In this document: in pieces, positions 1 to 64,000 of the stretch
How the letters are laid out: every line of letters starts with the position of its first letter
Position numbering within the stretch: the stretch's first letter is position 1
Origin: Klebsormidium nitens
Taxonomy: Eukaryota; Plantae; Klebsormidiophyceae
Direction of reading: 5' to 3'
DNA length: 64,000 nt
NCBI GenBank assembly: GCA_000708835.1
Contig: DF236965.1
Location: 186,001-250,000 of the forward strand
The notes under the pieces: generated by a model
What the model was told of the DNA's origin: nothing
The model's database searches: none
What the model saw: the letters and a program-made list of their open reading frames with translations, nothing else
Made by a program: the position numbers and the translations under genes

Positions 1-3000
1 AAGATGAGGCTCAGCATCGGCCTGCTCAAGCTCCACTGGTTGCCGCAGTCCTCGAACAAAACTATCTCGAAGAGCGTCTTCAAGATCTGCAAAGAGGAGG
101 TGCATTACGGCGTCCCTTTTTCCACTTTGAGAAAAGAGCCGACGAGTGAAAGTGGCCGCCAGCAAAATCTTTGGCTCACTCGCTATCAAATCCTCATCAT
201 GCAGTTGACGCAAAATTGAGCTTATTTTTGCGTCAACTCACCAGAAATTAATGAATTCAATGGAAATCAATTCACCAGCTATCGCCTGGCCGCTACATTG
301 TAAGGTCAGCAGCGACAGAACAGTTGGTCCAATATCACCGATAGCAAACAGTTGGCTGTTGCCAAGCGCTTGAATTGCCCGGGCTAAGCGCCAAGCCGTA
401 CCTCTGGGAATAGGCTTGGGCTCGCGGCAATATGCCTGGCTAGATTAACAGCAGCGGGCGTGGACGGCGCTTCGCCAACGGTAATATTGGAGAAGTAGAA
501 CGCCGCTAGGTTGTCGACAGAGGAAGCGCACTGCAACGTATCAGGCACGAGCAGTCAGACAAGGGAATCATACGAATGGGCCTAGATAACCGGGCAGCGT
601 GAATACACATCAGCGCACTGTGCTCGGCAACAGAGTGAATCCGAAGGCATGCGCGCTGCGAATCAATGATAATGGTACCAGATTATTCAAGGCATTGCAA
701 TACTAAGCCTTCCGTTGCAAACATTCTCATGCTAAAGCATGTATTAGGCCATGCAAATCTAAGCGGACGGAAGGCCTCAACTGTCACAAGCAAATGTGTG
801 CAGGATGAGGTACACGAAGAGCACCAGAGATATTGGGCCATCTTTTGGTGACTGTTCCTCACCTGCGAGGATATGCTGACGTCTAGACACTTGAGCCCCG
901 CTTCTAGGGACTGCATGATGTGGGCGAAGGTGGCCGTGTCGAGGTTGACGATCACGGCCGTGTGGTTGTGGCAGAGAACCTCCAGGAGGGAGTAGTATGC
1001 CCGCCCAAACTGCAGAAGGAGACCAGATGAATGTCAATAGAGCATATTTCCGGCCAGAATTTGGAAGGATTCCACTGTGACGACGCTGACAAGGGAAGGG
1101 CCTGCAGGGAAACGAGCAGCTCAGTGATTTCCAGAATCAGCGGAGATTCCTGGCGTTCCTAGTTGGCTCAGAGAGCTAGCGGCTCCCTCTGCCACAGTAA
1201 CGGACTCAGTCGCGCTCACCTTCCGGAATGCCAGGATGTCCGGGAGAGGGACGGACAGCGCCATCTTGAGCCCGATGTCGAGCGCGTCGGCCAGGGCTCT
1301 GTCCCCGTAGAGCTCAAAGACGCCAAAGTTGACGTAGTTTCCGGCCAGGGCTGTGGAAGAGCGTCCAGAAAAGCTTAGCGATTGGACGACTGAACCAAGT
1401 ACAGTAGAGTCACTTCGATTCTCAAGCGGTACCATTTCGTCGAAAAAGTTCCCATGGGCAGCAAGCCACAAAACTAGATTGCTTCAACAGTGGAAAGATT
1501 CTGTTGCAAGGATCCGCTTAGGTAAGGGCAGAGTTACTCAGCTACTTGAAACGGGGGGCTTCAAGTAGCTCCTGCGTCTGCAGGTCATTTCAGCTTCAAA
1601 ATATATAACCGGGTCAGGATAGCACGCTCACCTGCTTTTAGGATGGTGAGGGAGATCCAGATGCCCTTGTACTTGTTCGCGTACGGGTCGCTTGACACGG
1701 GCAGAAGGAGGACTCGGGTCCCGTAGCTCACGATCAGCTTGCTCACTTCCCGGAAGAGGAGGATGCCGTTCGGGGAGGAGGAGTCGAAGGTCAACCGCTG
1801 GGTCTTATTCACAACGAACTCGGCCATGAACTTGAGGACCGGGGTCGTCACCTGCAACCAGATATGACCGAGTACCGTGAAAAGGTACCAAATCAAAAGG
1901 CACGCTTCTCTCAAGCACCGCCAACCTGACAAGATGCTCTCATGAAATTCATTCCGCCACCCAAAGCTAGCACGTTGAGGAAGAGCCAAAAGGTAAGTTA
2001 CCCCTTTGAGTTGGATCCTTCGAAATATTTGGGTAATGGGAACAGAGAACACAAGCGGTAGCAACTTCCGTCAAAGTAGTCCTACATGCCTTCAGTCAGA
2101 AGCACATAAAGGCAGCAGGCACTGACAATTTGTGTCGTCTAAAAAGGTCACCTACCTCGGGGGTGTCCGTCCACACTTCCACAGATCTGGCCAGGAGGGG
2201 GGTGTTTGCTGGGTACAACCAATCAAAGAGGAGGCCGTATGTACGGCGGCTGGAGACGAAAAGAAGGAGGTCAGCAGGAAAAAACTGCTTCACCAAAAAG
2301 AAATGCAGAAGCGAAGAAACGACAGGAAAAGCCGTTTCATGCAAGTAGCTCAATCCAGAACATATGTAGGGGAAACAAGGGCGCAACGTTCCTCAAGAGC
2401 ATCAGCACCTGCGGAAGAACGAAACTTCAAAGAGCATCGTCCACCTTACCTGTTCGTGGCCATCGCGATACCTCTCAGATCCCTGAAGAGCCCTATGAGT
2501 GCGTATTTGACAGCGTCTGATCGGAACGCGGCGTCAGGCGTCGTCAGCAGCTTTGCCATGATCTGTACGCAAGAGCAAGTTGGCACCCAATCTTGCACAA
2601 ACCCCGTTGATGAGCGCGAAGGACAAGCAGAGAAGCAGGATCAAACGGCGCGAAGGACAAGCAGAGAAGCAGGATCAGACGAATGCACCGTTTGAACGTC
2701 AAGGCTTTCTAGTCCTCCTCCGTGCATCAAAAGACAGACGGGAGTCGATCCCTGTTTCACTTAGAGGGAAGGTGCAACTAACCGCCTGGAAAGGAGCTAT
2801 GAAGGCCTTGAATTTTGCTGGGCTGTCTTCCATGAAGAGGAGACGGCCGAGAGTGTAGTAGAACATCGTCCTGTTCCTCGAACTACTGTACTGGTCGAGG
2901 AAGGGGAACGCATCCCGCTGCAGTAATAGGTGGCTTCATATGAGACAGATTGGACGACACCATGGAAGTTGCGGGTTCCTGACAAAAGAGTTACGCTCTG

Positions 3001-6000
3001 GCAGCAACAGCACCCAACTGTTACTGGTGCGTTCTATATGAGGTAAGAAAAGCGACAATAAGCTAGCAGTGACTTCGTTCGGGGTCCTCTTCCTCTAAGG
3101 TAGAACATGGTGGAAGGATGCAGCACGTACCGTGTGATTTGCCAGGATGAAGTTGACGGAGTCGAGCTTGAGCAAGAGCTTCCCGCTCATGTACCTTCAG
3201 GAGAGCGAGAGCGTCAGTCTGAGCATGGCGGTCAGAACTTGCGCTCTTTTTTCAAGTTTCGAGACAGGTTCTATCCGTCGCACACAAGAGAGACACAGAG
3301 TCAATCGAGGCAAAGCACCGCACCAAACACCAAAATCCCAACTTACGTCGTTGTCTAAAAGAGCGATACGAAAGCGATGCTTCAGCCAGTTGTTCTCCTC
3401 TGGCAATGCAGCCTGATGCCATCAGCAGATCGTTTTCTTTCCTCGAAAAAAGGAAAGAAGGAAGTTACAGCCGCCCTGATTTTCAGCTCAAGACGGAGCT
3501 TCCTAGAACCCTGATCCCAAAAGCTTCGAAAAGACGCCTAGAGAGTCGGTACAAGCAAAGTCAACTGCCAAGTCCTCGATCTGGATTCGAAAATGGGCGC
3601 TCAAATCACACAAGAGTCAGGGTGTGCAGAGCAGGTCGATACCATGCAGACCTCTGGTCATTATCGAATTGCGGGATCTGAAGGCCTTTGAAACACAGGT
3701 GGAAGCCGAGGGAGGCAGCCCTTCAACTGCTCTCCGTGCAACCTGTCATTTTTCTTCCTTGCTCCGAGATGCGACGTTCACAAAAACTATAGCTTAGCAA
3801 TGCATGTTGGCAGCCAAAAGCGCTCACCCGGCAGCGAGTTCCTGGAACAGGTTCAGAGTGGCTTCTATGACTTCCTCGCAGAGCGTGTAGCATTTCAGGT
3901 TGGTGGCGATCTTTCCTACTGTGACGTTGAGAACCATCAGATGGTCTTGCAGGCCCAGGAGCTCGGTTAGGCGGGTGTAGAGTTGCTGCAGCCAGAAAAC
4001 CGTCGAAAGTTTCATTTCAAGTTCAGAGTGCTATTGACCGTCTTGACCCAGATTTGATGTGTTTGCGGCGCGGCCCTTGAGACATCGAAGGGCGTATCAC
4101 ATGACATGAAGCTCAGCACGGCATGCTAGTAAGGCAGCAAGTGTTTGTCCTTATCACAATCAGGTGTTTAGGAGCCTTGGAAGCAGAGGACTTGCTGCAA
4201 GAAAGAAGTCTTTGCAGGTGCTTGCCTTTGACGAGTGCATTGCTTGATCCCCGACGTAGACCCGCCGGAAGCTCTGGAAGAAGGCGAGAATAGCGGAATC
4301 CAGCCGCTGTTTACTCCGCTCTTGGTACCGCTGCAAGAGATGGCGCATCCGTCAGGCTGATGTTGAGGGGCAAGCATGCTACGGCGAAGCTTGCAAATAG
4401 GTCGCAAAATAAGCTTCACCAACATTAGGTCCCCTAGCTTGCTCGACAACCCGTTGCAAGTTTGCAAGGAGCAGATATTCACATTTTGACCGCATCGCAA
4501 TACAGATTTAGTATCTCCATGTTCGCTATCGATGATTCCCCTGATTTTCAAATAGGGGCAGTCCGACCAGATTTAATTTGATGGGAACGCTTACAGAGAA
4601 GTCTCTCCGGACAAGCTCAAAGTACTCGCGTTGCCTCAAAGGCACTGACCTGAGCGTGGAACCCCGTGTCTGACACCTGAATCAACTGGAACACCCTCGC
4701 AGCGAGCTCGCCGTCGATCACCTCCTGGGACTCAGCACTGCAAAGCGAAGAAAGGCAGTCATTACGGGTTTTAAGGCAGACAACCACTTGGGATTTCTAC
4801 GTTCTTGATCAGGGACGCAAACAATCGCTTCCCATGTGCATGGTCCTCAATCAGCAAGCTCCACATGACACTCCGAACTGTTTCTCTGGCTGCGTGTCAA
4901 TGCATACCTGCTCGAACTCATCCTCCCTCTTATAATCGCCCCGATTATATGGACAAGCCACGTCAGCTGTCCATCCATCACCGCGATCTGGGCCGCGTTC
5001 CCCTGAACCTGCCCCGCTTCAGTGAAGCGCTGAAGCAGGGGCTCCATGAGCGCAATGATGTACTTGGACGTCTTCTCGTACTGCAGGGGCGGCAGCGGGG
5101 CCAAAGGTCAGCGCCGCTCGTCTAATCCTGTACATGACAAATTGATTGCGCGAACATCCAGACCAGCTCCGTTCCACTTGGAAGAAAGGTGTACGGTCGC
5201 TCAATCATGAGAAAGCTCCTCAGCTTAGAGCGACAAGCAAGCATAGGGTTGGTCGCTAACAAGTGGCCAACCCGTACAGTGAGTCAGAAGCCCGCCAGAG
5301 CTGCCCTGTGGACTCTGTGCAATAGTAACGGTTCGAAACCGCTCACCTGGAACCGACACAAGTAGGGCAAGCTGTCTAGTTGGTCCTGGAGCTGCTCCTC
5401 GTTGTCCAGCGGATCCTCTCCGGTGGTGCCTTGGAGCACCGTCTGGACGGAATCCAATCTGCCACAGCGTTGCCACTGTCAGTTGCTTCATTTTGAATTG
5501 CACAATGGTCCCTCTCATTCTGCCTGCTAGAAGATCAAAACACTCAAACTTGTTACAAGCCTTTGGACATGCGTCAGATCGCAATGGTTTTGGCCGCTTC
5601 AATTGCAGCTCAGATGCGGACTTCAAACCCACCTGGACGTGATGTAGGCTTCCGTGATCTTGGGCACAAAGCCCTCTAGCAGGCTTGGCGAGTCGCTCTT
5701 CAGGTACGGCATCGAAGACACCAAGCGGGACCACAATCCAAGCAGGTAATAAACGCTGCCACTGGCCCACTGCAGTCAACAATGATCCAATTTGAGACCT
5801 TTCTTTGTTCCTGTTCAGAACGGTTTGGCCACATACGTTGTCCTTCCTGGGCGTTCTCTGATCGCAGCACTCAACATATGCGTCGAGTACTATGCCCAAG
5901 ACGTTATCAGGAGATGAGCGGGCAACCAGAATCTGCATCAACCAAGGCAGGAGTACTTCATAGAGAACACTAAGTCAAAAGCACTGACCTGCCAGCTTTG

Positions 6001-8637
6001 GAGGGACTTGATGGTAAACTCGGCCACCAGTCTGATCCAGTCGGCATAGTTCTCCACGTTTACCAACTCGGACAGCTGCATTGAAGACAGGACGTCTCAA
6101 TCAGAACACGCGTTTCCTCCAAAGCAACTGTATTCGAAAACGCAATAAGACGCCAAACAGAAGGCCTCCACTCAATACATCTGATCACAGACGAAAGCAG
6201 AGTCCTTACTTGATAGTTGGTCTTCAACCTCCCCAGTAACCGGCAGTACTCGTGATAGTTGTCGTGCTCCGAAAGGCCTGCAAACGAAGGCAGGAAATGG
6301 TCACGTGAAATGCATCCGGATCAATACCTCGATTGGACGAGACTTGGCCTCTGCGGAATCCCAACCTTACCTAGATGGTCAAAACTTGAAATCACCAATC
6401 AGACATGCGGAATACCAGACGACATGAGCTACAAGTTGGAAACCTGAAGCCATGCAATTACACAACTCCTCACCTTGTTGTGTTCTAAGAATCTCTCTGG
6501 TTCCTGTCATGAGGTGAGACAGGAACTTTGACCGTTCCGTTTCGCCCGAGAAGAGTGACCTCCGTACCGATGCTAATCGGACAAGGCACTCCAGAGCCTG
6601 CAGAAATAGTCAATGGCAAGTAAGCAAAACAACCATGACACTTCTTTCACCTCCTTTCACAAACCTTGCCTGTCAAAGATTGCTGTCATAAGGACAAACC
6701 GATAAATAAAATGGTGCCACTTCGACAAATTGTGCCACTTCAATATGAAAGTCCTCACCTGGTTGGAAAGTGGTGGCTTAGTGGATGAGTAGTAATCCAA
6801 GAAGAGCTGCATCGTGGCTGTGTCCTCAATGACAGGCCTCCAGGACGAGGGGATCTGTTACAACATGGAGAAAGCATGGTGAGGTCCTACAGACTCCTGA
6901 ACTCATCTACATCTACTTTGTGCATGCCAGGGCACGAAAGCTGTCCTTACCAATTCTCTCGCTTGTTGTCTCGCTTGTTGTCTTGCAGAATACATGGAAT
7001 GCAAACTGCTGAAACTGACTGCCATACCCTCCAGATAAAAGTAGGTTCACATGTGACTAAGTGTGGAAGCCTCACCTGGATGGTCCCGAGGTCTTCCGAA
7101 CTCTCATCCAGTGATGTCCCAACGAAGTCGAATGACAAGCACTTGAGTGCCAAACCAATCGCTTGCTCCCGCAGCTTATCATCGGCTGCAGATTTCAAAC
7201 GATCCCGTCATTGTTCAGAGTCCAGAGTAGAGTGGCCGATACCATGCTAGTGCGACATCAATCTTGTGACGTCGAAGAATCATTCTCAAGTCGATCTTTG
7301 TACAAGTGCTTGTACATCAACCTCTTGAGAACGGATATGGCGGAACCTCACCATTGGCCTGCAATTGTCGCAGTGACGTGAGGGAGATCTGGAATGTCTC
7401 AAAGAGTGCCAAGTCCCGGAATGAGCAGGCGGTCTTCCGGTGATGGGTCAGAGACCGACCAGGTGTGGCCTGAAGAGAAAGTTGGGCCGTGAGTAACAAG
7501 CACAGGTTTATTTCAAAGCAAGGGTTGGGCGACTCTGAGGCAGACTGTTTGAGTAAGTGAAATGAGGCAGACTGTTTGAGTTAAGTGAAATTCTGCTTTT
7601 CAGCAAGCCATGCGAACAGTATTCAAAGAATCCATTCAAGCAGAAAAAGGAAAGTGGGGCAGAAGCACCACCTGATTCATCTCCGCCACCAACTGGTTCA
7701 GAATCTTCAGACCAAGGTAGAAGTGATCAAGGGAGCCCTGCATGATCCGGACAGCAAAAGATGGTTATTGAGGACTCAAGGTAAAAGAGACCATGAGCAA
7801 TGGAGAGTTCCGCACAGCCTGCAGCCTCATCACGGTAAGCGCTCAGACACACTGTGCAATTAAATGAGGCAAAGGCAGGATCTGACCAACTTCTGGACGG
7901 CAAGTGCCAATATGCCCGGTCCAAGTTGTCCAACTCTGACATGAATGACATAAGTGTAAGAAAAGTTACCACCACCAGTTCTATGATTACCTGGGCCAGA
8001 AACTTCATTGCTTCTTTCACAATGTCCCGATGGCGGTCATCGTCGTACCAACCAAGTTTCGTGACTCGACACAGTAGTTGTATGAGCGAAGTTGTAACAA
8101 AGGGCTCAGCTTTCGGCCCCTTCGTGGCCAGGTACGAGACCACATAGTTTCCTGCAGCACACAAGATACTCTTGGAACAGCTCAGATCAGCAATGCTGGT
8201 CCCGGGGTTGCCACAATACAGGCGAAGGATCAACATGTTCACTAACCATCACAATAAGCGTTCCGCATGCAATTTACAGCCTTTAGCGCAATTGAGTATA
8301 TATGTGCCCAGCCTGTTCGCCAACAGATGCCAATGTACTCCGCTTGCTGCATGGTAGCCCATCAACAAGGCTCTAGAGAAAGCAGGTAGTCCTTACGAAT
8401 ATCGAGTCGAAGCTGAGTTGAGAGAGTGTTGTCCGTGAGGAGTTTGACAAGGCTGGAGCTTGCCAACAGCTGGGCATAGGGTGATGCCGAATTGTCGAGA
8501 ATGTACTGACACTGGGAGATGTAATCGGTGTTCACCGAGAACACTGCCAGCGTCTGCTCTGCATGAGCCCGCTCCTGGGGATTGCTAGAATTGTACAGGC
8601 GCTCACACAGCGACTCCAACTGGGCCAAACTCTGCAT
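1..8637 (-). CDS. XPO7: Exportin-7 (importin-beta family), multi-exon; 3' end continues beyond position 1
   Basis: ATG at 8637 ([17 protein letters not shown]...). Exons join in phase at canonical splice sites, e.g. 8637-8397, 8151-7991 and 7737-7672. Peptides include [90 protein letters not shown] and, at the window edge, [28 protein letters not shown]. All match plant exportin-7 as recalled. Confidence 0.95.
2614..2677. repeat. 30-bp direct repeat (period 34) in an XPO7 intron
   Basis: gcgcgaaggacaagcagagaagcaggatca occurs twice, exactly. Confidence 0.9.
3986..4225 (-). other. GC-AG intron in XPO7
   Basis: The exon ending HSSK (AAG|GCAAGC) joins CAG|CAACTCTAC (QLYTRL). The conserved peptide requires this join. 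Confidence 0.7.
7536..7590. repeat. 27-bp tandem duplication in an XPO7 intron
   Basis: tgaggcagactgtttgagt(t)aagtgaaa occurs twice. Confidence 0.9.
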
Positions 8638-9167
8638 ATTGGCCATCTTTTTGCAGATTGGAACTCTATTGTAAACCCTCCAGGCAAGTACTTCAAAGTG
8701 GAAACTCCAACATGGGAGGCGGCCTTAGAAAAGACATCAGCACTGGCTGCCTGGAACTTTCATGAGGAACCTGCAAAAGCGGTCAATGCGCAACCCGCCA
8801 AAGGAACTAATTGCATGGCAAACCTACTCATCCATTTCGTGCTCACATATCGATCCGCACCAATGGAAACTCGGGCTGATCAGGAAAGCGGGTCAATGCT
8901 GTCCGTAATGCAACCAGAACTCTTTCTAAACACCCAAGCGTTGGCACCTTCCATCCATTACTTGCAGCATCGTTGGCTGACAAAGAGACACAACCTTCGT
9001 CCGGAAGCCTGAAGGAGGACCAAGATCAGGCCAGGTTGCAGGCGCCTTAGCAAACAACACGCTGCTACGTAGGACTAGCGCATTGCCCACATGTATGGTG
9101 AAGAATGCAGGAGGCACGTGAGGAGAGGAAGCTATCTTAGGTGCCAGCTATTGACTATTCTCATATT

Positions 9168-9175
9168 TAGGGTTT
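9168..9175 (-). promoter_or_regulatory. Telo-box (AAACCCTA) in the XPO7/TTL divergent intergenic region
   Basis: TAGGGTTT on the plus strand. A second copy lies at 19278-19285 in the PCD/p101-like divergent region. The motif is short, so chance occurrence is possible. Confidence 0.35.
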
Positions 9176-9495
9176 CAAATTTGGTGGCGACGTTTGGTTA
9201 ACTCTCAAAGCCGAAACTACAAGCTTCTCACCCCAACCTAGTTTCCAGCGGTTCCTTCTTTTGCGTTCTCCATCTATCTCTTCTCGTCTCGAGCATGCCA
9301 ATGCAGGGCGTTCTAAAAGCTTGCCCGGCATGAAGCTTTGTGCATGATGCCAGCTCGGAACTCGCTTGAGGCATCTATTGCTCGAGCAGGATCGCTTGGA
9401 CGCTTTGCACAGCTTATTGATATAGATTTAGCTGCGTCTTGAACGACGTCCTCTCATATATCCAGATTGGTGGTCGAAGCTTGGACGTCAGCAAC

Positions 9496-12400
9496 ATGGG
9501 TGGCGGCGACAAATGTACTCCTTCATCTGAAGATGATGCTCACGACGTCAATGGAGGACATGAGAAGCAGCAGGGGAGCAAAGAAGCCGAAGAGGTACAT
9601 TGTCCTGCAGGAAATTGACTCTGGTTCTTGTGCATTTTCTTTAGTTTTGGGACTTGTGCTTTGATGCAATGCCACATCACGGCCTGAAAGTGCCATGCAT
9701 ACAATTCAATGTCTGCTGAACTTGATCGTGCAATGCTGTCAATGCACAGTTCAGTGTAACAAGTGGGGAGAAATAAGTGGTCGATGCTTGAATCTTGCTA
9801 AAACGCCAATGATGCTGTTCAGTCAAAACAGGCAATCATGCCAACTTTTGATCAAGCAAGGAGCAAGAGCCTTTTGCGATTGAGCAACCGCTAGGAAACT
9901 TGAGAGCGGGTGGTGTTATTCGAAATGAGAACATCGAAATGAAACAACTGAACCTTGGAGCGGAAAACTCTCTCTCAGACTCGCTTCCACGTGCTCCCTC
10001 TGCAGCTCAAGAACCAGGGGAATGAGCTGTATCAAGCTGGGAGGGTCAAAGATGCACTATCCAAATTTGACGAGGCCGTCTCAAAGTCCCCCGATGTGGC
10101 TGTCTACCGAGCCAACAAAGCAGCAGCTCTGTCCAGCCTGGGCAGGCTGGGGGAGGCAATGCTGGAAAGCAAGGTGGGCCTGCTTAACGACTTCGGCGGC
10201 GGGAACGTTCTGAAGAGGCGTCTTTCATGGATATATCATTCATCTGAGCTTGGAAAGATTGCCTTTGTGCTCAATTGAGTGTGTAGCGTCACCCACATGG
10301 ATTTTGACCATTGATGTCATTCTTGCTTGGCTTAAGGCCTTCTCTAAGTTCCAAATCTATAAGACCTGGAATTTGTAGCGCATCTTTAGAGTGCATGTGT
10401 TTAGCGATTCTGTGGAGGCCTTTGTCTAGTGTCCAAGGCAAGCTTTTTGGTTGAGCCTTTTGACACAAGATACCTCAGAAGAAGAAGGCCATCTTGTTGC
10501 TTCTCAATACACTTCACATAAACTGATTGCATATGCATGACAACCAAAACAAAGCTTCTGTCTGCTGCAGAAAGCAGTAGAGCTAGACGACAACTATGCA
10601 CGAGCCCATGAACGGCTGGCAAACCTGTGCCTGAGGCTTGGAAGGTTCAAGGAGGCGAAGAAACACTTCGAAAAGGCTGGCGAGGGAGGAAAGGATGGTC
10701 AAAAGCGGGCTGACCAGGTGAGGGATGTCAAACCTGGTGTGCCTCAATCAGGCTGCTAGTACGTATGAATGGGTGTGAGAGCGGGAATGAATCAGATGTG
10801 CATGAGACGGACTTAGCTTAACCTTGAGGCGTTGATCTTGTTTTGTTTCGAAGGCTGAGGTGTCTGCTAAACACGGGGCACCTTGGGCAAGCAATAGAGC
10901 TGGACCTGCATACCGCAAATTCAGTCAAGGGTCGATCCGAGGAGAATCTTTCTCGATTACACCAGTCAACTTCTCCTAGATCAATATAGAATCATTGTCA
11001 AGGATTAATGAACATAGAGCAGAGGTCAGTGCAATTCTTGCACCTAAAGCTCTTGTATGTGACTGGAAGACAGACGAGAGGCTTCAGGGGTAAGTCGTAT
11101 TGACTCTCTAGTTCGCCCTTTGTTCCGCAGACTAGATGTTATCTATAGCTAGAGCATCTTCGCTCGGACCAGTCGCTACCCTCTTGGAACTCCCAATCTC
11201 ATGGCACTACATCGTTATGTCATTACCATTTTCCATCAGCTCACTGCAAATCCGGTCAAACCTGGCCGCCTGACCTGAGTCCGGTTTGAGCCTGTCGCAA
11301 AACTGTACCCAATGCGCACAATCCGGACCCTTTGATGTCCTGGATGCTAAGGAACGGACGGCCGAAGTTCTGCATCTTTGGCCGGGATTTTGCAAAAACA
11401 TCAACATAGTGATTGGGTCAGGCCAGGTTTGACCAAACTCGCAGTATCATCGGATCAACAGCCGCCCTCTGTCTCCAGCTGGATCAGCACGCCAAGGCCG
11501 CCTTGTGTGCGCGTGACAAGGGTGAGTGGGAGAAGGCACTGCGAGAAGCGGACGCCACAATTCAGGGGGGCGCCGACGCTGACTGCACCCTGCTGGGAGT
11601 GAAGGCAGAGGCACTCCAGAATCTGGGCCGGAGCGACGAAGCGGAGAAGGCGCGTGCGCAAGCGGAGAAAGCGGCAGCGGATGCAGGGACACCGGCCATC
11701 AGGGTGAGCAACGGACAAGGAGGGTCTGCTGTAGGCCTGTGTAAGTTTGTCTAATGGGGAACCCTTCTCTGAAAATTTCGATGTCGGTGGAAAATGTGGG
11801 GGAGTTTGCCTCGTAGTCCGGGTTTGCCGGCTTTCGTATGGAGAGATTTGCTTCCTTGTACGAGGAAGGAGACGAGATGTTGGTGAGCTGGCCTGGTTAG
11901 ACTTCAGCCCCCACCGTCTGCACTTTCCTTTTTCAAAGTGCTATTGCTTATGCTGGTGCTCGGCGATGACGCAAACGGCTCCGGTCAATTAATGACGCCT
12001 TCTGTGCTGGATAGCTGTGAGCCGTGGTAATGACACGGTTGTCCTCGTCTGTATGCTGTCTTCATCTTTATCTTCGGCGTCGCAACGATTCAATAGATGC
12101 CCCATGGGCCCCACGCTTCTCTTCCCTTCAGCAGAAGACGTTTGCTTCAAGTTTTTAAGAACGAGCCCCTCAAAAGAGTCTCCCGTGTTCCCTCTCGTCA
12201 GGATCCGGTCATCTCCATGCTGCGCGCGAAGATCGCCGCCTCGACGGGCAACTTCGACGGCGCCGTCGCGGCCGCCGAGCGCGCCGTGAAGCTCGACCCC
12301 GACAACTGCGCCGCCATCCAAACCTTAAAGCAGGTGCGCGCGCTGGCAAACGCGCGCACCCGCGGGAACGACCTGTTCAAGGCGGGCGACTTCGGGGGGG

Positions 12401-14371
12401 CCGAGAAGGCGTACTCGGAGGGCCTGGAAACCCCCCTGGGAAAGGAGAACGCGTTCCTGCTGTCGAACCGGGCGGCCGCGCGGTCGAAGCAGGGCCACTG
12501 GGAGGAGGCGCTCGCGGACGCGGACAAAGCTACGCGCGCATATCCGAACTACAGGTGGGGTGCCTGTGTGCGGTGTAGCGAGTGACATCCTAGGCGTCGA
12601 AAAATGTTGCAAGCAGTGGCTGCCCCGCTTCGACACAACGTATTCAAGCGTCCCTCTCGAAATGTTTCACCCACGAACTTTCAGGGAGTTAGGTGAGAGT
12701 ATCGCGGAGGAGGGAGGATCTGCCGCTTTGGCTTCAACAACGGTCGCTGTTTGACGGAAAAGCTTCCCTTTTATTACCCGCCAGATTATGACAGTTCGTC
12801 TACGGTTCCAAGATTGTGGCCCTTCCTCTCCTGCAGCAAAGCGAAGCTGCGAAGGGCGCACGCGTACCGAAACTTAGGCAGGCACGAGGAGGCGGTGAGA
12901 GACCTGGAAGAACTAGCGGCGGCGGCACCGTATGACGCGGACCTGGGCCGGGAGCTGTGGGAGGCGAACCGCGAGCTGGCGCAGTCGCGGGGCGAAGACG
13001 TGTCGGGGTGGAAATTCACACCGCCGGGGGGCCTCGTGGATGTGACGAGCGATCAGCAGTACCGGGAGAGGGTGAATGGGCCCGGCCTGGTCGTGGGCTA
13101 CTTCACAGGTGGGCCGTCCTTCGCGATCCGTGTTTCTTCATGCCGACGTCATCTGGGCCTCTACGACAGGCGTATTAGGCTTCGATAGAGTCAGCTTCTA
13201 CCAAGGGGATCGGCGAAGCCGGCTAGAGCCTTGATTCGAGACGGTTTCGACATCAATGTCTTTGTGTATCGTCAGCTTTTTCAGGGAACCTGAGCAGTCA
13301 CAGAGAACATACGCTCACAAAAGCTGAGCGAGAAGAGCGGGATGTCAGAGGAAATACGCTTATAGAAACTGAGCCAGCAAAAAACTTAGCTTCTCGTCAG
13401 CGTTCCACCCGTTCCCAACTTGTACGTCACTGCTCACGAGTGACAACGCCCTCTCTCCGCCGTTCGTCCAGCCACGTGGTGCGGGCCGTGCCGTCAGATC
13501 GCCCCGGTGATTAAGAAGCTCCCGGAGAAGTACCCCGGGCTCTCCATCATGAAGGTGGACATCGACTCCCACCAGCAGCTGGCTGCGGCGGAGGGGGTGG
13601 CCTCCGTGCCCACGTTCAAAGTGTACAAGTGAGTCACGCTACTTACCAGCGCGTTCAAAGTGTACAAGTGAGTGACGCCACTCAGCAGCACATTCAAGAG
13701 TGTACACTTGAGCAACGCCAGTCAGCAGCACACTAACTGAAACTGCACAGGTGAATAACGCCAGTCAGCAGCACGTTCATATTGCACAGTCGAGTAAGGC
13801 CAGTCAGCAGTATGTTTCAAAGTGTACAAGTGAAAGCCGCCAATCAGCAGCACAGGCCTCTGGCGGTGCAGCCAAGCACACCAGTCCGCGGCATCTCAGA
13901 GGGCGGCCACAGTCGCGACTGCTGCTTGGGATGAGAGTCAACCTACGCAGTTCGTGGTCTTCGGCCAGGCCGTTGTTACAGAGGCAGCTTGCTGTTTGTG
14001 CATCCTGTGTAGAGAAGGTCTCCATGGAAGTGGCCCTGGAACCAGGGGCTGTCAGCGAAGGGGGGACATTTGTATGCAGATCAAGCGAACAACAGTCTCC
14101 AGGATACCTCTGGCTTTCGGCTTCTCCTCGAGGGTTTGGCCCTAAGTCTTGTCTAAGTCGCCTTTGCTCCGTCGAAAAGAAGACCTCTTCTAGAATCTGA
14201 TCCGCCGGCAAGACGACTCTGCTCTTTCGAAAAATTGTCTTTTGATATTGATCCGCCGGATACGTGTGATGCAGAAATGGGCGCAAAGTCAACGAGATCA
14301 CCGGCGCAAACGCCCCTCTCCTGGATCAGGTGATTAGTCAGAACCTTCAAGACATCCTTAAGAAGGTCTGA
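9496..14371 (+). CDS. TTL: TPR-repeat protein with C-terminal thioredoxin domain (TTL-like), 8 exons
   Basis: Exons 9496-9594, 10006-10173, 10571-10717, 11479-11703, 12202-12554, 12837-13108, 13472-13628 and 14275-14371, all GT-AG and phase-compatible. TPR motifs: LKNQGNELY...ANKAAALSSLGRLGEA and RGNDLFKAGDF...SNRAAARSKQGHWEEAL. C-terminal Trx: GYFTATWCGPCRQIAP...VDID...VASVPTFKVYKNGRKVNEITGAN. Confidence 0.88.
13614..13852 (+). repeat. Degenerate ~39-40 bp tandem repeat (about 6 units) starting at the TTL exon 7 donor
   Basis: Units include cgttcaaagtgtacaagtgagtcacgctacttaccagcg, cgttcaaagtgtacaagtgagtgacgccactcagcagca, cattcaagagtgtacacttgagcaacgccagtcagcagca and tgtttcaaagtgtacaagtgaaagccgccaatcagcagca. 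Confidence 0.85.
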
Positions 14372-16070
14372 CTCCGCCACATTTAGGAAGAGGAGCTGAG
14401 TACAGTTATTTGCGCGAGGGTTACCTTTCGTTATTGTGTCCCGAGCGATATTTACCGCCAGCCTGATTGATCAAAGGCTGGCAGAGGCGAGTAATCAGGG
14501 TCTCCCCAGAACTGGTTAGTTGTGAGCTAGGCGGCCGTAAGGCAGCTGTATGGCGGAGCGGCAAGCACTGAGGGCCAGTAGTGCCATAGTGCCAATTCGT
14601 GTACATAAGAAGCAAACAGCTTGGCGGCTCGATGGCTGCTCGGTGAATGGTGAAAAGGTACATGCATGATAGGTGATCTCTACTTCATCGATTCCGACGA
14701 TCTTATCATCAAAGATGCTCAGGGTTATGCAGATTGGAGAACAAAGTCGTGCGTCAGGCCGGATGATTCTGCCGCTATAACAAAACTTGACCTCGGAGAA
14801 TTTCAGACCTCAAAGGCCTTTCTAGCGCGAGTCTTCATGCACGGCATGCTTGCACATGACGGTCGAGTCCAGAATGGATAGCTAATCAAGTTGCAATGGT
14901 CAGCTTAGGAGCGCTACTATGGTACGTTCACGCATAAGTTTTTGCTGATCTTCGGTTCCATGGACACTGAAAATTAAGGATGCGTGATGTCATGATGCAC
15001 ATGCAAAAACGGACGCTATAAATTAGTCTCGAACTAGGTATATAATGCTGTGCACAACGTGCTACAGGTCCTTCGAGTATGCCTGGCCCTGCGGAAAAAT
15101 TCTTCACTAGCCGGCGCAGAAAGATAACCCGAAGTCACCACTTGACTATACAAGGCTTAATATGTTAAATCCCACTTCAGCGAATCCTTTAATTTGCGGA
15201 GCCGGCCGTTCTGCTGCTCAACGAGAGTCCCTGTACAGCTTAAGTACGGTATATAGCTAGCGAGTCCTTGACGGCCTCAACAGTAGTTTCTTCTCCTTAA
15301 TGCACCACTCAAGTGTGCATAATCTGCATAATGCATACCTACGCCAGCATGGAGCGGCCGCGTCGTCACGCTCGTCCTGCGCCGGGCATTGCCCTGATCG
15401 ATCGGCCTGGGGCCTTCGCTTCCATGATGAGTCAGCGAGCTAATACCTTCGACTGTCGTCCGCCATTGTTAAACATGCAATATTCCTGTAGGCTGAGGAT
15501 TCGAAAAGATACAACTCACGCATGGGTTCTAGCATCAAGGCACATGTCAAGGGCGCTTCAATGCGACGGCCACAGGCTTGTCGCGGAAGACGGTTAAATT
15601 GCAAGGTTCGGATTCATGGAGAGGGTTACGATCCACTTCTAGGTTGTTTCACGTAGCGGCCGCAAGTGCAGGCTGACGGCGGTGGGCCGTTACTATTTAC
15701 ACAATGAAGCCGCAATAGTTCATCTCCACATGCAGCCGCACCGATGCCGAACAGACACTGAGAGAAGAGTGGACATGGCAGCATTGAAGGCACAAGATCT
15801 CGAGCAGACGCACGTGAAAAGTGAGGATGGCAGAATCGAGATGTGGCGCGCGACTGAAGTCTATACACGTCCGTCGTTGCGAGCATGGCGGCGGGGGTTG
15901 ACATGCATTGAACAGGCGGACTTGGATGCTCGGGCACATTGAAGTTTACTCTTTGAGCGCTCATTCCGACAACGTGTTCGTAAGCAATCACCTTATTGCG
16001 TACAAATATCTACAGTTCTGCACAGCGAAGGGATGCTCGGTGCTTAGACTCTTCGAAGGCCTGAGGAGGA

Positions 16071-18679
16071 TCAATTTGACGCTAAAGATGCTTTTTTCTT
16101 GCGAAGGAAGCCCTCCGCATCAATTTGACTGATCTTAGCCGCCAGAATGAAATCGTTCTCGCTAAGGCCACCTGCAGATATAGTGCTAAGGACAATCAAG
16201 AGGCCTCCAATTAAAAGGTCTCGAGATGTTAGCTGTCCGCTCTTTAGGTTCGTCTGGTTGAGAATGAGTGGCGCAACAAAAGGTTGGCATAATCATGGGG
16301 CCCTTTTGCCTCAACGAAGAGGACACAGATTGACGGGCAGCCCCGGTTTGAGACATTCAATCACGAGGAAGCAAGTGGCCCTTTCTGTACAACGATTGGA
16401 ACTGCTGAGGTCGTAAGTTAACTCCCAATCACCAGGTCAACCAGGAACTCTTTAGTAAGCAAAGACCAAAAGCTGAAAGATCTCTCCGGCTGCTACGGGG
16501 TGTCGCCCACCAATCGAAGCAGCACATTTCGGTGGGAAGCAGTCTACGTCTGGCGAGCATGGCTGCGTTGTACTCACCGATGGAGTGGGTGTTGATCTCA
16601 ACGCTCAGCTTGTTCCATCCCACCAGGTGAAGATCCGGGTGGTGGCCTGTGCAGAACGAATCGACTTCAGCACAATACACAGTCATTGTTTCTTGGCGGT
16701 ACCCTTGAGCTAAGTCAGATAAGGCGCTCAATAAATTCTCTTGGCTCCCGACCCCTGAACAACACTCAAGAAATATTACAAAGTGTATCTGTTTCGAGAT
16801 TGGTCGAAGCTGAAACGGCTTGACCACGCTTCTTATATGACTGTTCAATTGCAGCGTGAGACGTACATAGACCAGCGCCCCTGTCAGTAAAGACTGACGT
16901 CCTGTACGTGTAAAGCAAGGGGCCGGGAGGGCCAGCACTCGTGTCGACCAATTTAGATTTGGGATCAGAATGGAGAGCGGAATGGAGAGAGAAGCATGTG
17001 AATACACCTACACCCAAACTCCTCATGTACTGTCTCTTGCCAAACGTGTGAAGACGGAACTCACCTTCTTGCTCTGCAATTTCACCAATCTTCCCCATGA
17101 ATTCAAGACCCTTCAAGAAGTTCTTCGTCTTCCATTCTCGTCTTAGCTTGAACTCCCCCTCGGTGAGAAGCTCCCATCCAGGCACCTGCATCAATATCGT
17201 CATTAACCTTGACACCAGCTCTTCCCGAGCTTTGAAAGTCTCCATGACCTGCCAACTCCGGGGAAACGCTGTCAGCATTAACGCACCAGAGTTTCAGAGT
17301 TGTAACGAAAGAGGGGCCGCTCATGTTGTCACTAATGGAGGACCTTACGGGCGCGTCTCACTTGACATGAACTAGGAGTTTCATTTGACCCATGATGCAA
17401 CAGCTAGCTTAAGTGGTCAGGTTTGCACAATCTGGATAAGCCTCATAAAACAAGTGTGCCCGGATGCACAAAAGCCAATATGATGCTCAAAGCATTGGCT
17501 CTGATGTACCACTGTGCCAATTTGAAGGTTAAGTGAGTAAGGAATGCGTGGAAGTGCCTGACCTCTTGCAGAAGCTCCTCAGCGGCTTCCTTCTGGAGCG
17601 CTTTCACATTCTTCCCCTCACAAGGGATGCATCTCTTGCTGGCAAGCTCAGCCGTTTCACCTGATCCTGCAAGGAACCGCCTCAGCTGAGTAGAGTTGAG
17701 CAGAGAAACAGATTGATATCAGTTGCGTCAACCAGATGCTTCGAGATAGTCCATTCCGAACAGAAGTCTTGCAGTACGCCCTATTGCATGTTCCGATTAT
17801 TACTTCTAAACGGGCAAAAGCAATGTTTCTTCCAGTCAAGAATGATGAAACTTAGAAGTAAGACCTTCTAACTCCCCAAATCAACTAGTGCTGAACTGTT
17901 GAAGCACCTGATGGCCCCGCCTCCGCCTGCATGCTGACTCCTCTGCTTGCAACCTGACTGGTGTGCCTGTGTCCAAAGTCCGGCGCTACAAAGACCTGCA
18001 GGTAGATGCAACATTGTCCTTGAAGCTTTACGACATATCCCCTGGAAAGCATTTCAGACCAGCACGAGTCTATCAGCTCAAGGTTGCCCGACTTCAAGCT
18101 TCCAAGTTGGCTTGACAGCAAGAGGGCTACAAAAGGACAAGCCGATCAATACAGTCCCAGCATTTTGACAATCGGGCCAACGTCCAAGCTTTGAACGGAT
18201 CAAAGCTCAAGAGCGACGTTTCAAATCTGCAAGGGGTTCCAATCGGGCCGAGACTCCCTGGACAAATGATTGTTGAACGGCCAACGGCAACCACTGAAAG
18301 CGTGGAGCGCAATGTCGTGGCAGCCAACATGTTCACTTTGACTGTCCTGTGTAAAAGTCAATCCACTTCAAGCATTCATCCTCTCTATACCCTTGCTCAA
18401 CCACTCTCATGAGGCTTGTATACATTCAACTGCCAGCTTTGCAAGTAACAACAAAGGCGGCGCTGGTCCAATGCACAATATCCAAGGCGTTGCACATACC
18501 TTGAGTGGCGCTGATGAGAGAGACCTGTAAACCCCTGGAGTTGCCCAGCGCGCACAGATATTTGCAATTGTCTTGGAAGGCTGAGCTTTCACTTTCTGCA
18601 AGGGATTAAAAGCAGACGCAGTTGCAGATCGGCAAAGCACCCAGGAGCTCTGTGACGCCTTCAGGGAAGCGGCAGCCAT
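16071..18679 (-). CDS. PCD: Pterin-4-alpha-carbinolamine dehydratase with N-terminal organellar transit peptide
   Basis: Exons 18679-18500, 17995-17908, 17666-17563, 17185-17065, 16646-16578 and about 16171-16071. Peptide LASKRCIPCEGK...VPGW...[40 protein letters not shown] carries the E-x3-HHP...W-x9-H-x8-D motif of the active (At1g29810-like) type. The Ser/Ala-rich N-terminus looks like a transit peptide. Confidence 0.9.
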
Positions 18680-19722
18680 TGCTGAATTCAGCTTCTGAGG
18701 ATTGCAGATGCCTCGCCGACCATGCACGCAATGCCGAGAAGGGGCCTGCCGCCTGTGAGTCTCAAGCTTGCATGCAGAGAGGTGCACCAGAGAGAACAGC
18801 TTGCTGGACAGCTCGTTGAACAGTGATGGCAATCCGCTTTACTAACATTTATCAAGCGCGTATACTGCTGTTTGACGAGCCAAATTTTTCGTTCTTCGCA
18901 AGGATTGCCATTATTCCTTAGGATCTCGATTTAGAGCTTGGGACTCGAGAGGCAAGTGCTTTCTACCTACTTATGCCAAGACCTTTCACTCACTTATTTA
19001 GGTCCATTATTAGATTCGTACTGCTCATCCTGCATTTTAACGGTCCCCGCCTGTATACGTATGTGGTCCGTTATGCCGTTTATCCCTCAGGTCGATGGCG
19101 CTGGTTGAGCAATTGCAAGAAACGTTGACGCGACGTTATGCCTTCAGCACACGGCTTTAGCCAAGCGTTCGAACTTGAGATCGAAGCACGCTTCGCTACA
19201 GATGAAAGCGGTGAAGCTTCGCTCGGCACGATGACGGTGCGCAACGGCAATGGGCGACCGTTCGTCTTCTTGAACTTTAGGGTTTCCTTATTGGCGCAGC
19301 TTGCAATCCTGAGTGCGCTCTTCTTTCGCTGTTTCGCAGCCTGCATTCTGACCATTATGGCCTGCCAATATTGCCTTACAACCGAAGTGGACAGCGTTCT
19401 GGCAGGATTTTGCAAAGCAGATTGGAATTCCCCTTCCTGTTTTGGCTGTCGTTCAGCTTGGCATTGGGCTGGTGATTGAGGCTGCGCGTCTCTGAAGATT
19501 GCCAGCATAGGGCTGCTCAAAGCCGGTGCAGCCTGTTCAGTAATAAAGGCCACCACCGTAGCGGCCTGCTTGCCGCAAACGCTCTCTTCTTAGCACCTTT
19601 CAAGTTGCATATGACATGGTATAAGCTGCACAAAGACTGCTCGGCCCGGATGTGTAGGACGTTCCAAGCTTCTACTTCAACATTTTCGGAAAAGTCGTGG
19701 GCAGGATTAAGCACGAGCAGCG

Positions 19723-22700
19723 ATGGCTTCGAAGGTGGGTATGTCGCAAAAGCCTGGCAGTTAGGACGTCAGGAATGTGACAGCTCTCATTGCTAGCATC
19801 ATCACAAAAACCTTGCACGAATTACATATGCAGGCAGCTTCGTTGTTGCTGACACTACTTGGTAGTTCACCTCGCTCACCCCTTCAAGCAAGCCAGATAT
19901 CTTGTCAGCAGCATGCAAATGCTGTGAACTCTCAAATCCTACATGTCAGATCTTCGAGGCTCGAGTGGATACTCTGCCAATGTAATCCAATCTTCAAACT
20001 TACTTATTGCGAAAGAGCTGTATAAGCAGCCGAATTGTGACGTATATGCAGGTGTTGACTGCCATGGCTCGGCACATGACCTCAGAAAGCAGCCACGCCA
20101 GCGAGGAAATTTCCAACTTCAGACAGGACCTGGACATACTCTTGCTAGCGAGCGGTCCAAATGGTGCAGGAATAGGCCTTCCGTTGCTGCCTGAAGAAAA
20201 GTTCTTCCCAATCTGGAGATGGTTGAACCAGGTGATTGGCAGTTTGAATCTAATCCTGATGGCTGCAAGCCTGGGGTGGTGGCGTTTGTGATTAGTTGGC
20301 TCAGCTGCTATCACTACTTAACATCACCGCGGCTGGAGGATTCAGACTTTCTGATTGGGATTATCTTCACCATTGATTCAACAGTTCAGAAGAGCGCCTT
20401 CTGTGTAGAGAGCATCTACACAGAGGAGCTCAAGGTGGTGTTGTGTTTGTACATCTTCTTGCGGTGGCTCTGGTGGTCCTGTGGCTTTTAAGTGAAACTG
20501 GTTTCAGTAACGGCTTCATGTCACCGATCCAGACCATGTATCATTATCTCAAAGGCAAACATTCCCACTGTGAACGTGATAATACGCCTAAGCAGGCACT
20601 GTCTTCAGTTCCAATACGAGACCCATTGCAAGGGGTAAAAGGTCTTCAGCCTGTTTTCTACATGGTGCCGCTGACTTGGTCTAGCTTCTTACAACGTGGG
20701 TTCCATATTCTTAGCCTCACAATCTCCATCGATTTCAGCCTGTTGATCTTGAAATTTTATTTTGATCCTGTCCTCTGTCCAATATGATGCAGGCTGAGCC
20801 CTCGACTGCATTCGCAACTGGACTCCTCAGCCGAGTGGCAGAGTTCGATGGACAGGCAGAAAATGGGGGCAGCCGACGAAACAGGGGCATGTCTGTTGCT
20901 GTCGGATCACCAGGAAAGCCCAAGCCCGGCACACGAGTAACTGGTGCAGAAGGGGAGGGGTCTCCTGGGGCAAGGAAGACAGCCCCTTCATCTGATCGTA
21001 TCCTCATAAGCTTTGCCTCCGAAACTTCTGTGATGTGCTTTGTTCCCTTCCCGGTTAGAATAAAGCAGGCCGGTTGGCTGTTCACCAGATATCAGACCGG
21101 ATTGAAGAGCTGTATTGGCAGAAAGCTGCTTTATGTCTCTACATATAATGATGTGTACTATGTTCTTCCTTGACATGCAACGTGCCAACTCTATCTGGAG
21201 GAGCGTCTTTCAACACCCCACGCATACTGCAACTTTCTCTGAAACTTGTTAAGTATCCTTCCAGACTTACGACTACCGTCCTGTGCTCGTTCAAAACGTA
21301 CAACGCCATATTGGCCTCCTTGACCACGTTCCCAGAGCCCCTCATCACACGCACCGCGGCCCTCAACACGGTTCTGCTGCTGGCGTTGCACCACCCGCTG
21401 GACACGACAGACGAGGCCCTTGCGGCGGTGCTCGGGAGCTTCATGCACGCCCTCAGCAAGTCGCTCGACTGGACAGACTTCGTGAGGCCCAGTTCTTTTG
21501 TCGAGCTTGTAGTGTGGTCCTGAGGAACTACTGTTGTTGTTGTAGGTTGGACTGCCCGATTGACTTTGAGCGTCACTGGACCGCCATTTCGATCGGTACA
21601 AGTCTGCCGATCTGATTTCGTCTCTCCATTAATTTCGAAGCCTTGGACTTTTGGAAAAGCCTGAGGACAAGTGCAAGCAGATTTTTGCCTTTCCTTGTCT
21701 CCATGAATCTAAAAATGCTAGTTTTACCGGATTTTTCGTCGAACCTGTCCGCACGGGATGGTCAAGAAACTGGCGAGACACCCGCGAGTCTCAGAATCTT
21801 TCGGTACTCGATTCGGCTGAACACACCGGGCAGGTTCCTGTGCTCTATCTACTGCGGAAGTACTGCCCGGTAGGTTGACCTGGCCAGATTCGTGCACCCA
21901 ACTCAAACCGGATTTTGTACAACCCCCAAATTTTCCACCCGTTCAAGGCGGACAGGTTTGACGAAAACTCCAGTATGCAAGACCGCTCATGCGAGGGATT
22001 TGCTCGTAACGTCTTAGGTCGTCTCGGCGGTGCGGCAAGGCCCCGAGGGCCGACTGAAGACGCTGGGGAACGCGGTCGGGCAGTGCGCCAATCTGCTGTG
22101 CAACAGCCTCCTGGGGGACGCTGCCATCGGTAACGGCCCTTTCTGTCTTTCTGTCTGCTTTCAGGGATGCCCTTGCAGAGAGTCGGAACTGTAAAGAGGG
22201 GCTGCGAGCAGCCGTCGTTCTAAGTGAAACCGCTGTTCCTGTGGTTCATTCTCGAGACTGAGATTTGGAGACGTAGGCTTGTAAAAGTTCCTCAAAACAC
22301 ACGCGGTCACGATTGGGCGACTTGCACTTTGTCCGAGCGCCCTGGATTGCTTTCGCACTGACCGTCTTCGTGACTACAAATAATCAAAAACTGGCATCGG
22401 GAAGTCACCGTCCACTTTCGTTGTCGAGCGGCCGTTCTCTTTCCACGTCATCAGGGAAAGTGACCGTTTCCGAAGCCCTCGAAATAAAATTGTCCGACTC
22501 CTCATGATCGAACTAGAAAATTGTTACAAAATTTCTTCGCCGACCGAGTCTCAACCTTTCAGCTCCTGCTTCTGATCACAACTCCTCACCGGATTTAGTT
22601 CCGTTCCGTCCGCTTGCCAGGCAGCGGCTTCATTTACACGTGGCTCCAGGGCCAGTCGCTCAAGCCCGGGCTGGCTCCGGCCATTCTGTCGGGCCTCATC

Positions 22701-25700
22701 ACCGAGACTCAGAACGTGGAACCGGGGCAAGGCCCCGACTGCCTCAACCAGGGGCTGTGCCTGCTGCACATGGTCCGCCAGTTCCTTTCCCTGGTGAGAC
22801 GTATTTTGTGGGTGACTTCGTCGTCTGTGTCCCTGAAGGTCCTCTCACAGATGCTGAGCAGGTGTTTGCGGCGCCAGAATGCTGCTGATTGTCTACGAAG
22901 GGTGGTTTTGTGCTTCAAGGGTCCGGAATGCTGCACTTCGTTGAGCATGCCTGATGATATGCAATCCAAATCATGCTCCGTAGTAATTATCGGCATTCTC
23001 ACTTGCCTTGGAACTGTCTCGTGCTGCAGAACGTGTACGATGACGATATGCTGACGCAGCTCTCGACAGCCGTGAGCTCGCTCTACTTCTGGCCCAACCC
23101 GGTCGGCAAATACGCTGCTGAGACGCTCCATCTCATTGCTCGGGAGCAAAGATCACCGGGTGAGCCGAAAGCCTGATTCACGGTAGCTACTTATGACGTA
23201 GTGCGTCATCATATCCAAAACCGGCGACCAGAAGGAAGCAATTCCTTTTTGCCGTTGACAGCCGTTTGATCTGAAATGGGTAGCGTCAACGGGGGGTTTT
23301 GGGCTAGATGAGAACGTGGGCGCTTGAAACTCGGGTCTGAGTCTCGACTTTCGTATCCCGAAAGTCTCGACTTTCGTGCCTGACCTGACGTAGCTGTGTT
23401 CGTCGTTTAGTGAGTTGTCAGTACCGTCGAGAGTCGCTCTCTTGCTTTTTAGAAAAAACGTTGGCCGAGCCCGAGCGCCTGGAGACCTTTGCTTCATTTC
23501 CGCCGTTCCGGCGCTTCATTCGCTTCCAGGCACCAGCTTGCGGCGCCGTCTCGCTGCTGACAACACGGCTTTGAGCACCCGCAAGGAGACTGACGAAGGG
23601 TCAACCCACCGGCGCAAGGTCACGGTGCTCCTCAACTCGACCTGCCCGCGGGCCTCGGTTGTTGCCAACCTGCTGCAATCGGAGCCCGGGGGTACGGGGG
23701 AGACGCCCCCGGAGCAAACGGCCGGGGTGCAGCTCCGACTGATCGTAGGTGAGCCAAACTCTTCGTTCCTTAGTAGACCCTTTAGAGTGTTTCGTTCCCC
23801 GGAGCAAAGATCAAGTAGATGGCCTGATTGAAATGCTTCGATTGAGAATGGCTGTAGCTATGTTGGTTTTCCGGAGGTGACCTGGATCGGCTAGGCAAAG
23901 CTTGACAGCTGGATGCTGAAGTAGCAAGGAAGCTTCGGATGTCCATCCATGATTTCAAGAACCAGCTCGGCTAATTATTCTCGGAAGCTCGCATCTATGG
24001 CTCCACTCCCGCGTCAAGAGAGATTAGCAAGATGCTCAAATCCAGTTTCGTATGTCCCCGGAAGCCAGGCTTTGCTGCGGACTGTGAAAGTCTAATCTCG
24101 TTCACCTTCGCATTGGGAAGTTCGGTGATCGTTGTTGTGGCCTTCAGACCTCATTTCAGATGCCTCCCTTCTCTGTTGATCCTTGTAATACAGATAGCGA
24201 CGTTGACCAATATTCCACTCTACTCTGTTCAGGAATGCTCCAGTCTGCGGGGATCGACGTGTTGAACTCAGCAGAAGGCCGGGCACGCGCGAGCTTGCTT
24301 GCGAATCTGCCCGTGGACATGATAGGCAATGCCTACGAGGCCTGCGTCAACACGGCATTTGAAGCGGAGATGATGTCGTGAGCTTTTCTCATAAAACGTC
24401 TCTTCAAAGTGCCGGCTCCACGAAAATGTGCGGTATGTATCTCACCTAACAATCGACGGAAGTGATCTTTCCAAGAAGTACGACAAAAGCCTGGCGAATT
24501 GAACTCGCGCAAAACTTGCAAAGTGGACGGCTACAAAGAAACTCGTGGTTCTCTTCAGCCTGACCCAAGAACGCTGCTTTGCGTCCGGAGCCTTCAGCAG
24601 CTGACTGGACTCTGTCAGCGCTGATCATGAGGGACAGCACTGTAGTACAAGTATGCCGCACGACCGAACTTGCTCCGGTTTAGAACGCTTTATAGAGGAC
24701 GCACACACTCGAAGCTCTTGTATCTGCACTTTTGTGATGCAAACGCTTTGAGACAACGGCCATAGAAGCAAGGCCGTAGGCAGATAGTAATTTCGGGACA
24801 CATCACAGAGACCAAGCGAAATAGAATGTACTATCGAAAGCAGGCCCCGCAAGTTCCTCACAGCAATTGCTCAAGGGAACTGTATCTTGACTGGTACGCC
24901 GTTTTTCACTGCAGCGACGTAAAACAGGCGGCTGCGCACCGGGCGTCGCACCTAGCTGACGTGTGGCGGCTACTTGGGGAGGACGTGGAGGCGCAGCGCA
25001 AGACTGGGGGAGGCGACCAACCGCCGGAGCAGCGGCTCAGCTGCCTTCCCATGCAGGTCGCCGCCCTGGTTGGGAAGGACCGCCCCCGAGAGCCCGTCAC
25101 TCTCGACCTCAACTCCTGCGCAAAGTAAGGGGAGCCAGTTCAGTAAACGCTTTTCAGGACTTACGGTGCTGAAACAAGAGCGAACGGGGTCTGATTAAAC
25201 GTGCGCTGGTCATAGTTTGAGATATTGACCGTTGCCCTTAGGAGACTGAGAGGTATTACGGCCCATGCGACGCCAGAGCCGCTGGAAGCCCTTGCCAGGT
25301 GGAATCACCGGACTGCCCCCGGTTCTGCAATCAACCAAGGCGTTCGTTCTGGAGTGGTGTTTGGGGCTTTTTCTGGCCTCTTCTACATGTTTCCGCTGTT
25401 CCGCGATGGAAACATTCAAATGTGACATGGAGAGGCAAGCTGGATTACCCCGTGCGTATGTGTGATTCGAGGCGGGAGGAAATGCAGGAAACCTTCAGGA
25501 TTTTAGGCTGACCCGGCGCATGTATCCGCAGGGCTCTTCCTCTCCAGTTCGAGGTGCTTTCCGCTGAGCCGCGGTGGCGTTCCGCTGTGACGGATGCCGT
25601 CGAGGACGAGGTGGGGTCGACCCCGGGGCCCATCATCCCGTGCTACGCCCACACCGGGGCGGAGGAGACGCTGCTCGACGTCATCAAGAAGTATGACGTG

Positions 25701-28700
25701 GCGCCCAAAGGGCGGGTGTACCAGAAGCAAAGGTGAGCTGCGCTATCATTCCGATCTCACAAAGTGCCTAGGGCACGTGGCGTGCTGTTCTGCTCTCTTC
25801 CTTAGATACCTCGTATTTGCTGTTCTGTAGTCGTCTTTACTGACAAAGGCTGCGGTTCCTAGACAAAATGCTCGGAAACTCTAGGAGGAACTGCCTATGA
25901 GCTCCGAACCCAATCCTCGAGATACGCTCCCAAATTCGCATCGCTGTCCGTAAGATTTTCGGAGCCTCATACCGCCGAATAAGTCCTTCGCTGAACCAGT
26001 CTCTACATGGTTTGGACTTGTTGATCATTCTCCTTCCGCTTTGAGTTTTCCGTTCGTTAGCAGAAAGCTAATTTTGTGGGCAGTCAAAGAAGTCTTTTTC
26101 AAAATCTCGCTTTTCACAGGCTAGAGCCCATCCGCATTGTCCTCGCGGGTGGCGACGGCAGCCTGCACTACGCAGTGGCTGCCTACGTGGGCCTGCTGTA
26201 CGCGAGCAGCGACGGGGGCACTGCCGCAGGGGGCACGTCCAGCAGCGAGATGCTGAACGCAGTCGGTAAGGCAATTTTGGGTAGGGTACTTAAGGCTTTG
26301 CATTTTCAGTGGCTTGGAACAGCTCGGTTGATCTGGACGCACGTGTTGATGCGCGAGTGCTATGACCAAAGTGCTGGATGAAGGGAAGCCCGCTGTCCTG
26401 GAGGATAAGTCTACAACCTGCGCTGAATTGGTAGATTCGCCTCCGCATATACTTGGTGGCGGCAGCAAGCTAACGATGGATACCCATAAGTCGGTGAAGT
26501 CTACGAAGCGCAGGTCTGACTTTGGGACGCATGTCGATTAGAGTCCAATAGACGATGACATGCGTTTCTGCTTGACTTGAAACGGCTCTTGACCTGCCCT
26601 GAATGAGCCGAAATCTTCGCAGAGTTGCGGTTCTACATCGTCCCGTGTGGCGAGAGCAACGTGCTGGCGTCGTACCTGGCTCAGGAGGACATTTGGTACG
26701 GTTCCGGATCGACGCTCTGTTAAGAAGCCGCTTGAGCCGGTCGTGGGTCCTCTTATTTTATGTAGCAGTCTTCACGGATCTAACATTGAGCGACGGTCAG
26801 CGCCCTTCTGACGTCACCGACTTTTGCGACTGGTTTCTCCTGAGAGCTTTCGTTGCCGCGGTCGAGCTTTGGAGAAAAAACAGATAAGCAAGCGTAGGAA
26901 ACTAGAATCACGAAGGCACCCGTAACCTTCTCGGTTCCTGTAAAGATGATTTCCGGATGGAGCTTTTCTCCACCATCTGAAACGGAAGATCACGTGCGTC
27001 TGGATACAAAAGATTTTTTTAATGCGCCGGCCGACTTATTCTCGTGGTCACTAGCTAGACGATGATTCCAGCGCAACCTGAATCTGCTGCCCACTCTGGC
27101 CCGTACCTTCGCCTTTAATCACTCTTCTCACACACGTCCGTTCTTTCACAGGTACTACGCCAACACGTACCTCCCCGTGCAGAGCCCCCTCCCCATCATC
27201 CCCCACGTGGGCCACATGACCCCCGGCTCCACAACCGCGCGCGCGCCTCTCGCGCTCAACCGCCCCAGCACCCTGCAGCCCCAAAAGTCCCAGCCCTCCG
27301 TGCCTCCATCCACGTCATCCGTCCACTCCTTTGCCAAGCGCTCCTCTCCCCCAGCCTCGTTTCTCCAGCAGCCAACGCCCGGGGGATCCCTTTCAGGGAG
27401 CCTATCCAGCTCCGGGTCCGGCATTTCTCCCCAACCGGGCGGCCCCGGCTCGCCCTTCCAGTCGAGGCCGACGTCAGTCGCCGCCTCGTTCTCCCCCGAA
27501 CGTTTCCAGGGGGCACGTGGCAGCTCGCCATTCGCCCCCATCGCGGCGTACCCTTCGCAGCAAAGCACCGCTCCGGGGGCGGTCCCTCCAGGAGCAGCAA
27601 CTCCCCGAAACGTGCAGACGGCGACCGCGGCAGTGAGCGGCAATGCAGAAGGTGTTAAGGCGCCGGCTGAGGAGGTCGCCGAAAGCGCGCCGGCGGCCAA
27701 GCAGCCGCTGCGGTTCAGCCAGAGGCTGCCGCTGACTCGGAAGACGAAGGCGCAGGGCCGGAAGTCGACAGTGAAAGGGGCGGACGGCAGCGCGACTGTG
27801 AGACCGCGTCATATGACTCCATAGCGCCCTCCCTTTCAAAAGCTGTTGGCACCGAATTTCATCAGAAAGCTCGAGTGGCTTCAAGGATTCGAAAGCTCTT
27901 TAAAGTTCTGTTGTCGTTTGGTGCGGCTGCAGCATGCGGCTGCAGCATGCGTAACGAGATTGAAAGCGGACCTAATCTTAGAGCGTGCTCGAGCTGTGGT
28001 AAAGCATGAAAATCAGAAGCGTTCTTCTTCCGCCTTCCCGAATTGCCACTGAAATCATCTTGCAAGACCGCCGAGTTTTACACGGTACAGGGTTGCTCAC
28101 CTTTCCCACTGCAGTGATTGTTGGCACTGAGCGGACATGTTTATTCCACAGGCCGAAACGCCGATTTTTCAATTCACTAGGCAAATAGAAAACCTGGTGC
28201 GAGAAGCGGAGGTGCCGGTGAGAGTCAGCATCTTCAACTGCGAGGGCTGGTTCAAAAACGGTGAGGCTTCTGGCGCTTGAACAAGTCCCTTGCTGCGAGA
28301 CAGGTGACCGATTCCAGGAGGCGAAGCGCGTATGGTGTTCCTTCGTGAAGCAAGCACTCTTTTTTTGGTCTGTGAATGCATCTCAATTCGCCTTCGTTGC
28401 TCGGCTCTAGATGGGCATAGAAGAAGGCTTCAATGGCGGGCAGGATTGCGCCCCGAATGTCATGAAATGTGCGACGAAATGCTGCCGCAGCCTCACCATA
28501 ACTCAAAACGGCGGTGCTTCTGTCTTATACGGACTGTGGAGCGAGCCTGTAAGTTCGGTTATCCACTGAGGTACTATCCTCCACCATAACGTCAACCGGC
28601 TATACACTTTATTTGGCTATAACGTCCACAAGCTTATGGTCATCCGTACTACGGGGTTTCGCGTGCAGGCAAGAAGAACCACCACTGCACGCTGCTGTTC

Positions 28701-30088
28701 TTCTCCCGGGCCGAGATCGGGCTGAGTGCAGTGGTGGCGACGCAGGGGGAAGACAAGCAGTCCGCCAGCAACTACCAGAGCGTGCCTCGGCGCGCGTCCG
28801 TCGGGCTGTCAAGCACGCAGGGCCAAGAAAGCCTGGAAACGCTCTCGAAGACGTTCAGGATGGGAGCCGAGATTACGCTGCAACAGGTAATCAAGCTCGT
28901 CTCGCCACTCTAGATAATTTGGATTTGTTGAAATGACTGTGCTATGTCGCAGACTTTCTGCTTGCTTTTGGATTGCGAAGAAGTGGGGAATCGGCACAGC
29001 GTCCAGTATTTGCCAACGGCGGGTCAGTTGGCTTCTTGACTGTAGTTATCCGTGATTCTGTCGATGAGCTACTGCGGTCCGCGTCAGGCCGCTTTTGTTC
29101 GCAACTCGGTTTCAGTTATCCTGGACATCCTTTCTTAAACGAAGAACGTAGTCAGAAGTATGGCGTGGGGCCATACGAACTGAGAGCTCTTTCGTTACTG
29201 CCCCCTCGTTACGATCGCTCTAGCGGCTGATGGTTACGACAGTGACCTAACAGAGCCAAATGGTTTTCTGGGCAACATAGAATGGTCAAAATGTTTTTGC
29301 CGCAGGTGACGCCATATGGGGAGGAGAGTGACGAAGTCGTCAAGATTGACAGCAAGGCGGTCTCTGCGATCGTGGCCGTCAACGTGCCGCGACCGGGCGA
29401 GCAGCGGCTGGGCGCTAACCCGTGCACTGACACGCTGGAGATGTGCCTCGTCGACGCCGATGCGGTGAGGCGACAGCTTGGTTTATTAGAAAAAGCAGCA
29501 TTTGACGAAGTTTGATTTGCCTCGGGAAGATTTGCGCTTGCACACGGCATGTAAAGTTGAGCCTCAGGAGAGGAAGAAGTGGCCATCGCTAAAGGGAGAT
29601 TCAAGGCATGCCACTCTTTGATTGAACGTGAAAATCGCAGGTATTAAGCAGGTTGTAAGGCTGACTAAATCAGAGTGGAGGCTCGTGTATGTTAAGATGC
29701 CCTTTCTGCGCGGAGAGGAAAACCATGGGAGAGCACAATCTGCACCGTCTTTTGACGCCTTCTTTTCTCAGCCGATCTGATCTCTGGCACCGTCCCGTCC
29801 AGCGTACCGTGATCCTATCGTGGCAAATTAAAAGAAAGCGTTGACATTTTGCAGCGGAGTCGCCGCCGTTTGCGGTCTATTGACGACCTACTGGACGGAG
29901 CGTCGTGCTATCACTCCAACAAACTGGTCGTTGAAGCGTCCGACTTCTCCAAGCCATTCCACGTGTTATTAGATGGAGAGGTGTACGGGCCGTTTTACAG
30001 GATCCGCATCACCCCATGCCGATCGCCCAAGAATCGAAGCGAGATTCTACGCTTTCCGGTCATGACGTACTTGCCCATTGTGCAATAG
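19723..30088 (+). CDS. Large multi-exon protein similar to PI3K class IB regulatory subunits p101/p84 (PIK3R5/PIK3R6 family); start codon tentative
   Basis: Phase-compatible exons from about 22020 to the stop at 30088 give, in order: DDDMLTQLSTAVSSLYFWPNPVGKYAAETLHLIAREQRSPG, RRKVTVLLNS, IRIVLAGGDGSLHYAVAAY, LRFYIVPCGESNVLASYLAQEDIWY, QIENLVREAEVPVRVSIFNCE, RAEIGLSA, EITLQQV and SKPFHVLLDGEVYGPFYRIRITPC...LRFPVMTYLPIVQ. These are colinear with recalled human p101 blocks. The exons before about 21300 (MASK|AASLLL...) are less certain. Confidence 0.75.
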
Positions 30089-30563
30089 ATAAACAGAGGT
30101 GCTGAAGGTAGGAGATTAGTTATCAACACAACATGCTTTTGCAGCTGGGATTAAAGCGTGACTATCTAAGTCACGTTGGAAAGAAAGATTGGGCAAACGA
30201 TCTCGAATACTACTTTAGATATTCGGGTTCCGGAAACAAGCCATTCGCATCTTTCGGATAAACTACAATAATGTGAGGACGGTAGGAAGTAGATGTATGA
30301 CTGAGAAGCACGCTGAGCGAGCGGTTTAGCTTCATTGAAACGAGGTGTTGCAGATTCAGATGATGAAGAACACAGATGACGTTGTTTAGCTTGTCCTGAC
30401 AGTGCCCTTTGGAACGAGGCGTGAAACCAACGGAAATATCGCGATAGACGTACATATGCTTCAACTTCAAAAAGATGCAAATGTAGTATCGCTTCTGCAT
30501 ATTCCCTTCCTTGATGTTTGCTGGGCAAAGAAAGCTCCATTAGTCCACTCGTGCAATAGACTG

Positions 30564-32638
30564 TCATGACTCAAGAACGTCTCCTTCAAGTGCACCCCCT
30601 TTCGACGCAAGATATTGAACCATCAGCCAGCATCGATCACATACGTGTGAGAGGCCCAAAAGATCATTCAGGTCGACGGTCGGAAAACTGTATGCTAACA
30701 GCTGAAAGTTCTAATCCTTCACTCATCCGCTAAAAGCGAGCGCAGACTCTCTGCCGTCTATACATGCTGCTAATCAGGACACCGGTGAAAGTCCATGTTC
30801 CATTGGACTGCATCAAGGAACACCGTTTGTAGGGCTAAGCTGACCTCGCGTAAGAGCTGAAGAACTTCTCGATGTTCTTAGCCTGCTCAGGCGACAAGTC
30901 CGTGCACCTTAGGATTGCTTCCCCGTTTGAAGATGAAATCTGTGCCAGCGAACCAATCCCGTCTATGAGCTGCACAACAGAAAGTAGGAATTTACTGCGA
31001 AGAAAGACAGCAGCAGCCTTTTAGCCTTGACAACTGTCAACTGATGTACCGTCCGTATTCCAGTTTTTGTGTGCTTCAGGCATCCAGTATCCAAATCATG
31101 AAGCAGCAGCGTGCGGGTAGTATGCCTGACGGCAACTTTGCCAAACGGCCGTCAACTTAGAGAAGCGGTGAGGATGCCTCTGCCATCTTGGCACCGCGGA
31201 TTGAATTCCAAATATTAGGTAGCTCGCTAACTTACTGAAAGCGCTTCGTGCACTTCGATCCCTGGTATGGTTGTCAGGACTGCAACGACTGCATCGGAGG
31301 ACTGTACAATATCTTCCATCTGTCGCGCAAAAGAACTGCCCTCTTCAGAAAAAGTATGCAGCGCAATTGCACGTCGGGGCACGGGAGGCAAAAGTAAGAC
31401 TGCGCAACTCTTGGATTCTTGTTCAGATGATACAGAAGCGGATATGCGTCCGATGCAGTGAGTTTGGAGTTCACCTCTTGCTGAAAACGAGGCACTGTTG
31501 CCTGCTCCTTGCAATCTGCATCCAATGGTTAGGGCGGCCATAAGTTTTGAACAATGAAATCTCACTCATCGAGAAATAGCGATTAAAGAAGAAGAAGCGG
31601 ACCAAATTCCAGACATCATTCCAGCGTGCTTATAATTACAAGCTCACACAGCCTGGACCATGTTTATATGAAGCAGGGGTTTGGAAGCCCTGAAATCTGT
31701 AGCATGTTTTCTTGATTAGTCTCCTTACCTGCATGAGCTCCAACAATGCTAACTATGCACTGTGCAAGATCGGTGGCAGAGGAGATTGCCAGAACGGCTG
31801 GTCTGCCAGGACTTCCCTCCGCACAGCTGCATGTGACCGAACTGCCCTGGTGTGAACGCTTACCGAAAAGCTAAGACTAGTCACACCCAGCAAAGCACAA
31901 CGGAGTACAATTTCAATGAAGTCATTTGAGGGCGAGGGATTCAACATGAGGGAACAGGAGGTCAAGTAAACCAAAGGACTCGCACCGGGTGTTTGCGTAC
32001 ACTCACGTGAAGCAGACGTCAGCGAAGTTCGCGTAGGCTTGCTGGTTGTGATCTCCGACTGATGACAGAATGTAGGAAAACTGGAAACCTCCAGCCATTT
32101 TCTCAATTCTAGCAAGATAACGGAAAGAGGGTCAACGACTACTTAAAACAGACAAAGTGATTAGCTCGAAGTGTTGCTGTAGCATTGTTTGGTTCTACTA
32201 AAGACAGAAGGTCAGGCGTATGTATAGGCATTGTGAATTACGTCTCTTCATGAGAAACCTAGAGGCTGAGTGTCTCACCTTTCCTTAGTTGCCGCGATCC
32301 CAACACTTTGGGCATCACTGACGAAGATGAAAGCAACAGAAACACCTCGAGAAGATACTATCAGGTCCTGCAAGACGAACGGAAGACTTCAGCGAATTCA
32401 ACACCGTTGGATTCAAAGAACCCCCATATCCATCTCAAACAAGCCTTCTGCAGATTGAGTATCACGGGGCCGAACAAGAGAACTGTGCTTCCACCCAAAA
32501 AAGGCAGAAAAGGAAGGCGCTGACCGGGATGATTCTTGTGACCTTGATCTTGAAACCTGCCGCTCCAATGGATGCGACAGCAGCTCTCTGCTCGAGTTGC
32601 CAGGACTCGCTTATGATGCAGACACCCGGAGTCGTCAT
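30564..32638 (-). CDS. PTD: PARTING DANCERS (ERCC1-like meiotic crossover protein, SPO16 counterpart)
   Basis: Exons 32638-32525, 32367-32279, 32108-32007, 31826-31729, 31342-31236 and 30969-30845 join in phase. They give MTTPGVCIISESWQLEQ...IIPDLIVSSRGVSVAFIFV...PGRPAVLAISS...VLTTIPGIEVHEALSLIDGIGSLAQI...TDLSPEQAKNIEKFF, matching recalled Arabidopsis PTD ([65 protein letters not shown]). The end is uncertain: read-through stop at 30835, or an extra exon ending at 30564. Confidence 0.8.
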
Positions 32639-34408
32639 GGTTGCCCCTCACTTCAGCGATCGAGGATCTGCAGATGCCCTTATTGCACAATGTTCTCAAT
32701 CTCATAATAAACTAGAGCTCCAGCTTGCCAGCTGACTGCAGTCGATTAATATTATGCTTAACCCCAGATTTAGAAGGTGAATGATTGGATTTTATGATGG
32801 ATTTAGCAGCCAAATCCTCATTAAGACTTGACCTGTCCCAAGGAACGAAACCGGTGAAGCAAAGACTAGACTTCTGCTGAGACCTAAGGCCGAACAATCA
32901 GCCGGAATGCAGATTGAGCATCATTGACATCGAGGTTCGCAGGCGCAACCCCATGCAAGACAACCCTTGCTGACGTTTCCAGGGAACGCGAATGTGGCTC
33001 GCTGACGGGATGATTATCTTGAGTACGAAAAACCACTCTTAGTGATGACGACCGTCGAATTCAGGAATAACTAGCGGAGATTAAAAGCTCCTGACTAACA
33101 CTGAAAACCTAACCTAATTTGCCTGCCTCGCACCAGTACCTACCCTGAATCACAAACTATTCTCACCTGTTTCAGGATGGGGAGCTTATTAGCTTCGCTG
33201 CTTAATGTTCCTAGAGGATGAGCGGCGCAGAATATCTACAGGAACATCCACAGACTTGCACTTGCAAGGTTTTTCGTAACCTTCAAGCTTTGCAGTACTT
33301 CACCTTTCCCTCGATTCGAAAGCGTTGACGACTTTGACGGAGGACCTGGCAGCGACTTAGTTCTTGGCTGCTCGAGGCTTTTAAAGCCTTCGATGTGGAT
33401 TGCTGGGCGGCGAACCCAGTTGCAAGGCTTCCCAGTCAATTTTCGAAATGGTGTGACGGCCTTCTCAAGTCCAAAGCAAGGTTTGGAGGCCGATGCGACA
33501 CTCCTGCAAGAAGACTTGCGCAGCCGTGGCCCCTCAGAAGTACAAGCAGCAGCATAAAAGCAAATAGACGGCAAAGAAGGCTGTAGTTTCGAGGACGGTA
33601 TTTGAAATGGCCGCCCTTTTAGATAGGCCTTCATACACGAGATCGACTTGGCCGTGAACACAGCCACACGACATTAACGCACAGACCTCGCATAGAGGCA
33701 ATTATAGCTTGAGACTCGGACTACTGAGACATCGAATCAAGTTCGCAAACGATCGTTTCTATGTTTTGATCTCCACACGTCTATCATGCAGCTCGCGCTA
33801 CCCAGTCATTGCCTGTCATTGCTTATAATTTGCTCGTCACAAAGATCATAGTAGGCTGCTTTTTTTGGTGATTAACGAACGGACGCACCAAGTTACTCTC
33901 TTGCTGTCTCTTGCTCGACGGATTGCAAGCTTGCCATGTTGAAGTACTGGTCGAGTTCGCTGTTATCAAACTTCCGATCCAAAAATCCATCTTGTGATCA
34001 GTCTGCCGCCGTCGGCACTGGTTTCTCCAGGGCGACGAACGGCCGCAACGTGGTCCCAAGCACAGAATATGACGATAAACATTTATGGAAGCATGGCACA
34101 AGAAGCAGTTGAACAAAGCTCGCGAAGCTGAAGATCAGGTGCTCTTTTTTGAGTTACGGCATGCCAGGCAATGCCAGGCGTCCGACCTCACGTCTGAGGC
34201 TGTCTTCCTGCGCCATGATCGGGACGGCCGACGCCGTTGGATTCGAAGACGCTGCAAGCTGCATATCGAGCCGTCGATGCGGTCTGTGCGAATCGAACGG
34301 GTCCGAAGGAGTAGTGTCTAGAGTTATGCAGGACTGCCAGCGCTGGTTTTGCAGTTCCGACAGCCTTTTCAGCTTTGTTTAGCTTCAATGTTCGGATAGC
34401 TGAAGGCC

Positions 34409-36353
34409 ATGGCGTCTGCATGCGCTTTGGCAGCCACATTGCCCCTGTCTTTCGTGCAAAATTCGCAGGGGCTCCACTCCACTTCAACCAATCAGCAGAA
34501 AGGGGTGCTGTCAGCTAAATTCTTTGCAAAACGGCACACAAGTTTTGAAGCTTTTGATGGAGATAGGAGTGTCCTCCAGATAATGCCCGGGTTCCACAAG
34601 AAAGCAATGCTGCGAAATGGTCAGGGAGTACCCCGCGCGGCTGTGACCGACTCGTCAGCAACTGCAGCGACAGGAGCTGACACCAGAGCGCTGGTGGAGT
34701 CACTTTTGACAAAAGTGAGGAGTTTTGCCACTCGTTGAGATCTTTCTCAGCGAACTTGCTGATTAAGGAGTGTGCGCTTCGGTTTGTCACCCTTTTGTAT
34801 TGACCTTTATGCACGCCTTTATGAATTCTGATGCATTCCTCTCACTGAAGGAGCGACAAGCTGTTCTTACGAAACAGCGTGTAAGAGGACATTGTGTCGG
34901 TACTTTGAGTAAAACCCCAAGTGGAGCACCCAAGCTGGGGAGGAAGTGGTCTCAGCGACTTTTGAGGTGGAAACTTCTGCTACCACGACCCCCTTCTAGC
35001 TTCATCTAGTTGTGGGCAGCTGAGCTGCAGCTGAATCGCTTCGACTCTCTAGAAGCACTCCTGTGACACAGTTTGAGACTCATACCTCACTTTTGGCTGC
35101 ATTCATATTGCCTAAGGGGTCGTTAGCAGAAGACGCGTCGTGCAGTCCAATTGTCGATTCACTGCCAGCCCTTAGGTGTCGTTGTACCGCACCTGTTCAC
35201 CAGCCTCAAAGGTTTCATCATCTGATCGCCCTGAGTGTGGTGGCATTAATGTCAGTTGGGGACCCTGTAAAAGTCTGTTGTCAACCAAGTGCAGATTATC
35301 CAGCCAGGCTTTGAGGAGATATAGTCTTCACTTTGCAGATTGCAAACACGGACAGAGGTGCGGCCATGACAGAAGAGCAGAAGGCGGAAGCTGCGCGTTT
35401 GATTGCACAATTAGAGAAAGTGGGGACAAAGGACCCACTCAAGGACCCACGGATCTTTGGAGGTCAGTTCTGAAAGAAAGAGCTGGCCTTTTTGCACTAA
35501 AAGAAGGAGTTTGACTTGGTGCGTCGTCCATTTGCTGCCAAAAGCTCTAAGGTGTGTTTTACAAGTTATAATGAAAGCAGCGATCTGGCTCAATACGTGC
35601 TTTTGTGCCCTGAGGAGAGTTCAACTCACAAAAGAACAAAACGGACGCCCTGCTATAAGCAAGTTTGCTATTGCGCCCTCAAAGTGATTGAAATGTCAAA
35701 TTTGCCTTCTCTGGATTCCCTGCAGATTGGGAGGTGGTTTACTCGTCAAACCCGACATCGTCTGGGGGTAGCTTTCGTAGCACTCTTGGAAGAACCGTGT
35801 TGAAGACTCGGGACATGGTCCAGGCGGTCAAGGAGCCTAACGTGGTGGGCAACCAGGTCGCCTTCAATGCTTTGGGAGTTATCCCTGGAGAAGTAACGCT
35901 AGAAGGTAAGCTCTCCGTCTCGTATGGTTGCATCTGCTCTTCCGATCTTCATACTTGCATTCTAGCTACACATACAAATGCACGAGTCTGAAGGCTTTGC
36001 AGTTCCAAGAGACCACCATATCCGATCCAATTTATCAAAATGTCTGTGATATTTTTGGCAAGCACGCTAACAGCAAGCCAGCTTCTTTACTTCTTTCCGC
36101 TTAGTGAATTGCTCGTCCTTCACTTGACGTTCTCTGCATAACGCGTTCGCTTGATGCCTGAACAGGAACTTTGACTACAGATGATTACATATGGGCAGAT
36201 GTTAAGTTTAAACGGCCAACTTTCAAGCTGGGACCATTTTCGTTTTCATTTGGAGGTGACAGCTCAGTCCGGCTGGCCACGACTTACCTAGACGAGAGAA
36301 TTAGACTTGGCAAGGGAAGTAGAGGGTCCTCATTTGTCTTCAAAAGGAAGTGA
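34409..36353 (+). CDS. FBN6: Plastid fibrillin / plastid-lipid-associated protein, FBN6 (PAP8) type
   Basis: Exons 34409-34714, 35339-35462, 35726-35905 and 36166-36353. A transit-peptide-like N-terminus is followed by LVESLLTKIANTDRG...KDPRIFGDWEVVYSSNPTSSGGSFRSTLGR...TTYLDERIRLGKGSRGSSFVFKRK, matching recalled At5g19940. Confidence 0.88.
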
Positions 36354-37594
36354 GGTATTGCACTGAACAGTTATACAAAAGCACGCAATAATCGTTTTTC
36401 TGAGAGTGAGTCAACTTTGACGTGTTGGCGCATGGCATTCGGGCGCAGAGCTGAGTGTAAATGTGTTTTCTTTGAACGTGACACGAGAGCTTTGTCGCAG
36501 ATTATGTAATATAAGTTCTCTGTGTCTGAAAAAGTGCTCTGAGTCTATTGTTTTAGATCACTATCCAGCACCGTCCCGGCGCTCAGCAACTGGTTGAATT
36601 CGATAATCGTTTTGAAACTTCAAACGCATGTGATCTCAATTGCATTAGTGTGGCCGTCGTGACTCGGAATATTCACAATACAATGGGCCCATACCTATGA
36701 ATCGTATGTATATCTAAACATAGATCCCAGCATGGAACGTTTTCATGTTGCGTGGTACATGAGGCCGTGCCGCCGTAGATATACATTCCGCAAGTGGTAT
36801 ATGCGTACTCACATACATGTGCACTAGCTGCAGCTAAATAGCGGCTTGCGCATGAAGTGAATGATATATGCCACGGCATGTTAAATTGGTTCTTACATGT
36901 GCAGTAGATTGAATTGCATTCAAAAGACTCAATTGCTTATAAGCGGCTGTTATCATGATCGACTCAATTGCATATACGGCTAGGTTACGGCACCATGGCG
37001 AATTGAGTCGAATTGAGTTGGCTTTAGCCATGATGCAGCCATGTAACGATCACAGCAAGTGACTGCATCAGTTACAAGAGCGCCTGATCACAATCTTAGA
37101 ACTTTGACAGCTATTGCGTGATCATTCCTTCGTAACCAATGAATGACTGTTAAGTAATACTTGAATGCGTTCGTTGTTGCTCGTGAATTGAACCTGAATC
37201 ACCCAGCAGTGGGCCAGGAAACTCCGCACGCAGTTGATTCATGCATTCGAGTCTGGACAAACATGACACTAAGTGCGTCTCAGTTTCAGTTACGCAACGC
37301 AAGGACTTTCGTTTGAAAGCTTGGTTTTGCAGGTCAGAAGGGGACTCTTTAAAACGTGACTGGTTGTCTTCCAGCAAGACTGCTCAAACATTCCACAAAT
37401 ATCCCATGACAATATAAGGTGGGTGATGCACACACAATCAAGTTCTTGATTGACTCATAAATGGCAATATGAAAGAGAAACACAGTTGTTGATCTTAACA
37501 GTAGCTTGAGAATCCATGCGAACCAAGAAGAGGAGCATTCCAAATGTCCAACCATAGCTGTTGCAGTAATATACAATCTACTAACGAAACCTTC

Positions 37595-39788
37595 CTAAGC
37601 TGCCGATGCAGCCAATCGCTGCTCTTTGTCAGATTCAAACACCATCCCTAAACCTGATCCCCTTCTCAACCTCTCGGATCGAACCCCAGGCTTCCTAGCT
37701 TTTCGCTTGCCCCGCCGTCGCCTGCGGGGCGAGGTGCCCCGGACCAGGCTCGCTACCCGAAGGCTGCAGACAAGCTGGCTGCTGCTGCTGACTTGCTGGC
37801 TGTCGTCTCTGCTTTCTGGGTTTCCTACTGGGCTGGCTAACCACGCGAGAAGCAGGACGAACAGCAGGAAGGGCCCACTTGCCAACAGCCGCTGCTGCGG
37901 CAGCGGTGGCGATGGAGCTAGGGGGGAGGGGGGGCAAGTGGAGCGGTGGAACAGGGAACTCCACGGCAGGGAGTCTGCAAATTGAGGCACCTTGCTCAAT
38001 ACAGGGTGAGACAGGGAGACGAAGGTCCTTAAGAGAGACAAAGATGTAACTCAGCTTCTCATCCTAGACTCAGTAAACCGGCTTACTGATACTCCAGAAT
38101 AGTGGCAGTCCTATGTACAACCCTTCCAAAACCGTCAAAACCGCCCTATTCTAATAAACTTCGTCGAACCCGTCCTTTTCTGATAATCTTCCAAAACTGT
38201 GTTTCACTTGCGCAGTGTGACACTGCTTTCTGTTCAGGTTCAAAGATTGATTTTCACTTGACCAGTGATGCCACCGCTTCACTGAACAAACACAGGGAGC
38301 GAAACCGCCGATGAACCCTTTCTCCATTCAAGCCCTTAGTCCACTCGAACAACAAAAAAGCGCCGGCCATCAGTGAGTCACTGAAGGCGCTACTATGGTT
38401 TCTGACTGAGGCAAATCAGCAAGGCGTATAACAGTCCCCCCCACAGCCTGCACAAGCTGAGCCATCCTAGCATCCACTTGCAGGACAGCCTTCCTTGAAG
38501 CAGCACTTAGCCGCCCTGAAGAGTCCACAGAAGGAGACCTGTCCTTTCTTCGGGTCACACACGTACCACTCGAAAGCACTGCAGGCTCTGTTCCGTTGCT
38601 CTTCTTGGCCCCTCTCCCCCTGGACCTTCCAGGGGCGGTCGCGGCCGCTGGTGGGAAATGGTACATCTGCCGTCGGGCGAGCTCCTCGCGCAGCGCCGCG
38701 TTCTCCAGCGCAGTTGCTGTGACGGCCCTGGATAGCGACCGGACTTGCTCCTCCAGGCTCGCGCAGCGCTGCTCCATGTCCTGCATCCGCTGTTTCTTGC
38801 GCTCGCGGCTCTGCGAGGCAGACTCCCGGTTGCGGACCAACCTGCAAAGAGAGGAGCAATACAATGAGTGAACAGCAAAGACTTGGAAGGCCAGAATATA
38901 TGATGTCATAAAGCTCAGCATGTCTTTAGCGGAGCTGGAACATAGGACAGCAGAGTCAGCAGTTCTGTCAAAAATGACGACGGTCGATTGCAACGCAAAT
39001 AGTCGACTGCAATGCAAACGAACAAAGCCAGCTTTGCGCACTGACAGCAATCTGGTCACCAATACAACAGATTAAAAATACAGCAAAAGGCCACGTGTTT
39101 GACTTGCAAACATCTTAAGAGCGGATGACATCACTTCATTCTTAACCTTCGTAATGAGCAGACACAGGCAAGAACTACGGTGTGTTAGCTTGACAACTTA
39201 CCTTGCTCGTTTCTTGCTGTCTTCTGGGCTATCCGCGTCTCCTTCTGAACTCCCATCCCCATCCTCGCTTCTCGATCGCTTTCCCTGGCCTCCTCCCAAT
39301 GAAACCTGTCCTGATTGAGCGGGCTCTTTCTTATTTGACTGCCGCTCGCTGCTGATTTGGCTTACCGAAGAAGAAGTCTGAGAAGCTCCTGCCTGCTTCC
39401 TCACAGTGCCAGTCACCGACGGCAATGGCTCAAAACTGGGAAGGGGAGTGCCCTGAGCATTCCCTACGGGCCAACCCCACATAGGGGGTTCTGCAGCCCC
39501 CTCAGCACTTTCAGGGAGCGGACCCAGCTTCTCAATATCCACAGTAAACTCATCCGGCCAGATCCTTTGAATCTCCTCTGCGTCTAACAGCTTCTCCCAG
39601 TCGCAGCTTGTATTACTCTCGGGGTCCAATGACAGGTCAGCAGCCCCGGGCCCTTGGTCAGGTCCTGACTGGCCAGCTTCAGGAGAGTCCCAACCAAAGG
39701 ACTGCCAGAGGTTTTCCAGCAGGTGGTCGTCTGCTTCCATGAGATCAGCCCCCAGACTGCCACACCGCTCCTCAACCTCCATGGCCAT
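37595..39788 (-). CDS. bZIP60: bZIP60-type membrane-anchored UPR transcription factor (IRE1 substrate), 3 exons
   Basis: Exons 39788-39202, 38841-38567 and 37974-37595. bZIP domain KKRARLVRNRESASQSRERKKQRMQDMEQRCASLEEQ...LENAALREEL, then EPAVLSSDSLPWSSL and a hydrophobic segment LLASGPFLLFVLLLAWLASPV. Confidence 0.88.
37953..38596 (-). other. IRE1 unconventional splicing signal (twin stem-loops, 23-nt intron) straddling the spliceosomal intron 37975-38566
   Basis: The spliced mRNA reads GGAACAGAGC-CUGCAGU-GCUUUCGAGUG|ACUCC-CUGCCGU-GGAGUUCCCUGUUCC. It forms two 7-nt CNGNNG loops on 5-bp stems, with a possible basal GGAACAG/CUGUUCC helix. The distance between the two CUG cleavage points is 15+8=23 nt. 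Confidence 0.85.
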
Positions 39789-40800
39789 CTCCGGCCAGCG
39801 TTAGTGCAATCGCATCGCCCCGTTGTTCGCGTCACAAGGGTTTAATAACCAACCGGCTCCCAACAATTTAGACTACTCCGCACAGCACGCAATTCCCAAA
39901 TCCCAACTCCTAACGTCCCTGACCGACTTTCCGGATGCAAATCTTCTCAAAGCGTTCCTACCTAGAAGTGTTCTGGCAACGACTTTGCTCAGTCGAAAAC
40001 AGCCCCTTCATGCGTCCTCCCAACTTCCATTGGCATGAGACCAAGCAGTCCGATCCTCCATGGGCTCCAAGCAGGACGTGTAACTGAGCCATGCCAAGCC
40101 CGCTCTCTGGCTAGGCTAGCTCCTGCAGTTACCTACTGTCAGTGTTGATTCAAAACAGAGGTACGGCGTACGGTGTCTTTGGCTTGCCCGGGCGTTGGCG
40201 GTCGCGTACCCTCTGCCCCAGCCAATCAATGAACAGGGAACGCGTCATTGAAAGCAAATCGGACGGCGCAGCAGCCGTTTCGCCAGATCGTGTGCTTCTC
40301 TAGAATAGTTAATATAGACAGAACGAAGCTAAGCTAATACTACGGTTGAAACCTAAACCCGATTGATCACCGCTCCGCACCCGCACCCACGTAGGTACTA
40401 GTCCTAAACCTACCCGTCCCAGTTAGGTACAATAACTTGAGTTAATACTCTACCCAAAAAAGAGAACGATCAGATCGTACGGCTTTCGAAGCCGCGTTCA
40501 CTGCTGGTGACATGGTTTCGCTGTACGACCAAACCCAAGTTTGTCCTAGCAGATTCGACCGTCCAGTCAACCCAGGTTTTTCATCGAAACCGTCCGTGTA
40601 AAGGACCGGACGGCCTTACGTGCACCGTTGATACAACGACCTTGACTTATGGTAATTTCACCCCGCACGTGTGACGCGGCAATGAGGCCGGCCGCCGCAT
40701 GACCCGAATTAATTCAGTGCAAGGTTCACCTTGCAGGCATTGACGTCATCGTTTCGTCACCGAGTGATGGCTGAATATATTCCTGTACGCGTTTTGTGAG

Positions 40801-40827
40801 TTTTCTTTTTTTTTTTTTTTTTTTTTT
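40801..40827. repeat. Poly(T) homopolymer
   Basis: ttttc followed by 22 T. Confidence 0.9.
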
Positions 40828-41661
40828 AGTAGCCGCTAGACCAAGCGCAAGACTCGATGACTGCGATATAGCAATGGATTATGATGGTCACTGGTACTAC
40901 CGGGACTAGTACCAAGGTCTATGCATGATAGGTGTATAAATATCAGCAGGAGTGGGCAAGGAGCGAGCAATTCGAACGTGCTCTTGACAGGTTGCCTGTT
41001 GTCTGCTAGGTCTGTGGAGCTACAGGTGAGACGGAACTGGGCGCTTGCATGGAGCCTCTCACTTGCCTTTCAAGTCTCCCGCGCGTCGGACTATCTCAGT
41101 ACATATACGTTTGGCGGATAGCTAACTCATGGACCACACTGATCGTGGCTGAATGCATCATCTTGCCAGGCTTTCTCCTTCAACCTGAGTTATCTATTTC
41201 TTGGGTACAGTTTTTATATGTAAGGTCGCAGCGTCATAAGAAGTTGGTATGAAAGCCGCATCATGGGAGGAAGTGTCTGTTCTTTCTTTTTGAAAGGATA
41301 CATGCTGAGTCACTTTGCACTTATTGAAGCAATCTCTGACTGGATTGGCAATGGCCGCCATGAATATTCCTGTGACATTAAAAAGCATAAATGTACATGG
41401 TGTACTTCTAGTATCCTAGCGCATGAATCTGACAGAAAGCCGCCATAATCTGCGGATTTTTCAATTTGTTCCTGTGGTCGGAGACAGGTGCCATTCTTTC
41501 GAATGATGAAAGACCTGACTTCTCACATAAACTCCTTTTCCAAGCTGCAGAATGCTTCCAATCTCAATGAATACCTGGTCTTGAAACCCTTTCATCATCA
41601 GATCCTCTTTGCCTCCTGGCAGCAATGATGGCCGTCCGACATCGCCTTTTCAGCCAGCCAC

Positions 41662-42855
41662 GTGCCGACGACGTTCTTGGTGGCACTGTTGCTTATCTTA
41701 GCGGATGGGGCTCCCGGTGTAACTAGTGGCCCTACTGCTGAGGAAAAACTTCAAAAGATGACCGAGCTGTTCAGCTACCTCCTAGACAAGGACATTCCAA
41801 AGTTCCAGGCGGGATTCACGGACGACGCAATTCATAAGTACGCAGGGGGCCCAGGGCTGCCTTATACCGGACCCTTCAAGGTGAGCTAGCGGACAGTCCC
41901 GCCTAATCAATGAGCGACCCGTTGCTATGACCAGTCTTCAATACAGGCAGGAGGATCCAGCCTCAATGTAGAAACAGAGACTATTATCTCGCTCAAAACT
42001 GACCTCAGCCCGAGTGCGCATGGTCTCAAAAAGGTGATACTTTCAATCGGACCTGGTTTTGATTGTCACTTCACATTTGGTCTCAATTGGGTCCCAACTT
42101 GCAAAGCTAAGCTTTCAGCTTTCTAAGGTTCCCTAGCCGTGTTTTCAGTGGCCTGCAAGGGAGAGATGGACTTCGAGTTCGCTTTGAGCAATTCGAGGAG
42201 GCCACGGTTTTGACCTTCTCAATTATGTACGAATCGATTAGTGGATTCCTTTGTGCCTGAATAAAAGGAATTCACGGAGAGGCGGCTGCTTTGATTTGCA
42301 TCTACTTTGCTATATAAGCAACAAGACTCCTCAGGAAAGAACGTTTCCCATCTTGCCAAAACCCCTTCTCTAGTCTTCGAATAGGTTCCTAGTGGAACGA
42401 CCTTTGCTTCTATATTGACCTAGGCCCCCATTCATCTTTCAATTCAATCAAAACAGAGGCGCCAGACATCCCTGCTTGGTCCACCTCGTTCTTGGCTTGT
42501 GCTTGATTGAGTGGTCTGCGTGTCACTACAGGGTCAAGACAGCTTTGTGCGGGCCCAAGAGATTTATTTATCCGTGTTCAACGCCACCCGGCGCTCTGTT
42601 GACCTTGCGGTCAGTCCGAGCACTGGCAAAGTGATTGCCCAAATTGATGCGGGGATCATAGGGATAGAAACAGGGGTGGAGTTTGATGAGGACTGTTTCC
42701 TCTACATAACTTTAAACGACGATCTTCTGGTCACTAGGATTATTGAGAACTGCAACTCGTTGGCTGAGTTCGTTGCTCTCCAGTCGAAGCCTTGTGCCAA
42801 AATGATTGAAGAGTGCGCAAAGCAGCACGACAAGAAGGGCGAAAAGGTTGAGTAA
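41662..42855 (+). CDS. SnoaL/NTF2-like (ketosteroid isomerase-like) domain protein with a signal-peptide-like segment; true start codon not resolved
   Basis: Exon ending 41880 (AAG|GTGAGC) joins in phase to exon 42532-42855. Peptide: PTTFLVALLLILADG...FSYLLDKDIPKFQAGFTDDAIHKYAGGPGLPYTGPFKGQDSF...LYITLNDDLLVTRIIENCNS. The D-A-x-H/W...G-P-x-G-L-P-Y-x-G-x-x-x-G pattern and the terminal strands resemble the SnoaL-like fold. Confidence 0.55.
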
Positions 42856-44081
42856 AGGAGGCTCGTCTAAGAATGGACTAGGGCAGAAGCTCGATAACAT
42901 GGCCAATACGAAGTCTGGATTTTAGCGCTCTAGCTAAATCGAAGCTAATGGACATCGGAAATGGCAGATAAGCACTAAACAAGGAAAGCGATCAATGCGC
43001 GAACTTGGATGGGGCTTTTGACATGGTTTGAGGATCTTAACCCAGTACTTCACCCACCATATAGCATTACAGTCGGATACAAGGCGTCCGATTTAGATTT
43101 AGGAGCTTGTGGAGTGCATGATATAGAGGTAGTTATCAGCGCCTGGAATGGTAAAGTTTGATGCGTACAGCTTGTATTGTATGGTATGTCCAATGACGGT
43201 GTTCAAGAAGCCTTCCAGCATGCTCATACACAAGTGAGTCCGTTCGCCATATTTCACCAGATCTTAAATTTTGCTAGCAATCTTCAATCAAATCCTTAAC
43301 ATGTATATTGAGACTCGAACCTCAGAGCTCTAGGCTAGCTAGCCATGATGCGACTTGCAAGGCGCCTGCCTGAGGAGCCAACACCAGTTTCAGAATCTCA
43401 CATGTGCCATGACACGTGGACGCGTTGCTGCTTAATGTGCAGACAGTTTGAGAAAGTGCACACCAAATTCTCCAATTCATGGTACCACGTGCACGTGCGC
43501 ATGCAAACGCTTAAATCCGACGACTGCCTGACATATATTGTAGTATTGGTGCAAGCTCAGACCCACTTCCAGTTGTGCGAATGTACACCAAATAATTGCA
43601 ATCTAGTGTCAAGTTGGAAGTATCGTACACGCCATTGCCTCAACCAGTTGACATGAGGAATAAAACCGGTGACCACTCACAGTCTGGGCTGTGAGTATAG
43701 CTACGTAATGACCACCGAAAACCTGGAGAAAGTGCCAACGCGTCCAGAATGCGTGCTCGGCACAAAGCCTTGACACCATCTCCAAGTCTGCCTCGGTCCA
43801 TCCTTTTAATACCAACCCAGCTTCTTCTCGGGGAAGTCGTAAACTCGGTCGAGGGTGTTGAGCTTATGTCACTCGACCAATCAGATCGCTGGGTTGGTTC
43901 CTGAAGACTCTTATCGAGCCTCCTAGACATGACAGAAGGCTCGGATCAAAGGCCAGAGTGTTCAGAAAGGTACAGTGGGCTAACTAGGAAAGCGGCTTGG
44001 ATGCTACATCCGCCTGGCAACAATGGTTCAGTGTCAAACATATGTTGGTATTTTACAGTGTCGTGGACGGCTTTGTCCGCC

Positions 44082-47000
44082 CTATGTCAAATCCTCCGCA
44101 TCCGTCGGTCGCCTACTTGACCAGCCTGTTCTAGAACTGGCTGCTTGCCTACTCGAACTCGCCACGCTATACACACTGGGCGCGGGCGTACTTCGTCCGT
44201 AAGTATCGAGCCCATCGCCGCCATACCCCATTGCTGCTTGGTGCACGGGGGACCGTGGTGGAACCCTCGAAGCTGGCCGGTACGCGTCGCTGATGTCACT
44301 GTCTTGGCTCGAGAGAGAGGACGTCCGTCGATGCTGCCTGTCCGTTCGGTTAGACGCTGCTCCAGGAGGCGGAGTAGAGATTGACTGGTTTCCCAAAGGC
44401 GGGGCTGACGTAGCTGCCGGAAGAGGGGGCTGCCACCCGTTAGGGGTTTGTGAGCTTGGTCGGGCACGGCTCTGAGAGGGTGCTGGTGCCGACCGTGCGT
44501 GGGGGGGTGGCGTCAGACCACCCCCGCTTGCTTCCATGAGGCCCCCTTCCTTGAAGCAGATGACGTTGATGCGAGTCCGCTTCAGCTCCTGCAGACGGGC
44601 TGAGTGCCTTGAGGACAGGGGCAAGAACGGCTGATCGTTCCAACGAGTAGAGCGGACATATTGCACCTAGTCCATCAGGCACCACAGAAGCTAATGCAAA
44701 TCAACACGTGCACAATGCACAATCCGAAGACTGCTAAGGCACAATTTTACAACCCTTGACGACAGCCTTGATGTTACTGTCGACCAAACTCAATCCCCTC
44801 GATCGTTGAACTCCGATCGTTACAGCGCGTCGGCATGCTCAACCGACTGCTTTCTCCCAGGATGCCTGCTGAATTGCCTGTGCCTGCTTGTTTCTCCTCG
44901 TGTCCGCTCCTCATTATCGAAGTCGAGAGAAAACAAACCCTCGGCGATCGTCCAGTGTCCTCACAACCAGACACCTCCAGACCGAACGCGCAATCTCGTT
45001 GCAAAATTCAAAAGCTTCGAAGCTTTGAATCACTTACCGGCTCCAGGAACCTGGCGTTGGCCGCCTTGGCCGCCGCCTGCGCTTCCTCGACTGCCCCCAC
45101 AGGGCTGGCCGCGGGTGACTCCCCGAGGTCAAGTTCGTCCGTACTGTCGGCCCTGCTGGTGCGCCGCGAGTGGCCTGGGGTGCTTTCGGCAAGAACCTTG
45201 TCCTGGAGCACGGCCCGCAGCGCCGTTACGGTTTCTTCGAACGCATCCGTCGCGAACGGCGCGAGCACGATGTCGAGGTAATCGACCTGTGGGGGAGAGG
45301 TTGGTGACCTTTGTTAGCTAACAGAGACTGGGGAGTAGTAAGGAGAACCTCGCCGGTAGGATCGTGTTAGCAAAGAGATTCGCAAGGTGAGTTGGACAGA
45401 AGCAAAGAAATGAAAGTGAGTATGGTCGGTGTCAGTGACAGAGGAAGTGCGGCATCAATTGGGACTTTCCACCAAGGTTGGGAGTCTCCTTCAAGGCCCG
45501 CGACGAATGCAGGACCATGGCATGGAGAAACAACGACTCCGCCACTAGAGACCAATCGCATGTCGCTCAAGTTACTTTGTCAAGATGCAACTCATTCGTC
45601 AAACGCTCCAAGCGAGGACACCGTGCCTCAGTTGAATCTGGGGTATGTTTCTCAGGTCGGAAGCAAAAGTCAAGTGCACAACGTTGTTAAACCAAACGAG
45701 TACAAACGCATGCTACTTGGCGGGCGAAGCCTCTACATCGACGACCATCGGCCGGCCACACTCCGCTTGCTCCCAGCAACGGGCGCGTACAGCGGATTCT
45801 CACCTCCAGCATCAGCTGCGCGTACCCGTTCGCGTCCAGCGTTCGGATGCGCTCTCGGCAGGAGCTGCGCAGGAAGGCGAACAGGCTCTCCGCCAACACG
45901 CTGATGGCCTTGCCCACGAACGGCCGAGCGCAGGCGTGCACCTGCAAAGAGGATCCGCTCCGCTCAGCCTGGTTCGACAATTCTGATCGACTCTGAGCGG
46001 TTAATTAAACGGGGTTGCTCTGCTTATGTCCCTAATGTCTAGCTGTCTTTCATCTTTCGACACTCGTGCCGGGGTCAAATCTGCGGGCCGGAACACGTTA
46101 TCTTTGAGATGCTCTTTGTGCGTTGAGTGACCTGAACTTTGATGGAGTACAAACGGCTTTCGAGTCGTGAGACAAGATACTCGGTGCTGTTCTTTTATTT
46201 CACGGTTCTTCTCTTTTGAGTCTTAAACGCCTTTTGCAGTCACCTGAATGTTTCATTTTCGTGCCGACATTGGTGTCCTTTCGGAAACTTCATGAGGTTT
46301 GAAAGTTCGTGTTTTCCGGATAAGCCGAGACATTTCCTGAGCCCCAGTAGCTTTGCTGCTACTCAACCTTCTGCTTTCCGCTTCTATTTTCGCGGCATTC
46401 CGTCTTTATCCTTCCATTGCCATTTCGAAACATCCAGTTGCAGTCAAAACAGCTCGAGTTCGGTACCCACCTCGGCATGGACCGCTACAAGGGGGTGTAG
46501 CAGCTCCAGGACTGCATCCCGCAGGCCTTTCACCGGGGGCGCCTGGCCCCACGGAGTGTTGTCCTCCAACAGATACGCAGTCACAGCAGGGCCCAGCAAC
46601 GCAGCCTGCACACCGAAAAGCCATCAACTAGTTGTCAGCTTAGTCCGCTCTAGCAGTTGACATACCTCTAAACCCCCTGGATGTCGAGGCCGTTCTCTGT
46701 CCATGTTGGTTTTCCTTTCCAAACGATTGAATTACGTGCAATCCGCGAACGAGATGGAAGATTCAGTGGAACGACTTTGGTTGTCGACTCCCAACGCGGT
46801 GAGTGATTATGAAGTGCACCTTATCTCGATCCCAATTCTTTCAATGCTCGCACTTTTCCGGAACTTTCTCATGGTTTCACGCAAAACCCAGATCTAGTAA
46901 CCCAACCCAATTGAGACCAGGAAAAGAAAGAAGCGGCGCGCCTCTAGGTTAAGCTCTGGAAGGCCCACCGCCAAGCTGCACAAAATCAGGACCAACCAAC

Positions 47001-50000
47001 ACATAGCCCCACCTTCCGCTCGAGGTAGTCTTCCAGCAGCCGCTCTTCCAGCGCTGACAAACTCTCCGACACCTCGGCGACTCCCGTAGCTCCGCTCAAG
47101 TCCTGCTGCGCCGCTGCGGCGGCTGCCGCTGCTGCCTCCCGCTCCTCTAGTTGCTTCTCGTAGTCGGGCCGGGGACCCCCCCGGTGGGGCCGACTCGGGC
47201 TGGTTGCAGGGTTGGTGTGGAGAGGGAGGGAGGAAGGGGTCCAGAGGGATTGGTACCTGTGGAGAAAGGGCGAGACGGCATTTGACATGTGTTTCTTTTG
47301 GTAGTTGAGGGGAGGAAGGGGCAATACTAGGTCGACCAGTGCGACGATTCAGTGACGTCTTGTAACACATGCTTTGTCTTGGTTGGTCTAAATCTTGCAG
47401 GGGAAGAAGAACGCAAGGACATAGACGATTGAGGAGCGCGAAGCAAATGTGAATAAGCAGTGAAACCTCCTTTCTGTGAGCTGGTACTGCACGACGGATT
47501 TGGCAACCTACAAAGCCACAACAAGCCGACCTCATGCCAAAGCCTGCCGTTTCTACTTCCTCGTCGTACTCATTTCTGCTCCCACTTTCTGCAACCAGTC
47601 AATGCTCTCCAGAATCGAGGCTGATCCGGATAATTGAGCTGTCGGCCACTCACTGCTTGACCAGCTCCCGCACCAGGAACGTCCGCACATATGCGCTGTT
47701 GCTGAGCAGCAGCATGATCTTCTGCTGCACGGACTCCGCGCGCCGTCCGACGGTGGGCAGGGCGAACTCCCCCTCGCTCGCGGTGTTCGGGCCCGCCCCT
47801 TCCCGGCCGTCCGGAGACTGGAGGCCCGCGGAAGAGCCGACGGCGTCCGTGTGCATCTTGGTCAGGCACTCTGTAAAGGTGCGGAGGGAAATGAGGGACT
47901 TTTACATGCATGCAGGCGGATGGTGATTCTTTCCTGGACAGGTACCAGACTAAGAGAGGAGCGTTCATGAGGAGCTTGAAAACACGCGCGGAGGACTTGT
48001 CACTGAAGCAGAGCTTGCCCGGAATCACCGTAGCCTCTGCTTGAAGTACATTTTCATTGACACCCAGTTTGACCCATTCTCATTCTCAAAGGCCTCAAGC
48101 AAAAAATAACGTCCGAAACAAGGCGAGGGCAGAAGGCCTCTGCGCACCTGTGTAGTCCTGGAAGCAGTCGAAGAAGGTGGAGCGGACGCTGTCCTGCATG
48201 GAGCGGACGGCGGACTCCAGGGCCTCGTCTTTTCCGAACTCCGCCAGCTGGCCCTGCGGCAGCGCACTGCACCAAGGAGGACACACGCAGATTAGAGCTG
48301 AGTCGTCGACTAGAATTATCGCACCCGCGCTTCGCCCGCCTGATGCACCACAAACCTCGGCTCAACAGCACAAATCGGAGCCAAGTCATTGGTAAAAGCA
48401 AGAAGGATGTAGGTATGTGAAATGAAAGCAAAGTCGTCGACTGGAAACAATCGCAACCGTGCTTCGCACACCAAATGCACCACAAGCGTCGGCTCGAAAG
48501 CACGAATCGGAGCCAAGTAAGCAACCGCAACCATACAGAGCACGCTGATGCACCAATGTTCTTGGCGCTTGTTGAGGATGTTGCACTGTCAGCATGGTGT
48601 GCTTGAACACTTCCGAAAGACGAGAGATCAGGAGAAAGTTTTGAAGCTGGTCGAACATGAGCAACCAGGAAACGGTAAAGATAAGCGGGGCCTGCTTACT
48701 CTGCCACGTGGTCCAGCGCGGTCGTCAGCATGTCCCCAAACCGCAGGGGAAACGCAGACACGGCATACGGGGTCAGATTCCGGGCCGCCGTTGGCACCGG
48801 AACCCAGTCCTCCTCGTACGAGAGCTCCCGGGTGGTGCCGCGCATCAAGGTGCACAGCCGCAGGACGAAGACACGTGTCACCTGGCGGTAAGGCGAATGA
48901 TCAATAAGTTTACAGGCTTATCAGCCCAGTTGTGCGTCCGGAAAAACCCTCTCCCTTAACTACCTGGTCTTTTGAACCAACTGTGTGAACCTTATACAGC
49001 CAATTTTCTAAGAAGCTTTTGGCGTGCCTCGAAAGAAGGTCTTCACACACAGCACTATCCAGGTCCGTATACAGTGACGTTCCTTGGAGGCTCGGTGAAC
49101 AGAACATGCCAGAAGGGTTCACTCAGTTGCAGATTGCTGGATGACTACGAGCAGATTGCATCATCGTCAGGCTCGGTACGTACCTCTGTCCGCAAGACCA
49201 GCATGGCCTGCACCGCAGAATGCGGCGCACAGTCCTTCTCCTTGAGCGCGCTGCACGCCTTGGCCACTTCCAGCACTGCTTCCCGCATGTACGGACGCAG
49301 CACCGTGGCCTCCGCCAACGTCATGAACGTGCTCTGGACCTGGAAAATGCAGGCGAGAGAAGGTCAAACTGGCTGTCATTCTGTTTTATGGCAGCCAATC
49401 TTACTGGGAAAGAAAGCACTTGATGATGCTCGGTTCAGCGCAACCAGGTCCTTAGGCCTGTAGGTTTCAAGCCCTGTGAGAGGAGTCTGACTCACGTAAG
49501 ATGAGCACAGGAGGAATGAAGGGTGACAACAGTATCCAGAATGCGGCTACTTCCGTCAATCTTGACACTGGGGTTCCAAAGCTCAAGCTGCAGTGCACAT
49601 TCACGAGGGGCACAAAGAGCCCTTTCAACCAACGAATGGTCCAAATCCAGGAATCATTTCAAAAACATATAAGGCCGTTGCCAAGTTTGATGCAGAGTCG
49701 TAGATAAGGAAACACATAGACCGAGGTGTCAGAGTACTCCGAAAGTCTGGAGCGTCCCTCAGGTATCCAGCCACTGCGCCTCGATCTGAGACAGTCGTAC
49801 CAGTGAGAATCCTCAAAACAACATCAATTCTCTCATCCTTCAGCAATTTGTAATACCAAGTCTGACCTTACAGTACTGAGGCTGTCAGAGCCACAGTCAA
49901 CATCCCCCGAACACTGGCATCGAGCAGTCAGACCAGCGTACTTCATGATACCGACAGCAGCAAAATCACCAGATTCCAGATTCAAAGCCAGTTGGCAGCG

Positions 50001-53000
50001 ACTGCTTACCTTGGTTTCATAAGCGCCCAGGATCCCCAGCACCATCTGCTCGACCTCTTCTTGCGGGTGCTTGATGTAGCGGCTGTCCTTCTCATCTTCC
50101 TTGTAGTAGGACGGAAACTTAGCTGCCAACGCCTTCGCCTTCTGCCCATTCGCGCCCTGCTCCTCCAGCTGGTTCGGCAGGTCGTTCGCCTGCATGATGC
50201 AATCGTGGGAATCTTCTTGGCGAAAAGTGTAGCTTGTCAAGCATGTTCAAAAAGGGATGCATTGAAACTTGTGCAAGAATCACCAGCATCCTGCAGCGTG
50301 TGTAGATTGTCGCTTGTGGGCCACGAGTATCTTGAGGCGAGACCTGTAGGTTGTCAAGCATGTTCAGAATACAAGATAAATGATCGAGACTTTCGAAAAA
50401 ATCGCGACTGTCATGCTGTGTGTGTAGATTGCCGCCCGCGCGTGCCAATCACGAGGATCTTATGGCGAGAACGGTGGGTTGTCAGGATTGTTCAGTAATG
50501 CCAAGAAATCGATTGGGACTGGTGAAAAGCAACCGTCCTGCAGTGTGTGTACGTCGAAATTGGGCATAACGGGCATGCCTTCGTGTTTCGAAAACGTTAA
50601 GGAGGATGGGAACCCGGTATCGATGTGAACCACAGCGCCAGGTCGTCAAAAGAAGGTGCGCGAAGAATAAGGAAACATCAGCAGCAGAAACCGCAGGCCA
50701 ACGACGAAAACGTACGCCACAAACGCAACAGTTTGGGCCGTGGGCCTTCGACTAGGTGGCACAATCTTGTCTAGCCTAGCTTCGTTTTTTGCACGTTGAA
50801 TCGTGTTTGCAAGAAATCGCAAGGATGGCAACACAAGTTGAGGTCTTGGGGCAGCAATCTGCACTGGATGCGGGCGTGCAGCCCCTGTTGAGAATGTGCT
50901 CGACCACTTTCCCTTTTCAAATGGTGCTGAAAGTGGGCTTTCAGACCTTGCTGGCTAAAGGATAATATACGTCCACAAATTGATGGGGTTTGAGTTCGCT
51001 GATGCATTCCTAGAAGACGCAAACGTGCCTCACAAGAAAAACCTGACTTCCACCCGCATAAACTTCGCCGCTGAACCGATGATGGCTCACCTTTGCAAAC
51101 CTGCCGCTGTAGATGGCCAGCCACAACCGCCAGAAGTTGGGCACGTGCTTCACGATGACCGCCGTCAGCCGTCGGATCTGCCGTCCCATAAGTGCGTCCG
51201 CCTCTTCCCCAGCCGCTTCCGATACCCGCAGATCTTCCTGGTATCCGTTTTCGGAACCGAGGAGGAGCGTGAGGTCCACCTGAGACTGCAACGGAAGAGA
51301 AGTCTTTGTTTTAGCATTCATTCCCTCGTACCTGTTTATGCCTAGTCACTTCCACGCCCTCTCCTTTCGACCCACTTTCAAGGAGAGGTTGTGTTTAGGC
51401 AGCTTCGGGTTCACAGAGCGAGCGAGCAGCGAAACATGTAAGCTGTTCCCTGGTCCTGAATTCTTGCAGCGTCGATCTGCAGCGTAGAACCGAGCACGAA
51501 TGGGTAATCCCCTGTCTGAGAGCAAACCCTTTGCTTGTCGTCAAACTAAACTCTTTCGCTTTACCAGTATGTTCCACAATGATGAAGACCCCTGGTCGTC
51601 ATGTCTAAACAGTGCCATCTGAAGTATCAAAGGGCGCTCACCCCTTTAGTCTGGTCCTTTTGCAGCTGCTGCCAGCGCGCCTCCGCCTGCACCTTCTCCC
51701 TGACCCGCTCCACGAATGCCTCCATTCGGGCGTCGTGCTCCGCCGCTACGCTCTCCAGCTCGTCACCAATGCGCTTCTCCTGAACAGACAGATACAGCCA
51801 GAATGAGCAGAGCTTCACGGTACACATCACATGAACAAGAGAATGACAGCTGTCGCTTCTATCCTCGATTCACCAGTTTCGCAGACTTTAGGAGCAAATG
51901 CTCATAGTGGCCTGCATCTGGAGAAAGTGCCAGGCCGTCTTGCTGCTGACATCATCTTCGGTATCGACTTGATCGTCCTCTCCAACAGGTACTCGACACA
52001 GCTCCCTAAGAGAGCTCAACGTAACATGCTCTTCATTTTCAGCCCCAGTCTTTGAGACACTCAGCTCAATCCCCATCTCCCAAAACTTTCAGACCTTCAC
52101 TGAGGATCGAGCAGCCACCCGCTACAGCACCATCAACCTCACAGCACAACGCACACCACCCATGCTATGAAACTGTGAGGGCTAGCCCAAGTAGCGAAAC
52201 AAGAGACTTTGATCAGCGCAGCTGGTGGCTCCATCCTGATTGATCGGTTGAAACAAAGTCGAGTCTTCAAAGACGAAGATGAACGACGAAAGTTGGGCCC
52301 AACCTCAAACGCACTGCTCGCAAATGAGCGCCCACCTGCGTTTGCAGGTAGTGCCAGATGGGATCGCTGTTGGGCTCCAGCTCGAGCAGCAGCTTGATGG
52401 TGCGCTCCACCTCGGAGGGCTGCGCGCTTGGGCTCTCCAGCGACTTAGTCAGCATGCCCTTGAATTCAGCCACCACTTTATCCACCTCCTCCAGCACGTT
52501 CTGCAGAATGCCAGCCTGCACGGAGAACAAATGACGTCAGCAGCGACGTCTTCGAACGTCTTCCGGCCGGGTGGACGTCTCCCAGTCAAAGTGTCCAGGA
52601 GAGAGACGACACAGTCTCTGCAGGATGCTAGCCGGCACGAGCAACAACGGAGACGTCAGCCACGAGCTGATCGGCTTCAAAAAACGTATCTGACAGGAAT
52701 CAATAGGAATGGTTCCATTTTTTTAGATGCCAGCCTGCGTGAGGACGAATGAGACGTCAGTGCTGACGAAATAGCAATTTTTCCAAGAGCGGAAAAGGCT
52801 GTTCCAGTTGGGGCGTCGGGAGGACGGGCCAGCACAGACTTCCCCAGGACGTTCTGCAGGTATGCTTCCAAACAGACGGGACGTCAGCATGGGCTTGACC
52901 GGTCTTCCGAACGAAAAGCAGAGAAGATTTTTTAAACTGCAGGTTCTGGCCTGCGCGGGGCATGGAGGAGACGTCAGCGGTGAGCTCGCTGTTCTTCGAA

Positions 53001-56000
53001 ACATTTTTCCGGGTTGGGGTTTCTCGACAAGGACACTGCACGTCTGGTCTCTTTCGTAGAATTATTCACCAGCAGAATATAGCCTCCTTCCAGATTCGAA
53101 GTGCCTCGAGACTCCAAAACGCATCAAAAGCTCCAAGTCCTCGTGGATTGAAACGGAGAGGCTCACTTTGCTTGGCATGATGAGGCTCTTGGCCTTCTTG
53201 TACTCGCGCACCACCAAGTCATACTCCTTGTTCTTGATATGCGTGCGAATCGCGCTTGGCAGATTGAAAAGCGTCCGGAACCGCTGCAGGACGCCCTGGA
53301 CGGAACGGATCCTTTCCGCCTGAGCCTGCACGCAACAAAGAAGCGAGAATTGGCGCAAGCCACTTGGGTTCATATGGGTAACCCCAATATGAAACAAAAG
53401 CAGCGCCTCGAGACAGGTTAGAAGGACCTCGACTTGCAGGACGAAGTCTGTGTAGATAATCAAGTTTCCTTAGCACAACTCAAAGCAGACAACGTAGGAA
53501 CAATCTTCGCACTTTCCTATCCTACCGAATCTGCTTCAGCCGAGTTGGAGACGAAGTGACATAGTCACAAGCAGTGCCATTGAGTAATCTCTACAGTCCT
53601 TTCATCGAGCTTGGGTGGGTGTGAGACACCCGTTTCGAGCCTCCTTACGGGGATGCGCCGCTTACCTGCCGTTCTAGGAGAGGCTTGAACGCCCTCTTCG
53701 CGACTTCGTCGACACCCTCTATGGCCTGGCTCAACTGCAGCGTGCCAGCGCCCTCTCGGTCCGACTCAATTTGCTGCAGCTTCGAATGAATATCTGCGGC
53801 ACAGAACAGGTGGATAAGAGGGGACCTAACACAGGTCTCGTTGGGACCAGCGGCTGCCAAACCTACAGGACAAACTCGACTCTTGCCCTCGCAAGGATGG
53901 CGTACGACTCGAAAACGCCAAGAGGAGACTACGCTAACTGACCTGCGAGGCGAAATGTTGAAGTTTTTTGGGAGTCATCGTAGACAGAATGACACTCCTA
54001 AGCTTAGATCCATAATCTCTCAGACGCACAAACCAGAGTCACGTTATCGCCTCACCGTCGATGGTGTTCTTGCAGCTGATGAAGCAGTCGAAGTTGTCCT
54101 TGACGAGTTTCTTGAGCTGCTCCTTGCGGTTTTGTAGGTCCGCCTTGAGCGCGCGCTCCCCCAGCTCCAGCTCGTTCGCGGGCGTCTCGCGGTGGAAGCG
54201 CGCCAGGTACAGCTGCGGGTCGAACTTCTCGCTGAACACCAGCATCTTCTCTGCAGGCGGAGCAAGAAACCTTATGGGATGAGTCTGGCCGAACCGGACT
54301 TCCTGTGCGTGTTTCCAATCGCACTTTCCAAGGGATGCGGAGAAATCGAATGCTGGTAGGTACAGCTTCGACCGGACTTCTCGCTGTACACAAGCGGCTA
54401 CTTTGCGGGCCAAAACCGGCAGAAACGAAAATCAGATGCGAGTAAGCCGGATAAGGTTCCAAGCTTACGTGCACTCCGCCTCAAGGGAACTACTTTGGTC
54501 AGTTGATAGCAGTTAAGAGAGTTTAATACTCCAGACAAAAGTTCGGGAACTTTGGCTGCGTGACAACCATTCATCACGGAATCAAGATGTCGAGCTGTCG
54601 AACATCAGTCTTTCAACTCGCACCTGTATGCACGTGGTATGCAATTGAGTCTGGTGATAACACGCTTCCCAGTACTGATTTTTCGGATTTCCTGGGAGCC
54701 TTCAACGGTTCGAAATTTAGGTATGGTTGGCAATCAAACTCTTTCGCCAACCCGCAGCGACTTCGGTGGCCACCAAGGCAAGCGAACAAGACCAACAAAT
54801 CAAGGGGCAGCAAAGACGCCAGCAAATAAAAGGCTTTCACCCCTGGAGCAACTCAGAACCTGGTGTGCGATGTGCCCTTAACTCCAAAATTCCACACTGA
54901 ACCCAGAGAAGCGGCATCAAGCAAGCGTACCATAATGCAGCATATCGTCCTACTTTTCGAAGTAGGGTCGTCATTGACTAGTCAAAATATCACAAGTCGT
55001 TTTTCAATCAACTGTTCCGAAGTTTCTCTGAGCATCGGTGAAAGACCAACCAGCCACACGCAAGGCTCAGTACGTGCTGGTAAAGTCTTTGCTCGGCACC
55101 CACCTTTGTCTGCAGGATCCAGAGGCCCCGCTGGCGAGGGCGGTGCACTGCTGAAGTCATCCTGGCCAAACGACGTCTCCCGAGAGCCAAGCCTGTTCGT
55201 CGCCCCTCGCCTCCTGCTGCTCTCCGACGCTGAGGGCGACGCTGACGCGCTCACCCCCGCTCGCGCCAGAGTCATGGTCTTTAGACTGATGTTGCTGCAA
55301 GAGCAAGAAGAGAGCAAAAGATCAACAACAAAGCGCACCTAGTGCTTCAACACCTGAACGCAGCGAAGGCGGTTTTGCGAGGGCCATCAGCTACCTTCCG
55401 ACCTTCTTCGCCACCTTTTGGACAGATATGCAACAGTACCCTGGTAACTCCGCACTTGGCCAATCGACCCACGCAAAGCTTGTATGAGGGACCGACGTCC
55501 TTTCTGCAGTGGAACCTGTTAAGGCTCGAGGTAGAAGTCCTTTGCTCCTATGACAAAATGAAACCGGAATCACTACCTACTTACGAGACCATAACTACAA
55601 GAATTGCAGTGACATAAGTAATGGAGAGTGGCCTCATCATTATGGTGAAAACTCGATGTTTCTTTTGCCATGACATGTGAAGCCGTGGGGGACTTGTGAC
55701 ATTTTAACTTCTCCTGCATACGTCAGCACTAGCTGGAGGAATGTTTGATTGACCAAGGCTTTGAATGTTCGGTCATGTTTGATTGACCAAGGCTTTAGGC
55801 AGCCACTGGTTTCCTCACCCTAGCCCCAGCGGATCTTGCAGAGTGTCCATCCGCTCCGTGTCGATGGTGGACGCCCGCCTCAGCGTCCGGCTGGCGACAT
55901 TCTCGGCATGGGCCGCTCGGTTCACGGACCGCACGTTCAGCGCGCGGTCAGACAGCTGTACCAACGGAGGGCACAGGTTTTTCAGACTCCATCTGCGACC

Positions 56001-57416
56001 ACTCTGATCTTACAAGATGCATTTTGCCGTTCTAGATCAAGCTCTCAATGTAGCATATATCAGGGAATCATAATTCGTCAGCCTCCTTGTATTAGTTCTC
56101 CATGTGTGTGTCAAAGTTTCCTCTATAATTTAAGCTCGGCAAAGTAGAGCCTCCAATCAGATCAGGGAGCACAGGAAAGGCACTCAGCAACTGGTTGAGA
56201 TCTCGAATGCTTCCCGGCGTCCACCGCATATTATGTATGGACTGTCAGGCAGGCCCTCAGGCTGGCCCTGCTTGCTGCCACAGTCGAAGGACTCAGCACT
56301 TGAGAAGTAGTTACCTGTTCAGTATCGACTTGCTTCCATGTTGTGGCATCGTCTTCGTCGTCCAGTTCAGCATCTAAGTCTTGGAAATCAGATGCTTCAT
56401 TCTGCCTGGATACTCCCACCAGTGGCCTTTGGCCCCCCGGAGGAGCCACCGGTTCATAGCCCTGCGGTTGAAACTCAAAAATTCTCAGCACGTGCAGAGC
56501 ACTTCTGTCGTTTTGCCCTGTTTTTGCCTCTCCAGTCCTAGTCTCATTCTTCCCAAGCTGATCCGCATCGGTGATGCAAGCGCAGCTCTGCTTCATACTC
56601 TATGAGGCAAGGCTTCAAGACTTTGCCAGATCTCGACGTAAGAAGCAAACCGAAAACCAAAGAGGGGAAGCAGGACAAGAAAGACCAATCGTGCATGTAT
56701 TGAAGTAGGTTCCCACATATTGAAGTCTTGAAAAGAAACCCTAAAATGCCCCAAGCGATGACAGCAGCTAACCGAAACCAAATGCAACCGTGGGGGAAGG
56801 ACCCAGTCCTTATCTATATAGGGTCTTCCTCACATTGTGATTCTTGCTGTAACTCGCGCCCTTATAAACACAAGACTTCAATCACCAATCACACATTGCT
56901 CAAGCACCATCATACTGGCAGCCAGTGAAAAATGTAACTCGCAGAAAGCAAACCAGCAAAGTACCACCCCACCTCTTCGCTTGAAATGCTCAGCATTTCC
57001 ACATCGGACTCCTCATCATCGTCCCGTTGCGGGGGCGACGGGGGGGGAGGAGCGACAGCTCGCGAAGGTGCACGAGAGGCCCCCCTGCCGGGAACCATGG
57101 ATGACCCCCACGACTTTATCTTCTGCACGACGGGGCTCGAGACTTGCTGCCTTTGCTCCCGAGCAGCTTGAGCAGCGGGCGCCTTGACGAGCGGGGGGGC
57201 AGCAGGGGTGGGGGAAGGGCCCCGGCTTGGGATCGGGGATGCTTGCACAGGTGCAGGGGCTACCGAAGCGGCCCTAACAGGGGCGGCCTGCGATGGGGGG
57301 GTCACAGGGCGGACCTGCGGCTTTGGAGGGGAGGGCGCTTGATAGCCCCTTTCCTTCGCCTCCATCTCAGCAACGGCCTGGGCGAGAAGGTCGTCTTCAT
57401 CGTCGCTGGATGCCAT
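44082..57416 (-). CDS. SEC5: Exocyst complex component SEC5 (EXOC2), multi-exon
   Basis: Start MASSDDEDDLLAQA at 57416. Exons encode DPLGLG, FSEKFDPQLYLARFH...LKKLVKDNFDCFISCKNTIDDIHSKL, RFRTLFNLPSAIR...EYDLVVREYKKAKS, LLLELEPNSDPIWHYL, HVPNFWRLWLAIYSGRFAK, RTLDANGYAQLMLE and a final exon ELKRTRINVICF with a Ser/Pro-rich tail to the stop at 44082. Confidence 0.94.
48301..48519. repeat. ~88-bp dispersed direct duplication in a SEC5 intron
   Basis: agtcgtcgact...atgcaccacaa...tcggctc...agcac.aatcggagccaagt occurs at about 48301-48388 and 48432-48519. Confidence 0.75.
52495..52980 (-). repeat. Degenerate ~90-130 bp periodic repeat of a SEC5 3' splice-site region (real site plus 4 copies)
   Basis: GACGTCAG (plus strand) occurs at 52533, 52652, 52753, 52880 and 52970. 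Each copy is flanked by variants of ctgcagaatgccagcctgca. Confidence 0.75.
55741..55796. repeat. 22-bp direct repeat in a SEC5 intron
   Basis: atgtttgattgaccaaggcttt occurs at 55741 and 55775. Confidence 0.85.
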
Positions 57417-58487
57417 GGCTGCCGACGGACGGTCGGTGCTTCACTTTCAACTTGCTGGATGGGACTCTCCACCGGCTAGGAGCAGGTCCACAGCTTGCGT
57501 GGCGTTGTGCGCCGAGGGCCAAGCCCCCTTTCAATCAGCAGGCAATCCACAATGACATGCATTTGCAAGCTTCGTCCGGGGAGCAGATCGTGGAACCGAA
57601 CCTACTGCCTATATTATTATTATTCATGCAATGCAATGCCCATACAATCTGATGCAATGGCAAAACTTACTACCGTAATACTGGATATGTGGGTACTTAT
57701 ATGCCGATGTTTGCCTGCGTATGATTATACAACATGAAGCTGCTCTACAGCTGACACTGTGAGTGTCAATTTGCATGCATGCACGCGCTCCCTGGTGCGC
57801 GCTCTCGGGGGGGTGTAGCAAGACGCGGGCTGGCAATATAAGAAGCCCCATGCAACGATCGAGGAAGATTAAAACCACATGTGCATGCAATTTAGCGTCC
57901 AGGAACCTATATATTTCAAGCTCTTATGTACGCAGAGCAGGACCCTTTTGACTTGCTAATACCGTAATATGTCCTGGCGCACCTGTGCCAAACTCTGACA
58001 TTGCAGTGTTGGAACTCGAAGAGGGTGGACAGGGGACCTGGGGAGCAAAGCGGAGGGAAGCAAAAGGACAGGAGACCAGAGTTGCTGCAACAAGGGGCGT
58101 TTAGCGCACAGCTTAGGAGGCGTCTAAGGGCTACCCGCAGACCATCTGAGGCTTGTCAGGCCGTGTATGCAGAAAGAAAACGGGTGGTGCAGGTGGGCTA
58201 GTGTCTGCAAATTGATTGCAGAGTTGGGGTGCTCTTGCGGCCTTTCGTAGGGTTATTTTTTGGCCTACAAGCATTGTGCATTGGGCCGTTTACGGGTTTG
58301 CAAGAGCGTAAAAACTGAGGGGACGATTGCCAAGTGATTGAGATCTGCAGGGAAACCCTGCAGACGGTGCTGCACTATCACACTCGTTGCACGACAACTT
58401 TAAGCTGGCTTTGTGAGCTTGAAGAGTTTGTGAGGCTGGTGCTATTTCTGCACTTCAAAGCAGCGGTGATTAATCAGGCCCGCCATC

Positions 58488-60330
58488 ATGAAGTTGGTTA
58501 GGTGAGTCTCCCTGCGATCGTCTTTGCAGATATGTTTTTGAACAAGCCGAATTCGTGGTCAGAAATGTGCGATTGCCTGCATGGTTGCATCAAAAGACGG
58601 AGTTTGGTAAGGGGCCCACCTCAAAGATAAGAATGGGATGATTGTCTTTGCTTCAATTCAGCCAGTAAGATTCATTTCAATCCAGTCTGGCCTGGTGATC
58701 AGTTACTATCCAGTCAGCTTGCGCTTATCAAGCTCTCATGTAGGTGACAACTGAATTGTTGGTAAAGGTGGAACCAAATTCAATTTTGGTACTTTGGGCA
58801 AGTTGACAAACCACTGTTGGAAGCTTCAATTTTGACTACATTGAGGACGAAGTTTACTTCTTCAAAAGACATTTCAGGCATACCACCCTCCTTTCGGTGC
58901 TTGCATCACGACAGGGACGCATTGTGCCTGGTTAATACCCCTTCATTTACAGACACCTGAGTGCCGAGAGGTGTTTAGCTGGGTCTTATAAGATTGTTGA
59001 AAGTGCCCTGACCACTGACGATTAATCGTGCTCCACGTTTAATGCTACTTTTCAGGCTGCTTTTTAAGGGATTCTCTGCTTGGCGGAGATTTTACCTGCA
59101 AAAGCTGGTTCTAAAGCATGGAGAAAAACACCTCGGTGCAGGTTCCTCTAATCAGTGGGTCTGACTGAGCGGCTTAATAGGTCTATTGAGCAGCTAATGC
59201 AGTTACTATTCATCGAGGTCGGAATCAATGTCTCATGTGCTTCCCTTATGCATCTATGCAGATTTCTTATGAAGTTGCACAATGAAACGGTCAATATAGA
59301 GCTGAAGAATGGGACTGTGGTAACCGGGACGATCACAGGCAAGTGTCATCACTTGTCTATAGTTATGCACTCTGCTGGACAAATTTTCGCTTTAGTAAGG
59401 GACTCCGTATGGTTTTGCAAGCACAGGTTTTCCTTCAGACGTCTATGATAGGTTTCTCACTCGGCATGAAGTAACCTGTAAAGCGTAGGATCTTATGCGT
59501 GCGTGTCTTCTCTACTTCGTTACAAAAGCAGCTGGTTGCAATTGCACTGACATCCAGTTTTCATCTGCTGAACTCAAAACCCGAGATAACCTTTGAGCAT
59601 TCAACACGAACTGGCGCAAAGCAGAGCGAATCGGATTCTTGGGCGTTTCAACTTCCTCCAATGAATGTGAGGCCACTGAATGCTTGTCAGGATATGGGTG
59701 CTGTGAAGTGGCAAGACGACTCGCAGCTCTGACATTTTCATAAGCCCCTGTGTGTTTGCAGGGGTAGACATCAGCATGAATACGCATTTAAAAACGGTAA
59801 AACTGACCCTGAAAAACAAGAACCCAGTTACGCTGGAGCATCTGAGCATTCGGGGCAACAGCATCCGATACTACATTCTGCCGGACAGCCTGAATCTGGA
59901 CACGCTCCTAGTCGAGGATGCCCCACGGACCAGGGCGAAAAAGCCCACCGCGGGTAAGAGCTGCCGCTCAGCTTGGTTTCTATTCAGTCTGTTAAGAGAC
60001 TGCTTGGTGGCCGTTTCAAGGTCGCCTTGCATGCAACTATTGCAAAGACCTGGGTGCTTTTTGAATTGTTACTGTCGTTGGTTATGACGCACCTGCTGTC
60101 TCAAAGTGAATGACAGCAGAGCGGACGCTACTTGTGCCCAAACGGAGGACCTTGTGAATGCTCAGATGTCCTTCGTTTTTCCAAAGTCGCGGTTGGATTG
60201 CTCTTACTTTGTAATCTGGTTCCGATACTCCCAAAACACTTTTTTGGTTCTTGTTACAGGGGGCCCGATGGGGCGTGGCAGGGGCCGTGGTCGGGGACGT
60301 GGAAGAGGCCGGGGGCGAGGAGGACGATGA
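58488..60330 (+). CDS. SmD1: Small nuclear ribonucleoprotein Sm D1
   Basis: Exons 58488-58501, 59262-59338, 59762-59953 and 60260-60330 give [41 protein letters not shown]...[26 protein letters not shown]... with a GR-dipeptide tail. Confidence 0.97.
59339..59761 (+). other. GC-AG intron in SmD1
   Basis: ACAG|GCAAGT...TTTGCAG|GGGTAGAC restores TITGVDISMN. Confidence 0.85.
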
Positions 60331-62143
60331 TAGCTCTGCGTTTTGTGCTTGGCGAGCGGCTCAGCGCCGTCAGCCGCAGTGTTCTTTCTTGTATTTGACT
60401 TATGACGGAAACACCGGAAGGTTTTGAGCGGTCTTGATTCTTTGCCGCATGTTGTTGCTCATCTGCACTTTTGTCTCATCTCTTGGTGCTTGGGTTCGTT
60501 CTTTCCCCTTGTAGAGGGCTACTGGTGTAGAATTTCAGGACATGCATTTGTGTGTGTCAAAGTAGCGTACATGCCTAGAATTGTGCTAGTGCATGGCTGA
60601 GATGCGGCATGGACTTCTTGCTTTCCTATCGTTTAACCACAACCCGTCTATGATGCAAAAAGCAAGGTCGGATGGGCTTGATCATGACACATGTTGCGAG
60701 TCCCATCCTGCGACGTACAATCCTGCGAAATGAGCAGCATGTGCTACAGCTATGCGTGCAGTCTGTCACCAGAGGCAAAAGGCTGACATAAAGCTCAATG
60801 ACCAGCTGGACTTGATTGGATCGACTGTGGTATATGCGTCGACGCTTATACCTATTGACGCGGCTGTCTCAGTCACTGTCGCTTAGAGCTGGCATGTAAC
60901 CTATACTATTACAGAAATCAATGACCATCATTGAATGCCAGTCATGCAGGGGGGGATCCAATTCACATGTAAACTAATATTATCAAGGATTACTCAGGAC
61001 AAAGATATAATTGCAATTTCAATCCTAAAGAATTACATGGTTCATGTAAGCTCAAGAACGTGTAGAAGCCCTCCGTCGCATGCACTGAGCTTGGCAGTCC
61101 GGACTATCATAGTACCGGTAGACATGCTGCAACCTGCCTGTGTATTAAGCCTATAGTACCGCTGCTACGATAAGTGCAAATTTGCTTAATTGTTTGCGCG
61201 GCTGCCGCCAGCGACTCTCTTTAAACCGTCTGATCGACCTGCATTTCCCATTGAACCAAGTTCCGTCATTGTGGCATCATGTGAGCAAATTTTACCGCGT
61301 TGACTTAAATTTCAATGCGTTGACTCATCAAAGTGAAAGATGTCGGATCGTCGGTTCTTAAATCAAGTAGATACAATTCGGCACGGGCTCTGATGAAGAC
61401 CTAGATCATGCATCATGAGTCTCGATTTACATAGGCGTGTTTCCGGCTGATTCGACAACACGCAACCTTAGCTCTTATTAAGCAGCTTATAACGCACTTA
61501 ACATTGAGTTTTGTGCAAACGCTAAACTTCGGACCGATGTCTACATGGTCGACCCACGAACAAAATCTTGGTAAACCTCGTTAGCATGCATCCACTCCAG
61601 TCGCGCACTGCCAGTCGTAAAACAAACCGGGAAGATCCTGTGGAAGGAACATGCCTTAACCGCTGAAGTAAGCTGGACATAGTCTTGAAAGTATGCACTC
61701 GAGCGTGTGTCTACAGGCTAAACACAGTATGCAAGGGTTTGCGCCTAGGAGTAATCAAAGCAACCCCCAATGCAGAATAACGCCTCATTCTATGACCTAT
61801 ACCTGATCTCTTCGCTTCTTTTGAGCTGCCTTCTTCAAAGGTGGAGAAATGGGCACCGGTAGTCCTCCTCGCGTTTTGTCAACCGGACTCACAAACGTGG
61901 GTGGGGGTTTGGTGCCGTTGCGCCGCGGCGAGCAATAGGAGACTGGGAGCAGAAACTGAGGCTCCCCACATCCCCAACCACTACTTAAGCATTGGGTCTA
62001 GACGAAAGCGCGAGCTAACCCGACAAAGCCACCTAGCACACCAAGGAGCGGGTGCTTTCGTCCCTATCTTCTGAACGCCTTGGAGCCAGTGCCCACGGGG
62101 CCCACTCCTCCTGTCTCACTGAGCAAGTGTACAGCGCGCCTGT

Positions 62144-64000
62144 CTAGCTTATCCGTCGTTCTAGGACGTCTAGCGCGGCCCGGTAGACACGCTCCAAGCC
62201 CCCCGTCCCCCCCAGCGTGGTAAACACCCGCGCCAGCGCCTGGAGCTCCTCCATGCTCCCCTTGTCAAACAAGCTCCGCAATAGCCGCTCGTCTCTACCG
62301 AGCCCCACAGCCGCCCCCGCATCCCCCCCGGGCCGGCTGGTGACCTCGTTCAACCCCTGCCGGCGGAGCCAATACTCGCGGCACGTGTGATGGGGGTCTA
62401 GCGCCTCCACCAGGCGAATGATGGCCGGGTCTGTCAGGCCAAACATGTCGACACCCGAGACATCGGCGACCGCAAGGGGGAGCGCTTTGTGGACTGCCGC
62501 CGGGAAGACGTGGTCCTGGCGTAACTGGCGGAGGCCGTTGTTTACGAGCGCCTGGATCTCCGCCCAGCACTCGTCGGGGCTGGCGCCCACGAACGGCGTC
62601 TGCGGGCGGTCCTCCGCAATGACCTGCACACAGAATCTCGTCAATTGACTTGCGCAAATAAATCATGACTTGCGCAAATAAATCATGTAAACTAAACAAA
62701 CGGTCTTGTACTCAAACGTCAATCTCCGGACAGCGACTTGTTGACGAAGCGCCTGCGAGTAGGCCCCAAAGTCACCTTTACAACCTCCACGCGGTTCGGG
62801 AATCTTGACGACATTCCAGTCACTCTCTCTGTCGAGCTCTGGTAAAAGGGGAGAACGGTGGAAAACTTTGTACTTCAAATTGCACCCAACTCTGCACGAC
62901 TAAGCACATTCTGAACAGGGGACCCCTCAACCAAGCGCGGTAAAAGGCAAGAGCCACGTGCCCCAGGTGACTGCGGCTGAAGTCAGGAACTGAAAGGTTG
63001 TGACGACAGTGAACTAACAATCGAAGCAATAGCGCCTCGGTATTCAGGGCGGCTGCAAATCTGGACTGGATCGAAGAGCGTTACAACAGACGTGTACTCA
63101 ACAAGGGTGGAGAAAGGACTCGATTTTTGGGTTGCCTTTACTTGAACATGGATAAACAAACGGGCGGCAAAAGCAGCCAGTGATTCAATTACTCGGTCAT
63201 TCTGAATGCATTCGACGGCTTTTGAAAAGGAAGATGCAACCCAAAAAGTCCCTCGTATGTGGAGCCAGGCCAACAGACTTGCATGCACTACAGGATCCAT
63301 GTGTCCGTTCGAGCCGTCAGCAAACCGGTTGCACTTGAAGATCCGGCGAAGAGAATGGAGGAAAAAGAGCTAAAGTATCCTCCAACGCAGCGTGCAAGAG
63401 ATGCAAGGAGGCTGGATCCTGTGAACCTCAACACAGGGACTACACAGAGACTTTGCTTTTGCTTATAGGAATCTTGATTCGAATCAGGGGCCGCACCTTG
63501 AAAACGGGGAGGGGCTGCACAGTTGCGTCCCAGTGCTCCATAATCTCCTGGAAGAAGAGGCACTTTCGCGTCACATCGCGCGTGCTGTAAAAGCTGACGG
63601 CGCTGCGGTAACCCCCCGGATAGATGCTCCGCTCATCCCACCAACCCGCCCGCGAAACCAGACGCCCTAGGTTTACCAGTTCTACATCCACCGCAACCCG
63701 CCCGCTGCTCACGGTACGCCCAACATCTCCGGGGGGGTTGCGCGGGGGGTCTAGTGGCCGCGCTACCGCCCCCCCATTGGGGGTGGATTGGTCAAAGATG
63801 GTCCTGCCAAACAGGCGGGGGGGTTCTGGAGACGGGTTTGCAGGCGGCCGGTACGGGTCAGGGAAGGAGGTCATGGGGCGCACGCTGGGGGGCTCGTCGG
63901 GGGGCGGCCGACCAGGGGGGGGCGGAGTCCTCTTTTGCTTTGCACGCACTTTGCTGCCTGAGCGAGCCTGATCGCCTGCAGTGCAAACGAGACGGATCAA
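62144..64000 (-). CDS. 3' part of a FYRN/FYRC-domain protein, probably a KDM5/JMJ14-type histone demethylase; 5' part outside the window
   Basis: Exon >64000-63497 has FYRN (ELVNLGRLVSRAGWWDERSIYPGGYRSAVSFYSTRDVTRKC). Exon 62623-62144 has FYRC (SPDECWAEI...SGVDMFGLTDPAIIRLVEALDPHHTCREYW) and an LLRSLFDKGSMEEL tail like JMJ14/16. The JmjC domain itself is not in the window. Confidence 0.75.
62646..62685. repeat. 20-bp tandem duplication near the FYRC exon acceptor
   Basis: tgacttgcgcaaataaatca occurs twice in tandem. Confidence 0.9.

What the first reader, a model, noticed from the sequence alone, without database searches (positions are those of the whole stretch)
13472..14371. TTL-like TPR-thioredoxin with a canonical WCGPC active site
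Seen in sequence: the splice ACA G|CC ACG TGG TGC GGG CCG TGC gives FTATWCGPCRQIAP (13477-13491), plus the cis-Pro motif VPTF. The N-terminus before the first TPR is only about 33 aa. Established: Arabidopsis TTL1-4 (Hsp90/70 co-chaperone scaffolds in brassinosteroid and stress signalling) were described as land-plant specific, with a Trx-like domain lacking the catalytic cysteines and with long disordered N-termini. Inference: this could be an ancestral, redox-active TTL that predates loss of the dithiol.
Basis: partly seen in the sequence, partly recalled or inferred. Interest (0 to 1): 0.7.

Follow-up and report, generated by a model that had tools for sequence, protein, structure and literature searches.

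The report
Algal TTL forerunner with live thioredoxin site
This streptophyte alga expresses a TPR-plus-thioredoxin protein that is the algal counterpart of the land-plant TTL stress scaffolds. It still has the intact WCGPC redox site and lacks the long floppy head, so TTLs probably began as a chaperone-docked reductase.

Summary
An eight-exon gene on the + strand (9496-14371) encodes 505 aa. It has a 33-aa N-terminus, two carboxylate-clamp-type TPR triads and a C-terminal thioredoxin. WCGPC lies at 13477-13491 and the cis-Pro motif VPTF at 13606-13617. Spliced contigs from four runs in four studies confirm all seven introns, including the exon 6/7 junction.

The reading is supported. Exons 2-7 are colinear with land-plant TTLs. 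The TPR tree puts the protein in a 100/100 TPR-Trx clade, separate from DNAJC7-like proteins and outside the monophyletic embryophyte TTLs. Its Trx domain groups with TTL Trx-like domains (95/92). Micromonas-type green algae, Closterium, Spirogloea and this alga all keep WCGPC and have N-termini of 2-139 aa. Bryophytes to ferns mostly have W-S-x-x-C, and the sampled flowering plants lack the Trp as well. Two Klebsormidium-like relatives keep the gene under purifying selection (dN/dS 0.11-0.16, with no amino-acid change in exon 7 of the closer relative).

Caveats:
- Redox activity was not tested, and the buried Asp of classical thioredoxins is Tyr here.
- The gene shares no intron position with the Closterium, Marchantia or Selaginella genes.
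- No TDX sequence could be fetched for comparison.
- Kesten et al. 2022 already showed Cys-retaining TPR+TRX proteins in chlorophytes, so novelty is modest.

The parts
9295..9495 (+). 5' UTR (approximate start), continuous with exon 1; in-frame TGA at 9418-9420
   Evidence: Spliced contigs begin a few bases upstream of 9300; sequence read.
9496..9594 (+). Exon 1: ATG plus a 33-aa acidic N-terminus, with no Pfam domain and no long disordered region
   Evidence: joint 9594|10006; weakly conserved (54%) in relative L004.
10006..10173 (+). Exon 2: TPR1 and the start of TPR2 of the N-terminal clamp triad (K35, N39, N70)
   Evidence: Pfam TPR_2 E 7.6e-6; clamp columns; joint.
10571..10717 (+). Exon 3: TPR3 of the N-terminal triad (R100, R104)
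   Evidence: Pfam TPR_2/TPR_1 E about 1e-6.
11479..11703 (+). Exon 4: helical middle region with weak TPR-like matches, colinear with the TTL middle region
   Evidence: weak TPR matches; 31-42% identity to the same region of full-length TTLs; joint.
12202..12554 (+). Exon 5: three TPR motifs, including the first two of the C-terminal clamp triad (R265, N269, N302)
   Evidence: Pfam TPR_2 E 1e-16 with 3 stretches; PDB matches to HOP/STI1, PP5 and SGT clamp TPRs; query of the whole-library search.
12837..13108 (+). Exon 6: last TPR (K332, R336), capping helix, conserved linker and first strand of the Trx fold (ends ...GYFT)
   Evidence: joint 13108|13472.
13472..13628 (+). Exon 7: thioredoxin core with WCGPC (13477-13491) and cis-Pro VPTF (13606-13617)
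   Evidence: PF00085 E 9.7e-15; PDB thioredoxins E down to 1.5e-15; dN = 0 against dS = 0.34 versus relative L007.
14275..14371 (+). Exon 8: C-terminal strand and helix of the Trx fold (ITGAN...), stop at 14369-14371
   Evidence: joint 13628|14275; conserved in L004 and L007.
14372..14796 (+). 3' UTR (approximate end)
   Evidence: Contigs of two runs end at 14786 and 14796.

Best explanation
The gene encodes a probably cytosolic, chaperone-docked thioredoxin that is the streptophyte-algal counterpart (a 'pre-TTL') of the land-plant TETRATRICOPEPTIDE THIOREDOXIN-LIKE family. Two TPR triads carry carboxylate-clamp-type residues, the kind that grips the EEVD tails of Hsp70 and Hsp90. A conserved linker joins them to a class-h-like thioredoxin whose WCGPC dithiol would reduce disulfides in chaperone-bound clients or partners. 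The dithiol would then be recycled, presumably by NADPH-thioredoxin reductase. Shown here: the gene model, its expression and splicing, the domain order, intact WCGPC and cis-Pro, the clamp residues, purifying selection, and placement with TTLs but outside the embryophyte crown. Inferred: chaperone binding, reductase activity, the electron donor, and cytosolic location (acidic N-terminus with no targeting-like sequence). On the embryophyte stem this protein type lost the attacking Cys (WCGPC to W-S-x-x-C) and gained a long disordered N-terminus. That change turned a reductase into the TTL scaffold.
For: All seven introns are confirmed in spliced contigs of 4 runs from 4 studies. Pfam finds TPRs in exons 2, 3, 5 and 6 and Thioredoxin in exon 7 at E 9.7e-15. 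A whole-library search with exon 5 gave Klebsormidium-like fragments first, then named TTLs of Adiantum, Selaginella ('TTL1'), Marchantia and Sphagnum at 40-50% identity; DNAJC7-like proteins scored lower. Exons 2-7 align colinearly with full-length TTLs. The clamp columns read KNNRR / RNNKR in the window, in every complete algal TPR-Trx row and every complete TTL row, with a conservative K-to-R at one N-triad position in two rows and Thr in one. J-domain relatives read KNNKR / KNNKR or close variants. In the TPR tree the TPR-Trx clade has 100/100 support against J-domain proteins, and embryophyte TTLs are monophyletic at 99/97 with the window outside. In the full-length tree embryophytes have 100/100 and Mamiellophyceae 100/100, with the streptophyte algae between them. 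In the Trx-only tree the streptophyte TPR-Trx plus TTL Trx-like domains form a 95/92 clade, and the window is sister to the embryophyte domains at 96/81. The active-site column reads WCGPC in Micromonas-type, Klebsormidium, Closterium and Spirogloea proteins. It reads W-S-x-x-C in most bryophyte, lycophyte and fern rows (two Adiantum rows differ) and lacks both the Trp and the first Cys in the sampled flowering plants. N-termini are 2-139 aa in algae and 109-659 aa in embryophytes. Closterium (WCGPC) shares 4-5 of the 6 intron positions of the Marchantia and Selaginella TTL genes, two of them inside the Trx domain. Two relatives keep WCGPC; dN/dS is 0.11 and 0.16, and exon 7 has dN = 0 against dS = 0.34.
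Against: No biochemical data exist. The residue equivalent to the buried Asp26 of E. coli thioredoxin is Tyr in the window and its relatives, and Ala in Closterium, which could slow or alter catalysis. None of the window gene's seven intron positions matches the six shared by Marchantia and Selaginella and mostly by Closterium. Strict orthology therefore needs complete intron turnover in this lineage. The order of the algal branches is unresolved. The Trx tree has only 102 columns, its bootstrap had not settled, and it includes no class-h thioredoxin or TDX. Hsp90/Hsp70 binding is only predicted even for Arabidopsis TTLs. The rest of this genome was not searched for a second, TTL-like paralogue.
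Confidence: 0.72

Rival explanations
1. It is a member of the same ancient TPR-Trx family but a paralogue or a re-introned retrocopy, not the direct counterpart of the gene that became TTL. It would still be a chaperone-docked thioredoxin, but it would say less about the TTL ancestor than the Closterium gene does.
For: None of its 7 intron positions is shared with the Closterium, Marchantia or Selaginella genes, which share 4-6 positions with each other. Intron 5 is present or absent among Klebsormidium-like relatives. Its highest overall identity is to a Mamiellophyceae protein at 45-46%. The branch order of the algal lineages is unresolved.
Against: Among the hits that could be named, none was a second streptophyte-algal lineage of this family. 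The topology agrees with the species tree. The Trx tree puts the window next to the embryophyte domains. The introns show no similarity to each other or to the rest of the window that would suggest a recent burst of gain.
Confidence: 0.18
2. Despite WCGPC, the domain is mainly a redox-insensitive scaffold or holdase, as in TTLs, and the TPRs serve as a general protein-interaction platform.
For: The buried acidic residue is replaced by Tyr. In AtTDX the chaperone function does not need the Cys residues. TTLs work without the dithiol.
Against: WCGPC, the cis-Pro and the surrounding exon are the most conserved part of the gene in two relatives: dN = 0 in exon 7 versus L007, and 90% identity versus L004 where other exons are 54-80%. 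WCGPC persists across chlorophytes and three streptophyte algal lineages.
Confidence: 0.07
3. It belongs to the TDX (HIP-like TPR plus thioredoxin) family, not the TTL lineage.
For: TDX also joins TPRs to a WCGPC thioredoxin and has reductase and chaperone activities.
Against: TDX has three TPRs and is about 35 kDa in rice. This protein has two triads plus a middle region that are colinear with TTL and DNAJC7-type arrays. Pfam finds no Hip-type N-terminal domain. Its best relatives by the TPR part are named TTLs.
Confidence: 0.03

Closest known systems
Land-plant TTL proteins (Arabidopsis TTL1-4; Marchantia, Selaginella and fern homologues)
   Same: Same order of two TPR triads, middle region, conserved linker and C-terminal Trx fold. 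Same clamp signature KNNRR / RNNKR. Same clade in the TPR tree and grouped Trx domains. The cis-Pro VPTF is kept in most sampled TTLs.
   Different: WCGPC is intact here, whereas TTLs lack the first Cys. The N-terminus is 33 aa, against 109-659 aa in embryophytes. The gene lies outside the embryophyte clade and shares no intron position with TTL genes.
Algal TPR+TRX proteins with conserved Cys (chlorophyte proteins in Kesten et al. 2022, fig. S7; here Micromonas pusilla XP_003062458.1, Closterium CAI6009523.1 and Spirogloea SM000042S15360)
   Same: Short N-terminus, clamp-type TPRs, WCGPC thioredoxin, and the same clade. This is the kind the window protein belongs to.
   Different: The Mamiellophyceae proteins are shorter (about 366-405 aa). 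Closterium has TTL-type intron positions that the window gene lacks. The window has Tyr at the buried-Asp position, where Micromonas-type and Spirogloea proteins have Asp.
TDX (tetratricopeptide domain-containing thioredoxin, AtTDX/OsTDX)
   Same: A working analogue: TPRs fused to a WCGPC thioredoxin, with disulfide reductase and chaperone functions.
   Different: TDX has three TPRs of the HIP type and is much smaller. The TPR array here is the six-plus TTL/DNAJC7 type. No sequence comparison with TDX was possible.
DNAJC7 (TPR2)-type co-chaperones
   Same: Sister group of the TPR array, with two clamp triads in the same order. JGI's automatic name for the Klebsormidium-like fragment is 'DnaJ family protein C protein 7'.
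   Different: They end in a J domain with HPD rather than a thioredoxin, and their clamp signature is KNNKR / KNNKR.
Bacterial CnoX/YbbN chaperedoxins
   Same: A Trx domain fused to TPRs, linking redox and chaperone work (abstracts listed).
   Different: The domain order is reversed (Trx first; recalled from memory, not checked here). E. coli YbbN has SQHC and no oxidoreductase activity. It was not aligned or included in any tree here.

Membership tests
TTL (TETRATRICOPEPTIDE THIOREDOXIN-LIKE), as defined in the plant literature | TPR motifs at fixed positions (two triads) followed by a C-terminal thioredoxin-fold domain | tested here: met
   Pfam per exon; exons 2-7 are colinear with named TTLs; linker and Trx align.
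TTL (TETRATRICOPEPTIDE THIOREDOXIN-LIKE), as defined in the plant literature | Trx-like domain lacks the essential catalytic Cys | tested here: not met
   WCGPC is intact at 13477-13491. All 14 embryophyte TTLs in the alignment lack the first Cys at that position. Definition taken.
TTL (TETRATRICOPEPTIDE THIOREDOXIN-LIKE), as defined in the plant literature | Long intrinsically disordered N-terminal region | tested here: not met
   33 aa lie before TPR1, bounded by an upstream in-frame stop and by transcript contigs. Embryophyte TTLs have 109-659 aa.
TTL (TETRATRICOPEPTIDE THIOREDOXIN-LIKE), as defined in the plant literature | Falls inside the embryophyte TTL clade | tested here: not met
   The embryophyte clade has 99/97 and 100/100 support and excludes the window.
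TTL (TETRATRICOPEPTIDE THIOREDOXIN-LIKE), as defined in the plant literature | Shared gene structure (conserved intron positions) | tested here: not met
   0 of 7 positions are shared with the Marchantia and Selaginella TTL genes, which share 6 of 6 with each other.
Wider TPR-Trx family (algal TPR+TRX plus TTL) | Monophyly of the TPR array against DNAJC7-like proteins, with the clamp signature KNNRR / RNNKR | tested here: met
   The clade has 100/100 support. The signature is the same in the window and all complete family rows apart from one variable first position, and differs in J-domain proteins.
Wider TPR-Trx family (algal TPR+TRX plus TTL) | Trx domain shares ancestry with the TTL Trx-like domain | tested here: met
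   Streptophyte TPR-Trx plus TTL Trx-like domains form a 95/92 clade over 102 columns. The Mamiellophyceae domains are unresolved, and no class-h thioredoxin or TDX was included.
Catalytically competent thioredoxin (PF00085) | WCGPC dithiol and cis-Pro loop | tested here: met
Catalytically competent thioredoxin (PF00085) | Buried Asp (E. coli Asp26) that assists the resolving Cys (established knowledge) | tested here: not met
   Tyr419 lies six residues before the first Cys. The same Tyr is present in relatives L004 and L007.
Catalytically competent thioredoxin (PF00085) | Disulfide reductase activity | not testable with these tools
   Needs an insulin or DTNB assay.
TDX | HIP-like N-terminal part with three TPRs, then a WCGPC thioredoxin (about 35 kDa in rice) | tested here: not met
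   The protein has two TPR triads plus a middle region, 505 aa, and no Hip-type domain in Pfam. No TDX sequence was available for a tree.
DNAJC7 | C-terminal J domain with HPD | tested here: not met
   The C-terminus is a thioredoxin. J-domain proteins form a separate 100/100 clade.
Carboxylate-clamp TPR co-chaperone | Clamp residues (K/R, N, N, K/R, R) in a three-TPR unit | tested here: met
   Both triads carry them. Positions were mapped by hand from the ranges of the HOP TPR1 match onto the known HOP clamp K8, N12, N43, K73, R77 (recalled from the literature).
Carboxylate-clamp TPR co-chaperone | Binding of Hsp70/Hsp90 EEVD tails | not testable with these tools
   Needs pull-down, ITC or fluorescence polarisation.

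The most novel reading that the evidence does not exclude
TTL scaffolds arose on the land-plant stem from a chaperone-docked, redox-active TPR-thioredoxin that green algae still use. Inactivation went in steps: WCGPC in chlorophytes, Klebsormidium and Zygnematophyceae; W-S-x-x-C in most bryophyte, lycophyte and fern copies; and loss of both Trp and first Cys in flowering plants. It coincided with the gain of the disordered, microtubule- and CESA-binding N-terminus. The Klebsormidium copy, which replaced all its introns, is a living example of the active ancestor and could be tested for whether redox chemistry on chaperone clients came before TTL scaffolding.
Probability: 0.5. Interest if true: 0.55.

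Novelty: new member of a known kind. Interest (0 to 1): 0.4.

Why it matters
TTLs act in brassinosteroid signalling, osmotic and salt tolerance, and protection of cellulose synthase. They are repeatedly described as land-plant specific, absent from algae, and carrying a dead thioredoxin of unknown purpose. That places both the loss of the attacking Cys and the gain of the disordered region on the embryophyte stem. It also gives an expressed algal protein in which the ancestral activities (reductase, chaperone docking) can be measured and swapped into ttl mutants. This refines a point that so far rests on a supplementary figure, and it does not overturn it.

Tried and rejected
1. The word search with Closterium P0034 was swamped by low-complexity words and returned only 13 hits, mostly Closterium copies.
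2. The word search with the Spirogloea protein, residues 100-389, returned almost only land-plant TTLs. It found neither this genome's own annotated protein nor further algae.
3. The word search scored on the Trx part of a marine TPR-Trx was meant to bring in TDX and this genome's protein. It found neither, so TDX could be excluded only by architecture.
4. The window's own full-length protein was never recovered as a referenced sequence. The spliced 505-aa model was therefore not sent to any search, family scan or fold tool. Those tools saw single exons by reference only, and the joined search and fold steps were left out. The joined model was built only inside local scripts for alignments, trees and dN/dS.
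5. The introner idea for the odd intron set was rejected. The introns resemble neither each other nor the rest of the window, apart from the minisatellite within intron 7.
6. I considered N-terminal myristoylation of MGGGDKC. I rejected it as unsupported because Lys sits where the usual motif wants a small residue (from memory of the motif, not tested).
7. The paper search for Klebsormidium together with TTL, thioredoxin and tetratricopeptide found nothing.
8. No structure prediction was run, because the Trx domain spans three exons and has no single reference.
Full report
**Observation**

Reading the window gives a + strand gene of eight exons, all with GT..AG introns:
- E1 9496-9594
- E2 10006-10173
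- E3 10571-10717
- E4 11479-11703
- E5 12202-12554
- E6 12837-13108
- E7 13472-13628
- E8 14275-14371

The coding sequence is 1518 nt, or 505 aa. WCGPC is 13477-13491, the cis-Pro motif VPTF is 13606-13617, and the stop is 14369-14371. Pfam, run exon by exon, finds TPR motifs in E2, E3, E5 (three stretches) and E6. It finds weak TPR-like matches in E4, nothing in E1 and E8, and Thioredoxin PF00085 in E7 at E 9.7e-15. Against the PDB, E7 matches thioredoxins and PDI-type domains down to E 1.5e-15, including plant and Chlamydomonas h-type thioredoxins. E5 matches clamp-type TPR domains of HOP/STI1, PP5, SGT and TOM70.

**Expression and splicing**

Twenty public runs hold part of the stretch. I laid four of them, from four studies and two organism labels, on 9300-14900. 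All four gave high-depth contigs without a single base difference. These contigs skip exactly the seven predicted introns, including 13108|13472 and 13628|14275. One contig of 2123 nt covers the message from 9306 to 14786. The contigs begin near 9295 and are continuous with exon 1. An in-frame TGA at 9418-9420 precedes the ATG, so the N-terminus before the first TPR is 33 aa. The runs are only guessed to be RNA, but spliced contigs can only come from mature message. Low-depth contigs over some introns are unspliced RNA or DNA.

**What it is related to**

The spliced model has no reference, so I searched it exon by exon. The joined search and fold steps were left out. The joined model was built only inside local scripts for alignment, trees and dN/dS.

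The whole-library HMMER search with E5 gave two short Klebsormidium-like fragments first (91% and 79% identity). After them came a long series of proteins of about 575-1130 aa matching at 40-50%. DNAJC7-like proteins with an HPD motif scored lower. Cluster look-ups named the long proteins as Adiantum, Ceratopteris, Diphasiastrum, Selaginella ('TPR repeat-containing thioredoxin TTL1'), Marchantia, Sphagnum and Welwitschia. Only two of the 150 hits carry WCGPC. They are from Closterium sp. NIES-65 and Spirogloea muscicola, both Zygnematophyceae. A word search with the Spirogloea protein returned almost only named land-plant TTL1, TTL3 and TTL4. A further WCGPC group of about 366-405 aa from marine samples includes Micromonas pusilla XP_003062458.1, so it is Mamiellophyceae.

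Exon-wise BLAST shows E2 to E7 aligning in order, one directly after another, with full-length TTLs. In one Adiantum protein, for example, the ranges are E2 510-563, E3 566-598, E4 616-678, E5 693-807, E6 809-895 and E7 903-948. No exon is missing, and the whole TPR-linker-Trx body is shared.

**Diagnostic columns**

In an alignment of 38 proteins the active site reads:
- WCGPC in the window, Closterium, Spirogloea and the Mamiellophyceae;
- W-S-x-(R/G)-C in Marchantia, Sphagnum, Selaginella and one Adiantum copy (the other two Adiantum copies read C-S-D-R-C and W-N-D-R-C);
- forms such as S-N-x-x-C in the sampled flowering plants, which lack both the Trp and the first Cys.

So every embryophyte copy sampled has lost the first, attacking Cys at that position, and most keep the second. 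The cis-Pro loop is kept in most rows.

The five clamp positions of the N-terminal triad read K-N-N-R-R, and those of the C-terminal triad read R-N-N-K-R. This holds in the window, in every complete algal TPR-Trx row and in every complete TTL row; the first N-triad position is Arg in two rows and Thr in one. The J-domain proteins read K-N-N-K-R for both triads, or close variants. This is a family signature shared with TTLs.

The residues before the first TPR number 2-139 in the algal proteins and 109-659 in embryophytes.

One departure from a classical thioredoxin stands out. The position of the buried Asp26 of E. coli thioredoxin is Tyr in the window (GYFTATWCGPC). It is Ala in Closterium and Asp in Spirogloea and the Mamiellophyceae.

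**Trees**

- TPR region only (351 columns), rooted on 11 J-domain proteins. All TPR-Trx proteins form one clade (100/100). Embryophyte TTLs are monophyletic (99/97). The window, Spirogloea, Closterium and the Mamiellophyceae form an unresolved base.
- TPR plus Trx (465 columns), rooted on the Mamiellophyceae. Embryophytes have 100/100 support, and the streptophyte algae sit between them and the root, unresolved. This agrees with the species tree.
- Trx domain only (102 columns), with 29 thioredoxin domains from other proteins as outgroup. Streptophyte TPR-Trx domains plus TTL Trx-like domains form a clade (95/92), and the window is sister to the embryophyte domains (96/81). The Mamiellophyceae domains are unresolved. 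This tree is short, its bootstrap had not settled, and it contains no class-h thioredoxin or TDX.

**Selection**

Two Klebsormidium-like relatives were fetched, one from a metagenome (L004) and one from a Logan assembly (L007). Both carry the same gene with WCGPC and the same GYFT. L004 holds all eight exons. L007 holds E4 to E8; its contig starts just upstream of E4. dN/dS is 0.16 against L004 and 0.11 against L007. Exon 7 is the best conserved part: 100% amino-acid identity with dS 0.34 against L007, and 90% against L004, where the other exons are 54-80%. Introns 5 and 6 do not align with those of L007, and intron 7 shares only a 24-25-nt stretch. The thioredoxin core is therefore under the strongest constraint, which argues for a working site.

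**Gene structure: an unexplained point**

I mapped exons of the Marchantia, Selaginella and Closterium genes onto their loci. Marchantia and Selaginella share all six intron positions. Closterium, which keeps WCGPC, shares four for certain and probably a fifth, two of them inside the Trx domain. This ties the Cys-retaining zygnematophyte gene firmly to TTLs.

The window gene shares none. Its introns lie at residue/phase 33/0, 89/0, 138/0, 213/0, 331/2, 422/1 and 474/2. The TTL set lies at 111/2, 175/0, 230/2, 343/0, 414/1 and 449/0. Relative L004 also lacks intron 5. Either this lineage replaced its introns completely, or the gene is a paralogue or a re-introned retrocopy. The introns do not look like a repeated inserted element.

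**How it most likely works**

By architecture it is a DNAJC7-type double clamp TPR array with a thioredoxin where DNAJC7 has its J domain. The clamp residues suggest docking on the EEVD tails of Hsp70 and Hsp90. The WCGPC domain would reduce disulfides of clients or partners held there, and a thioredoxin reductase would reset it. The closest studied working analogue is AtTDX, a TPR-thioredoxin with reductase, foldase and holdase activities, although its TPR part is of a different type. These steps are inferences.

**Comparison with what is known**

Papers describe TTLs as specific to land plants and absent from algae. They describe six TPRs, a disordered N-terminus and a Trx-like domain without the essential Cys. 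Kesten et al. 2022 searched Chlorophyta and 'charophytes' under taxid 3146. They found no protein with a disordered region plus TPRs plus a Cys-less Trx-like domain. They used four chlorophyte TPR+TRX proteins with conserved Cys as the nearest relatives, and got only Chara braunii hits for the charophytes. No paper in the library links Klebsormidium with TTL.

The kind of protein is therefore already on record for chlorophytes. New here are four things: the Klebsormidium member with transcript support; the evidence that Zygnematophyceae also keep WCGPC and short N-termini; the shared clamp signature and intron positions; and the stepwise series at the active site.

The organism name Klebsormidium nitens comes from earlier notes of this scan. 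I did not verify it, though the trees fit a streptophyte alga.

**Verdict**

Novelty is modest: a new member of a known kind.

Noticed in passing
window 13611-13854: A 39-nt minisatellite of about 6 copies at 73% match. It starts inside exon 7 and repeats the end of the exon together with the GT donor (TTCAAAGTGTACAA|GTGAGT). A second donor-like copy follows about 40 nt downstream. All four transcript sets use only the first donor at 13628|13629. Reading on past it meets a stop at once (AAG TGA).
   Followed up: partly
window 12555-12836 versus L004:6309-6313: Intron 5 is present in the window and in relative L007. It is absent in the more distant Klebsormidium-like relative L004, where exons 5 and 6 are contiguous. 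This is a recent intron gain or loss within this algal group.
   Followed up: partly
window gene versus L001, L002, L003: None of the window gene's seven intron positions is shared with the Closterium, Marchantia or Selaginella homologues, which share 4-6 positions among themselves. The cause is unknown.
   Followed up: partly
protein P0112 (Acrasis kona KAL0477152.1): A heterolobosean protein with an N-terminal WCGPC thioredoxin, then a DNAJC7-type TPR array and a J domain. This looks like a separate fusion of a thioredoxin to the same kind of TPR array.
   Followed up: no
window 9296-9350: Several upstream ATGs lie in the 5' UTR of the transcript, ahead of the in-frame stop at 9418-9420. They may be small upstream reading frames.
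   Followed up: no
window 10688-11003 and 13079-13445: Low-depth contigs (depth about 4-5, against about 80 for the spliced form) cover parts of introns 3 and 6 in some runs. They are unspliced precursor or DNA carry-over.
   Followed up: no

What the first reader, a model, noticed from the sequence alone, without database searches (positions are those of the whole stretch)
19723..30088. Full-length p101/p84 (PI3K-gamma regulatory subunit)-like gene in a plant-lineage genome
Seen in sequence: the stitched exons give ordered blocks that match recalled human PIK3R5 along its whole length. LYFWPNP...EQRSPG aligns with FLTWPVP...ELKAPG; KVTVLLN with TVTVLLLN; IRIVLAGGDG...AVAAY with LRIVVFGSD...VARAY; LASYLAQEDIWY with ISHYLGMLDPWY; AEIGLSA with LELGHSA; and KPFHVLLDG...RITPC...FPVMTY with CPFAVCLDQ...EVSPC...LPIMTF. 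Established: p101/p84 are the G-beta-gamma-sensing adaptors of class IB PI3K, characterised in vertebrates, and land plants are known to have only class III (VPS34) PI3K. Inference: this may be a relic of an ancient G-beta-gamma/phosphoinositide module kept in an algal plant lineage, either with an unrecognised class I-like p110 partner or as an orphan with a new role.
Basis: partly seen in the sequence, partly recalled or inferred. Interest (0 to 1): 0.9.

Follow-up and report, generated by a model that had tools for sequence, protein, structure and literature searches.

The report
Algal homologue of PI3K-gamma adaptor p101
The alga Klebsormidium nitens has an expressed 17-exon gene that is a true full-length relative of p101/p84, the helper subunits of the animal signalling enzyme PI3K-gamma; papers date these to vertebrates, yet the family reaches green plants and amoebae and may still be a working lipid kinase in the alga.

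Summary
All quoted peptide blocks lie on the + strand, in order, in one gene of 17 GT..AG exons (20219-30088). The gene encodes exactly the public hypothetical protein KFL_000160310 (GAQ78628.1, 1113 aa) of Klebsormidium nitens. RNA contigs support six of its splice junctions.

The family is old. It occurs in Viridiplantae (Cymbomonas, Chlorokybus, Klebsormidium, Selaginella, Adiantum), Amoebozoa, Thecamonas, Rigifila and Palpitomonas. The green clade branches in species order, so descent is vertical. Papers I read date p101/p84 to vertebrates.

Unlike p101/p84, the algal protein keeps four lipid-kinase motif remnants (LLN, GGDG, PxGxxN, DGE).

Not tested: a PI3K partner in K. nitens, G-beta-gamma binding, kinase activity. 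The G-beta-gamma module idea therefore stays speculative.

The parts
20219..20434 (+). Exon 1 (aa 1-72), annotated start codon. This is the least certain part of the model.
   Evidence: Exact mapping of P0059. AlphaFold pLDDT is about 30 for residues 1-71. No RNA check was made here.
20793..22129 (+). Exons 2-4 (20793-20997, 21336-21481, 22018-22129; aa 73-227). They encode the N-terminal helices of the solenoid, with a disordered insert at aa 98-137.
   Evidence: Homologues P0038 and P0039 hit 21347-21487 in order.
22621..22793 (+). Exon 5 (aa 227-284): solenoid helices including LLHMVRQFLSL.
   Evidence: An RNA contig loose end at 23029 carries the end of this exon.
23030..23159 (+). Exon 6 (aa 285-328). 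It carries the family's signature loop, LYFWPNPVGKYAAETLHLIAREQRSPG (23081-23158). This aligns with WPVPY..ELKAPG of p101 and LPAPY..TAVPG of p84.
   Evidence: P308, E323, P327 and G328 are invariant in 16 full-length homologues.
23530..23748 (+). Exon 7 (aa 328-401). It contains strand beta-1 of the lipid-kinase-like domain, KVTVLLN (23616-23636). This is the remnant of the NPxSG motif and aligns to TVLLLNP of p101.
   Evidence: strand 357-362; DgkB, SphK1 and YegS alignments start at model residues 332-356.
24233..25124 (+). Exons 8-9 (24233-24377, 24915-25124; aa 401-519): a helical insertion inside the lipid-kinase-like domain.
   Evidence: helices 387-478. The RNA joint 25124>25532 is GT..AG.
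25532..25732 (+). Exon 10 (aa 519-586): strands and helices leading to the GGDG strand.
26120..26265 (+). Exon 11 (aa 586-635): IRIVLAGGDGSLHYAVAAYVGL, with an intact GGDG motif at 26148-26159.
   Evidence: ESM features place it with DAGK_cat. Pfam DAGK_cat gives E=0.009-0.04. RNA joint 26264>26622.
26623..26695 (+). Exon 12 (aa 635-659): RFYIVPCGESNVLASYLAQEDIWY, with the PxGxxN motif at 26643-26660.
   Evidence: (Pacs-1 E=0.011). RNA joints on both sides.
27152..27797 (+). Exon 13 (aa 659-874): a long Pro/Ser-rich disordered linker.
   Evidence: pLDDT is below 50 for residues 677-873. RNA contigs cover 27151-27775 without a break.
28152..28886 (+). Exons 14-15 (28152-28260, 28669-28886; aa 875-983): the start of the C-terminal beta-sandwich (REAEVPVRVSIFNCEGW, FFSRAEIGLSA).
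   Evidence: RNA loose ends at 28668 and 28888 fit the neighbouring exons.
29306..29464 (+). Exon 16 (aa 984-1036): beta-sandwich strands (NVPRPGEQR..NPCTDTLEMCLV).
   Evidence: RNA loose end GACGCCATATGGGG...
29855..30088 (+). Exon 17 (aa 1037-1113 plus stop): KPFHVLLDGEVYGPFYRIRITPC (LLDGE at 29966-29980) and the C-terminal FPVMTYLP (30056-30076). TAG is at 30086-30088.
   Evidence: (57 homologues found with this exon).

Best explanation
The gene (Klebsormidium nitens KFL_000160310) encodes a genuine full-length member of the p101/p84 (PIK3R5/PIK3R6) superfamily. It has an N-terminal helical solenoid carrying the W-P-x-P-x-G...E-x-x-x-P-G loop. [quoted passage not shown] It belongs to an old eukaryotic branch of that superfamily, which I did not find described in the papers available here, and which was inherited vertically in the green lineage. 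These points are shown.

How it most likely works is inferred. It probably acts as a membrane-proximal adaptor. The solenoid loops dock a partner enzyme; these are the most conserved N-terminal feature of the whole family, and in p101/p84 the alpha3-alpha4 and alpha5-alpha6 loops form the main p110-gamma interface. The lipid-kinase-like module would face the membrane. The likeliest partner type is a PI3K-like lipid kinase with a C2 domain, if the alga has one. I put about 0.4 on this adaptor mode, with or without retained nucleotide binding. I put about 0.3 on a still-active lipid kinase and about 0.3 on another scaffold role. The confidence figure given applies to the identity and homology statement.
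For: Profile of 16 homologues against PDB sequences: the only significant hits are p101 (7mez_B E=2.6e-21, 8so9_B) and p84 (8aj8_B E=3.4e-19), collinear over the solenoid, the GGDG region and the C-terminal domain. A profile of green-lineage members alone gives p101 E=1.7e-11 and p84 E=4.3e-10.

Pfam PI3K_1B_p101 scores above its gathering cut-off in 9 family members, up to 46 bits.

The gene is single and expressed: exact 17-exon map, collinear homologue hits, six RNA-supported junctions.

Descent is vertical: the green clade has 100/98 support and branches in species order.

The WPxPxG..PG loop is conserved in all full-length members. The p110-gamma interface is formed by the alpha3-alpha4 and alpha5-alpha6 loops of p101/p84, and aromatic cation-pi contacts present in p101 are lost in p84 (PMC8397274, PMC10068899). 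That fits W in WPVPY against L in LPAPY, which is my inference.
Against: The K. nitens protein alone is below Pfam's cut-off (14.6 against 23 bits) and finds nothing in the PDB by phmmer. Membership therefore rests on profiles and on a predicted fold.

No partner is known. I could not search the K. nitens proteome for class I/II PI3K, and none of the scan's notes on this genome mentions PI3K, PTEN or PIP3.

The protein keeps LLN, GGDGS, PCGESN and LLDGE, which p101/p84 have lost. A purely non-catalytic role is therefore not assured.

The helix numbering that places the WPxP loop at the p110 interface is my inference from the text of the papers, not from coordinates.
Confidence: 0.9

Rival explanations
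1. The protein is an active, ancestral-type lipid kinase. On this reading the green-lineage proteins are still working DAG-kinase-fold enzymes with an N-terminal regulatory solenoid, and vertebrate p101/p84 and the amoebozoan members are their dead derivatives. The K. nitens protein would phosphorylate a lipid (substrate unknown) rather than, or as well as, acting as an adaptor.

For: K. nitens keeps remnants of four family motifs: LLN (beta-1), GGDGS, PCGESN and LLDGE.

Across 29 homologues, all 10 with an intact GGDG also keep DGE and GxxN, and 6 of 6 where the region is present keep the beta-1 Asn. Members with a degenerate GGDG (Chlorokybus, P0038, amoebozoans, Thecamonas) usually lose the others too (tables: 10/0 against 4/14, 6/0 against 4/10, 10/0 against 8/11).

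ESM features of the GGDG exon sit with DAGK_cat clusters (0.91, 177 shared features). The closest AlphaFold DB cluster is named 'DAGKc domain-containing protein'.
Against: The coupling of motifs rests on only 3-4 phylogenetically independent contrasts, and the sign test is not significant.

The glycine-rich part of the first motif (NPxSG) is not kept: the sequence is NSTCPRAS. No conserved Lys follows GGDG, as it does in sphingosine kinases (my knowledge of that motif).

Pfam DAGK_cat is below its cut-off for this protein (E=0.009-0.04) and covers only profile positions 57-99 of 125.

The features invariant across the whole family lie outside the catalytic motifs, so the family's shared function is probably not catalysis.
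Confidence: 0.3
2. The protein is an orphan scaffold with a new partner. The alga (like most plants) has lost class I/II PI3K, and the p101-like protein persists because it binds something else, for example the C2 domain of VPS34 or another C2-bearing membrane enzyme, or because it serves in membrane trafficking as the related PACS proteins do.
For: Papers state that plants have only class III PI3K (bioRxiv 10.1101/765594; PMC4617754, with Selaginella as the one exception).

No note on PI3K, PTEN or PIP3 exists among 4375 scan notes on this genome.

PACS-1 profile hits occur in family members, up to 35 bits against a cut-off of 25. PACS1/2 models match the C-terminal half.
Against: PACS matches cover only query residues 561-1113, whereas p84/p101 cover 198-1113.

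The absence of scan notes is weak evidence, because first readers list only what strikes them.

Selaginella has both this family and a reported class I catalytic subunit (PMC4617754), which hints at co-retention.
Confidence: 0.3
3. The resemblance reflects only a shared DAG-kinase fold, or is an annotation chimera of two neighbouring genes (a helical protein and a DAG-kinase-like protein).
For: Single-exon and single-sequence searches are weak. No single RNA contig spans the whole gene.
Against: The N-terminal solenoid alone gives the strongest profile match to p101/p84 (41-51 bits), so the match does not rest on the kinase fold.

More than 15 homologues from distant eukaryotes have the same N-to-C order in one protein, several of them from transcriptomes.

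Beta-1 of the kinase-like domain (exon 7) lies upstream of the helical insertion and is packed into the same domain in the model.

RNA junctions chain exons 5-6, 9-10, 11-13 and 14-16.
Confidence: 0.03

Closest known systems
p101 (PIK3R5) and p84/p87 (PIK3R6), regulatory subunits of class IB PI3K (structures 7MEZ, 8SO9-8SOE, 8AJ8)
   Different: Identity is about 11-19% in structure-based alignments. The protein alone is below Pfam's cut-off. It keeps GGDG, PxGxxN and DGE where p101 has FGSD and LDQ. The G-beta-gamma-contacting segment of p101 (DQDERKIL) is replaced by DGEVYGPF. The N-terminus is about 140-200 residues longer. It occurs in an organism with no known class I PI3K. Partner binding has not been tested.
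DAG kinase / sphingosine kinase / YegS / AGK / NAD kinase superfamily (Pfam DAGK_cat, PF00781)
   Different: These enzymes have no solenoid and align only to model residues from about 332-356 onward. Here the domain is split by a helical insert of about 160 residues and a disordered linker of about 200. The first (NPxSG) motif is degenerate. The Pfam score is below the cut-off.
PACS-1/PACS-2 sorting proteins (Pfam Pacs-1, PF10254)
   Same: Weak to moderate profile hits fall on the GGDG-to-D.WY stretch in family members (up to 35 bits). AlphaFold DB PACS models match query residues 561-1113 (E about 4e-7).
   Different: PACS does not match the N-terminal solenoid. The match is much weaker than to p84/p101. 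PACS has a different N-terminal cargo-binding region (my knowledge).

Membership tests
p101/p84 (PI3K_1B_p101, PF10486) | Significant sequence match to the family model | tested here: inconclusive
   K. nitens protein alone: 14.6-17 bits against a gathering cut-off of 23 (E=0.007-0.0014). Nine homologues of the same branch pass (28.5-46.3 bits). Profiles of the branch hit p101 and p84 at E=2.6e-21 and 3.4e-19, and green lineage alone at E=1.7e-11 and 4.3e-10, with no other significant PDB hit.
p101/p84 (PI3K_1B_p101, PF10486) | Architecture and fold: helical solenoid, then alpha/beta lipid-kinase-like domain, then beta-sandwich, collinear over the whole chain | tested here: met
p101/p84 (PI3K_1B_p101, PF10486) | Conserved solenoid loop that forms the p110-gamma interface (alpha5-alpha6 turn, WPVPY / LPAPY) | tested here: met
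   FWPNPVG..EQRSPG aligns to it. The loop is conserved in all full-length members. That this loop is the interface is inferred from PMC8397274 and PMC10068899, not measured on coordinates.
p101/p84 (PI3K_1B_p101, PF10486) | Binds a class IB (or class I) PI3K catalytic subunit | not testable with these tools
   No PI3K query sequence was available by reference, so the K. nitens proteome could not be searched. A class I subunit is reported in Selaginella, which also has this family (PMC4617754).
p101/p84 (PI3K_1B_p101, PF10486) | G-beta-gamma binding through the C-terminal domain (p101 beta8-beta9 helices and residues 816-830) | tested here: not met
   The 816-830 segment (DQDE/RKIL) aligns to LLDGEVYGPF, a different sequence without the 3-residue insert. 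The beta8-beta9 helices are already absent in p84 (PMC10068899). Only sequence was compared; binding itself is untested.
p101/p84 (PI3K_1B_p101, PF10486) | Loss of lipid-kinase catalytic motifs (pseudoenzyme) | tested here: not met
   K. nitens keeps GGDGS, PCGESN, LLDGE and the beta-1 Asn, whereas p101 has FGSD and LDQ.
DAG-kinase-like lipid kinases (DAGK_cat, PF00781) | Pfam match above the cut-off, covering the whole catalytic domain | tested here: not met
   13.9-16 bits against a cut-off of 23.6, profile positions 57-99 of 125 only. One relative (P0027) passes at 27.2 bits.
DAG-kinase-like lipid kinases (DAGK_cat, PF00781) | Full set of nucleotide and catalytic motifs (NPxSG, GGDGT, PxGxxN, DGE) | tested here: inconclusive
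   Three are intact and the first is reduced to LLN-STCP. Activity has not been tested.
PACS (Pacs-1, PF10254) | Match over the PACS C-terminal region and PACS-type N-terminus | tested here: not met
   Only a short stretch scores 13.7-15.2 bits against a cut-off of 25. The fold match is limited to query residues 561-1113.

The most novel reading that the evidence does not exclude
p101/p84 did not arise in vertebrates. They would be the dead end of an ancient eukaryotic lipid-kinase-fold family that was already a partner of class I/II-type PI3K before plants and animals split. On this reading, Klebsormidium, Selaginella and other non-seed green lineages keep a form that still binds nucleotide or is catalytic, together with a so far overlooked PI3K-type partner. 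Amoebozoan members (for example in dictyostelids) would be the 'missing' regulatory subunits of their G-protein-coupled class I PI3Ks.
Probability: 0.2. Interest if true: 0.9.

Novelty: new variant of a known kind. Interest (0 to 1): 0.66.

Why it matters
In the papers I could read, the class IB adaptors are said to have appeared in the vertebrate ancestor (PMC4617754). Dictyostelium and Entamoeba are said to have class I PI3K catalytic subunits without regulatory subunits (PMC6563779). p101 is described as lacking homologues other than p84 (PMC8397274).

A full-length, vertically inherited relative in green algae, a lycophyte, a fern, amoebozoans, an apusomonad and others moves the origin of this adaptor back by more than a billion years. 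It also offers a form that still looks like the lipid kinase it came from.

Two questions become directly testable. The first is what the p101 fold did before it became a G-beta-gamma sensor: enzyme or adaptor. The second is whether early-diverging plants and amoebae couple a PI3K-type enzyme to this protein.

For plant biology, it marks a signalling component kept in non-seed lineages. I saw no seed-plant member among the hits I could name.

Tried and rejected
Single exons against Pfam and PDB gave only hints (p101 E=0.13; Pacs-1 E=0.011; no PDB hits).

The whole protein by phmmer against the PDB gave nothing relevant.

The search for homologous proteins was nearly blind to this family. The A1 profile returned only P0066, the Selaginella protein returned only itself, and the C-terminal region of P0059 returned only a Synstelium protein. 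The taxon list therefore rests on the exhaustive phmmer search with the last exon and on the cluster look-ups.

The phylogenetically corrected test of motif co-loss had too few independent contrasts (3-4) and is not significant. I report the coupling as suggestive only.

The Ras-family GTPase at the N-terminus of the Thecamonas member would have been a functional hint. It is one exon joined to the p101-like exon across a 1.1 kb 'intron', and the p101-like part then lacks its own N-terminus. I treat it as a probable merge of two gene models.

Contamination or horizontal transfer is rejected. The exons carry spliceosomal introns, RNA comes from K. nitens runs, and the tree follows green-lineage relationships.

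Ten paper searches found no description of non-vertebrate p101-like proteins and no report on class I PI3K in Klebsormidium.

I could not obtain a PI3K catalytic sequence by reference, so the key co-occurrence test was not run.
Full report
WHAT IS THERE. The window is from Klebsormidium nitens. The public protein GAQ78628.1 (hypothetical protein KFL_000160310, 1113 aa; P0059) was found through the cluster of the last exon. It maps at 100% identity onto 17 exons with GT..AG introns on the + strand, 20219-30085, followed by TAG. Other agents' notes on this genome also name K. nitens.

RNA contigs from four K. nitens runs hold only 5-9% of the sampled words, so expression is low. They do show the GT..AG joints 25124>25532, 26264>26622 and 26694>27151. 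Loose ends fit the joints exon 5>6, 14>15 and 15>16, and cover is continuous over the long Pro/Ser-rich exon 13. Twenty-five homologues from other eukaryotes hit the exons in the same N-to-C order. The N- and C-terminal exons are therefore one gene. The 5' end (exon 1, residues 1-71, pLDDT about 30) is the weakest part.

WHAT IT IS. Single exons and the single protein give only hints. Pfam PI3K_1B_p101 scores E=0.13 for exon 6 and E=0.007 for the whole protein; DAGK_cat scores E=0.04; Pacs-1 scores E=0.011 for exon 12; phmmer against the PDB finds nothing.

An exhaustive phmmer search with the last exon found 57 proteins. Many are 750-1000 aa long with the match at their extreme C-terminus. 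Sixteen full-length ones align along their whole length (A1).

A profile of that alignment, searched against all PDB sequences, gives only three significant hits. These are p101 from two species (E=2.6e-21 and 2.7e-21) and p84 (E=3.4e-19). The next hit is at E=0.01, and acylglycerol kinase appears at E=0.79 on the GGDG region. A profile built only from green-lineage members still finds p101 (E=1.7e-11) and p84 (E=4.3e-10), over p101 residues 16-267. Nine members pass Pfam's own cut-off for PI3K_1B_p101, and some also pass Pacs-1 or DAGK_cat.

AN OLD FAMILY. Named members come from these groups:
- Green lineage: Cymbomonas tetramitiformis, Chlorokybus atmophyticus, K. nitens, Selaginella moellendorffii (two copies) and Adiantum.
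- Amoebozoa: Cavenderia, Synstelium, Clastostelium, Soliformovum and Rhizamoeba.
- Other eukaryotes: Thecamonas, Rigifila and Palpitomonas.
- Unnamed marine and soil metagenome proteins.

The best AlphaFold DB cluster is a 945-aa 'DAGKc domain-containing protein' (E=2e-37; the tool does not show its organism). In a maximum-likelihood tree the green sequences form one clade (100/98) whose internal order follows the species tree. Amoebozoa form another clade (100/99). This indicates vertical descent, not transfer or contamination.

In the papers held here, p101/p87 are said to have arisen in the vertebrate ancestor (PMC4617754). Dictyostelium and Entamoeba are said to lack class I regulatory subunits (PMC6563779). 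p101 is said to have no homologue but p84 in the human proteome (PMC8397274). Ten searches found no description of this wider family.

HOW IT DIFFERS FROM p101/p84. The lipid-kinase-like domain is split. Strand beta-1 (KVTVLLN, exon 7) comes before a helical insert of about 160 residues. The GGDG strand (exon 11) and PxGxxN (exon 12) follow, then the 200-residue linker, then the beta-sandwich with LLDGE (exon 17).

K. nitens keeps GGDGS, PCGESN, LLDGE and the Asn of the first motif. p101 has FGSD and LDQ. Among 29 homologues, 10 have an intact GGDG, and all 10 also have DGE and GxxN. All six of these in which the region is present keep the beta-1 Asn. Members with a degenerate GGDG mostly lose the others as well, including two separate cases inside the green clade (Chlorokybus and P0038). 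This looks like one site kept or lost as a unit. However, only 3-4 independent contrasts exist and the sign test is not significant.

The columns invariant across the whole family lie elsewhere: the WPxPxG..E...PG loop, D.WY, EIG, and the D and GP of LLDG.YGPF. This argues that the shared function of the family is not catalysis.

HOW IT MOST LIKELY WORKS (inference). In p101/p84 the main p110-gamma interface is made by the alpha3-alpha4 and alpha5-alpha6 loops of the N-terminal helices. Aromatic residues of p101 make cation-pi contacts there that p84 has lost, and the C-terminal proline also touches the C2 domain (PMC8397274; PMC10068899). The best-conserved N-terminal element of the new family aligns with WPVPY (p101) and LPAPY (p84), which fits that description. 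The family also ends in a conserved PVMTYLP.

I therefore favour an adaptor that docks a partner through the solenoid and sits on the membrane with its lipid-kinase-like face (about 0.4). The alternatives are a still-active lipid kinase (about 0.3) and another scaffold role (about 0.3). The first two are not exclusive.

The G-beta-gamma idea has no support from sequence. The p101 contact segment DQDE/RKIL aligns to DGEVYGPF, and the beta8-beta9 helices are missing even in p84.

Whether K. nitens has a class I/II PI3K is the key unknown. Plants are generally said to have only VPS34. A class I subunit was reported in Selaginella, the same plant that has two copies of this family. K. nitens was not in that study's data. 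No scan note on this genome mentions PI3K, PTEN or PIP3, which is weak negative evidence. I had no PI3K sequence by reference and could not run the search.

VERDICT. The homology claim is supported at high confidence, and the functional story is open. This is a new, ancient and possibly still kinase-competent variant of the p101/p84 kind. The gene itself is already in public annotation as a hypothetical protein, and automatic Pfam scans would already tag some relatives. The finding is therefore a reinterpretation, not a new gene.

Noticed in passing
L001:3001-7098 (Thecamonas trahens GL349456.1, AMSG_11887): The Thecamonas member is annotated with a complete Ras/Rab-like GTPase (Pfam Ras, 170 bits) fused in front of the p101-like part. 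The two parts are two exons joined across 1.1 kb, and the p101-like part lacks its usual N-terminus. This is probably a merge of two gene models. If it is real, it would link the family to a small GTPase.
   Followed up: partly
window 28412-28637: One RNA-run contig (run X2, 226 nt, depth 2.2) lies wholly inside the intron between exons 14 and 15. It could be retained intron, pre-mRNA, DNA carry-over or an antisense transcript.
   Followed up: no
window ~690-8724, - strand: A multi-exon importin-beta family gene (IBN_N domain at 8365-8724, E=3e-7; exportin-like helical repeats further downstream).
   Followed up: partly
window 16769-17293 (-), 59707-60084 (+), 62147-62662 (-): Ordinary neighbours: a pterin-4a-carbinolamine dehydratase exon, an LSM/Sm-like exon and an FYRC-domain exon (Pfam E=1e-7, 2e-7 and 1e-18).
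   Followed up: partly
P0066 (ENA metagenome protein, 1484 aa) and P0038/P0069 (919-930 aa): Unnamed metagenome members fall inside the green clade. P0066 has about 400 extra N-terminal residues with no Pfam match. P0038 has lost all four kinase motifs.
   Followed up: no
PACS-1/2 (AlphaFold DB hits A0A5E4A1Z9 and A0A177BCA8): The C-terminal region of the PACS sorting proteins matches the DAG-kinase-like half of this model (E about 4e-7), and the Pfam Pacs-1 model hits several family members. PACS may be another dead branch of the same lipid-kinase fold. I found no paper saying so.
   Followed up: partly

What the first reader, a model, noticed from the sequence alone, without database searches (positions are those of the whole stretch)
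26120..26710. The p101-like protein keeps an intact GGDG lipid-kinase motif
Seen in sequence: IRIVLAGGDGSLHYAV, with GGDG at 26148-26159, sits where recalled vertebrate p101 has the degenerate LRIVVFGSDRI. Established: GGDG is the nucleotide-binding signature of the DAG kinase/sphingosine kinase fold, and the p101 alpha/beta plus beta-sandwich core was reported, as recalled, to resemble bacterial DgkB. Inference: this protein may be a catalytically or ATP-binding competent ancestor-like form, linking an enzyme to the pseudo-enzyme adaptor of animals.
Basis: partly seen in the sequence, partly recalled or inferred. Interest (0 to 1): 0.75.

Follow-up and report, generated by a model that had tools for sequence, protein, structure and literature searches.

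The report
p101-like protein with kinase motifs intact
A green alga expresses a relative of the animal PI3K-gamma adaptor p101 that still carries the lipid-kinase active-site motifs p101 has lost, so the adaptor probably descends from a real enzyme that may still work here.

Summary
GGDG is encoded at 26148-26159, in an exon (26120-26265) whose two splice junctions are seen in RNA contigs from two studies.

The gene is colinear with a eukaryote-wide family. A profile of that family matches solved p101 (E 8e-24) and p84 (E 2e-17). It aligns GGDG with p101 GSDR and p84 GDDR.

The window protein keeps the Asn of motif 1 and GGDG. It keeps P-x-G-x-x-N only partly, because the Ser/Thr position is Glu. 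It also keeps the Mg-binding DGE.

Across 28 family members, all 10 with GGDG[ST] also keep P-x-G-x-x-N and DGE. Members with a degraded GGDG mostly lose them. On a tree the intact state needs about 5 changes, but only 4 independent contrasts exist, so this is not significant.

Three ATP-contact positions of SphK1 (T54, E86, S112) are not canonical here, and no biochemistry exists. Competence is therefore plausible, not shown.

I found no paper on non-animal p101 relatives.

The parts
22997..23161 (+). N-terminal p101-like helical exon (the most conserved block shared with p101/p84). Exon borders not verified.
   Evidence: Family HMM positions 108-153, E 2.4e-11. tblastn hits from six homologues. 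The same profile block aligns to p101 residues 89-291.
23523..23684 (+). Exon piece carrying the motif-1-like strand VTVLLNSTC (LLNS at 23628-23639, Asn codon 23634-23636). Borders not verified.
   Evidence: Family HMM positions 151-197, E 5.7e-6. Aligns with Selaginella LLLNPQSA and p101 LLLNP.
25548..25732 (+). Exon with the strand that corresponds to motif 2 (LSAEPRW at 25557-25577, Ala where Selaginella and Cymbomonas have Thr).
   Evidence: The 3' junction 25732|26120 is seen in RNA contig X4-7. The acceptor at 25548 is inferred from the polypyrimidine tract and reading phase. Alignment.
26120..26265 (+). GGDG exon (motif 3). GGDG codons are 26148-26159, followed by S-L-H.
   Evidence: Both junctions are in RNA contigs. 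Family HMM E 3e-6.
26623..26695 (+). Exon with motif 4, P-C-G-E-S-N at 26643-26660, and the family D-x-W-Y block.
   Evidence: RNA joints 26265|26623 and 26695|27152. Family HMM E 6.5e-12. Aligns with YegS PLGTAND.
27152..27797 (+). Exon whose first ~25 codons are structured. The rest is a Ser/Pro-rich, probably disordered linker of about 190 residues. The donor may be 27798 or 27772.
   Evidence: RNA contigs cover 27151-27775. Translation. Homologues lack most of this insert.
28152..28260 (+). Exon that starts the beta-sandwich lobe (IENLVREA ... NCEGW). The acceptor may be 28131, 28135 or 28152.
   Evidence: tblastn hits from 10 homologues. Family HMM E 4.9e-10. The donor at 28261 is phase-consistent with the acceptor at 28669.
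28669..28886 (+). Beta-sandwich exon (TLLFFSRAEIG ...).
   Evidence: RNA contigs cover 28676-28883 and show the joint 28886|29306. Family HMM E 1.5e-8.
29306..29464 (+). Beta-sandwich exon.
   Evidence: RNA joints on both sides, in three runs. Family HMM E 7e-13.
29855..30088 (+). Last coding exon, with motif 5 DGE at 29972-29980 (HVLLDGEVYGPF at 29960-29995) and the stop codon.
   Evidence: RNA joint 29464|29855.. 92% identical in a related alga (P0001). Register matches YegS LDGEP...IEILP (weak).

Best explanation
The window encodes an expressed, full-length member of an old eukaryotic protein family that also contains the vertebrate PI3K-gamma adaptors p101 and p84. The protein has an N-terminal helical solenoid followed by a two-lobe module with the DAG-kinase/sphingosine-kinase fold (an alpha/beta lobe plus a beta-sandwich lobe). 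A long disordered Ser/Pro-rich loop interrupts the module.

Unlike p101 and p84, this protein keeps the core catalytic residues of that fold at the cleft between the lobes:
- the Asn of motif 1;
- GGDG, whose Asp is the proposed general base in SphK1;
- the Gly and Asn of P-x-G-x-x-N;
- the Mg-binding Asp and Glu of DGE.

The most likely reading is that it still binds Mg-nucleotide and phosphorylates a hydroxyl group of a lipid-like substrate that is not yet known. It would then represent the enzyme state from which the dead adaptors arose by repeated loss of these residues. It may in addition act as a scaffold.

Shown: homology, fold, motif retention, expression and splicing. Inferred: nucleotide binding, catalysis, the substrate class and the direction of evolution.
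For: Expression and exon structure come from RNA joints.

Membership of the family:
- Window pieces match the family HMM colinearly. The assembled C-terminal module scores 358 bits, E 1.9e-108.
- The family profile hits p101 (7mez_B) at E 8e-24 and p84 (8aj8_B) at E 2.4e-17, in N-terminal, middle and C-terminal stretches.

Fold:
- The AlphaFold model of the Selaginella homologue has p84 and p101 as its top Foldseek hits (E 1e-19 to 1e-17), followed by SphK1, AGK, DAG kinases, YegS and DgkB.

Sequence links to active kinases:
- Pfam DAGK_cat passes its cut-off in P0023 (27.2 bits against 23.6). It is near the cut-off (19.5-23.3 bits) in the six other GGDG-intact members that gave a hit, and gave no hit in Adiantum P0002 or P0003.
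- hhalign of the intact subset against YegS aligns GGDGT and PLGTAND (E 1.4e-5, probability 80%).

Motif pattern across the family:
- All 10 GGDG[ST] members keep P-x-G-x-x-N and DGE. Of the 18 others, 14 lack the Glu of DGE and 12 lack motif 4.
- The positions invariant in the intact group but relaxed in the rest (kept by at most about 60%) are the G, D and G of GGDG, the G and N of motif 4, one Ala seven residues after that Asn, and the E of DGE. One Thr is near-invariant in the intact group.
- The intact state needs 5 changes on the tree.

Literature: D81, D341 and E343 are essential in SphK1 (PMC4466670; PMC10243590).
Against: - There is no biochemical evidence.
- The structures are models of homologues that are 41-48% identical to the window protein, not of the window protein itself.
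- Coordinates could not be inspected, so the state of the pocket is unknown.
- The equivalents of three SphK1 ATP-contact residues are not canonical. T54 is Ala in the window (Thr in Selaginella and Cymbomonas). E86 is Tyr and varies across the family. S112 is Glu and also varies.
- Motif 1 lacks the Pro and Gly of N-P-x-x-G.
- Single window exons give no Pfam hit.
- The co-loss of motifs rests on only 4 phylogenetically independent contrasts. The sign test gives p about 0.25, so the naive Fisher p of 1.5e-4 overstates it.
- Human p101 also keeps LLLNP, so some motifs can survive for structural reasons.
- Selaginella has both a class I PI3K (PMC4617754) and a motif-intact p101-like protein, so an adaptor role is not excluded.
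Confidence: 0.55

Rival explanations
1. The protein is a non-catalytic scaffold or adaptor, as p101 and p84 are, perhaps for a class I/II PI3K. The kinase motifs persist because they hold the interlobe loops in shape, or because the protein binds nucleotide as a regulatory ligand without transferring phosphate.
For: - Whole-length homology and shared fold with p101 and p84.
- Non-canonical residues at the positions of SphK1 T54, E86 and S112.
- p101 itself retains LLLNP.
- Selaginella is reported to have a class I PI3K catalytic subunit (PMC4617754) as well as this family.
- A Thecamonas member is fused to a Ras-type GTPase, which points to a signalling-scaffold role.
Against: - p101 and p84 keep the fold without GGDG or DGE, so the fold does not require these residues.
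- The residues that set the intact group apart from the degraded group are almost all catalytic-motif residues, not general structural ones.
- The motifs are lost together in several lineages.
- The module model resembles active SphK1 more closely than p101.
Confidence: 0.33
2. The protein is an ordinary DAG, sphingosine or ceramide kinase paralogue, and the p101 likeness is superficial.
For: - DAGK_cat Pfam hits in homologues.
- SphK1 is the top structural match for the module.
- Language-model features are nearest to DAGK clusters (a lead only).
Against: - The family profile finds only p101 and p84 in the PDB at significant E-values. No DAG or sphingosine kinase appears at E up to 1.
- PF10486 passes its cut-off in five homologues.
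- The N-terminal solenoid exon in the window matches the p101-type block at E 2.4e-11.
- The full-length model has p84 and p101 as top hits.
Confidence: 0.03
3. The gene is decaying or non-functional, and GGDG is a leftover.
For: - An RNA contig lies unspliced inside one intron (28412-28637).
- Two family-conserved residues differ in the window protein: Tyr to Leu in I-E-N-Y, and Pro to Leu in T-I-P-F.
Against: - The reading frame stays open across eight spliced exons.
- Splicing is seen in three studies.
- The last exon is 92% identical at protein level, against 81% at DNA level, in a related alga.
- All the core motif residues named above are intact.
Confidence: 0.04

Closest known systems
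Vertebrate PI3K-gamma regulatory subunits p101 (PIK3R5) and p84/p87 (PIK3R6), Pfam PF10486; structures 7MEZ, 8SO9, 8AJ8
   Same: - Homologous over the whole length (family profile E 8e-24 and 2e-17).
- Same order of parts: helical solenoid, alpha/beta lobe, disordered inserts, beta-sandwich lobe.
- They are the top Foldseek hits of the full-length model.
- The D-x-W-Y block and LLN strand are shared.
   Different: - p101 has GSDR and p84 has GDDR where this protein has GGDG.
- In the alignment neither shows the P-x-G-x-x-N motif. p101 has a long insert at that place and keeps only S-T-N-D after it.
- The p101 alignment ends at the Asp that corresponds to DGE, so the rest of that motif was not compared here. 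The p101 structure paper states that the catalytic residues are not conserved.
[quoted passage not shown]
- Binding to p110-gamma and G-beta-gamma is unknown here.
- The family was thought to have arisen in vertebrates (PMC4617754).
Sphingosine kinase 1 and the DAGK_cat superfamily (DgkB, YegS, AGK, CERK; Pfam PF00781)
   Same: - GGDG with the catalytic Asp.
- The G and N of motif 4.
- DGE, which coordinates Mg in DgkB and SphK1.
- The Asn of motif 1.
   Different: - A large p101-type N-terminal solenoid.
- The first strand-helix unit is separated from the rest of the module by about 130 residues in the Selaginella protein.
- A disordered insert of about 190 residues.
- The Thr/Ser of motif 4 and the Glu after GGDG-x-x-x are not conserved.
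- Sequence similarity is limited to motifs 3 and 4 (hhalign E 1.4e-5). Pfam is near threshold.
PACS-1/PACS-2 sorting proteins (Pfam PF10254)
   Same: Motif-degraded family members hit the Pacs-1 model over the same middle region that hits DAGK_cat in others (P0034 at 8.7e-9, P0021 at 4e-6).
   Different: No Pacs-1 hit was seen for the motif-intact plant-lineage members. No PACS structure or sequence was compared here, so this is only a lead.

Membership tests
p101/p84 (PIK3R5/PIK3R6, PF10486) | Significant sequence homology to p101 and p84 along the whole protein | tested here: met
   A profile of 31 family members hits 7mez_B at E 8e-24 and 8aj8_B at E 2.4e-17, in three colinear stretches. 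Window pieces match the same profile colinearly, and the module scores E 1.9e-108.
p101/p84 (PIK3R5/PIK3R6, PF10486) | Pfam PF10486 above its gathering score | tested here: inconclusive
   The cut-off is passed by homologues P0021 (41.8 bits), P0023 (40.0), P0029 (32.8), P0020 (31.9) and P0053 (28.5), against a threshold of 23. Single window exons give no hit. The spliced window protein could not be submitted by reference.
p101/p84 (PIK3R5/PIK3R6, PF10486) | Architecture of helical solenoid, alpha/beta lobe and beta-sandwich lobe | tested here: met
   The AlphaFold model of Selaginella P0004 (pTM 0.68) has p84 and p101 chains as its top eight Foldseek hits. This was tested on a homologue, not on the window protein.
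p101/p84 (PIK3R5/PIK3R6, PF10486) | Binds p110-gamma and G-beta-gamma and has no catalytic residues (adaptor pseudoenzyme) | tested here: not met
   The 'no catalytic residues' part fails, because GGDG, the G and N of motif 4 and DGE are present. Partner binding cannot be tested with these tools.
DAGK/SphK catalytic superfamily (PF00781) | Two-lobe DAGK/SphK/NADK fold | tested here: met
   [not shown]
DAGK/SphK catalytic superfamily (PF00781) | GGDG motif with the catalytic Asp, in register | tested here: met
   GGDG at 26148-26159. hhalign places it on YegS GGGDGT.
DAGK/SphK catalytic superfamily (PF00781) | Motif 5, D-G-E (Mg-binding Asp and Glu) | tested here: met
   DGE at 29972-29980. The Asp is invariant in the 31-sequence family alignment. 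The Glu is present in all motif-intact members. The register with YegS LDGEP is supported only weakly (E 0.021) and by the range of the structural alignment.
DAGK/SphK catalytic superfamily (PF00781) | Motifs 1, 2 and 4 complete (N-P-x-x-G; Thr; G-[ST]-G-N) | tested here: inconclusive
   The window has LLNSTC (Asn only), Ala at the Thr position, and P-C-G-E-S-N (G and N only). YegS, an active enzyme, also lacks the Pro of motif 1 (sequence read).
DAGK/SphK catalytic superfamily (PF00781) | Pfam DAGK_cat above its gathering score | tested here: inconclusive
   P0023 scores 27.2 against 23.6. P0012 scores 23.3, P0066 21.6, P0029 21.1, P0006 21.0, P0081 20.8 and P0004 19.5. P0002 and P0003 gave no hit. 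The window exon alone gives no hit.
DAGK/SphK catalytic superfamily (PF00781) | ATP-dependent lipid kinase activity | not testable with these tools
   Needs protein expression and assays.

The most novel reading that the evidence does not exclude
p101 and p84, and possibly the PACS proteins, are dead descendants of a so far undescribed lipid kinase class that dates to early eukaryotes. Living, catalytically active members survive in streptophyte algae, lycophytes, ferns, prasinophytes, CRuMs and Cryptista. The enzyme has died independently several times, notably in lineages where the protein serves class I PI3K signalling. The alga's protein would then be a new kind of lipid kinase with an unknown substrate, and a direct handle on how an enzyme became the G-beta-gamma-sensing adaptor of PI3K-gamma.
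Probability: 0.4. Interest if true: 0.85.

Novelty: new variant of a known kind. Interest (0 to 1): 0.7.

Why it matters
p101 and p84 are drug-relevant regulators of PI3K-gamma. Their origin has been a puzzle. The one dedicated phylogeny dated them to vertebrates and asked how class IB PI3K is regulated elsewhere (PMC4617754). The structure paper noted a lipid-kinase-like fold without catalytic residues (PMC8397274).

This gene and its relatives show that the family is spread across eukaryotes and that a subset keeps the catalytic motif set as a block. That makes a concrete question testable: was the adaptor once a lipid kinase, and is it still one in plants and algae?

It also points to a possible unrecognised lipid kinase in the streptophyte lineage. 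And it offers a natural series of intact, half-degraded and dead forms for studying how pseudoenzymes arise.

Tried and rejected
- Pfam on single window exons found nothing useful. The exons are too short.
- PDB phmmer with single exons found nothing.
- The word-index protein search gave little. The last exon found only a 72-aa fragment from a related alga. Full-length Selaginella P0004 found only itself, because low-complexity words swamped the candidates. P0004 residues 430-853 added one protein.
- L001, the contig behind the 72-aa fragment, is unspliced genomic DNA from a relative. It holds only the last two exons, so it gave no spliced reference.
- My first exon model skipped an exon. tblastn with homologues revealed the exon at about 28152-28260, and the model was corrected.
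- A candidate exon at 28411-28548, suggested by an RNA contig, was rejected. It is out of phase with the next exon and matches no homologue.
- The profile of motif-intact members against the PDB gave only weak p101 hits (E 0.01) and a non-significant AGK hit (E 2.1). Sequence evidence for DAGK kinship therefore rests on Pfam and hhalign.
- The DgkB structure paper (PMC2847398) is not held. The roles of catalytic residues are taken from SphK1 papers instead.
- The spliced window protein was never folded or scanned as a whole, because it has no reference and long sequences may not be typed.
Full report
**1. What is in the sequence**

The window is intron-rich eukaryotic DNA. Notes from other agents call the genome Klebsormidium nitens. 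I did not verify the species. In my tree the window protein sits next to fern and lycophyte sequences, with Chlorokybus close by but poorly supported (88/68), which fits a streptophyte.

I laid contigs of four public runs from three studies on 24300-30250. They show GT..AG joints at:
- 25732|26120
- 26265|26623
- 26695|27152
- 28886|29306
- 29464|29855

The gene is therefore transcribed and spliced, and both borders of the GGDG exon (26120-26265) have RNA support.

The tetrapeptide by itself proves little. It occurs five times in the six-frame translation against 0.84 expected, and the other four copies lie in Gly-rich text. The case rests on homology.

**2. Gene model**

Single exons gave no Pfam or PDB hit. 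A full HMMER scan of 1.84 billion representative proteins with the last exon gave 60 hits. Many are 750-1000 residues long and match at their extreme C-terminus.

tblastn of these proteins onto the window revealed an exon I had missed (about 28152-28260) and an N-terminal exon at about 22997-23161.

An HMM of the family maps colinearly onto ten + strand pieces between 21347 and 30079. Two of them (21347-21454 and 27150-27362) are only marginal, with E of 0.003 and 0.015.

| Piece | E-value |
|---|---|
| 22997-23161 | 2.4e-11 |
| 23523-23684 | 5.7e-6 |
| GGDG exon | 3e-6 |
| 26622-26702 | 6.5e-12 |
| 28158-28262 | 4.9e-10 |
| 28665-28883 | 1.5e-8 |
| 29285-29473 | 7e-13 |

The assembled C-terminal module scores 358 bits. 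The borders upstream of 25548, the donor at 27798 versus 27772, and the acceptor at 28152 versus 28131 or 28135 remain unverified. All of the donor and acceptor alternatives lie in a disordered Ser/Pro-rich linker.

**3. It is a p101/p84 relative**

- Pfam PF10486 passes its threshold in five homologues.
- A profile of 31 family members hits solved p101 (7mez_B E 8e-24, 8so9_B E 9e-24) and p84 (8aj8_B E 2.4e-17) in N-terminal, middle and C-terminal stretches.
- That alignment places p101 'VVVFGSDRIS' and p84 'VLVLGDDRML' on the family's 'vGGDGTlH'.
- An AlphaFold model of the Selaginella homologue (853 aa, pLDDT 69.7, pTM 0.68, core above 85) has p84 and p101 chains as its top eight Foldseek hits (E 1e-19 to 9e-17). 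SphK1, AGK, Bacillus DAG kinases, YegS and DgkB follow.

**4. The kinase-like module**

The Adiantum homologue P0002 (431 aa, about 41% identical to the window module) is annotated without the N-terminal solenoid, so it served as a module-only model (pLDDT 81, pTM 0.84).

|---|---|
| SphK1 | 20.7 (268 residues, 3.4 A) |
| p84 | 18.6 |
| DgkB | 17.8 |
| YegS | 17.6 |
| AGK | 16.0 |
| p101 | 13.5-14 |
| NAD kinases | 12-13 |

The plant-lineage module looks at least as much like active lipid kinases as like the dead adaptors.

- Pfam DAGK_cat passes its cut-off in P0023 (27.2 against 23.6). It is just below in the six other motif-intact members that gave a hit, and absent in P0002 and P0003.
- hhalign of the intact subset against E. 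coli YegS (taken from NC_000913.3) aligns GGDGT and PLGTAND at E 1.4e-5, probability 80% (the whole family gives E 4.7e-4).
- A restricted C-terminal comparison puts LDGE-x-x-G...I-x-I-x-P in register with YegS LDGEPLSG...IEILP, though weakly (E 0.021).

**5. The other active-site residues**

SphK1 work defines five ATP-pocket motifs. It shows that D81 (in SGDG), D341 and E343 (DGE, Mg-binding) are essential, and that N22, T54, E86, S112, R185 and R191 contribute (PMC4466670; D81 as general base in PMC10243590).

| Motif | Window protein | Coordinates |
|---|---|---|
| 1 | LLNS (Asn kept, Pro and Gly absent) | 23628-23639 |
| 2 | LSAEPRW (Ala where Selaginella and Cymbomonas have H-T-E) | 25557-25577 |
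| 3 | GGDGSLH-Y (Asp kept; the position of SphK1 E86 is Tyr) | GGDG at 26148-26159 |
| 4 | P-C-G-E-S-N (G and N kept; the Ser/Thr position is Glu) | 26643-26660 |
| 5 | DGE | 29972-29980 |

The catalytic and metal-binding core is intact, but three peripheral ATP contacts are not canonical. I could not inspect coordinates, so the geometry of the pocket is untested.

**6. Survey of homologues**

Named members are:
- Selaginella, Adiantum, Cymbomonas and Chlorokybus (Viridiplantae)
- Cavenderia, Clastostelium, Rhizamoeba and Soliformovum (Amoebozoa)
- Thecamonas (Apusozoa)
- Rigifila (CRuMs)
- Palpitomonas (Cryptista)

The rest are environmental sequences.

GGDG[ST] is intact in 10 of 28 rows: the window, Selaginella, Adiantum, P0003, Cymbomonas, P0012, P0066, P0023, Rigifila and Palpitomonas. 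All ten also have P-x-G-x-x-N and DGE. Where the N-terminus aligns (Selaginella, P0023, Rigifila, P0066 and the window), they have the motif-1 Asn.

Of the other 18 rows, 14 lack the Glu of DGE and 12 lack motif 4. Where the N-terminus is present, the Asn is replaced in most of them, usually by Asp.

The columns invariant in the intact group and relaxed in the rest are the second G, the D and the last G of GGDG, the G and N of motif 4, one Ala seven residues after that Asn, and the E of DGE. One Thr is near-invariant in the intact group. Other conserved columns are conserved in both groups.

On a maximum-likelihood tree the intact state needs 5 changes, and starred branches force at least 4. 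It is therefore not a single clade.

A caution is needed here. Only 4 phylogenetically independent contrasts exist. DGE goes the same way in 3.2 of them on average and never the opposite way, but the sign test gives p of about 0.25. The naive Fisher p of 1.5e-4 ignores relatedness. The tree is unrooted, so 'ancestral' is a parsimony inference drawn from the scatter of the intact state.

**7. Interpretation**

The best reading, at about 0.55, is a p101-family protein that keeps a working or at least nucleotide-binding DAGK/SphK-type site. That is the enzyme state of a family whose vertebrate members are dead adaptors.

The main rival, at about 0.33, is a scaffold in which the motifs persist for structure or for ligand sensing. 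Three points favour it: the non-canonical peripheral contacts, the survival of LLLNP in p101, and the fact that Selaginella, the one archaeplastid reported to have a class I PI3K (PMC4617754), also has a motif-intact member.

'Ordinary DAG kinase' and 'decaying gene' are poorly supported.

**8. Novelty**

The only phylogeny of class IB regulators that I found dated p101 and p87 to vertebrates (PMC4617754). Full-text searches for p101-like or PF10486 proteins outside animals, and for links between p101, PACS and DAG kinase, returned nothing relevant.

The DAGK-like fold of p101 is published. Motif-intact relatives appear not to be. I rate this a new variant of a known kind.

The first-stage note s1-339121 on this same window already called the gene p101/p84-like.

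Noticed in passing
window 28412-28637: An RNA contig (run X2) lies unspliced inside the intron 28261-28668 of the p101-like gene. It starts right after a TAG|A acceptor-like site. It could be a retained intron, an unspliced precursor or a separate transcript. It is out of phase with the coding exons and matches no homologue.
   Followed up: partly
P0053 (Thecamonas trahens XP_013757761.1), residues 10-171: This motif-degraded family member carries an N-terminal Ras-family GTPase domain (PF00071, E 3.5e-50) fused to the p101-like body. It is a natural fusion linking this family to Ras-type signalling.
   Followed up: no
P0034 res 555-740, P0021 res 417-595, P0020 res 647-717: Pfam Pacs-1 (PF10254) hits the DAGK-like middle region of motif-degraded members (E 8.7e-9, 4e-6, 7.5e-5). 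This suggests that PACS sorting proteins are another non-catalytic branch of the same fold.
   Followed up: no
window 27230-27797: A Ser/Pro/Gly-rich insert of about 190 residues, probably disordered, follows motif 4. It is far longer than in the fern, lycophyte or algal homologues, where the equivalent linker is about 25-30 residues.
   Followed up: partly
L001 (Logan contig of SRR14092358), 462-631 and 1273-1502: This is genomic DNA of a related alga, with the last two exons at 81% DNA identity. The last exon is 92% identical at protein level, including HVLLDGEVYGPF. The introns have diverged.
   Followed up: partly
P0004 / P0061 (Selaginella moellendorffii LOC112346426 and LOC112345721): Two loci, 99% identical, encode the Selaginella member. 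They are probably the two haplotypes of that assembly. Selaginella is also the only archaeplastid reported to have a class I PI3K catalytic subunit (PMC4617754).
   Followed up: no
window 57031, 37905 (+) and 62213, 44222 (-): Four further GGDG tetrapeptides occur in the six-frame translation. All lie in Gly-rich low-complexity text without the strand-GGDG-helix context.
   Followed up: yes
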